A stretch of 52,200 nt of DNA, counting the filler, from Bipalium vagum (taxonomy: Eukaryota), in NCBI GenBank assembly GCA_037834085.1. It is 3 parts of 3 records of this genome, joined end to end, with 100 filler letters (N's around TTAATTAATTAA, not from the genome) between each part and the next. Parts side by side here need not be neighbours in the genome. Positions count along the whole stretch, not along the records: positions 16,099 to 35,631 come from JBBMKC010000866.1; 2 more parts are not named here. The stretch is one strand, 5' to 3'. Positions 1 to 52,200 of this stretch are shown here, piece by piece. The notes beneath the pieces are model-generated. The model was given only the letters and a program-made list of their open reading frames with translations. It was not told where the DNA came from and did not search any database. The first letter of the stretch is position 1. Every line of letters begins with the position of its first letter. Both the position numbers and the translations under genes were made by a program.

Positions 1-256
1 TAAAGTCGAACTGAGATCAAGAATCTGTCAGGCATTTCAAGATTTGTCTCCGGTGGTCGTCAAACATGCCTGTTCTCACTTCAGAAGTCGTCTTGAGGAG
101 GTTATTAATGCAAAAGGCGGATTTATTGAATGAATTATATCTATCAATAACCACTTTATGTTCTTATTTGTAATTTTTAATAAATATTTAAAATTATAAC
201 TTTACAGTTGTTTTTCATTAATTCATTTTCCGCACCAATTCTACTCGCTCACCCTG
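1..256 (+). mobile_element. 3' end of Tc1/mariner-superfamily transposon (transposase C-terminus + TIR)
   Basis: Reads ...ICQAFQDLSPVVVKHACSHFRSRLEEVINAKGGFIE*, a typical Tc1-like C-terminus. Ends in CACCCTG followed by TA. Confidence 0.75.
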
Positions 257-520
257 TATATTATATACTATTTTATAAAAAATGTTCTCATTTTGTTAAT
301 TCTATTCTGAAGGACATCTTAAAGATAATATAAAAGATGAACGTATAAGATTAAATTTTCTTTTATTTTTCTGAAATAATTAGTCTTTTTTATAAACTTG
401 CTTAATAAATAACACAGCAACGTAATTAATAAACACAGTAAGCGTAGGAATGTGATGAAAAGAATATTATTGTCTATTGTGTTTTATATATCTGATATCG
501 AAAATGGGGATAACCTACAA

Positions 521-760
521 ATTCTTATCATGGTGATCACATTATTAATGACTTAATGTCAGAAACCTAAATGAAAAGGTGATGTGATTGAGAAGTTTAT
601 AGAAGACTGTACGAAATACTTTGATCGTATTCGTGTGAAAAAGAAAAAGAAAGATCTGTGTTGTAGACTTGATGGATCGGGTGTTAAGTGAACCTTATAA
701 ATACGGCGAATAATTGAAGGTGACCTTTCTAATGTTATAAAAAAATAAGATTAAAATTTA
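521..760 (+). mobile_element. Degenerate LTR-retrotransposon 5' relic (LTR end, PBS, gag start)
   Basis: ...TTATCA|TGGTGATCAC (LTR-ending CA + PBS-like), then degenerate MSET..IEKFIEDCTKYFDRIRVKKKKKD. This resembles the gag N-terminus MPETFRKNDNLEEFIANCVRFFDASKMDKKKRE at 26039 (minus). Confidence 0.55.
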
Positions 761-836
761 TGAGAATAATTGATGTTATAAATTTTTGAATGGATATCAT
801 TTTAGGTAGTTAATTTTTGAAGAATATCATTAAAAA

Positions 837-1111
837 CAGTGGCCTTCAACCTGGACGATGTCGCCCACTAGTGGGCATTTTGAAATATTGAGTGAGCGTT
901 AGGAAAAGTCCTTGGCATCGAAACATCAAGCACAGAGGTCTCATTGACTCTTTCAACTACTATACTAGTTGTAGATATTGCATTCTCTTTTGTCAATAAA
1001 CATTATTTGGATTTTAATAAGTTTTTCAAAGTTTGGATGGGCGATAGATTTTTTTATAGATGGGAATGTAGCAAAAGTGGGCGTCAGGCTAAAAAAGGTT
1101 GAAGGCCACTG
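837..1111. mobile_element. hAT-like MITE (275 bp)
   Basis: Perfect 16-bp TIRs CAGTGGCCTTCAACCT / AGGTTGAAGGCCACTG. Flanks ATTAAAAA / ATAAAAAG fit a decayed 8-bp TSD. No coding capacity. Confidence 0.8.
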
Positions 1112-2469
1112 ATAAAAAGAATGAAATCTTCATTGATTATTATACAGTGAAATTTGTAATAAAATTATTAAACATTAAAGAAATATTTTGTTTGGTAAAA
1201 TATAAAATGTTTTATCACAAAATTAGGCTTATCATCATATCGAATTTCTGAAGGCCTTCAGGAAATAATTAATAAATTTATAAAATAAAATACCAAAAAA
1301 TAGAAAAAAATAGAAGAAAAGAGAATTTTGATTAAAAATATTTTATTTCGTAACAGAAAAAATATTTAAAAAGATTTCCAAATTCTCTTTAACATTAAAT
1401 TACATTCTTACGTTTTCATAATTTTATTATTTATTTTCAATAATTCTTTTAATTATTTTTTCAGACACATTTTTCATTAACAGCATTACAATTACTAAAT
1501 TAATGAAGTAATTCTATTACCAAATTCAATAAAAAGAAAATCACAAAAATTAAACCAAAAAATTATCCAGATCACTCTACTAATAATTGAAAGTAAAAAG
1601 ATGGCTGTCTTTTAAGAATAATTCCAATTATATTATTTTTTGCAAAATTATTTTTAAAAATAATATCAGTGAAAAACGTTCGTATTCGAAAATTTATAAA
1701 TAAATTAAATAAGTAATTAAAAATTAAATTAATTAAAATAATATTGGTTCTTCCGGATTGGTTGAACAATTAAATGGAAAATGAATATCATTTATACAGT
1801 TAGGTTTAAGATAGTAACGAATGTTTCTCCCAATGTTGAGATCAGTAAAATAATAAATCTGTAACACGAAAAGTTTCTTAGAGCTGAAGCGTCAGTGTCT
1901 TCGACTGAAATTATATTTTATTATGTTTGTTTATCAACGGTTAAAAGTGACGATTTTCAACTCAAAGTCGGTCAACACTTGCAATTGTTTGACTTGGCAA
2001 TATTGCCATATTGCTGACAGAGGAGTCTGTAAATAGTCTTGAAAGCTTTCTGACGCCTGAATCTGTTTTTTTTCGTCGGAAAAGATTTATATCATATTTT
2101 TCTAATTTATCCATTTTACGCCCAGTCCTTTTAAAATTATATATTTGATATTCGGATTTTAAAATGAGAGTTAAGAATTATTTATTTATTTTTAATATTT
2201 TTCATTTGACATTACCAACAAATAGGTGTAATGAATGATAAATTTTTTGTGTAATAACTTATTTCCGGTCGAAGGTGCAAGCTCACTGAAAAAATATTAA
2301 AATATTGTACCTTGCTTGTTTTAACAAAATTTTTGGACCATTGAATTTAATAAAATTGTGCTTGAAAACTAATTTTGAAAAGTTTTTAAAATTTATGTAT
2401 ACTTTTGTATTTTTGATCTAAACATATTCATTTTTTGGTACAAATTTTGCAGTTAAAGTCATACCTTTA

Positions 2470-3185
2470 GTAACAAGTAAGTATCAGATTTTTAAACAAT
2501 GCAATTTTTAAATGTATTTCAACCAATTTTAATTTAAATGTGAATTTTTATGTAAGCCTTTAATTGTTTTAATAAGTTAATATAATCACATTTAAATACA
2601 AAAAATTGACAATTTTTTCAGATTTATGAGGAGCAACCTGTAACATCTGTAAAAAATTCTGCTTAAAAATTGGATACTGTTTTAAAACAGTACATAATTT
2701 GTCGGAAACAAGATCAAAACAAATTTTTCAAGAGGATGGATGTCTTGGTGATTAATCGCTTGAAGTTAGAAATTCTTTAATTATCACATCTAACGGAAGA
2801 TGGACTGGGAGAGCAGGAACATTCCATTGAGCAGCGAAATCACCAGATCTTTCCAAGATGGACTTCTTAGTTTGGGGATGTCTAAAGACAAATGTTTATA
2901 TAAGAAAACCAAAGAAGCTTAAAAATCTCACAGATGCAATCGTAGAACAGGCAGCTAAATTATTACCCAAAATTTATAAACATGATACAAATAATATAAT
3001 TTCTTTTTATCGTCAATTACAAGATTGTATTAGCGTTAATAGACCTTCTGTTGAAAAATATTAATTTTTAATAAATGTTTTTCACTGTGACTAAAATCCA
3101 GTGCTACGTATGTTAATCCTCGTATATTAAGTACATATAACAATATTACATTTCAAAATCTGATAATTACTTTGTACACACCCTC
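2470..3185 (+). mobile_element. Internally deleted Tc1-like transposon
   Basis: Relic KSPDLSKMDFLVWGCLKTNVY...LQDCISVNRPSVEKY* (WPPRSPDL/WGYLK-type motifs). Imperfect inverted termini AAGTAAGTATCAGATTTT / AAAATCTGATAATTACTT. Confidence 0.75.
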
Positions 3186-3530
3186 TATAATAAATTAGTA
3201 ATTTTCTTTAAAAATGTTTAGCTATTTTATTATTAAAGTTCTTTTGTTTGTCACAGCATATTTTTGCTCTAGTTCCAGATAGAATTTTTATATTTGTAAA
3301 CATTAGTTTTAAAACGTTCCTCACTAGGGAAAATATCCGATGTAAAAATTAGGAGAGTATTATAAAACGCTTCCGTAGTCAGTTAATGGACGTTTGTCTT
3401 TATAATTGACAATCACATTAGATGAACCAAATTAAGAATAAAAGCAGTTTGAAAATGGCGGGCTTTCCTTTGGCCATTTATTATCAAAAAAATAAAAAGA
3501 TGAATAGAACAATGTATATAATAGTAAAAT

Positions 3531-4066
3531 TTAAACAAACGAAAACATATCTAGTAATTGGACTAAAATGAAAGTTAGGAAAGGAAATGCTATTGTTATC
3601 ATAACATGAACTGGGCGAGTACCGTTTTTATATCTCTCGAAAACCGGGTTGGAAGAAATCGTCGAATTGACAATGCTATCTACAAACGACTGGAGCTGTT
3701 GTTCATAATTGAAATGGCAATTTGAAGGTAAAGTCTCTCTGAAGTAATTGAGAATTAACCTGACTGCGTCGGGGGGACAGCGATTGTGAAGTAAGTGATA
3801 GAGACATTCCAGTTTCATTTTCGATGCTCTGCCCAAAAGTAGTGACATGGGAAAATGACAATTAATAATTTTGCTTTACTTGCATTCGTAATTGTTTAAA
3901 ATCAATCTTATACTGTTGTAATACTGAATTTGGTTGTCGAATTTATCTTGAGAACGGATTTCGATGGACTTGATTGCTTCAACGATCACCGGAGCTTTAT
4001 TTTTGACACATACCTGAGCCTCATTTTCCTGTTCCACAAAGCATTTTGTTCTGTACTCATTGAATA
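3531..4066 (-). CDS. Last two exons (4066-3880, 3828-3531) of an unidentified Cys-containing protein with a hydrophobic C-terminus; 5' part unresolved
   Basis: A 51-nt GT-AG intron (3879-3829) joins two open frames in phase: ..NEYRTKCFVEQENEAQVCVKNKAPVIVEAIKSIEIRSQDKFDNQIQYYNSIRLILNNYECK|ASKMKLECLYHLLHNRCPPDAVRLILNYFRETLPSNC...VMITIAFPFLTFILVQLLDMFSFV*. Confidence 0.6.
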
Positions 4067-4175
4067 CTGCATTTAAAGATCAGAAATGTGACCATATATA
4101 TCTTTAAAATCAATGAAAGATTGAAAATAATAATGATAATAAATAATATTTATCTAAGAAAAACATTTTTTTCTA

Positions 4176-5057
4176 CAAGATGTTCGATAAGTCTATTCAT
4201 AATTTATTTTTATTATTACTTCCAAAATGAAAAGGTTTACAATAAATGATTCATGCGTAAAAAGTAATTTGAATACTGACGTTTAATTTAGTCTAAGTAA
4301 AACATTTGATTATTTGTTTTAATATCGATAAAGGTGTTTTTATAAATTTCAGAATGTTGACCACAGAAGAAAGATTTTTTGTGTGTTTTGAATCTCATAC
4401 CTCAAAATTAGTAATCTTAGTTCAACGGTTTCCGGTTGTGTGAATAGTCACAACTGCATCTTATGGGTTCATGAAAATCCGGGAAACATCCAAGAATATT
4501 AGCAAAAGTCAATGTTTGAATAGCGATGTCTTTCAACAAATTAATTGGTCTCTACTTTTTGCCACCAGACTCTGAAATCAGAAAATTATTTACAGATGCT
4601 CCAAGATTATTTTGTAACTACCCTTAAAATCCATAGAATTCTGAGAAAATTATTTTTCCAATAAGAATGAGCACCTCAACATTGGACTATGGCACTAAGT
4701 TAATTTCTCAATGATTGGGGTGAGATTCAATTATTTGGGTTTCCAGGAGTCCAGATATTTTCTTGTGGGGTTATCTAAAGAACATTGTCTATCATAACTC
4801 TATATTCACCACTAATGAATTGAAGAAAAGACTTACTGACGCCTGCTTTGAAATAAACAAATCAATGCTGAGCAGAGTAGTGAGAAATTGCACTCTTCGT
4901 TTCATGTTATGCAAAGACAAAATGAACATCATTTTGAATACACTTTATGACAACATAAGCTGTAGTTATTGATAATGTAAATAAAAAAATTAAATGCTTC
5001 TTTTTTTATAATATTTACAAATTCTTAAAATAATGCATAGACTTATCGAACACCTTG
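4176..5057 (+). mobile_element. Non-autonomous Tc1-like element with both TIRs and TA TSD
   Basis: TIRs CAAGATGTTCGATAAGTCTATTCAT / ATGCATAGACTTATCGAACACCTTG flanked by TA. Relic WGYLKNIVY...ELKKRLTDAC. Confidence 0.85.
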
Positions 5058-5502
5058 TACATTATGTAAAACTGTGAAACTTTATTTAATAAAATCTATA
5101 ATTATATTAAGTTCTAAGAAAAAATTAAAACGATCATTAAAACAAATAATTAAAAGAATTAATTTGAAATTTTATAAATTTTTGATTAAGTGTCAATAAT
5201 AAATAATTAATATCCTGAATTGAATTTATTATTTTAAGAACTCAGGGAATTTAGGAATTCTCTGTTCTGTCACAGAAAATTGAAACTTCCCAATTGATCT
5301 CTTGCAATTGTTTAAATGGATAGTAATACAAAATCTGAATAATAATAAACTAAAAAATAAATTTTATTTCTTTAAATTATAAGAGATTTTATTTAGAATA
5401 AAATATCAGTTTATGATAAATATAATTAATTATTCAATGGATGAAAATTTTTTATTTCATAAGAAATTATTAAATAAAACCAGCAAAAATTATTATTGAG
5501 GA

Positions 5503-5556
<54 letters not shown>
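5503..5556. repeat. (AAT)n microsatellite
   Basis: Pure AAT tract. Confidence 0.95.
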
Positions 5557-5576
5557 TTAACCACAATGATCTAATA

Positions 5577-6297
5577 CAGGGTGGTCATCCGAAAACCGGG
5601 AAATTTAAAAAAAATTATTGTCATTATACATTCAATTTCATTATTTATCATTTCATAATTATTGATTTTTTTAGATAGCTTATTTGATGCGAGAAGGAAA
5701 AATATTATCAGATTTTGGGAGACAAGTAATAAATTCTGTTTAAGACGGAAAATCCTACATGGGAATTAATAAAATGTTCAAAGGTGTTACCTGATTTTTT
5801 TGGAAAGGTTACCAAACACAAATTTAATAATGCCGTTGCATGTTTTAAAGCAAATCTGTTACAAATTATCCGGAAAAAAAGAATAGGATCCCATAACCGA
5901 GTTTCTGATGAGAAACGTGAAAATGTGAAGGCTTTAGCTTTATCACCAGTTCGTCTGGAAAATAGTGAAAGGAAGCACTTGAGCCAGCAAGTAATATCCC
6001 GGGAACTGGAAATATCAAAAAATCTGTTTTTAATATCATGAAACAAAAGAGGCTGAAGTGTAAAGAGAAAAGTCCAATTTCCTCACTCCACAGCATAAAA
6101 TGATGCGCATGAATAAGTCCCAGACACTAGCTAATCGTTTTGAATAAATGGATGCTTGGCAACGGAAGCTCTAATCCCACGGTTAGAACAATGTCATGCT
6201 GCGCAAGGAAGCAATTTTGAACATTTATGAAATTCATGTATATTTGTAGTAAATAACAATTTTTTTGAAATTTCCCGGTTTTCGGATGACTACGCTG
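5577..6297 (+). mobile_element. Non-autonomous Tc1-like element with both TIRs and TA TSD
   Basis: TIRs CAGGGTGGTCATCCGAAAACCGGGAAATTT / AAATTTCCCGGTTTTCGGATGACTACGCTG with TA on both sides. Decayed transposase N-terminus and C-terminus (RLEQCHAAQGSNFEHL). Confidence 0.9.
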
Positions 6298-6559
6298 TAT
6301 TATCAAAGTTTGTTTTTAAAGATTTCTATGAACTTTGTAATTTTTAAACTTAGTGAAAGCACAGAATCTTAATTATTAAATATTGACTTTTAGTTACTGC
6401 AAAGATATTTTATTTAGACTATTTAAGTGAATTTGGATGGATACAAATTTGAAAATAAAGATATTTAGTTGCGTAAAATATTCAGTTTCAATAAGTAAGC
6501 AAGTTAAAAAAATTTTTAATTTATCTAATGAAAATGAAGTTTCAGGTTGAATAAGTTGA

Positions 6560-6880
6560 GGATCTTCGACAAATATTATTGTTCGAGTATAATCAAGGAG
6601 CAAAAGCTAAGAGGCCGCTAAGACTATATGTTCAGTTTACAGTAAAGGTGCTATCAGCAAAAGTAAGACTATTTCTCGATTCGTAAAGTACAATTTCGAA
6701 TTTAGTCTAGTACAGCGTTCCGAAAGAAGATCTGATGTGGATTAAGACTACCTAAATCAATCTTTTCAGGAAAATTCTCGTCAAATGACTTCCGAATTGA
6801 TAAATAAAATTGGTATAGATCAAGCGACCACTGTTCGACATTTGCATAAAATGGAGAAGGTGCAAAATGGATATCTCAAG
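6560..6880 (+). mobile_element. Degenerate mariner N-terminal fragment
   Basis: Relic ..SRQMTSELINKIGIDQATTVRHLHKMEKVQ, resembling the second mariner HTH/GKV region. Confidence 0.55.
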
Positions 6881-7855
6881 TTATTAGCAACTCTTTGGTT
6901 ACCCGCCATCACTCTTCTGAACAACAGTATCAGTCTTTTTAATCTAATATTTTATCAACACTTACATTTCCTTACAGATTTATCTTCATTTCTTTTCAAC
7001 ATATGTAAATAACCCAAATGATTCTGAGCATATTACAGATTATGGTAAAGATAAAAACACTCAATCAGAAACCTCTAAGGAAAAATGTGTATAAGGCCTG
7101 AAATTTTCATTTAAAGATCAAAAATTGTTTTTTAATTACGTTTATTTTTATTTTAAAATAAATAAAAGTCAAATAAATTATTTATATTTCTATAAATAGT
7201 AACCAATGAAATGCTTTAGAATAAATAAATTGAGATATTAATAATTTTCTCTTTTTGAGAAGCACCGGTCAAACCGACAGTGAGGGAATGTTTTTACTCT
7301 CTCATTTTATTTTGAAAGTCTGTGTGAAGATGTAATCAGTGATTTATTTTCTATTGTCTTTTTATTCAATCCATAACAAAAGGTTATTCACTAAAGTCAT
7401 TTGATAAAAAATACATTTTTCAATATTACCCGAGCAAATTCTTTTATTATTGGCAGATAAAAGAACCAGTCTACTATAGATTTTAACAGTTTCTGTATTA
7501 TTTCCCGAGTTTCTTGTCCCAAGATTTTTAAAAACATTTATTTCATAAAATTATTTGAAAGTATTTTTATAATCATTTATTTTTTTATTATCATTTTATA
7601 CCATTATCTTGAAAATAAAAATAATAATAAATAAAATAATTCGAAAACGATTTGAATAAAAATACACCAACAAAAATATCAAGTGTAGCAGCGGGATTAA
7701 TAAAAGAATTTCTTATCTTTGGCAAAGGAGATTTAATTAATATATTAACGAATATATTACGATTTATCTGTGATGACAGAATAATATATACTGGTAAAAT
7801 GCAAATATGATTTCTGATAACAATATTCTAGACATAGGTTTTGGTATTGATTTTA

Positions 7856-8520
7856 CTAGGTTGACCGGAAAGACTGCATATTTAGTTATAATTTCACATT
7901 TTTATTTTAAAGTAAATTACATTTTGTTTTGCGAAGAGTTATATATTATTTTAAAGCGTGGTTCTCATATAACGTAATATTATTTTAAAATTTTGTTAGA
8001 TTTAATTTTATTTTAAAGATTTATCCAGTTTGAAATGAATGAAGATAAAATAGCATTTATTGCACTTATGTGCCATTATTGGAAAAAGAGGAAAGTGAAA
8101 AAGCGGCAGCCGAACAAATTTGTGAAGTTGAAGGTATATGTATAGTCAGTCGAAATACCGCAGCAATCTGGCTGAAATGATTCAACAAAGACGAAACCAG
8201 TCTAGTTGACAAACCGCAACCAGGTCGCCCATCAGACTTCGATGAAGAGGCATTATGCATCGCCTTAGAAAAAATCTTATTCAAGTTGTAGAAAATTGCA
8301 ATAAGAATTGCCATTCCTAAGTCTATAAATATTTAATTTACCTGAATTATGAATATAAAGGACCAAGACAAGATCCACATCAATTGACAGTCGCACAAGT
8401 CATAAAACGAATTGAAATCTGCAATCATTCCTTCAAAAACAAGTTGGCAATAGATTTAGGAAAGAATTGTTACGTGCGATGAAAAATGGATACATTCATC
8501 AATTTAGAGAAGTAGTTTTC
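7856..8520 (+). mobile_element. Mariner 5' half (TIR + decayed transposase)
   Basis: TA+CTAGGTTGACCGG terminus. From 8035 it reads MNEDKIAFIALMCHYWKK..AAAEQICEVEG..W..F..DKPQPGRP, and later RIVTCDEKWI. Confidence 0.8.
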
Positions 8521-8599
8521 CATGGGGTTAAAGAAGGAGGGATATAGTGGAAGAATCATTAGCCTAGAACTTGAATCTTCAAATCTTAACTTTCCTTCT

Positions 8600-9381
8600 T
8601 TTTGTTTGTGTGTCAATTTAAAATGATTGAACGATTAATTTCCTAGTTTTATTTGGAACTGTCATCATGAAAAAATTAGAAAATTTTCATTTGAATACAA
8701 AAAAGTTTATACATTACAAAACCATTAGTAATAAATCTTTTTGAACAAACTTGAAATGTCGTGTCCATAGAAAAAAAATCAGAATTGTTTTGTAAAAGCT
8801 AAATTTATTCTTCACGATAAAACAAATGAAATATAAGAAGTTGATGATGATGAAGAAATTAAATTTCTCTGGCAATTTTTAAGAGAGGTTAATGAAAAAG
8901 ATGATCAAATTAGCTTAGACGATAGATATATCTCACTAGATCAACCGATAGCTACAGATGGAATACCATCTTTGAAAACATTGTTACATCTATAATAATG
9001 AATAGTATTTATGATGAAGAGAGTGAACCTGAACTAGCCACAGTTTCAAATAAAGAAGCAAGCCAGGCATGATATATTTTACAGCGTTTTTTTTTAGAAA
9101 AAAATGAGAATAACCCAGCCATTTTGAAAAAATGTTATAAAAGTGATGACATAATGGACAAAATAAGCTTGAAGAATTTGAAACAAAAAATATGTTTGAA
9201 TATCAAATAAATAAGTCGTAATATGATGTTATTTTTCTGATTATTTTAATTTTAAAATATAATCATGTATGTATAATCATGTTTCATTTTTTCCACTGGA
9301 TGATTATGTAATCAAAATTGGTAAGTATATAACGACAGTCTGACCGTTCCCGAGAGGTGTCGTTATAAAGAGGTTTAACTG
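8600..9381 (+). mobile_element. pogo/Tigger-like transposon 3' relic
   Basis: Acidic decayed C-terminal coding relic ending ..NLKQK. Terminus CGTTATAAAGAGGTTTAACTG+TA resembles pogo/Tigger TIRs. Confidence 0.5.
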
Positions 9382-9676
9382 TACTAGATAAACTTTGTTT
9401 TGTGAAAAATGTTTAAGCATTAAATATTTAAAAATGACCTATCAATTCCTTTATTTACAAAAATTGATTAAATTTATTTAACTTACAGGATTGCAAAAGC
9501 TTCAACATTCCTAAAATTATAAAAATTTCAAAAAAATATTAAGGTTTGTTAGTGATTGCTGGGTTATAGGTTTTCTTAATTGAATTCTATGAAAAAGAGC
9601 TTAAAAATAACAACGATTGTTTAACACGAAACTAATTTTTTCAAAATTAACATGCAGGATTAAAAAGTATCAGATC

Positions 9677-10865
9677 AAAAGTAAGTATCAGATTTTAAAA
9701 TGTATTATTGTTAAATATACTTAAGATAGCACTGTAAGTTTCGACACATTGAAATAAATATATTAAGTATTAATATTTTTCAACAGAACATCAATTAATA
9801 TTAGGTTGTCCGGTATGAAATTGCGGATTTTCAATATTATTTTAAAAAGTCAAAAACAGCTTGTAAATAAATTTTATTAATTAAAAAATGTCCCATCGCT
9901 TTTGACAAACTGTTGCCATCGGGATAATAACAATTTAATTCCTTTTTGGCAAAACTCCTAACTTCTTGAATCTAAAAATTGAGCGATGTCCTTTTCGATG
10001 GCACCTTGGTCCTGGAAAAGTTTGTTAGCCAGAAATGCATCCATATGCTTGCACAGGTGGTAATCTGTAGGTGACAGATCTGGGGAATAAGCTGGATAAG
10101 GCAAAACTTCGTACTGTAAGTCATGTAATTTTTGTAAGGTCACTTTAGAAACATGTGGTCTTGTATTACCATGAAGCAAGATCGGTCCCTTTCGGCTTAC
10201 AAGACCTGGCTGTTTTGAATCAGCTTTGTGTGCATAGCCTCAATTTCTTGACAGTATGACTGTACGGTAATCGTTTCATCTGATTTCAAGAAATTGTAAT
10301 GTATAAGCCATCCTCAGACCACCACACAGTTATCATAGTCTTCTTGAGGTGAAGGCTTGGTTTAGACATGGTTTTCGGCTTCTCATCAGTATTTAGCCAT
10401 TGCGCTGATCGTCTCCGATTGTTGTACACAATCCACTTTTCATCGCATGTTATAATACGAGACAAAAAGGGATCAATTTGGTTCCGATTGATTAATGACG
10501 AACAGATTTGCAAGCGATATTTTTGTTGATTTTCTGTTAAATCATGGGAAATCCATGAATTAAGCTTCTTAACCTTACCAATATTAAAACAGTGCTGTAG
10601 TCGAAGATTAAAGAAATTCAACATTTTTAAACATTTGTGGTGATATTTTATCCGCCTATTTTTCGACAGCGTCTGTCAGATCCTTTTTCTTCTTTGGTTT
10701 TCTTTTATAAGCCTTTGTCTTTATATATCCAAAAGAAAGATCTGATGATCTCACAGTTCAATGGAATAACGCTTATCCAAAAATCCACCTTTGGTGAATG
10801 TAGTGTTCAAAAAATTCTAACTTGAATGGAGTAATCTGCAGAGCTACCAGTCCTGACTGAAAAAT
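9677..10865 (-). mobile_element. Tc1-like element (same family as 2470-3185) split by a nested mariner; host parts 9677-9800 and 10582-10865
   Basis: Both halves align by eye with 2720-3170 (YKRKPK..LTDAV..RLQHCFN|IN*CSVEKY*; AAAATCTGATACTTACTT terminus). Confidence 0.75.
9801..10581 (-). mobile_element. Mariner (DD34D) transposon, 5'-deleted and frameshifted
   Basis: Motifs IGKVKKLNSWISHDLT, IITCDEKWIVY, LHGNTRPH and YSPDLSPTDYHL. 3' TIR TTAGGTTGTCCGG next to TA. Confidence 0.92.
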
Positions 10866-11141
10866 AATTTTGATGTTGTGGTATGAAGTAAGACTTCAGC
10901 ATGTTTAAGCAGTTTGAACCATTAAAATTTTCATAAAAGGAAAAAGAAACTATAAACACGTCGCATCGATTTTTTTTCAATTTTCATGAATCTACATGTG
11001 ATTATATTAACTTATTAAAGCTTAGATAAAATGTTCAAAAATTCTATTTTCATAAAAAAGTGGCTTTAAATAGACTTTAAAAACAACGCGAAACATTTAT
11101 TTTTTGTGTTGTCTTAAAACATGGGATTTATATATCTCTAT

Positions 11142-11300
11142 NNNNNNNNNNNNNNNNNNNNNNNNNNNNNNNNNNNNNNNNNNNNNNNNNNNNNNNNNNN
11201 NNNNNNNNNNNNNNNNNNNNNNNNNNNNNNNNNNNNNNNNNNNNNNNNNNNNNNNNNNNNNNNNNNNNNNNNNNNNNNNNNNNNNNNNNNNNNNNNNNNA
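11142..11300. other. Assembly gap (N run)
   Basis: Ns. Confidence 1.
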
Positions 11301-12121
11301 AATTTTACCGGAATTTTGTTTTTACTTGTTATTAATATAATTAAAAAAAAGGGGAAATTATGTTAATTATTTCTTACTAAATTATATTAATTTTTTATAT
11401 CAAGTAGTTTTATATCCACAATTTTATTTTTATCATAAAAAGTAAATTGTCACAGCACGAGATCTTCAATTCTTAATTGTTTTAATTTATAACTTACATT
11501 AATTATTGATTTAACTTCGTTTAATTATTTTGTTATTAACTTTTTAACGTTATTATAATTGACATAAACTTATGATTCTAAAAGTAAGAATTCTTACGTA
11601 AAAAGGATCCTATTTACAAAAATGATTTTTTAAAAGTAAATATTTAAACAAAAAAATCAAATATTAACTTAAATTTAATTATAAACAAATATTGGAAAAC
11701 GTCACTGGGGCCATTAATAAAATATCTTTGTTCATAGATGGATTGTTAAATAAATTAAATCGTGGACAATATTTTTCATTTGACTTATCCTCCAATTTAC
11801 TGTCCTGCTTCGAAATTAAACGAAGGATCCAATCTTTTCGGATGACCACCACTCATAAAATTTACATTGAGACAAATCGAATTAATTTTATTTATCATAA
11901 ATCGAAAGACATCCAATTTTGTTTAAAATGCCTTTTGAAAAAGTTTAATTAATTTTTCAATTTGAAATGAGATTAAGATAATTAGTAATGGGAATTAATG
12001 TTTCATGGAAGATTCAGATGATCACCAAGGGTCATGGAGTACTATATTTAAAAAAATTATTTCTTTTCATAAATAGTAATCATACAAATATGACTCTATT
12101 TTACTGTATTGTAGATATAAA

Positions 12122-12124
<3 letters not shown>

Positions 12125-12166
<42 letters not shown>
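12125..12166. repeat. (AAT)n microsatellite
   Basis: AAT tract; explains the poly-Ile in ORF 11988-12230. Confidence 0.95.
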
Positions 12167-12168
<2 letters not shown>

Positions 12169-13879
12169 TGATGATAAAGCAGAAAAATTTTGCCTGTGAA
12201 TGGGTGAAGCAAAGAAAAGGAATAGCTTAACAGAATGACGACGTCAGACCTCACATAAGCTTAGGGAATTTTTTGTTTGAGATGTGATGCAATATCAGGT
12301 TGGCTAAGAGGTTCTTGGAATTAATTGTGATTAAACTAAACAAAAAAATTTAATCCAAAGGGTACTAATCTTCGTTCTCTATCACATTTTCCATCTTTAG
12401 GGTATATTTCTGATATTATCCTCATATAAGGTCGCATGATTAAAAAATATTCTTTAATTTCAATATAATTTTTAAACTGCATGTTACCACTGGAAATCGC
12501 AAGTGCTTTAAACAGGAGCGGTTGACAAAATTTCTCATCAAATGCTGCGCATATCAACTGTAGTGCATCTATGGCACTGATGCTGCTCTTAAAATGAGAG
12601 AAAGGGGTGACAGACGAGTCTTTTATATAATGCACAATTTTGTCCGAAATTTGATGATTTTTGATTGATTATTCTGAATTTGAGTGACATGATGACTTTT
12701 TATCCATTTAAATAATCGTTTTTAGTTATATGTTTTCATATTTACATTTGCTTACATCCCAAATGATATGAAATTCTACGAACTTACTATCCAACTATAT
12801 CAGCACGATCTACGTCCATAGAGTTTTTACTTCCCCCACAACATTCATAGAATTGCAGAGTTTTCGATTTATATATTATATATAATATATAAATATATAC
12901 GACGCCGATTTCTGATGTTAATATTGATGAAATGAACCAATGTTTCCAATCTGTGTGATGGGTGAAAATATCCAGATGCACCGTTCATTTTCAGAATATA
13001 TATTTGCTCTGGAATTATCGAGTTTAAGAGTGCTCCCTCTTCAACTTACTTACGCTTAATTAAATGGTTAACCTATTTTCCCTATATCTAATTATGGTGA
13101 AACTAAATACCACTTAACTTTTATCCTGAGCTTTTCTATCTCAAAGCTACTATTATAAATAAAATTTTAATATCTTCAGAATCTTCGTATCATAAATATT
13201 TATTATTTATATTAATATTATCATTTATTTATTTAATCAATAATAATAATTATTCTGCTGTAAAAATATTTTTCTTTTTATTTGATCCCAATATATTTAA
13301 TGTTGATGGTAATTCTATTTTCCAGCCAATTTTCAGAGTTGACTCTTATTTGCCTGGACTCAAGAATACAAAGCGCAATCTGTTTTTGAGGTACGATGGA
13401 TATTCTTCACAATCACAGTGGCTCTTGATTTTAGGGGGGGAAGGAATGAAAGAATTCTATTAAATAATAATTTTAGCTGTTTTTCGGAATTCCCTGAATC
13501 TTCAATTCCTCTTTTATCTTGAACCAGTTATGTATACGACATTATAGACCATCTGCCAAAGAATATTCACCTGTATAAACTGGCCATCATACTATCATGT
13601 CATACATTTTTTCTTGTTAAGATTAAATTTGCAATAAAAAAGACACAAAAAGATGTATTTTTCATAATATTCGGCAAATTATATCCATCTCGACGCCACC
13701 ATGGTCTCGGGAATCATGTCAAATGCATCAATATCAAGAAAAGTGTTTTCCTAAAATGAAAATAGTTATAGAATTTTATTTGAACCGGACTTTTAATATG
13801 CAAGGGTTGAAGAGTCTGTGTCCAGTATGAAATGTCGTATTTTAGCAGTAAATAAAATAAGACAAAATATTGGTAAATA

Positions 13880-14140
13880 AAATTTATTAATTAGAATATT
13901 TGCCATTACTGTCTAAACAATCTTGCCAAGGTTATAAAAGTTAATTTATTCCAATTTGATAAATATCCGGAGTTCTGGATTCAAAAAACTGGGTTATGTT
14001 CTTTTAAATGGAAAACTTGGTCGCAGAAGGTTTTTTTGACAAGCAAATCATTCGTGTGCTTGAACAGATGATAATCAGTTGGTAACTGGTCTGGGGACTA
14101 AGGTTGATGAGGCAAAACCTCATACTGCAAGTCATGTAAT
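13880..14140 (-). mobile_element. Mariner C-terminal fragment
   Basis: LHDLQYEVLPHQP*SPDQLPTDYHLFKH, close to the copy at 9958-10179. Confidence 0.8.
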
Positions 14141-15006
14141 ATTTATAATTTCGTATATTCCTCGAAAATTCAAAAATATAACAATTGAAAATTCTATTTA
14201 ATAAATATTTTTCTGCCAATTAATAATTTCTGTGCCAGACTTTTCTATAACCATAAATTATTTCTGATGAAATGAAGAATTAAATTCACAAAAAATATTT
14301 TAAAAATAGATTTAAAATGAAAATTAATGAGCTTGAATTTGATTGGTTAAAAATGTAAACTTAAATCCAAGAAAAACGAATTTTGAAAAATTTCTTAAAA
14401 AATAATATAACATAATAAATAAAAAAAGAAAATATTCTCTTTGGGTTTTGGTTGGAAAATATGAAATAATAGATGCCCAATATTATAAGAAAAATAAAAA
14501 AATAATGAAATAAATATTAATAATTATTTAAATTTAATTCCAGAAATTTGTGAACAATGGGAGCAAAAATAAATATTTTTCAGAATTTTATTATATATTT
14601 AATAACTTTCTTAAATTTAAAAATAAAAAATATTTCATTTTTAAACATGAAATATTTTTCGAAACATAAAAAACGGTGGCAGCAATTTTTACTTTCGTAA
14701 AGAAAATCAAAATAATTTCCCTGCATGGAAATCTTTGCATGTGTCAAATGATTTAAAATTATAAAAATATTTATTTTTCAGATTTAAAACAGATTTTTCT
14801 GAATTTTACAAGTTACTTGAAATAATATTAATGGGAAAAGATTTTAATTTTAACACATTTATAATTAAGGAACGAAATTAGACCGTTTCTGTTAGAAAAT
14901 TAACAATTGGAAATTTTTTTGAAGAAAAGAAAAATACTCAAATTTCAACGTTACTGAAAAATAATTTGTGAAAAAATAATTTAATATTAAAACAACAATT
15001 ATTTGT

Positions 15007-15166
15007 ACTTCTTAAATTATGCTCTTGACAGAGATAATTGACTCCCCTCTGAAGTCTTTCGCTGTCCAAAGTGAACTCCCAAATTATTTTGTAAAATTGT
15101 ACGTTTTCGCATCTGATGCTGACCTTTGCTTTCATACAATCGAGAACTTTGATGTGCCACTTAGAC
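15007..15166 (-). CDS. Candidate internal exon of an unidentified gene
   Basis: CCAG acceptor and GTACAA donor around the open frame SKWHIKVLDCMKAKVSIRCENVQFYKIIWEFTLDSERLQRGVNYLCQEHNLR. GC content is raised and no TE motif was recognised. Confidence 0.3.
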
Positions 15167-15926
15167 CTGGGTATAAATAAAATGGTAAATTATTTTATGA
15201 GAATTTATAATCGACTTTTAATTTCTTAATAAAAAGTTTTCATCATTTTAATAAAAATCATCAATACAGTGATCAGTTTTAAGATTTCCAAATATTTCGA
15301 AATATCAGATTAACTAAGTTTTAATAAATTTTAACACGAATCTTTAATCTAACATAATTAAACAAAGAACATATTCAAAATTGTTTATTTATAGGATATA
15401 CACTGATGACTTTTGGTACTTTACTTATATTCAATGAAAATCAATGATAGTTAATCCCCAATGGCTGACAAATCAATTTATCTCGAGAAAGTCTGCGCAT
15501 TCTTATCCTATACGATTTCAAAAGCAATATAAACATAGCCACACAACATGTAAAATATTTATTTACAAAAATATGAATCAAAATGAAACATTCGCATTAC
15601 ACAGGGTTGACATAAGTAAATAGACCCCTAAAAAGACATTAAATTTTTACATTTATTTATTGAATTACAATCATTACATTTATTTGTTAACATTTATGGA
15701 ATCTAAAATTAACTAATAACTGAATTTATTAACACGGTAAAACTAATGACCAAGTAAGAAGGAAAATTTGAATAATAAAAATGAAAAGATAAAATCATTA
15801 GATATAATTATTTCTTCAAATAAAAGAGAAACCGAAATTGGAAAATATTTAATGTATTGAAGATTGTTAAGAAAAAAAATTGAGAAGACTTTCAACTGGA
15901 TAAATTAGAATCTTATGAATTTAATA

Positions 15927-15934
15927 AAAATAAA

Positions 15935-15998
<64 letters not shown>
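15927..15998. repeat. (TAAA)n/(TAA)n microsatellite running into gap
   Basis: Direct observation. Confidence 0.95.
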
Positions 15999-16098
15999 NN
16001 NNNNNNNNNNNNNNNNNNNNNNNNNNNNNNNNNNNNNNNNNNTTAATTAATTAANNNNNNNNNNNNNNNNNNNNNNNNNNNNNNNNNNNNNNNNNNNN
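15999..16098. other. Artificial 100-nt contig spacer N44-TTAATTAATTAA-N44
   Basis: Identical structure at 35632-35731; the 12-mer has stops in all six frames. Confidence 0.95.
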
Positions 16099-16279
16099 AA
16101 ATATTGATTTTGTATTAATTGACTTAATTGAATAAATAAATTGATGTGGGTTAATATTTTGGTTTTTATTTCAGGGTTTTTAACATTTTGATTAGTAAAA
16201 TAATTAATTATTGATTAAATGTTAAAAATAAAATGAGAAAAATAATATTATACAAATAATAATATTATGAAAAACCAAG

Positions 16280-16419
16280 TTTTCGTAAAGATATTATTAA
16301 ATTTAAAAAATCTATTTATGTTTGATTTCCTCTTTTAATTATCTAAAACTTAAAATAAGCAATTTTAATTAAATTATTTATTTTATCAAAAAGGCCAATT
16401 TTATAAAAAGAATATTCGA
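16280..16419. repeat. ~140 bp repeat, inverted copy of 22906-23043
   Basis: TTTTCGTAAAGATATTATTAAAT...TTTCCTCTTTTAATTAT...CTTAAAATAAGCAATTTTAATTAAATT...AATTTTATAAAAAGAATATTCGA matches the reverse complement of 22906-23043 with few differences. Confidence 0.9.
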
Positions 16420-16737
16420 ACATTCAAACCAAAAGATATAATAAGGATAATAAACGTGTTAGAAAAATTAATTATCGTAATTCCCCTTAGTAAAATATTT
16501 GAAAAAATTGCAAACTAAATCAAATGTATAATGTAAAATGATATTTTTTCCAAATACATTACTGATTTTTCAAAGAGCATCAAGCGAGGAAATTACATAG
16601 CAGATGTAAAATTGAAAAGAAATGCGTTTAATTTGCATATAATCACCAAAACTGATGTTTTCAATCCACGAAATCAGGAAAAGTAAATGATTTAATTGTT
16701 ATGAAAAAATCATCATTATCGTAGGTCCCAAGATCAT

Positions 16738-19700
16738 TTATACATCCATAAATGTACGATATAAAAACGCTCTTTTATCTTGAAAGATGGGGGTTTGCTC
16801 GTCATTTTCCTTGTGGAGTAGTCCGGTTGGCATCGATTTACTGAATTAACATTTAATATCACACTTTAATTATACTTGAACAAAATTACCATTCATCTGA
16901 TTTGTGTTTATTAAGATTACCAGGGGTATTTAGATTATATTTTGACCATAACAGCTTTTGTTTATACATTAATTGGTTATAGCTACTTTTTCTATAAATG
17001 TCTCCTTCGTCATGAATTTCCGATTGAATTAGCTTTTCTAAAACATCTTCCAATGTGATTATTCCGGTAACCTAATAATAACAATTCTCTTATTTTCATT
17101 TTTATGAATTTTATGATCGAAATAATTAACGTATAACTAAAAAAACTGATAAAGTACATCAAAATATTATCATCTATCATTTATAATAATTTTAATTCAT
17201 TCCCTTTTTTTTTTAATTTTTTCCCAATTTAAGTTTTTTTCTTGTTTTTATACAATCTAATGTAATTTAATGTAATCTAAATTTTCTTCAATTAAAAGTC
17301 AGACAAACAAATATTATTTAATCCAATTAATAATTAGTACAATTTAATTAACTAAAAATATTTAAATTTCTGAAATTTGACTCTTAATATTTTTCGAATT
17401 AATATTTTTCAACTGCTATGGCTAACATTCTTTTTTAATATAAATTCCATTTGTTGTTATTATTGAAATATAAAGACATGAAATTAAAGATTAGTTATAA
17501 AAAACATACTGGAGGATAAACTGAGGCCAGGTTTGAGGAGTTTTCCATTTTTGTAATTGTGTAAAATCTTTCCAGTGCCTCTACTTGCTCCTTGCCGATA
17601 TTATCTTTCACCACAACCGCCATATGTCCAGCTAGTGATATATTTGTTATAATCCATAATCAATTAAACCAATAATAACTTTTTCCAGTTTTAAAAAGCT
17701 GTAATAGTTCATAAAGAGGAGTCGTTTCTGTGACATATCTTAAAGGCTGAAAACAGTTTCTATTTTCAATTATGGTCTTGACACTGGTTCTCTCTAAAGG
17801 ATTGAATTGAATCAACATTTTTGTCAATATAATGCCTCGAATTAGGCGTTTTTCTGATCCCTGGTATACAGGAATTCTGGAATGTGCCATATGCAAAATC
17901 TAGAAAGATATGATTGAGCAAGTACACACCCCTTTTTACTAATATTTACTTCTTGAATTATATCGTCATTCAATATAGTGTCATCTGATAACATAAACAC
18001 GTTATTCAATGGTACCTGAGCATCTTTTGCTGTCATCATCGTTAAGTCCATGGCGCCCTAAATTTTAAATATTACAACTTTTATCATACGAGCGCAGATT
18101 TTTAAAATTAATATAAATATATCTTTCAGTGTATATATATGAACAGAATGTGACAATTTTTATATAAGCTTTGTGGTTTTCAAATAAAGTAAAATATTCA
18201 AAGTATTCCGTTGAGTTTATTATACATGAAACCTGAAAGTTTGAAAATGTCTCTTAATGATATTCTATGAAAATTATGCAACATATTTTTATTCGAAATT
18301 AATTCATCAACATTGTGAAAATAGCATCATCAGCATTTTAGAACATCATTCTCGAGCAAAGGGTTGCAAAATGTTAAAATGAAGTTGTTTCATGAGATGT
18401 CTCATGACAGTGAACCGCCACATTCCTCAAAAAACAAACTTTGACATCACTTGAAACAAAACTTCAGTTAAATTTTGAAAAAAAATTATTTTAACATCAA
18501 TTAAAACCTGCTTATAACTAAAGTAGGAAATAAATCGGAAGAATGAATTTAGAAAATTATAATAAATTTAAAAGATATCCTTAGAATTAATGGGAAACGT
18601 TGTAATGAGAATTGATATGCTACATCTCATAAATGACAATTACATGAGAAATATTTTTTTCATTTCATTCGGTCAAAGGGTCACATTTTATTCTCGTGAT
18701 CCGTTCAATGTTTAACAATCATTAGGTTTGAATGCATGATCTCCAGACCACGTTTCATTCAAAACTAATTGCATCACTTGGTCTGTCATTCAGATATGAA
18801 AAATATTTTCAATATCGATGTCTCAGAAGTGAAAGTACATTTTCTTTCACATTTATCATGTTATTTATATTTACAAAACAATTATTTTTTTTTATTTTTT
18901 TAATTCCTTTCCATCTTAGACAAATTTGATTTACAAAAACCTTGGATCGAACACAAGGAGACATTATTTCAGTGAGCTTTTTGAGTTAGGCTTTTTAATT
19001 TACAAAATATTTTTTCGATATATATTTTAAAAATATTTAAAATAATTACGCTTTTATTTTTGATTGACAATTTTATTTCATATTTTACATTTTATTCAAA
19101 ATATATTTTGCAAAATATTAAATTCATAAATATTAATTATATTAATTAATTAATAACCGAAATATTTGTATAAAATAAAGAAAAATATAATTGTGTTAAA
19201 AGAAAATCTATTGAAGAAATATAAAATAGTGTAAATCGATAAATTTATTGATATTTCAATTTTTATTATTTCACTGATTTTTAATTTCAATATCATATTT
19301 ATTTCCATTCATTATTTTATACAGATAAGCCTGTTATATTGATTTGAAGAATTCTTTTACATTATACTACCATTATTTTGATGATGGCATCTATACAATA
19401 TCACTTATTTGGTTGTTCGAAAAGTCACTTCACTTTTTTTATACGTTTTTTTTAATCTTAATTTAAAGCATTTAAGTCATTTTAAAGGTTGGGATATTCA
19501 ACTGCTTGATAGATGGCAGAAGGTCTTGAAAAAAAAGGACAATACATCATTGATTAAAATATTTATTTTTAATAAAACTTTTGGTCTTACTTTTTACTAA
19601 AAAACTCGAAGTGACTTTCCGAACAACCAATAGAATAATTCAATAAAACTGTTTTGAAATTTTTTTATCTTACTTTGATGATGTTTACTTCTTGAATCGA

Positions 19701-20751
19701 CAGCTGATTGTCATTGAACTTTTTATCCTGGTCTTCACAATCTACTTATGATTAATTATGAACGAAAATATTTAATAATAACGATTAATAATTTTACTTG
19801 ATATACTTTCTTGTATTTCACCCTTTTTCTTATAATTAATATCGTCATTATCCTCTGTCCTGACAAATACACCTGATGGACCATGTAAGTCAATTAATGC
19901 TTTCAGCTGTGGACGTCTATAATAACTTCCATTCTCATGACCAAACATTAAGTCAAGGACTTTAGAAAGAGGATAACTTATAAATATCGTAATACCCATA
20001 AGAAAGTAAACTATCCTAATCAAAAGATGTTAAATAAATTAATTTCAAATTAATAACATTTTACTTACGGTCTCATATAATAACCAATGGCTAAGCCATA
20101 TCTTTTACAGAGTGCTTGTGGAATGATCCTAGAAATTCATAATTATTAAAACATGTAAGTTTGTTAATTCAACAGACGTTTTATAATAGTTACATAAAAT
20201 AATTATTTAAATGTTTTAAATATATAAACCATACTTAAATTACAAAAAATATTTTAAATATTATAAATTATTTAATTATCAAGTTATTCTTACTCGCCGA
20301 ATATTAAAATAGCCGAGATTGAAACAAGAATCGCAGTGATCGGGTTAGAAATGCGGTCCAGAAATATTGGCATTGACTCCACGCAAGCAGCATTTCCCAG
20401 AAGAAGAGTAACTAGTAATATATGGTGCCTTTTAATTATTGGATATAGCCTTTCAGCATATTTTGCTTCGGGTTCAATACCACCTTTCATTAATATTTCC
20501 AAACTTAGTGTATCCAAGCTTAGCAAACCAAGAGTTAATCCAGACATTGTTCCTGTATCACAAAATTTACCATATTAATTTTAAGGAAAAGACTCCTTAC
20601 CTGCACCCATAGTCAAGAGTATATATATACCCAAATAAATCCAAAAATAATAATCATGAATGTCGAGAGGGCTTTCTGGTTTAATATAGTCTGTACCATT
20701 GCAAATTATTTTTTCTGGATCTGTTAAGAAACACCATATATTCTCTATCAT
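16738..20751 (-). CDS. CNNM/DUF21-CBS domain metal transporter, short (Mam3-like) form, ~496 aa. Exons 20751-20601, 20552-20294, 20128-20069, 20015-19798, 19741-19674, 18057-17950, 17899-17680, 17631-17510, 17071-16890, 16840-16738
   Basis: Hallmarks GTMSGLTLGLLSLD, HILLVTLLLGNA, FGEIIPQALC, IIKGAMDL, HSRIPVY, GHMAVV and GIITLEDVLEKLIQSEIHDE. All nine GT-AG introns join in frame (1491 nt). The start ATG at 20751 is the least certain part. Confidence 0.92.
19409..19630 (+). mobile_element. Mariner-derived MITE in CNNM intron 5
   Basis: TIRs TTGGTTGTTCGAAAAGTCACTTC / GAAGTGACTTTCCGAACAACCAA. Retains the transposase C-terminal relic LLDRWQKV. Confidence 0.85.
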
Positions 20752-21763
20752 TAAAATAGACAATAGACAATAATTTATGTTAACATCATAAAGTTTTCCA
20801 GTCAATTTATACTTCAGGGTTAAGTGCAAATTACCAATCGATTTAAACAAATAAAATTTTGAAAATTAAGAACTACTTATTTTTTTACTGAGTACTTTGG
20901 ACTTTGAAAAAATTTTAAGTTAATATTTAAATTAATATTAATAATTTTCTTCGGTTCATAAAAAATGCGGTATATATATCAGAAATATTTAAATTTCAAA
21001 TAACTTGCCAAATTAGTTTCGATACAAATTCAAAGGGAATTTTAAAAATTATATGAATAATATTCTTTTTTTCTTTCTATAACTTTGTTGTTTATGCTCC
21101 TATGTTGTATCACATGTTGCTTGTATCATAACCAAAATCTCAATCTCAATTCTTTGTTATCAATATATAATAAGCCTTTAAATGAAAAAAAATGTTATAC
21201 AAATAAATTTATATTTAAAAAAAATAACAAAAAATTGATAAAAAACAAAAAAGTCAATTTTTCTCTTAAAAATCGAAAACAAAAGAAAGGATTTAAATAA
21301 ATTATCCAATCTGGAAATAGATAAAATCGAAAACAAAATTTCCACAAAATAAATATGATGAAATATTACAGAGAGCAAGTGAAAATAATATCAAAGATAA
21401 AGATTTTAAAATTTATGAGAAAGATTTAATGTGGATAATAAATAATTCAACTGATCCAAAACATAAAAATTTATAAAAATAAAATAGAAGAAAATTAATA
21501 TATTCTAATGAGTATGAAATAAATTAAATTTTAGAATTTTACAAAAAAAGATTAATAACATTTTTAAATAAAAATTAAATATTAAAATTTCAAAATCAAA
21601 TTTTTAAATAAAAAAATAATTGAGAAAATAAAAGTCTTCATGAAGATACAATAAAACATGAAAAAAATAAACAACGGAAAAACAAAATCGTCGACAAAAA
21701 CAACGAATAATAAAAATGAAAATAAATTTTTAAATATTCAAGAAAAATATCACATTTTTACTC

Positions 21764-22200
21764 AAAATCGGAGGTGATATTCAACGATCTATTACAAATA
21801 ATAAAGTTTTAAATAAATTTACGATAGGAAAATATCCAGGAGAATTTCATTTAAAATACTTGAATAAAACAAATCCTGTACACCAATTTACGGGGTCCAG
21901 CTCGCATATTAATAAACGTTTAGAAAATTATGAAGAAATAAAATATAATTATAATGCAACAAGAGAATTAAATATTCTCTCACTTCCAAAACCTGAGTCT
22001 ATTCCATAACTCGAGTTGATAATAAGAGCAATGAAACATGATGTAAAATATATGTCAACAAATTTAAAAAATCGTCATGTTGTGATGTAAAAGTGATACA
22101 TGAAATGAACAATGTTCAAAAGTAAACTTCAAGAGAAAAACTTGAAAAAGGTTGAGTAAAATTAATAATGAAGAGCAAGGTTGCTCTAGGAGCGGCATGC
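21764..22200 (+). pseudogene. Polinton/adintovirus-type PLA2-like (PLA2X) gene relic
   Basis: KIGGDIQRSI..KYPGEFHL..HQFTG(PG)SHINKRL..P(I)TRVDN-AMKHDVKY..LKNRH..REKLEKG*VKLIMKSKVALG. This fits the parvovirus-like PLA2 motifs (GPG Ca-loop, HD..Y) with small indels. Confidence 0.75.
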
Positions 22201-22272
22201 CGCTGAAATCAAAAATCGCATTTAATCTTGGTCTACGAAAAGTAACAAAAAATTTTATAAAAATTCAGAAAT

Positions 22273-22460
22273 ATGAAAAAAAGTAAAATTCTTTCAAGTG
22301 AACTTCATAAAGAATTTAGAAAAACTAAACATTTTTAAAAGTAAACGTTTTTAACAAAGATGACATTTGGTCGGCAGATCTAACCTTTGTCCCAGGAGAA
22401 AAATATTATAAAATAATTCTAACAGTAATTGATTTATATACTCGTTTTGCTTTTGCTGTT
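22273..22460 (+). pseudogene. Polinton/Maverick rve integrase N-terminal relic
   Basis: MKKSKILSSELHKEFRKTKHF/(frameshift)KVNVFNKDDIWSADLTFVPGEKYYKIILTVIDLYTRFAFAV, i.e. the ELHK...DDIWSADL...ILTVID signature. Confidence 0.85.
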
Positions 22461-22905
22461 ACTGATATTGAATGCTGAAATCTAATTACAAATAATTTTT
22501 AATTACTAATAAATTCAACTAATAAATTTAAATTATAGGCCGTTGAATTAATATTTTTCTTTTGTACTCTCACATCCTCATTTTTGGGAATTTATTGTAT
22601 TTACTACAGCCTGACCTTTCAAATTCAACATGTTAAAATTTAGGTATTATAAAAATTTTGCAGGGTCTCTTTAAGTACATATATTAATTAAGAATATCAA
22701 TCTATTAAAATTTATAAAACTTAACTTATGCATATTTACATAAATATTGTTTAAAATTTTTTTAGATGTATTAATCAATTTTTAATTTATTCCTGATCCT
22801 GAATATAGTGAAGAATTTATCATAAAATATACCAATTCGAAAAAAAAGCATCCGAGATATTAGTTACAATTTTTTATATTTTTCTAATTAAGAACGAAAT
22901 TTTAA

Positions 22906-23043
22906 TCGAATATTCTTTTTATAAAATTAGTCTTTTTGATACATTTTAATTTAATTAAAATTGCTTATTTTAAGTTATATATAATTAAAAGAGGAAATTA
23001 AACATAAATAGATTTTTTTAATTTAATAATATCTTTACGAAAA
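22906..23043. repeat. ~140 bp repeat, inverted copy of 16280-16419, ending ~40 nt upstream of the ESD ATG
   Basis: Direct reverse-complement match. Confidence 0.9.
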
Positions 23044-23084
23044 TTAGTTAGTTTTACTGGACATTCGAAGTAAGAATTTTAAAT

Positions 23085-24321
23085 ATGGAAGAAAAGTCGT
23101 GTGTTAAAGTCTTTGGTGGCTTACAAAAGGTTTTTTCCCATTACAGGTTTATTATCTATTTTCCAATAAAAAATTAAGTGTGAAGTTTTCTTAGTAATGA
23201 ATGTAATTGTGTTATGACTTTTGCTATATATTTACCAGAAAATTGTAATAATGAAAAGTTCCCTGTTATTTATTGGTTATCAGGTTATTAAAGTTTTTGA
23301 ATTATTTGTATTTTCAAATATCAGGTTTAACTTGTAATGAGCAAAATGTGATAACAAAGTCAGGAATTCAGCAGGCTGCCTCTAAATTAGGATTAATTAT
23401 TGTTTGTCCTGATACAAGTCCAAGTAATACTTTCAGTTTTTATACAATATTTGATAAAAATTAATATCAATATGTATTTTTGTACTAAAATTTAAATAAA
23501 AATAAATGGAATTATAATTAATTGAAAAAATCTGTGCGGGGTGGATTAATTAAATCAAAATAATAATTTTTAGGGGGCGAGGGTGTACCCGATGATTCTG
23601 ATTCCTATGATTTTGGGATGGGAGCTGGGTTTTACATTGATGCTTGCAAAGAGCCATGGAATAAGAATTTCAGAATGTATTCTTATATCACAAACGAGGC
23701 ATTCATTGATGTTATAATTTATTAAAGCTCACGTCGTTTTTAGTTACCGAATCTAATCGAAAGCAATTTCCCTGTTATTCCGAATAGACGATCGATCATG
23801 GGACACAGGTATTCTTAACTCCTTATTACCATTCATAATGTTCATACTCTCAGTATGGGCGGACACGGTGCTCTTATTTGTGCTCTGAAGAACCCGGACA
23901 GATATTTGAGCGTTTCGGCATTTGCTCCGATTTGTAATCCAAGTCAATGTCCATGGGGGGTCAAAGCTTTTCAGGGGTATTTCGGGGAAGATAAGCAAGC
24001 CTTGTGGAAACAATTTGATGCAGTAGAACTGATAAAATCGGGACATAAAGTTGCAAATCAAATCCTGGTTGATCAGGGAGATTGTGACAATTTTCTGTCT
24101 CAGAAACAGTTGTTACCCGAAAATCTGACTAAGGTTTGTGAGGAAAATGGTATCGAATTAACTTTTCGGATGCAAAAGGTATGCTATTTTGGATCAATTT
24201 CTCAATTGAATAATTTTGTGTTCAGGGATATGATCATTCTTATTTCTTCATTGCAACGTTTATTGCATCCCATTTGGAATTTCATTCGAAAATATTACAG
24301 GGCAATGGATCTGGGGATTAG
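23085..24321 (+). CDS. ESD: S-formylglutathione hydrolase (esterase D), ~286 aa. Exons 23085-23146, 23195-23283, 23325-23423, 23574-23698, 23744-23808, 23854-24178, 24226-24321
   Basis: [52 protein letters not shown] (nucleophile elbow), SAFAPICNP and GYDHSYFFI. Exons join in frame (861 nt). Confidence 0.97.
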
Positions 24322-24699
24322 TGTTTTGTATTTTTAGTTTTATTAATTTCACAATCAATGATTAACGTTGAAATCTGGTGTGTATTAACATTTTTGAATA
24401 AACAAGATCTTGTCTGAAATTTTAAAAAATTCCCGTTACTGAATATTAATATTATTTAACTAATATCGTTTAACATTTTGTCTTTCATTTGAGTTTTTTA
24501 AATATTGGTTTTATTATAAAAAATTATATTTATAAAATATAATTTATTCTGTAAAAAGAAAACGTGCAATTTTAAAAAATTCTTTATTAATAAAGTTATG
24601 TAAATATGATTTAAAGTATTTTATAAATATTGATAAGAGAGTCTAAGGAATATGTTTTCCGAAATGAGAAGCCATCTAAAGTTTTGTGTTTAGGAATTT

Positions 24700-26249
24700 C
24701 GCATCGTAAATGTGCCAGTGTCTAACAGGCATTCAATATTTTTATCTTGTATTGTCAATGTCACGCTTGGCCTTGCATTTTATCAAATGATATTCCCTCT
24801 TGTCGGTATTCTTCGATTGTCATCAGGCTTTGATCTTCAGCATGATCTTCTTTCTGTTCCTTATCAGGAGATTTTCAAAAATCTGATAGCTTTTCCTCAT
24901 GAATGTATTCCGCCCTGTTTATACCCATCCTCTCTTCCACACTCCCACCATCTGCCACTGCATATCCGTTTCCCTCTTCTACGTCATCTGCTAACCTACG
25001 GGAGTAAACATTTCTGTTTAATAGACTGCCCCGACTACCTCCACTTCTGTCAAGGCCGAGCCATTTGGGTGGTCTATGAGATTGAGTCTCTCTGTAATAC
25101 CTTCATTCTTCTAGTGGGTCCGACATATTCATTATCTTGTGCCATGTTCATTGTATTGACATACCCTCCCCGTCTAAATAAATTAGTATTTTCTCCAATG
25201 TTTCGATATCCATTGTCCGCATCGTAGTTCCTGAAGTTCAATTTCTTATATGGCTCTCTTTCATACTTTCTTTTTCATAAAACAGTCTTTCTCTTCATGT
25301 CCATTTTTGTTGCATCTTCTACAATGAGCTTCCGTACAGAATCTTCTAATGTGTCCTTCTCTGCCACAAGCGTAACATCTTCTGATTTTCTTCACTGGGC
25401 ATACTCTGCTGATGTGTCCTTTTTGATTGCATGACCAGCATTCTATATTTTGTCTGTTATTCTTTTTTCCTCTTCTTCCTGGCGCGTTCCTGTATGTTGT
25501 CAAGGATGAATTATTCATTGAGCTTAATCGCTGAGGTTCGTTAATGACTGCTCCCCTGTAACTTCTAATGACATTAATCGTCCCAACTTCCCTGTCTAAG
25601 AGCTTAAGAGTTTCCACATTTTCTGAAGTGTCTAATATTTTTCTCATTTTAACCTCTCTTCAAATTTACATTCTCCGCACAATGCAACAAGAATTCTTTC
25701 TTGAGGGCTTCTTCATTCAAATCATGTGCCAATATTCTTTTCACCATCCTTTCAATCTTCTTACTGAATGTCTCAGCATCCTTTGAGCCTTTCTTGTATC
25801 GCAGAGCTTCTTCTAAGTCTTGTATTAAAGACTTTGGTTTTCCAAATGCTTTTCGAAGCCTATCCTCGAATCCACTGACTTCTTTTTCCGTTTTTCATAG
25901 ATATCGATGAGATCTCTGTCCAATAGGCCTTTACCATGATTTCCCTTTTCTTTTTGTCCATTTTAGAAGCGTCGAAAAATCTCACACAGTTTGCAATAAA
26001 TTCTTCCAGATTGTCATTTTTCCTAAATGTCTCCGGCATTAATCAGCTTAATAACAGATCCGTATTTGGTGTGGTCACCATGTTAGCTACGGCTATTTCA
26101 TTTTTTATGTCTTAAATCATATAAAAATAAGTACGCTTTCAAAATGTATTTCAAAACAACTTATCTTCCATCAACCGTATTATTTAAAGAACAAATGAAT
26201 TTGAATTGATTTTTTAATATTATTAATAATCCTCACACAGATTATTACA
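24700..26249 (-). mobile_element. 3'-truncated Gypsy-like LTR retrotransposon: putative 5' LTR (26249-26081), PBS, frameshifted gag with three CCHC knuckles, start of protease
   Basis: TGTAAT...CTAACA then TGGTGACC. Gag ATG at 26039. Knuckles CWSCNQKGHISRVC, CYACGREGHIRRFC and CRRCNKNGHEEKDC. IECLLDTG aspartyl-protease motif at ~24715-24740. The LTR outer boundary is inferred. Confidence 0.85.
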
Positions 26250-26547
26250 GTGATGTCTTACTTGAAACTCGAAGTAACCGACGCAAGCCTGGGAACCAGG
26301 ATTTTCACAAATATTTAGACATAGATAAAATGAATCTAATAGAATAATTTATGAAACCATTTTATTAAAATATTTTATGTAATGTGAAGTTTTAAAATAC
26401 TTTTTGAAGTTTTATATAATGTTATTGATTATAAATTCTGCATTATGTTTTAAATATTTCCTATTGGTTTTCTTGTTGACTGTTAATTTCTCATTTGTAT
26501 TCAATTCTAATTCTTTTTCATTATTTTTATTATCTTGTTTTTGTTCT

Positions 26548-26680
26548 AATTTATTTAAATGTTGTACTAATTTATCAGAATTTTGTTTTAATTTATATAA
26601 ATGTACTAATTTATCCAAATTTTGTCTTAATTTATTTAAACCTTGTTTTAATTTTTCTAAATTCTACTAATTTATTTTTA
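26548..26680. repeat. Degenerate ~21/39-42 bp tandem repeat within a decayed K/N/L-rich minus-strand ORF
   Basis: Recurring AATTTAT.TAAATG..TACTAATTTATC..AATTTTGT.TT; encodes DKLVH/DKLVQH/NKLEQ heptad-like units. Confidence 0.6.
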
Positions 26681-27084
26681 TCTAAAATTTCTAAGTTGGG
26701 TTTTAGAAATGCTGTTCAATTTTCTATTTAAATGTTTTCTGTTTTTCAATGATTTTGTTGATTAGTTTCAAAGCTGTTTTGAGTACCTATAATTGCTTCT
26801 AGTTCCATAATTCTATTTTTATTTTCTCTTTCATTTTGATTTAAATCCTTTTTATAAAAGAAAAATATTAAATTTTATAAACAGAATATTAAATATTTTT
26901 ATAATTAATGGAATAATTGAAAAATATTTTTGTGAAGTTTTTAAAAAATTATTTCAAATTATAATAAAAATAAAAATGTATATACAAACATAATTTATTT
27001 AATAGATTTAATAGTACTAACAATACTAATAAAAAGAGTAATAAAAATACTATAACAGAGACATATACAGAAATTTTTAACGTT

Positions 27085-27185
27085 AATAAAATTGGAGGTG
27101 ATATTCATGAATCGAAATTAAATAAATATTGTTAAATAAATTTTCAATAGAAAAATATTCTGAAGAATTACATTTTAAAATCTTT
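27085..27185 (+). pseudogene. Second fragment of the PLA2X-like gene N-terminus
   Basis: KIGGDIHESKLNKY-LNKFSIEKYSEELHFK aligns with KIGGDIQRSITNNKVLNKFTIGKYPGEFHLK at 21764. Confidence 0.7.
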
Positions 27186-28537
27186 AAACCTTTTTAACAA
27201 TAAAAATTTTCTATGGTGTTCTGTTAATCATATTTTTAAAATTGTATTTGAAAAAACATGAAAAGATGTGAAGTTATATTTTCAATTGATTTTACATCTC
27301 CTATTTCAATTTTAAAAAATAATAATGATTTTGATAAATCTTTAGCATTTGCTGTTTATAATAAAGAAATTGTTAGTTTATTTAAATTTATTTCTGTTGT
27401 TGGATTTAGACAACTTTCTAAATAATCATACTTTTGTTTATAAATCTTGATGATTAATATTCTAAATTAAGATAAGTCATCTATTAATAAGAAAAAGATG
27501 TAAGAAGCTGTGAGATGAAATCTAATATTTTTTTATTTCTTAAAAATCATGTTTCAGGAATTTAATTGAACTTCAAGAGAAACTTACATGAGAGGAAGTC
27601 GAATAAATGAAAATCAGATTTGTAATACTTTTCATCTTTTAATTTATAAAAAATATTTATATTATTTTATATAACAATTTAATAAATAACCAGTCTTCTT
27701 TCTCCATAAAATGAATTAACATGTCCGAAATAATTCTATTTTTATTTCGTTTTGAAATTTTGAAAATTTTTAAAAATTTGCATTGTTTCTTAGCCTTATA
27801 GGTAATTTAAAAATAGATTATGATAAAAATAACTTACTATGTTTTTCTTTATTAAAATATTATACATTAATACATTGGCATAATATCTTGATTTTTTCAT
27901 TTATTACATAAAAAATAATTAATTCTTTCACTTTATAAATTTTATTTTTTATTCGAATTTATTCATTTCTATTATATAAAATATTAATTTCTTTCTCAAA
28001 ATTTCTATGTAAAAATTTTTTCACTTTATACATATAAGGAGTGATTTGAACAATTAGTTTGCTTTAATTTTTTAAATAAAGAACCTCACGCCTAAATTAA
28101 TGATTATTAAATTTTTTAAATTTTAAGTTTTGCCAAGACTTATTTTAAATTTAATTTCATTAATTGTTTAAACAATTATCGGGAAAAAATTTAAATTTTG
28201 GCCTACAACATTTTTGAACAGCATTACTTAGAAAATTGTATATTAAATAATTTAAACAAAGAGTATAAACCGAAGTTGAATTCAGTTTTAAAGTTTATCA
28301 AAATTATTATTTACCTCAGAATTCTATTTTAATCTAATCATTTTCTTACATTTTCACAACTTTTCGACTGACTATTTTTTATTTTATTTATTTTTCTTTA
28401 TATATTGAAATATTCGATGAAAATTATTAATCAAAATTAAATAATACTAAATTTTGAACAAAATGTAAATATTTTTTTCTATAATTTGTTATAACTTTGA
28501 AATTTCAATCCATTTTCAATTGAAAAAACTGAACATA

Positions 28538-30070
28538 TCATTTCTCATTATATCGACGTGAAAAAATATAATTCTGAATTTTAGAAAATCGAATTATACC
28601 CTCGTTTCCTTGAAGTACTTCTTGGTATTCTTTTTCTGTAATGGTTTCGGAAAAATTTACTTTAAAATTTTGTAAAATACTTATAAAAAATATAAAATAT
28701 TCCATTCTGGCTAAAGATTCTCCAAGACACTGCCGTTTTCCCATTGAGAAAGGAATCAACTCTTCTCGTGGACTGTATTTCAATTCTCCATCATACGTAA
28801 AACTTAAAAATCGTTCCGGTTTGAATTCCCATGGATCATCCCAAATATTTGGATCAAAATGACAAGAAAGTAAATTTGGAAATATTAAAGAATTTTCTGG
28901 AATGAAATAACCATTAACAGTGGTATCCGTGAATGTTCGACGAATAACTAAGTTAACTGGAACTCCAATTCTTAATACTTCATCCATTACCGCTGCGGTA
29001 TAATTTAGATTCTTTTTATCATTCATTGTCACCATTCTTTCGTTTCCAATTTTATCAATAATTTCCAAATGAACCTTTTCTTGAATATCAGGAAATTTTG
29101 CCATAAACAGCAAGCTCCATCCTAAAGTCGTTGATGTTGTTTCATAACCTGCCATAAGTAATTCGAATGAATTCCGAATCAGTTGCCAGTCGGTAAAGGT
29201 ATCAACCGATCCCGATTTTTCTTTCATTTCATGCTGCTTAATTAAGAACCTGTCAATTAAGTCTTCGCCATCCGAATTAAAATCAATTCTTTCTTTGTGT
29301 TCCTCGATCTCTTCTTGAAAATAAGAATGAGCTTTGTCAAACATCTTCTGATGAGGGCTTATCTTTAATAGAATTTTACTAAGAAATTCCGAGTTACTCA
29401 ATATTGGAAATGCTAAATTGATCCAAGAAAAAGAATCGCTTTTTTTCGCTACTTCTGTTAATAATTTTTCAATAAATCTCAGTTTTGGATCTTCTCTGGA
29501 AAATCGTTTATTCATAATAAATTTGGAAATTATATTTGCTGTATAAACTGGAATCAAATGAGTAAAATCGACAGATTTGCCATTAAATGCCATTAGTTCA
29601 TCTATGAAAATGCTACACTCGTTTTGAACGGTTTCCATGAATTTGGTTTTACCTAATCCAAAATCTCGAAGAACAGTCAGAAGAAAAGATCTTTGTTTAG
29701 CCCATTTGTCTCCTTCGGTGAATAAAATGCCAGCGTTTTTTGAAAGAATTGTAAACCATTGGATCTTGAATCTTCCAGAAAAAGCGTCACCGTTATCTCT
29801 CAACGACTTTTTAATGGTGTCAAAATTGTTCAATATTACGATATCTCTCATTCCAATTCTTATTTTGTATATCGGACCATGTTTTTGGCTTAATTTTGAT
29901 AAATGAAGCATCAAAGGGACTTCAGGTTTAGATATGATACCTAATAGTACCAATCCTTTTTCAAAAGGTAATTCTTTTAATCCTTGTGGTATTGTATATC
30001 GATTTTTTTGTGATCGGTATAATAAATAAATAAAAACTCCAACAAGTAAAAATGTTATAAATGTAAGCAT
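28538..30070 (-). CDS. Cytochrome P450, clan 2 (CYP2-like), intronless, 510 aa
   Basis: N-terminal membrane anchor, WAKQR (WxxxR), AGYETT (I-helix), EVLR (ExxR), PERF and the FSMGKRQCLG heme motif. Confidence 0.97.
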   Translation of the reverse strand: MLTFITFLLVGVFIYLLYRSQKNRYTIPQGLKELPFEKGLVLLGIISKPEVPLMLHLSKLSQKHGPIYKIRIGMRDIVILNNFDTIKKSLRDNGDAFSGRFKIQWFTILSKNAGILFTEGDKWAKQRSFLLTVLRDFGLGKTKFMETVQNECSIFIDELMAFNGKSVDFTHLIPVYTANIISKFIMNKRFSREDPKLRFIEKLLTEVAKKSDSFSWINLAFPILSNSEFLSKILLKISPHQKMFDKAHSYFQEEIEEHKERIDFNSDGEDLIDRFLIKQHEMKEKSGSVDTFTDWQLIRNSFELLMAGYETTSTTLGWSLLFMAKFPDIQEKVHLEIIDKIGNERMVTMNDKKNLNYTAAVMDEVLRIGVPVNLVIRRTFTDTTVNGYFIPENSLIFPNLLSCHFDPNIWDDPWEFKPERFLSFTYDGELKYSPREELIPFSMGKRQCLGESLARMEYFIFFISILQNFKVNFSETITEKEYQEVLQGNEGIIRFSKIQNYIFSRRYNEK

Positions 30071-30299
30071 AATCTTGTAATAATTATGATAACCTTAACC
30101 AGTTGATAAATGTTTATATATCAAAACTGTATTTATGTGTAACGTTGTTGTATATAAATTCAATTATTATTGAACCACTTAACGACTTTAATTTATATCG
30201 TATATTGAAGTTACAAAAGTGCATAGAATTAATAATAAACTTTTATTAATCAAATCTTTAACAATGAACATTGAAATTAATCAAAGTAAGCACCATCAG

Positions 30300-31170
30300 C
30301 AATTATACACTTATGTCATCTAGTCCGCAGTTCGGAGATATTTTTATCAAAAAACTACATTTCATAAAGGCACTTTGAAAAGCCTCTTGGGATCGGAATT
30401 TTTTTCTTTGTAAGGATTTTTCCAAATCCTTGAAAAAATGTTAATCGGTATGAGAAAGGTTTATCTTTATTGGCTAATTTAAGATGTTATTTTGTAAGAT
30501 TCTTCATCATATCTTCCAATTAAATGCAGTAGATTTTAAGTGTGACGTATTGACCTTGTTTCATTAAACTGTATTAACTTAACCTACACATGTCTATCAA
30601 ACAAAACAGTTTCTTTTCATGAATTCTCGATTTTAGACCATGTTTGAGAGGTTCATTTGCATCTTACTATCTGGCACTTCGCTTACGATTGTCTTATAGG
30701 GTTCACTTTTCATAACAGGTAACAATACTATTCAAAAATGGATTATTCTTATTCCGTGAGACAACAGGATTACATACACTGAAACGCTTTTGCACATGGA
30801 TTTCCGTTAATTCATATTGAATCCATCGATCTAGTTTTTTGACTTTATTTATTTGTCTTACATGTTCTAAAATGGTTTGAGTAGAAACATAACTAGAAAC
30901 ATTGCTGCTAATTCTGCGGTAAATTGGGATGTGCTGCTTTCTACTTTAGCTTTCAATTTGTAATTGTTCACTTTGTTTGCAGATTCACCTTGGTGCTGAT
31001 TTTCCTACTCAAAGTCACAAAATTTGAATTTTGGAAACCAACAACTGATGATGTTTTGATTATATGCTCTATTGCCAAACATATTTTTCATGTTCTTGGT
31101 GCTTTGGGCAAACCTGGATCTACTACGGAATTCATTTTCAATGACAATGAAATTTTTCGATTTTTCCATT
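30300..31170 (-). mobile_element. Heavily decayed mariner
   Basis: MEKSK..IENEFR..NMFG..CWFPKFK..KVNNYKLKAKVESSTSQFTAELAA, a mariner N-terminus. Decayed C-terminal relics lie toward 30300. Confidence 0.75.
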
Positions 31171-31749
31171 AGCAGTAAAACATAAGTTACAGATTTTATT
31201 TAAAAATATATATTAAAGACTTACCTTTTTTTCTTAAGTGTCGAAAAGTATATTTAACATTAATGCTTTGAAAATACTATCCATTCTATTAAAATAATTA
31301 AATTGGATATTTTTGTTGTGCTTGATAGGTCTAATGTGACTTTCTTGAAGTTGGTAAGCAATCCAAAATAGAGTTTTGATATATTGCTTTCGGTTGCATG
31401 TGATACACTATGCTTCCATCCAATGTCAAGACTTATTTTGTGAAGTGGTCAATGACAAGAACGGTCAGATCGTTGTTGATTTTTGAAAAACAATCTTTTG
31501 TGGTTTTTCAAACCAATTACCATAATAACGTTCTTTTTTAAGTTTTACTTCACCATAAACATCTTTTCGCAAGCTTGTGATACAATTACAATGCAATTGA
31601 TACAATAACAATACAAACAAATATATCTCAAATGTATGTTTCGACCTCCAATGCTAAAACTGCCACATAAAATACGAAACAAAGAAATCTATTAAATTAG
31701 CTTACTGACTGAATTTAGGTTCATCGAATATTTTTAAATAGTATTTAAA

Positions 31750-32070
31750 AGATTATTATTTATTTTAAATACAGCTAAATTGAAATTGTTGCTTTTCTTG
31801 GTCCTTCTTGTACGTTTTCTTTTTCTAATTCTGTTATTTTATTACTGACCCGGGCCTCTCCGTAATTTTTTCTTCTTAATATGAGTTAAGCTGAGCTGCA
31901 TCCTAACGTTTTTTGAAATGCTGCGTTAAGGCAAACTCAATTTCTAGTAACAAATTTTCCAAATCATTGTCTCTTCTCTCAGCCATAGTAGTATTCACAT
32001 AGTTAAGTATTGTTTGGAATTATCTTTCTATTATCCCATCTGCCTTATGATGATACGGACTGGACAAAGC
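31750..32070 (-). mobile_element. Gypsy-like integrase fragment
   Basis: SSPYHHKADGIIER*FQTI...LLLEIEFAL..FQKTLGCS (PYHPQ.NG..ER-type motif). Confidence 0.7.
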
Positions 32071-35000
32071 AGTGAAAAATACGCACCCAAAATATTTAGA
32101 GACACATAAAATGAACTTCCAGCACAATAAATTTTGAGTTTTTTGTGATTACCTGTTGAATTCATCGGACATTGCTCCGAGTGACTATAAAATGTTTTAA
32201 TCAGTGACACACAAGAGCTTTCGGAATCTCACTTCAACAAATTTTGAAGAAATAGTGCAAACTTAAGTTTCGATAAATATTGTTATAAATATTTATTGTA
32301 CTCTTGAAAATGCTAATCATTTAAATACTATTTTTTTGTTTTCTTGAATTTGAATTTCAAAATGTTTTTATATATGATAAGAATTTTTAAGTTTTTCTTG
32401 TTATTAAGGGATATAGTGAATTTCGAACCATCATTTATCTAACTTTATTCAAGTCTCAGTTGAAGAGGTTCAAATTAAAATTACATAACAAAAACACTCG
32501 AAAAAATGATAGAATTCAATAATGGAATTTTAAGTATTAAGATTAAATTTAAAGTATTTTTAACAGTGTAAACTTCTAACAAGATCGAAGGTTTTTATGC
32601 AATGCAAACTAAAAATTATTATTTTAAGATTGATTTAACAAGAAAATTCTCAGGAATATTTTATTAATGACATGATGCAATATAATGATTTGATGTGTTT
32701 AGTTTTCTTCCTATAATTAAAATGAACGTAATTTACATAATAATAATAAAATAATATTATTATTAACTTTTAATAAATAAATACTGTATTTCTATATCTT
32801 AAAGTTAGCTAATAATGTTATCTTTTTAACATTTCGAAAAAAAAATTTAATAAGAGTTTATAATAATAATTTTAATCATAAAAATCTTTTTATGAGGTCA
32901 TTCGAAAAGAAATTACCGCTTTTATTCAATCAATCATAATAATTTTTTAAAAGATATATATTATGCAATCGTCAAAGTAATCTCCATCGTATCTATGACT
33001 TGTTAAGGAGAAATCAATTTTTCAATCCTTCTTTAGTTAAATCTTCTTCTTTGGAATCGAAAAACTGGAGCATGCCGTTTTTTATAGTATCTTGGTTTTA
33101 AAATTTTTTTACCCGAAAGGAAATGCTACATTTATCAGAATAAGTGATAGTCAGAGGGTACTATATCTTTGGAAATATTGATGATGACGGAGAACATCCC
33201 ATCCAAATTCCATAATTTACTCGACGGCACTTTTACGACTGTGTATTACCTTGATGCAGGATAAAGTATTTTATATTGCTCAATGCGGTGCTTAAGAGCT
33301 TCAACAATAGACAAATTAAATCGTCTTGTGATAATCTAACATATATGATGTTCGGTTAATCAAGCAAAATTTATTTTTCTGGACTACAGACAATATATTA
33401 AAATTATTTATTGATTTCGTGTACCTATTTATAATCATAACTTTTATAAATATACTTGTATTATATTAACAAATATATTATTTCCAAAGTCAGAATGTTG
33501 ACAAATGAAGAAAGATATTTTATATTTAGAATATCATACCATACAATATATAATGTTGGTATAGTGGGGATTGAATATATAAATTGAAAGTTATATATAA
33601 CCGTAGCAAAATGAATTCTTTTTTGATTAAAATATAATTATATAAGTTCTTTTGATTATAATACCAGTTTGATGTTTATCATACTTTAGCTGGGCACCAA
33701 CATAAACATACTCTGGATATGAGAACTGTGTTGAGAAATGAGTCAATACAAAAATGTGTTGCTTAAGCGAGTTTATCATTAATCTGCTAAAAAGCTAAAT
33801 TAATGGTAAATAAATGAATGTTGTGCATTTGTAGAATAAAATATAATTGTAAGGGATTTTCTATAGTGAAATCATTACTATTGATGTCTATTGCGTTGTC
33901 ATATTTAAATCAAAAAATCCTAGACATGTCTAGTGCTACTAGCAAGAAATGACGCAATTATCGACATTATGACTTAAGGACTACCGAATAGATTGATAAG
34001 CTTAGCTGAGGAATCTTATTTCATATATTTCAAGCATAATTTTATAAGATATTCACATATTCCGGTCGCTGCAACAATTTTAAAGTGAAAAATCATTCAG
34101 AGTGAATTAGGATGTTGAAAGTCCATTAGAAAAAATTTCTGTTTAAAACGTCTTATTCAAAGTGACTTAATTTGCTAAATGAAATATGATTAATAGTGAT
34201 AGATTATCATGGAAACTATTTCAATAAATAAAATAAATACTTGTTATCTCTGAAATTTTATAAAACATACCCGTATGGAATATGTAATTACTTATTAATC
34301 TAATATAAAATTCTTATTAGGGCATTGAATAACCTTTCTGAATATTGACAATAAATAGTGAAGAAAAAAAACGTGTAAAATATACCATTCAAATTAGTTA
34401 TTAAAATAATGCAACTAGCACTGGTAATAATTAAGATATTTTAAAGTTCATTATAATTTTAGGAGTACATTTCTATAATTACTTAAATTTGGAAACTAAA
34501 TAGAACAATATTTGATGAAAGTTTTTAAAATTATAATTCTGAATATAGAAATTAACCATCTAACAAAATAATAAGTATAATGTTTTGCACTGGGAAACAA
34601 TATAAAATAAAAATCTAACTCGATTAAGCAAAATTATAACAATTCTTCTAAAAATTGATATGCTGTCGATTAATAGATCTAATGAATGCCTAAAGCATAA
34701 ATAAAAAATTTAAAGCTATTTTATGTAAAATATTTTATTTTTAAAATTTTTTGATTAATATTTTATTTTTTTATATTTTAAATTTTGTTAATTAATTTTT
34801 TTTCAAAGCATTTAATAATCTACATTGAAAGGTTTATGTTGTTAGTACTAAAATATCAACACAAAGTTTATTAGTTAGGAAGTTTTATTTATTTTTATTA
34901 GAATATATCAAAATTATTTATAGTCACTTCAAAACCAAAATTAACCTAAATTTTTAATATTTCAAGTGATTTCAAAAAAAGAAACAAAAATCTATTTCCA

Positions 35001-35231
35001 GATAAATTTCATTAACTATGCTGTGATTATCGTCCTAATATTGGTCAGAACTTTTAATTATCTCAAGTTCAACACATTACCAAAAATTTCTGACCTCAAC
35101 GATAATATTAAGTTGTCAGTATGAAATGTATTTTTTTATGTAAACTTTCAAAAACAATTATTTAATAATTAATAACTTTTGTTTAAATACACTAAATTAA
35201 AACAGGAATTTCAAGATTTATTTACATTCTT

Positions 35232-35600
35232 TAGGTGAGCGTATTAAATTAGAATAAAATTTTATTTTTCATCACTTTCTAAATGTACTAGATCAAGAAA
35301 ATTGAATATGAATGTATACGAGTTTACAATCAAGAGTGATGCATCAGAGGCAGTTGAAAGCATCAATGGTACATGGGGTGAAGTTACTACTAATACACAG
35401 TACAGTGCTGGTTCAATAACTATAACAATGGTGATATGAACTAGATAAATGAAGACCGGCTTATTGCTTAAATGAAGAGATTGAAAGCAACTGTAGAATG
35501 AAATACTCTCCAAACAATGAGAGAAATAACTCAGGATTTTAATGTGTCAAAATCTATTAGGTGTACAAGTTGAAAATGACGTTTTTTAAGACTGTAAAAA
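35232..35600 (+). mobile_element. Mariner 5' fragment followed by another mariner-like TIR start
   Basis: YEF..SDASEAVESINGTWGE..VQCWF..GD relic. TTAGGTG termini at ~35232 and ~35557. Confidence 0.6.
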
Positions 35601-35631
35601 AGTTTATTTTTTACAAGAATAAACAAAATTT

Positions 35632-35731
35632 NNNNNNNNNNNNNNNNNNNNNNNNNNNNNNNNNNNNNNNNNNNNTTAATTAATTAANNNNNNNNNNNNN
35701 NNNNNNNNNNNNNNNNNNNNNNNNNNNNNNN
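35632..35731. other. Artificial 100-nt contig spacer N44-TTAATTAATTAA-N44
   Basis: Same as 15999-16098. Confidence 0.95.

Positions 35732-35803
<72 letters not shown>
35732..35803. repeat. (ATT)n microsatellite
   Basis: Direct observation. Confidence 0.95.
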
Positions 35804-35805
<2 letters not shown>

Positions 35806-36709
35806 GGAATATTTATTATTTATTATTTATATAAAATATAATATTTAATATTATATAAAAAGAAACATGATATACAATATTTATAAATAAAATGCAAAAA
35901 TATAATTGCTAAAAAAGTAATTATTGAAAATAGTTTTCATTAGTGTTTACAAAAAATGAATGATGAATATAGATTAAATTCCAAAATAAGTGTTTTTTCA
36001 ATAATACATTCATTAGTTATGGATAATGTCTGATATCCTAAACCACCTTCAGAAGTGGAAAAAATGCATACTGAGAGTGTAGAAAGATAAGATCTCCGTA
36101 TGAAATATTTTTTACGGTGTCTTGGCATGGAAAAAATCTATTAATTATAAACCTACAGACTTCGATTAAACAGTACTTTATTGGCATTGTGATAAAAAGA
36201 TGACTAAAATAAATATCAAGTATTCGGAAAAGTTTTTTAATTGACACTTTTTAAGTTTGATTCAGACAAAAGAACCTGTGACTTCAAAGTGACCTCTTTA
36301 GTCTCAACCAAACAAAAGATGTTCACTAAAAGCCTGTCTTCAGTAGTGAGTGTTTCCTAATTGTTTCAATGTCTGACAAATCTGAAGACCCGAACTCAAT
36401 GTTTCGATCGAAGAATAAGAAAGCATGATTTCTTCTTATTATATTTTTATTTATAATTATGAACTAATTATCTTTAAAGAATATAACCCTGAAATCGATC
36501 TTCAGCATCATTAAGAAATTTTAATTTAGTGAGAGTTCGGAAAGAGACAATTTTTGATATTCTGAAAGTTAATTAATGAAAATGATTTGGATTTTAATTT
36601 AAAATTAATTTCCCATCATTTAGGTTTGTCTTTTGTGTGAAGTGCATATCTTTCAAACGTAAAAATATTATAGTCTTAGCATTTGTTTTAATCAACAATA
36701 TTTAATTAT

Positions 36710-36980
36710 ATCGTGAATTTTTAGGGAAACAGTCTCGGTTTGCTGCTACATAATGATGTAAGGAAAGTTTGTTTCAACCGCGATTCTTCCAAAATTGCAG
36801 CCAATTCGTAAAGCATCTTGCACGACTGAACATCGTTCATCTTGCTTTGATTCACATCTTCAGTTTTTTCTTTCAATAACACTGCCTGTTTCTTTAAATT
36901 TTTGTAACAGTCGCATTTTCATCACTTGAGTAAAAACATTTATTAATGAAAATCCTGTCCACCAAAGAAATCATGCTTTA
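36710..36980 (-). mobile_element. Tc1-like N-terminal relic
   Basis: LQKFKETGSVIE motif. Confidence 0.45.
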
Positions 36981-37904
36981 TTTAAAAAACGAAATAAAAA
37001 TAGTAGCTATAAATATTGATTTACAGCTGTGTTCCATAAAATAGCAGTGATACTATATAATTTTGAAATACAAATCGATTTCGACTTTTTTAAAGTATTC
37101 TAATTATTTTTTATGATAAATTTAGATAAATTATCAACAAACTTGAATAAGCAGACTAATCTAAACACAAACAAGAAAACAAAGTTCATTCATTTTTTCT
37201 TCTGTTCAATAAAATAGTAATGAAATCATTTGAAAACTAAAATAACTACGAACAACAACATATATCAATAAAACTTTATTATAATAAGAACATACACTTA
37301 ATATTTGGTTAAAAATCCAACGTTCTTAATAACTGAATAACAACGAATCTCCATGGAGTCAACTAAAATGAGTAAATTAATATATATAAACAAATAATTA
37401 ATATTTTTCTTTAATTAATATAATTGCACAAAAATGTAAATCAGTACTATTCTTTCGTTGAACTCTAAAAATGTCTAATACACTAAAATATTTTTTATTT
37501 TGAAATTTTCATTGAGAATGATTGAGTTATATTGTTACTATTAATGAGATAGTCATAAATTCATATACATGAATTACAGTGTCTAACGTTTTAACCGTAA
37601 TCAGAAAACCAAGATTTATTAGATTTCTTACAAACACTAGTATTTTATTGAATACAGCTGTGCTATTTATAATGAGACGATAAATATTATTTAATTAAAA
37701 CAACAATCCACTTTCTTAAGCTATGTTTTAATTTGAAGTGACTTATTAAAATCGTGTACTTTGCAAAGTAAAAAAAAGAAAATTAATAAAATAGCGAATA
37801 AATTAAAACAATCAAGCAGGGATATATGAATTAGAAGTATAATATGAAAGGATTTTCGATAATTAGATTGATTAACGTTTCCTGTTCCATTTTATACACA
37901 AAAT

Positions 37905-37931
37905 ATATTATTATTATTATTATTATTATTC

Positions 37932-37983
<52 letters not shown>
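37905..37983. repeat. (ATT)n microsatellite
   Basis: Direct observation. Confidence 0.95.
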
Positions 37984-37986
<3 letters not shown>

Positions 37987-38639
37987 AATTACTTTTCTTA
38001 AAAATATTGTCTGATATCAAATTTGAAATTTTGATAGGTTAATCATTTTTATTTATTTTTAATCTTTCTTCTTTTCTTCTGAAGAAATACCACGTCAGGC
38101 TTCTGAAGCTTATTCGCAATGAAAAGACAATTTCCTTCCGTTAAGCGAAACATTTGCTCAAAATTGTTACAATTTATAATTAATTTAAATATATATTATT
38201 AAAATGTGACAGTTTAATTAAAATGTGACAAGCAAAAGACAGAAAGTGATTAATTAAAAATCCTAATAACTTTGAAAGATTATTAAAATAATTAAAAGGA
38301 GCATGATGAATGTAAATTAGAGAATTTATTACAAGAGCACTTTAATTATTTTTAGATTTAAATGTTTGAGGCCTCTCTACATTGTATTACTTCTCGTTTT
38401 TTACATTTCTTCTTTAATTTGCTTGTTACAATCAATGGGAATATATTTAATATAAAGTTAGAGATCTCCTTTTGTTTCTTGAATTTGAAATTGCTATTAC
38501 GAATTTCTTTTAAAGTCAAGGAAGGGGTTCCTGCTTAATAGAGAAAATGATGACAGGTAACATAAAAGTAAATGAAGTGTTGATTTTGATCATCGTTGGT
38601 CCAGAAATTTTGATATGTTCATTGATCTGGAGACCTGAA

Positions 38640-39020
38640 TTTATAATCAGTTCACAAAGATATTTGGGTGAATGTCTTCGTCAGAGATTGATAACTTATA
38701 TACGTTACAACTATGCTGAAAGAAGTTATGTGTTCTGGCCGAATCAGGCAAGCGTTTATTATGCAAAATCAAGCATTCGTTTACTAAAAAGGTTAAATTT
38801 GTGGGGAAGACAGATAACATTTCAAATGAACCAGAAATTCATTATATCGAAGACTTTTGGTCATGTTTGAAGGAATTGGTTTATCAAGATAGGTGTGAGT
38901 TGAAAACATTGATCAATAGAAGTACTGTTTGAAGAACTTAATCAATCAGTTTTACAAAAGATTACTGCTTCACCATTCAATGAACCGACTCTTTGCAAAT
39001 TTGGGTGCTTGAAAAATAAA
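38640..39020 (+). mobile_element. Tc1/mariner-superfamily transposase relic
   Basis: YLGECLRQRLITYIR..YVFWPNQASVYYAKS (FWPDLAS.HY-type), then a decayed IEDFW..LKELVY motif. Confidence 0.7.
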
Positions 39021-39129
39021 AATTAACATTTGTAAACATCATTTGTTGAGCTTTCTAAAGATATATTATTTTTTCTGTACCGGTTAATTTTCCTGAGAAA
39101 AATAGTTTTTTAATTAGTGAGGATTTTTA

Positions 39130-39420
39130 CAACAGAACGGCGTGAAATTTATGTTGTTGGCGAATTTTCTACGCTTCTATTTACAAGACAAATGTTAATG
39201 TTGAACGTTCCATCTTTGTTATTTTTTGGCTTATCAATTACACAACCTGTTTCCTCGAATTTCTTTATTGATCTGCGGATTGCAGACTGATTTGGACGAC
39301 GTTGCACACCAAAATTATCACGAATTTTGCGAAGCGTTATCGTCTCAGAAAGTCCAATGTCATAATAGATTTAGAAGATGAAAATTCTTGGTTGCACGAT
39401 GCATGAATTAATGGATACAA
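39130..39420 (-). mobile_element. Tc1-like N-terminal relic
   Basis: TLRKIRDNFGVQRRPNQSAIRRSIKKFEETGCVID. Confidence 0.65.
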
Positions 39421-40138
39421 TTACAATAATGAATATTTAAACAACTTGGCGCATACTTTTTATATTGCCTTAACACACAGGCATCACCGTTGTGTGACCC
39501 CTTTAGAATCCGATGGTTTTTCGGGATTGAGAGGAAAAGATTTTTTTAAAAAATAATATGAATTGTTAAAAGATCTTCGAAAATTCAAAGCAGCAGATCA
39601 AATCGGCACAGTTGTGTTTGATCTTAAGTCCATAAGTTTGTATGTTTCTTCATGAATATCAAAGTTAAATAATAATTTTCCAGAACAAAAGCATTCTTTT
39701 AATTATTTTATAAAATACAATTCTTATTCATACTCTTTCATTCGACATATTCAATTCTCAACCATGTGTGGTACGTTTTGAATTTCACTTATCCTATTCT
39801 TTGGAAATGTCTTTGGAAATTTTATAATATTTTTGAGCTTTTCCTAACGGAAATTATTGAAATCATTGACATTTACCTAAAGACTGGTTTTATTATATTT
39901 ATTTAATTACTGTAATTTTTTTGAATAATACTTTGCTAATAGTAACACTTTGTACCTTTTTTAAAATCATTGTTCTTAAATCATTTCATTAACAGGTTTA
40001 TTCAACCTCAAAGGTGTCTTGTGGAAAACCAATTTTTACTTAATACAAATACTTTATTCAATGACCATCGGCAAAATAAATCAAGTCATATGATACATAT
40101 CTTCCTCAAGATATTATTATGAATATGAATATGAATAT

Positions 40139-40139
40139 G

Positions 40140-40197
<58 letters not shown>
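40139..40197. repeat. (ATT)n microsatellite preceded by (ATGAAT)n
   Basis: Direct observation. Confidence 0.95.
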
Positions 40198-40201
<4 letters not shown>

Positions 40202-42505
40202 TTTTCTTGTTTTTGTTGATTTTATTATTAATCTTATTAAAAACCAAATTATTTTACGGTAAAAATGAGGAAATAAAATTTTCCTGTTGCGTGCTTGGGC
40301 ACAATGTGATCGAAGCACATTGAGAAGGAAAACGATGTTGAGTGATGTGGAATAAATGTTGGCACAAAGTTTCGTTGCACTTTCACACTTGCGGAGTTGC
40401 AGCACACAGATTCACAAAATATTTTCTGCACAGTTTACATTTGGAATAATTTATATGGATTAGTTCAATTTTGCTGATCTTCTTCGAAAATGAACAACTT
40501 TTAGAATTGTTTGGATAATATTTCAAAAAGACTCTGCTTCAAATTCTCTGCATTTTACGTTATCAAAATGGTGAGTTCTTTGGTCATTGTAAACCGTTTT
40601 GATTGTCATTTACGTTATATTGTTTGGCGTTAAGTTCAATAATTAAATAAAACATGAAATTATATTGTCCAGTGACATGTATAATATATTATTATTTATT
40701 TATTATAATATTATTATTTATAGGATATAATATTATTATCAATTTCATATAATAACCTAATTTAATTAACTTATTATAAATAAATTTGTTTTAATTAGAC
40801 AAACATAATTTTTTAATTTTTTATTCTTTACTGAACTTTTAATTTAAAATGATCCATCATGATACTAACTTTTCATGATGGTCATGATTTACTTTTAAAT
40901 TTTATACTTTTTTTTTATTATTTTTTTAATTTTTTTATTATTTTTTTTTATTATTTTTATTTATTATTTTTATTATTTTTATCATTTTTTTTGGTTTTTA
41001 ATTTTAGAATTTCAAAGAATAAATATTACTTTACATAAAATAATTTGTATTTATATTATTAATAAATAATAATATCTGCTGTAACATTCAGTAATTCAGT
41101 ATTTCTAAAATCACATTACAATTGAAAATAAAAAATATATTTTTCAACTAATGAAAAAAATATATTATAAATTAATAAATAAATAATTATTTATTATTTC
41201 CGGTTTTTTGGAAAATTAATTGTAAATTCAATGGAAAAACGAACCTTTTTTCTTTGTAAATGAAAACATGGTATGTCACTAGAAAGATCGCATGAGCTTA
41301 CTTATGTCACATTGAGCAAAGGGTTGTCTGATGGAACAAGACAGTGGTACAGAAAATAAGCAAATTTCCTGGGTAAATGCATAAAGTCTTCTCAGGAAGG
41401 ATTAATTAAATATTAAAATAAATTATGTCTGTCAGTTACAATTTATAATTTACTACAAATCTAATTTTAATTTAATTCTAATGGATCGTTCAATATTTTA
41501 TTATTCAAGCTGAACTGAAGCTGAAAGTCATCTTTGAACCTGACGAATGGGTCCATTTGATGATTTCAGTCGTCTTTGAAGTTATAATTAAATCTCGTGA
41601 AGTTATCATAAAGGATAAGAAATGATTGACGAATTCCATTTCAATCATTTATTTGATTAAATTTTCTAAGATTTGTACAAAATAAAATCATAACAAAAAT
41701 TTATTTAAGAAAAGCCACCTATTTCGAGGAAAATCTGCATCAAGCAATATCTTCCTCGTGTTTTTTTTTAGCCATCGGGTTTAGATATTGAATACCATTG
41801 ACCTTTCAGCTACTGGGATCCCGAAACAGGGCAATATGACCGTCAGTTGCCTGGTCATCTAAAATGCAACCACATTCTTACACTATTTAAGTCAGGTGAA
41901 ATTAGATTGGTAATTAAAAATATCCCATCTTCTGAAGAACAAATACTTATGTCATCATATTGCATTGCGCAAAGATACTGAAATAATATTGTCCAACAAT
42001 TAATTCCATGTAACCAATCGATAGTTCAACATTTATTTTGATGAATATTAAATTAAAAATTGTTTTTATCAACTTAATAAATAAATCAATGTTCATTTAT
42101 TATTCAATAATTATTTTCCACCATGAGATATCGGTTAGAGTCTGTTTCTAATGATTATTCAATAATTAATAATTAATATATTAAATAAATTAATTAAATT
42201 TCTCAATTCTGATCACGGTGATGATTAATAATTGTTAATAAATCAATGAAAATAGTTTAATTAGTTATTGATTAATAAGATTTATTTATCGACAACGTGA
42301 AGATTGGTCATCATTCTCTACTTGTGACTATTATTATTATATTATTATTATATTAATGAACTTGTTGGACTCAAATACCCTGTCATATGTACGCGCTAGA
42401 ATTGAGCTAATAGAATCAAAGTAAATAGATCTACTTCATATAAATTATGTTATCAATAAATCAATACAATATCGCGATTTTGTGATCATATTTTATTTAT
42501 TACAG

Positions 42506-43800
42506 AAAAATAAGATCAAATTAGGAATTTCCAGTGTATCCAGCTGTCTGAGATCCCCCAAGCTAAAAAAGCCGATGTCGACTTCGGATATTGATAACAT
42601 TAATACTTTGTCCTTGAACCAATTGCCTGTTGTTTCCTCAGAGGACTTGGACGAAATGTTTGACAAAAATCTTGAAATGCTGAAGACCATCGAATCCGGA
42701 AATTTATTGTCTAAAGACTGTTGTCAGTCATCCAAACGTTATCACAGCTCTCTCAATATCTACATTAATCCCAGAGACAGTTTCAAGAATCCAAATGAGA
42801 TTTATTATAGCAATTGCAATATCTTTCCTATTCAACATTCTCTGTCTTATAATAATCAGAGCGATCTTCAAGTCTCAGACAACAACATCATACCCAATCA
42901 GCTGCATAAGTCATCATTGTATTCTTCGTATGAGACTCTTTATGATAATTTAACATTCAGCTCCAAAGAAGAAGATCCCAACAAAATAAAACAGATGAAG
43001 AAACAATTCAAGACAAAAAATACTAGCAATAACAGGAAGATTAATGATCAAGCGACCAAACCCCACTCATCAGACTCTGAAGATACAGTGAAATCTTCAT
43101 CTTCTGGAAATATCTCTTCATCGGTTTCTTCTTTAGAGTCATTAGATGATCTGCCAGACATTTCGTTTAATCGTCCCAGTAAACATTCATTTTCTAGTCA
43201 AAGTAACTTGAAAAATGCTGACGTTATTCCAAAGCTTAGGCTTTACAGTAAGGATATTAACTCCAGACCAAACTCTTGTTATGTGGACATGTCATTCGGC
43301 CAATATTCATGGAATTTGCATCGTCCTCAGCCAGATTTTATGAACACTTTGGAAAATAATTTGCAACAAAGACATAATGTGGTCATTAGCAAACCTATGA
43401 TAAATTATCCAGATCAATTACGTGATAGTCTTCGTTCTATTCCCCAGAACGCAAATAACACATATATTAATAATAATTATAACAATAATAATAATAAAAT
43501 TAACAACAGTGGCAAGGATGATAATAATAATAATAATAATAATAAAAAGAAGAATAAAAAATCGTTTCTCTATTTGAAACCTTTCCCTAATACCCTTGAA
43601 AATGAGAAATCTTTACTTGCTCATTCAGACCTTTATTTGCTGAACAATAACAAGACCAATATTCTGAACCATTATTTCATGAAAAATGAACCAAATAAAG
43701 AGTCAAACAAAACAAAATTTTCTCACAAAGGTCTTTTTTCTAAATCATCAAAAAAAATACCAACGGAGCAGCCTACAAAACCAAGTCAAAACAAAAATGA
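42506..43800 (+). CDS. Large exon encoding a Ser/Asn-rich low-complexity region of an unidentified protein
   Basis: A >430-codon open frame in AT-rich DNA, with a TTACAG acceptor at 42505 (or ATG at 42575) and a GA|GTATTT donor at 43801 followed by T-rich intron-like sequence. Confidence 0.75.
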
Positions 43801-45076
43801 GTATTTATTTATTTTTATTGAATTTTATTTTATTTTTAAATCATTTTTGCACAAGAATAATTTCTGTGCAATTGGATATATTATTTTAATTTCTTTTATT
43901 AAAACGTAAATATCTTTTTTCATTTACTTTCAGCCATGCGTCATAAAATTAAAAATAATATTATTATTAAATGTTTATTTTTAGCATCGCGTAGTATTTG
44001 TTTTAATGAAATTTAATAAAAATAAGTCTGTCATAAAAACATATCATTTTAATTAAAACAAAAGGCTGATTTTGAGTGAACGAGATTAAGGAAAATATTT
44101 TATAAAGAAATAATTTGCCTCGTTGATTGCAAATATTAATTTATGAAAAATAAATTTTATATTTTGTTTTTAACAAGTAAATTTAAAGTCTTAATAATTA
44201 AAACAAAAGTCTTTGAAAAAATTTGACTGTTCATTTTTAATTATTTTTATAAAATATTTTTATTTTTATTTTGTTTATTTTATTATAAATTTCAATTATT
44301 AATTAATTAATATGATTTTTATGATGTAATTATTATATTATTTTATTTATTTTTAGTATATAATTGTATAATCTATTAAATTAGTTATTTAATATTTATC
44401 TTTGTTTTCCTACAATTTATAAATGTAAGAAATTATTATTATAAATAATATTATTTCATGATATACATTTTTTTTAATTTTCATTTTTATAGAAATTATA
44501 GCCAATCATATTATCCTAAATTAATTATTTGGAAATTACTGAAATTTTACTAAAAATATTGATTTATACTTAAACATAGATAAATTTTTTATCTTATCTT
44601 TAATAATAAATAATATTTTAATGAAGATGTTCATTTTTATTGATTTATCAATCCATGATATGGCCTCTTCAAATCTTTAAAAAGGTCAAAGGTTTCACAT
44701 AACCAAAGAATATCACAGAGTCTATATTGTTTTGGAATTCAGAAATTTCATCCTTTGTTTGAAATATTACTGATCAAAAATCATTTTATACAAAAAGAAT
44801 GAGAGCTTATCTAATTTAAGCCGGACCTGTCATGTAATTTACATAAATATTTATACTAATCACTATTATGTCATATTAAACACAATAATTTGTTTACCAA
44901 TAATTTGCTATTTATTTATAAAGCCTTATGTAATACAAATGTTTACATACAAAAATTATTTCTTAAAAAAGGATGAACTGAAGATTTCAAAAAGGAAAAG
45001 TATTTTAAAAAATAAATGGTTGAAGAATGCAAAACAATATATTAAAATATTTATTTCAATTGAAAATCACTTTTAA

Positions 45077-45111
<35 letters not shown>

Positions 45112-45619
45112 TATTATGTACATTTTCTACAAATTAGAGAAAATATTTTGTCGTTGTGCATAAAAGCATCAGACATTTTCTTACATTTTTGATAAGAAGT
45201 ATGTATTCAGACAGAAGACTTCTCAAATTAAAACAAAAATATATTTTTATATGATGGACTGAATTTATTTTGCTTTCCAAATTCCTAAGCTTCACTCTGT
45301 ATCATGGCATCTTGTCTGGGTATTTTGAGACTTCTCTCAATTTCAAACATTGCTATATAAAATCAATATTATGTTTTATAATGATCTTAAGCATTCTGGG
45401 TTATTGTTTATTAGTTCTATATGTCCTACTTGGGGTACTGGGGAAGTTTATGGAATGAGGAACTTTGTGTGGTAATCGGGTTTAAAATTGATCATAATCA
45501 TAAAATTCAACATGGAATAATAAAAATTATCTGAATAAATATAAATTAATGAATTTTTTTGAAATTGGAATTATAAATAAAATATGAAATGTTCACGGGA
45601 AAATTATCATTCGATGATT

Positions 45620-46270
45620 TACATTAGTTTTAAATTTGGCTTTACAATGGAATAATGTCTAGATATACTTCATTTAATATTTTGAAATGAGGCACATCAA
45701 GTACCCATGTTTACAAATGGTTCACAGAATTTCAGTGTGGATGGAAAGACGAATTTCGTGACTGTCGTCCTTCAACATATGTTTCAGTCACTAATATTGA
45801 TGTTGTGTATGAAACGATTAAAGATCCACATATCACACATTTTGAAATTCAAGCATCCATTGATACTTGCATGAACCAATTGAAACCATTTTATACAACC
45901 ATATGAAATTGCAGAAGCTTTCCAGTCATTTGATCTTACACAATTTAACATCTTCTGATGAAAAATATCATTTTAAATGGTATCAAAAAATGCTCCAGAA
46001 ATTTAACAGAAGTCGTTCAAATATAATTAACAACATTAATGGAGGTGTGGAAGCAATAACTGAGCTGGCAATGCTGAATTGTATAAGTCAGTTTTCTCAC
46101 CACGTGTGATTTTCAAAATAAGAGAGAACAATCTAAGTCGACAAAATGTTCTAAATAATGAAAAAGCCAACTCACCTGCGACCAGTCAAAAGCTATCAAT
46201 TTTGCAGTCACTAAACATGTAGAATTAAACATGACACATAAATGTTTCTATATTTATTATGATAATTGTT
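45620..46270 (+). mobile_element. Decayed mariner
   Basis: VYKWFTEFQCG..NFVT, TNIDVV..IKDPHIT..EIQASI, ILYNHMKLQKLSSHLILHNLT. Confidence 0.65.
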
Positions 46271-47395
46271 GGAATACACTTGAGCAATCAATTTATCCTG
46301 CCATTATTTCTTTTTTATATTACATTGCTTTGTCCTTTGTTTTTTGAAGAGAAAGAAATAAAAAGGAATAATAACTGTATAGATTCTGTTTTCCTTATAT
46401 AGTTTTCTGTTAAGATTGTAAGATTCACAATTTTTTCATGTAACAAAACCTGAATTTGTAACTTTTACATAATAAATTTGATTATATTTGTTAATTCCTA
46501 AGATCAATTTAAACAAAATATAAGGTTCTTCAAAATGGTAGTCTTTAATTCGTTTTGAAAAATCAACTCAACTATTAGGTTCTTTAGCGAAACTCTACAG
46601 CTTACCGATAAACTTCCGAAAGAAACCCCATCAGGCAAATTCATAGTCACAAGTTTACCAATCTTCACCACAATCAACCCACATGGGAATCATAATAAAC
46701 ATGTCTGAAATCATTGATTCATTTCTTTTAATTAATAAAAAATAACAATTTTAATTGCGTAATAAAATCATTCAGACAGGAATAAAAATTAATTCATAGA
46801 GTTTTTCCGAACTGTAATTAAATGTGTTTTTTATGAAGAAATAATGATACATGTACATACATTATTATAAACATTAATATATGTAACTTTTATCTTTGGA
46901 ACGCGAAATTTGTGCGATCATCATACATTATTTCTACGAAATGTGTTTAATGAATTTGTGGATGCAACAATAAAATGGTAAATATTGATTCAAGTATATT
47001 TTTTATATCTTTATTTTATGTTGAAGAAATTCGTGCAGATTCTATATTCTGTAGTATAAGTATCAAAATGAATAAGCAATTTAGCCTTGCAAGTTAAATC
47101 TCCGCTTGAGGATAAGTCTTTGATATATCCATTCGCAAAAAAAAATTCCATATATATCTTCTTTGTTTTTTTCAATTTTAAACTGTGGTAAAATTGTAAA
47201 AAAAATTTTTTATTCATTATTATTATTAGTTTTTATTTCATTATTTTATTATTTTTATTTTTTAATTTGTTAATTAAATTATTTATAATTAAAGTTTTTT
47301 ATTGATTATTTTTTCAAGGACTACTCGATCATAGTCTGATAATAATCTTTATCAACTAATATTCCTTTTTAAAAAAAAATATGCTCAATCTTATA

Positions 47396-48629
47396 TAAGG
47401 TGTTTAGATTTAAGGTTTCATTTTAAATTTAATTCCCTTTATTTCTGTTTTGTTTTATTAAATCAATAGTCGTTGAATAAGCAATAGTAATTCAAGTTGT
47501 TTTTTCAAAAAAAATTGTTATTCCATTGAACAACGAATTTTATGGTAAAAAGTTATTTTAAATACGGCAAAAGTTATGCAAAAATTGGCCGAAGATTTAT
47601 GTCTAAATATGGAAGAGAAAGTTGTCCGTCACATGTGACAATTAAAAAAAGTTCAAACAATTTATAGAAACTGATTCAATAAAAGATGAACGACGCCAAG
47701 AATATCATAGAATAGTCCAGCTGAAGCTGTGGTGTGAATGAGAAACCAAAAACATCCACAACTGACCATTCAAAGAACCATATTATTCAGAATTTTTCAT
47801 GAAGATCTTCTTTAAAGCGTTCAAGACAAAAATAAATAAAGCCGGCAGACTTTTAATTACACTGTAAATACAGTAAATGAGCCATTGAAAAAATTCATTA
47901 AAATTAAACATTTTTCCAAAAAATAATCTTTAGCGTTGAAGCATATTTTGAATTCGTCAGATCTGTCAACAAAATTTTCGAATTTGAGGTAATGAAATCC
48001 AACAAGAAATACCACAAAAACAACTCCATCCACCAAAATTAAATATTTGCTATGGTGGTGTTATCGGTCCGAATTTTCCTGAGAATGAAGAGCGGAATTC
48101 TATAACACTTACCAGAACTCGATATCGAAGTATGACTGGAAAATTTTTCTTTCATAAATTGGAAGGTATGGGATACTCAGAACATGTGGTTTCAGTAGGA
48201 TGGTGTTACATCTCATACGATAGGAGACTTTTAAGAGACCAATTTTGTGAAAGATTAATTTATCGACATTCAAACATCAATTGGCCTCCTAGATCCTGGG
48301 ATCTAAGACCTCTAGATTTTTCTGTTTTTCATCTATTTAAAGGAAAAGGTCTATATTAGTGATCCTGAAACAATGACTGATTTGATACAGAACATCATCT
48401 ATGAAATTGGTGAAATTTAGTCACAGTTATTCCAAAATGTGATAGAAAAATTTTTAAAAGAATGGGTGTTTGCTATCTTGCTGCCCGATGTCACTGGCAT
48501 GACATTATTTTTTACTGTTAAATCGGAATATATGTATTACTATCACCTTAAATAAAAATATTAATACATTTTATACTTTTACTTGTTTTATTGAAAATTT
48601 AAAATGCAACCTGAAGCTGGAACACCTTG
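47396..48629 (+). mobile_element. Near full-length decayed Tc1-like transposon with both TIRs
   Basis: Imperfect TIRs TAAGGTGTTTAGATTTAAGGTTTCATTTTAAATTT / AAATTTAAAATGCAACCTGAAGCTGGAACACCTTG. Motifs WFQ*DG and INWPPRSWDLRPLDF. Confidence 0.85.
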
Positions 48630-50299
48630 TATCTACCTATGTATTCTCTAAAAGGAAATGAAATTTTCATTTCTGATTAATTAAAAAAAATGCAAAATAT
48701 ATTTTTAATTAATTGTTTTAATAATTGAAAAATAAAATATTTCTGAGAAATCCGTTTCATTTTGAAAATCCGAAAAATTCATTCATTGAAATAATTTCAT
48801 TTCATTTTTTGTTTAATTTTCCGATTTCGTTCTTATCTAAAAATAGAAAACGAAACATTTTTATACAATTTTTTTATTATTAAAACAAAGAAATAAAAAT
48901 CTAAATCGTTTTGATATTGCATATCATAATAATTAATTTATGTAAATGTTAAAGCCTAGTCTACTTGGCCCGAGTCGTCGTTCTCTAAAATAACTACAAA
49001 CATAGAGGAATTTAATCAAAGTTATTTGTAACGTAATTAATAAAATAAAAGGTTAATTGATAAATCAATCAAAATAAATGAGCAATAAATTATAATTGAC
49101 TTTTACTAGTTAATTTCCAAAAAATAAAAGCTCAAAAATTGTGATAAAATATGGGAATTCTCAATTTTGGAATAGAAAATATTATGGACTTTTTAATTGT
49201 GATTATTATATCGAAAATATTTTATGGAATTAATTAAATTAAGCAAAAATATTATTTATTAATCTCGATATTTATTAAAGGTCGTAACAGAGTGCTTATT
49301 TCAATTGACATTTTAATCATATTTTAAAAAATAAATAAAAATAATTGTTCACTGCCTTCTGAAAAATGGAAGGGGTTTTAACCTCTCACTTTTATATATT
49401 ATATGAATGGAATATTGTTATTATAAAATTTCATTGATTTTATTTTTTAAAAGATTTCCCTTTTATGTTTTAAATGTTAGTTTATTTTTTTGTTTACCTA
49501 TTTTTGAAGTTTTTTAAGTTCAGAAATATCATATTTATTTATTTATTTAATATAAATGTCAATAATATATTATATTTTTAAAATGACTTTTAATTATGTA
49601 ACTTAATTTTTTTAAAAGAAAATTGAAAGAATGCAAAAATTTGTTTGTCATTAAAAACATTTTTTTAATATTTATATAAAATAAAAAAATCTTTTTGTCT
49701 CAATTTATTTGTCTGAATTCCTTTACATTTTAATTATCATGGTTTAGTTAATAACATTTGATTTGATTTTAATTCTTTATTTTTAAATTTGTTTGAAATT
49801 TTGACATTTTATTATTTACTAAAAAGCATAAAATTAAAAATTACAAAATTACAAAATTAAAGAATTAAAACTATAACGAGATTACGTGAAAATATTAGCA
49901 AAGAAATAATTTTAAAAATTGCAATTAGAAAATTTATATTAATTTTTTATAATGGTTATCCATTAGAGGAAAATTCTTGAAATTATATTTGGCAATGTCA
50001 ATTTTCATTTTCGTTTGCTAAAAAAATGAAAATCTAAAAAATAGTATAAAAAATTTAATAATATGGGAAAAATTAAAATGTTTTTAAACCTTTTTTTTTT
50101 GTTTAAAGTTGAAAAAATGCTAAAATCAGTTTAATAAAACAATAAAAAATAATGAATGAAGTAAAACTCTTACATTTCAATTTTTTTGGAAAAATGACAG
50201 TATAAACCGAAAAATCTTTATAATTTAATGACATTTGAAACATTACAATATGTTGCTTGAATTTAATTTCAATCTGATATAATTATTCTTAATCGAAAT

Positions 50300-50731
50300 G
50301 TTAAATGAAAGAAATGACAAGAAAGTTCGTGCGTTTTTTAATATTGGAATTTAAAAATCAAATTCTCATAAATAAATCAATGGTATTGTCTACCAACCCG
50401 ACACACTCATATATCTTTGGTCATCCCGAAAAGATTATTGGCCCATACTCACTGGACTTGGATCCTACCGATTATCATTTATTTTGATCTCTGCAGAATT
50501 CCTTAAATGGGAAAATATTCATTAACGATGAGTTTTTCAGAAAGCAAATTGACACTTTTTCCAATAAACTTCAGGGGTTCTATGAACGAGGCATCATGAA
50601 TTTGGGTGGAAAATGGAAAAGGATAATTAAAAATAACGGTGAACATAAAATTGATTAAAATTGTTTTATCAATGAAATATATTGATTTTATCTTTTTATT
50701 AAAATGTGAACAAACTTTCTTGCCAACCCAA
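50300..50731 (+). mobile_element. Internally deleted mariner
   Basis: PYSLDLDPTDYHLF*SLQNSLNGK, YERGIMNLGGKWKRII.NNGE. 3' TIR AACTTTCTTGCCAACCCAA+TA. Confidence 0.85.
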
Positions 50732-50884
50732 TAGTATATTTATTATTTAATCTTGATGAGAAAATCTTCAATGTTATTAATATTAAATATCCCTGTGGAA
50801 AGAAATTTCAGAACTTAAAATTTAATATATTTTTAATAAATTACAATTTACTTTTTGATAATAATCAAACTGTAAATAATAATA

Positions 50885-50929
<45 letters not shown>
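50885..50929. repeat. (ATT)n microsatellite
   Basis: Direct observation. Confidence 0.9.
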
Positions 50930-50930
<1 letters not shown>

Positions 50931-51929
50931 TTTTAGCTGCACAATTTTATGAAGCATCACTTTAAAAAGGAAATAACTGAACAATTGACTGATATGAATC
51001 AATTTTTTTCAATAATCTATATTTATTTAATCATTAATTTAATATTTTGTTTCACAGATAGAAATAAATAAAATAATTATTTTAAAACAAAAAAAGATGA
51101 AATCTATCTAGTTTTTTAATTTTAATATTTCAATAAAATAATAATTTTTGTGTATAAATATTGTTTAATGTCACACTTATTAAATAGGACTAAGCGAAAT
51201 ATCATCCAAAAATTATTTGATAAACAAATTTCATAAACTCTGAATTTGTATTTCACACAGAGAGAAATTCTTTTGTTTATAATTGATGTCAATAATTGGA
51301 AAATCTTATTAGAGCACCATTAAAAGAATGCGTTCATCAGAACATTAAGAAAGATAAGAAAGAAAAATACCTTCCGGATGTCCGAAAAAACAATAAAAAC
51401 TCAAATCAGAATATTACCATTTTTCAGATTAATGCAAAAAATAACCGTAAGATATTTTCATGGACGTTTATGAATTTATATTATATTTTATTGAACTTTT
51501 CATCTAAAAATAAAATGGTATAAATATAGGTTCTGAAATTTTAATTTTTTATAAAAATATTAAATTAATTCGTGTAATTAAATTAAATTTTATAATTAAG
51601 TAATACGCTTGTAATATTATTAATAATATTAAGATATAATTTCTTGAAACTGTATAATTAATATTTAATAAAAATTAATCAATTAAATTCATTTTAAAAA
51701 TTTTATTTTAAAAAATTATCTTTAAAAAAATAAAACGTTAAGAATTATGGTAAGAAAAGAAATATGTCAAATGTTCGTTTGTTCAGTTTATCTTTTGTTC
51801 CATTAATTTTTATTCTCATCAATATTTTTAAAAATGAATAATCTTTTAAATAAATTTTATCATTTTACTACTTATTAATTTAGTAATTTTTTACTTTTTT
51901 AATTTTTTAATTATTATTATTATTATAAT

Positions 51930-52098
51930 NNNNNNNNNNNNNNNNNNNNNNNNNNNNNNNNNNNNNNNNNNNNNNNNNNNNNNNNNNNNNNNNNNNNNNN
52001 NNNNNNNNNNNNNNNNNNNNNNNNNNNNNNNNNNNNNNNNNNNNNNNNNNNNNNNNNNNNNNNNNNNNNNNNNNNNNNNNNNNNNNNNNNNNNNNNNN
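51930..52098. other. Assembly gap (N run)
   Basis: Ns. Confidence 1.
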
Positions 52099-52200
52099 AA
52101 TAATGATTAAAATTTAAAATATTTTAAGAATTTAAAAACCACTCATTGATAAATTTTACTTTCATTTAAATAATTAGTTTATAGTTTTCATTTTAATGTT

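Follow-up and report, generated by a model that had tools for sequence, protein, structure and literature searches.

We sought to identify the origin of the sequence that separates two divergent host genes in a 52,200-nt stretch of Bipalium vagum DNA (the window, in what follows). A first-pass annotation had placed there a hidden Polinton/Maverick relic in which a PLA2X gene is followed by an rve integrase, with CNNM and ESD genes on its two sides. The flanks were borne out, Pfam matching both families in the divergent arrangement (Table 1), where "ESD" is that annotation's own name and our test reached the Esterase family only. The gap between the two genes measures 2333 nt when taken from 20751, the first candidate ATG of CNNM, to the ATG of the esterase at 23085. 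The relic occupies 52-55% of it, counted from that candidate ATG, in agreement with the earlier estimate of over half of about 2.3 kb. A splice-donor-like site at 20834 could move the CNNM 5' end, and no convincing CNNM exon was seen beyond the relic. The start codons of the two divergent host genes are no more than about 430 and 620 nt from the relic, so a promoter common to both may have been changed by it. The surroundings hold other repeats and genes. A dispersed 140-nt repeat occurs at 22906-23043 and, inverted and 92% identical, at 16280-16419, with one copy ending 41 nt before the esterase ATG. A repeat of very high depth lies at about 19500-19630, past the last CNNM exon examined, and 70 contigs continue into other sequence at 19628. 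Further away are a gag-like relic with two zinc knuckles (25264-25894, minus strand; Pfam zf-CCHC, E 4e-10), likely a piece of an LTR retrotransposon; a cytochrome P450 (28541-30094, minus strand) in a single 518-codon open frame, apparently intronless in an intron-rich region; and mariner-type transposase relics, alike among themselves, at 9807-10675, 13819-14148 and 2876-3173.

Table 1. Features of the relic locus and its flanks (positions along the window).
Feature	Positions	Strand	Evidence
CNNM gene, 5' exons	19775-20751	-	Pfam CNNM, E 3.8e-10 and 6.9e-5 on two exons
K/N-rich repeated stretch, 575 nt, likely a decayed gene lying upstream in the same element	21183-21757	+	Depth, A-skew
Probable PLA2-integrase fusion gene, broken and 3'-truncated (whole relic gene)	21758-22460	+	Three collinear tblastn segments on single proteins
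Parvovirus-type PLA2-like domain, loop 16 residues longer	21758-22191	+	4 relatives, 46-51% identity
Linker, 36 codons, three stops	22192-22299	+	Same frame on both sides
rve integrase, N-terminal part, reaching shortly beyond the first catalytic Asp	22300-22460	+	Pfam rve; 6 relatives
Esterase gene, ESD-like	23085-24334	+	Pfam Esterase, E 3e-21; ATG 23085
Second short scrap, 5' part of the gene	27088-27187	+	76% nucleotide identity to 21764-21864 over 101 nt, E 1e-15

Judged from sequence comparison, positions 21758-22460 very probably (about 0.85) represent a dead, truncated copy of a gene in which PLA2 and rve integrase were fused, likely an internal leftover of a high-copy Polinton/Maverick. 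Frameshift-aware alignment of this interval to P0040, an intact protein, scored 277, far above chance, as 40 dinucleotide shuffles averaged 32.9 and peaked at 52. The original call of a decayed relic of Polinton type, with a PLA2 of the parvovirus kind and an rve integrase, is supported. The motifs quoted in the first-pass annotation all lie on the plus strand and are spread over three frames: GGDIQ (21770), GEFHL (21839), HQFTG (21881), SHINKRL (21902), AMKHDVKY (22028) and NRH (22070) in one frame; TRVD (22009), IMKSKVALG (22165-22191) and ELHKEFRK (22300) in a second; DDIWSADL (22359) and ILTVIDLYTRFAFAV (22416-22460) in a third. Two details required correction: where "(PG)" had been written into the calcium-loop motif the frame reads FTGSS, and the spacing from VALG to ELHK, given as about 70 nt, measured 108 nt with both motifs in the same frame. 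The gene is interrupted by six in-frame stops (22007, 22123, 22153, 22204, 22243 and 22258) and two net frameshifts (near 22080 and near 22330). In the numbering of its relative P0035 (384 aa) it stops at residue 181, shortly after the first catalytic Asp, and about half of the gene is therefore missing. The relic can make neither phospholipase nor integrase. As a transposon fossil the fragment is ordinary, and what deserves note is its fused design alone. At 22197-22223 on the plus strand, in another frame, the sequence is similar to the PLA2 end motif that directly precedes it, which may reflect a small local duplication.

The PLA2 part was identified through its relatives. The piece 21734-22195, translated with X at stops, matched four proteins among 18 candidates (E 6e-23 to 4e-17). 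Pfam gave no direct PLA2 match to the relic's own piece, while three of these four nearest relatives matched PF08398 weakly, below the cut-off; PLA2 membership of the relic is therefore transitive. The catalytic His-Asp pair is kept at 22037-22042 and the calcium-loop motif is altered. A profile search with the PLA2 part returned 21 proteins, 14 of them matching PF08398 at E <0.1 and 5 passing the cut-off; one of the 21, the repetitive 915-aa P0019, was dropped as spurious. A profile built from 30 public relatives matched 21758-22084 at E 3e-30, and because these relatives were found starting from the window, only their Pfam membership counts as independent. For a predicted model of the close relative P0010 (pLDDT 84), BFVD ranked viral PLA2 domains first, led by an entomopoxvirus PLA2-like protein and parvovirus VP1 proteins, with a best E of 7.5e-3 and none at E <=0.001. 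In a wide PDB fold search the same model found an unrelated domain best (Z 4.4) and PLA2 structures at Z 3.6, 3.0 and 2.8. PDB sequence searches with pieces of the window were empty.

Loop motif and HD are spaced 50 residues apart in the window, in six close relatives and in two distant ones among the 21 rows examined; the spacing is 34 in 9 of the 21, and 51, 44 and 42 in three others. By these alignments the long insert is the mark of a subgroup and not of this copy alone. The first-pass annotation took it as a possible mark of a divergent lineage, but the feature is not peculiar to this copy, as spacing 50 also occurs in public relatives. A tree of the PLA2 domain was poorly supported, with 1 of 18 inner branches starred. 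The same domain also occurs with other partners, namely an N-terminal protease-like region (P0023, P0027) and DUF5679 (P0021, P0028); P0027 has a weak match to Peptidase_C5, the adenovirus protease (E 0.016), and a methylase match. Contig depth falls to the level of this copy itself at 21893-21898 (22 at 88% likeness, 367 at 80%), at the single GGNCC site of the PLA2 loop; either this copy carries a local change there or many other copies are interrupted at that point. In this copy the site, at 21894, has nothing inserted in it, and as the window contains 19 GGNCC sites the presence of one here is unremarkable.

In the integrase part, the Pfam rve match of 22329-22475 (E 1.8e-4) covers profile positions 5-40 of 102 and is below the curated cut-off. 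Six proteins among 11 candidates matched the piece at 60-73% identity. All six are rve proteins and four also match PF08398; of the remaining two, one has a weak PLA2 tail and the other starts with the PLA2 end motif. None of the six is annotated as an LTR-retrotransposon or Ginger integrase, the kind of best match that the first-pass annotation had named as counting against its reading. PLA2 lies upstream of the piece, and by annotation all six matches are integrases of the PLA2-linked type.

The abundance and edges of the relic were read from contig depth, here the summed depth of contigs from one run (X1, possibly the window's own source), which is not a copy number. Bins across 21337-22505 had summed depths of 2,206-18,420, and the bin that follows had 18; on a finer scale it rose from 22-35 to 228 at 21183 and fell from 35,121 to 55 after 22463. 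This likely reflects hundreds or more related fragments of a high-copy family in the genome. At likeness of at least 88%, 1386 contigs aligned, and since 970 of these were less than 95% alike, this copy is well diverged from most. Contigs of single-copy depth cover both junctions without differences (19575-21335, and 22431 onward). Past 22460, 41 and 24 contigs continue into other sequence, which indicates that this copy was cut there. Terminal inverted repeats were not found at the relic edges, where the longest exact inverted match was 10 nt, a length reached or exceeded in 48 of 100 shuffles. Polintons duplicate 6 nt of target, and no 6-nt duplication was present at the relic edges tested. 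Absence of both is expected of an internal fragment. Rfam had no match in 20600-23200.

Upstream of the gene, summed depth over the K/N-rich stretch was 117-13,374, compared with 22-35 just before it, and its A-skew of 0.35 was reached by 1 of 1972 windows. A second contig of single-copy depth shares 21241-21335 with 11 differences. The low complexity of the stretch may draw some unrelated contigs into its depth. A protein match was found for none of 19 candidates, with no Atlas hit and no Pfam cut-off passed. The first-pass annotation had assigned 21140-21760 to more decayed sequence of the element; the repeated stretch agrees with this, but the repeat starts near 21183-21241 and not at 21140. 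About 400 nt from the second scrap of the gene (Table 1), the minus strand holds a K/N-rich open frame of 83 codons (26415-26663) that has no Pfam match and may belong to the same element.

Assignment to an element came from the relatives. Queried with P0035, the ESM Atlas placed at the top three clusters (scores 0.94-0.96; 184, 111 and 72 members) that combine rve with PLA2, and two of them also Chromo, which is found on 62% and 90% of their members; the window copy ends before that region. Preplasmiviricota is the commonest label in the three clusters, where a taxon is known for 17, 8 and 2 members only. A poor model of P0035 (pLDDT 47) had as its best BFVD match "Integrase [MELD virus sp.]" (E 3.5e-6). 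From the Atlas labels of the relatives, together with this predicted fold match, we infer that the relic is of Polinton origin. Scans of viral contigs for the neighbourhoods of relatives confirmed 0 of 128, 0 of 15, 0 of 1 and 0 of 248 candidates, and two motif scans gave 0. Among prokaryote contigs 0 of 234 were confirmed, with six chance loci matching by motif only, and phage records held no match. One metagenome locus (L001) was rejected as a relative, since it lies in a type IV secretion region of a bacterium and its motif match is due to chance.

The first-pass annotation had described two adjacent genes, PLA2X and integrase. In a tblastn search both parts fell in order on single proteins, as three collinear segments (21758-22081, 22084-22335 and 22332-22460), with summed E of 2e-28 for P0034 and 1e-22 for P0038. 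In frameshift-aware alignments six of seven proteins span PLA2 and integrase with the same two net frameshifts and six stops, at 41-48% identity over 168-218 aligned codons. Five relatives (P0035, P0036, P0038, P0040 and P0041) carry PLA2 and rve in one open reading frame, both above Pfam cut-offs. In P0034, the closest long relative, which has the same loop insert, PLA2 runs into an integrase start that is less window-like than those of eight other relatives (score 43 versus 114-160). Linkers measure 39 aa in P0034, against the 36 codons of the window, and 3-25 aa in seven other relatives, and in contigs of run X1, too, a shorter linker connects the end of PLA2 with the start of the integrase (joints from 22147-22194 to 22278-22304). 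The collinearity, the shared frame of VALG and ELHK and the fused relatives replace the two-gene description with a single fused gene. "PLA2X" is also the wrong label, because PLA2 here runs into integrase and not into a protein-X tail. In PMC8502044, PLA2X of Alpha adintoviruses is defined with a C-terminal protein-X-like domain; none was seen in the window gene, which has integrase in its place, as do its fused relatives.

Two separate genes would nevertheless account for several observations. Stand-alone PLA2 proteins exist among the relatives (P0020-P0022, P0024 and P0026), Polintons in print have separate PLA2 and integrase frames (PMC5803895; map in the supplement of PMC8502044), the linker has three stops and an ATG at 22273, and P0011, the seventh aligned protein, ends before the integrase and diverges after the PLA2 end. 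We consider this arrangement improbable, given that VALG and ELHK lie 36 codons apart in one frame, that the nearest long relative is itself fused, that four of the six best integrase matches carry PLA2 while the other two retain its weak tail or its end motif, and that no protein-X tail is present. A somewhat smaller chance attaches to the idea that the fused gene comes from a capsid-less, high-copy transposon derived from a Polinton and encoding little beyond PLA2-integrase. The very high summed depth and the presence of two scraps within 5.3 kb would fit such an element, as would the 32 short open reading frames around the scraps, in which polymerase, packaging ATPase, adenain-type protease and capsid were not recognised. 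A membrane-breaching domain, however, would make little sense in an element that forms no particle, most of the Atlas members that have a record are viral, and a Maverick expansion is reported in planarians (Dugesia) in 10.64898/2025.12.11.693146. It is less probable still that the integrase piece derives from an LTR retrotransposon or Ginger element, or that the neighbourhood is an assembly chimera. Foamy-virus integrases are the best solved-structure matches of the fusion profile (E 1e-7) and a gag-like zinc knuckle lies at 25264-25659, but the best sequence matches of the piece are PLA2-rve fusions, and the coverage of both junctions, without differences, by single-copy-depth contigs speaks against a chimera.

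Compared with known systems, this fused gene resembles PLA2X of the Alpha (Mayetiola-class) adintoviruses (PMC8502044) and "CAP" of Spodoptera Mavericks (PMC5803895) in its parvovirus-VP1-type PLA2, its His-Asp pair and the rve integrase in the same element. It differs in that PLA2 is a separate frame in those elements (in PLA2X with the protein-X-like tail), whereas here it forms the N-terminal part of the integrase frame. The closest counterparts are unnamed PLA2/rve(/Chromo) fusions (the Atlas clusters; P0034-P0036, P0038, P0040 and P0041), which have the domain order and junction motifs of the window gene. Their frames are open, several being cut by short contigs, whereas the window copy is broken and without its C-terminal half; its PLA2 loop is 16 residues longer than in most fused relatives. 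The degraded adintovirus relic on human chromosome 7 (PMC8502044) is likewise a germ-line fossil with stops and frameshifts, but it keeps polymerase, capsid and gasdermin-like pieces, while the relic studied here amounts to half a gene and the K/N-rich stretch. Full-text searches found no PLA2-integrase fusion in print. The literature they covered includes PMC3671162, PMC11131425, PMC11161782, PMC7805220, PMC11296320, 10.1101/2024.03.25.586562 and 10.1101/2023.08.22.554363; subscription papers fell mostly outside it, and figure maps or supplements could show a fusion. As sequence the fusion is not new, since by domain annotation it fills Atlas clusters of 72-184 members.

These observations suggest a possible history. 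An element bearing PLA2-rve would have entered the CNNM-esterase gap, or part of such an element would have been copied into it, and deletions and point changes would then have left about 1.3 kb. In the living element a single chain would contain both PLA2 and integrase. Its PLA2 part may help the particle to cross membranes, by analogy with parvoviruses, an aid that PMC4642659 proposes for Polinton lipases, and its integrase part would insert the DNA of the element. A candidate cut site for the element's protease is the G-x-G that is conserved where the PLA2 domain ends. Lys...G-x-G ends the domain in 17 of the 18 relatives long enough to test, GG or G-x-G precedes that end motif in 11 of 16 relatives, and no such motif occurs in 40-residue windows of the two integrase parts checked. 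Adenovirus protease sites read (M/I/L)XGG-X or (M/I/L)XGX-G (PMC4246237). Only 2 of the 17 G-x-G motifs have Met, Ile or Leu at P4, and 7 of the 17 are in proteins not fused to integrase, so that cleavage is a lead and not a result. In the window copy the G-x-G is no longer intact.

Taken further, and only tentatively, an animal Polinton lineage with hundreds of copies or more in this genome might make a PLA2-integrase polyprotein, load both activities together into its particle and release them through cleavage of the G-x-G junction by a protease of its own; a particle entering a cell could then integrate before any gene is expressed, as retroviruses do. Polinton virions have not been observed, according to 10.64898/2026.06.19.733378. 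The relic itself serves as a pointer to a PLA2-integrase fusion design that has undergone heavy amplification in this animal. Should the fusion prove to be a polyprotein carried in particles, it would bear on how Polintons enter cells and integrate, a question that intact copies elsewhere would serve better than this relic.
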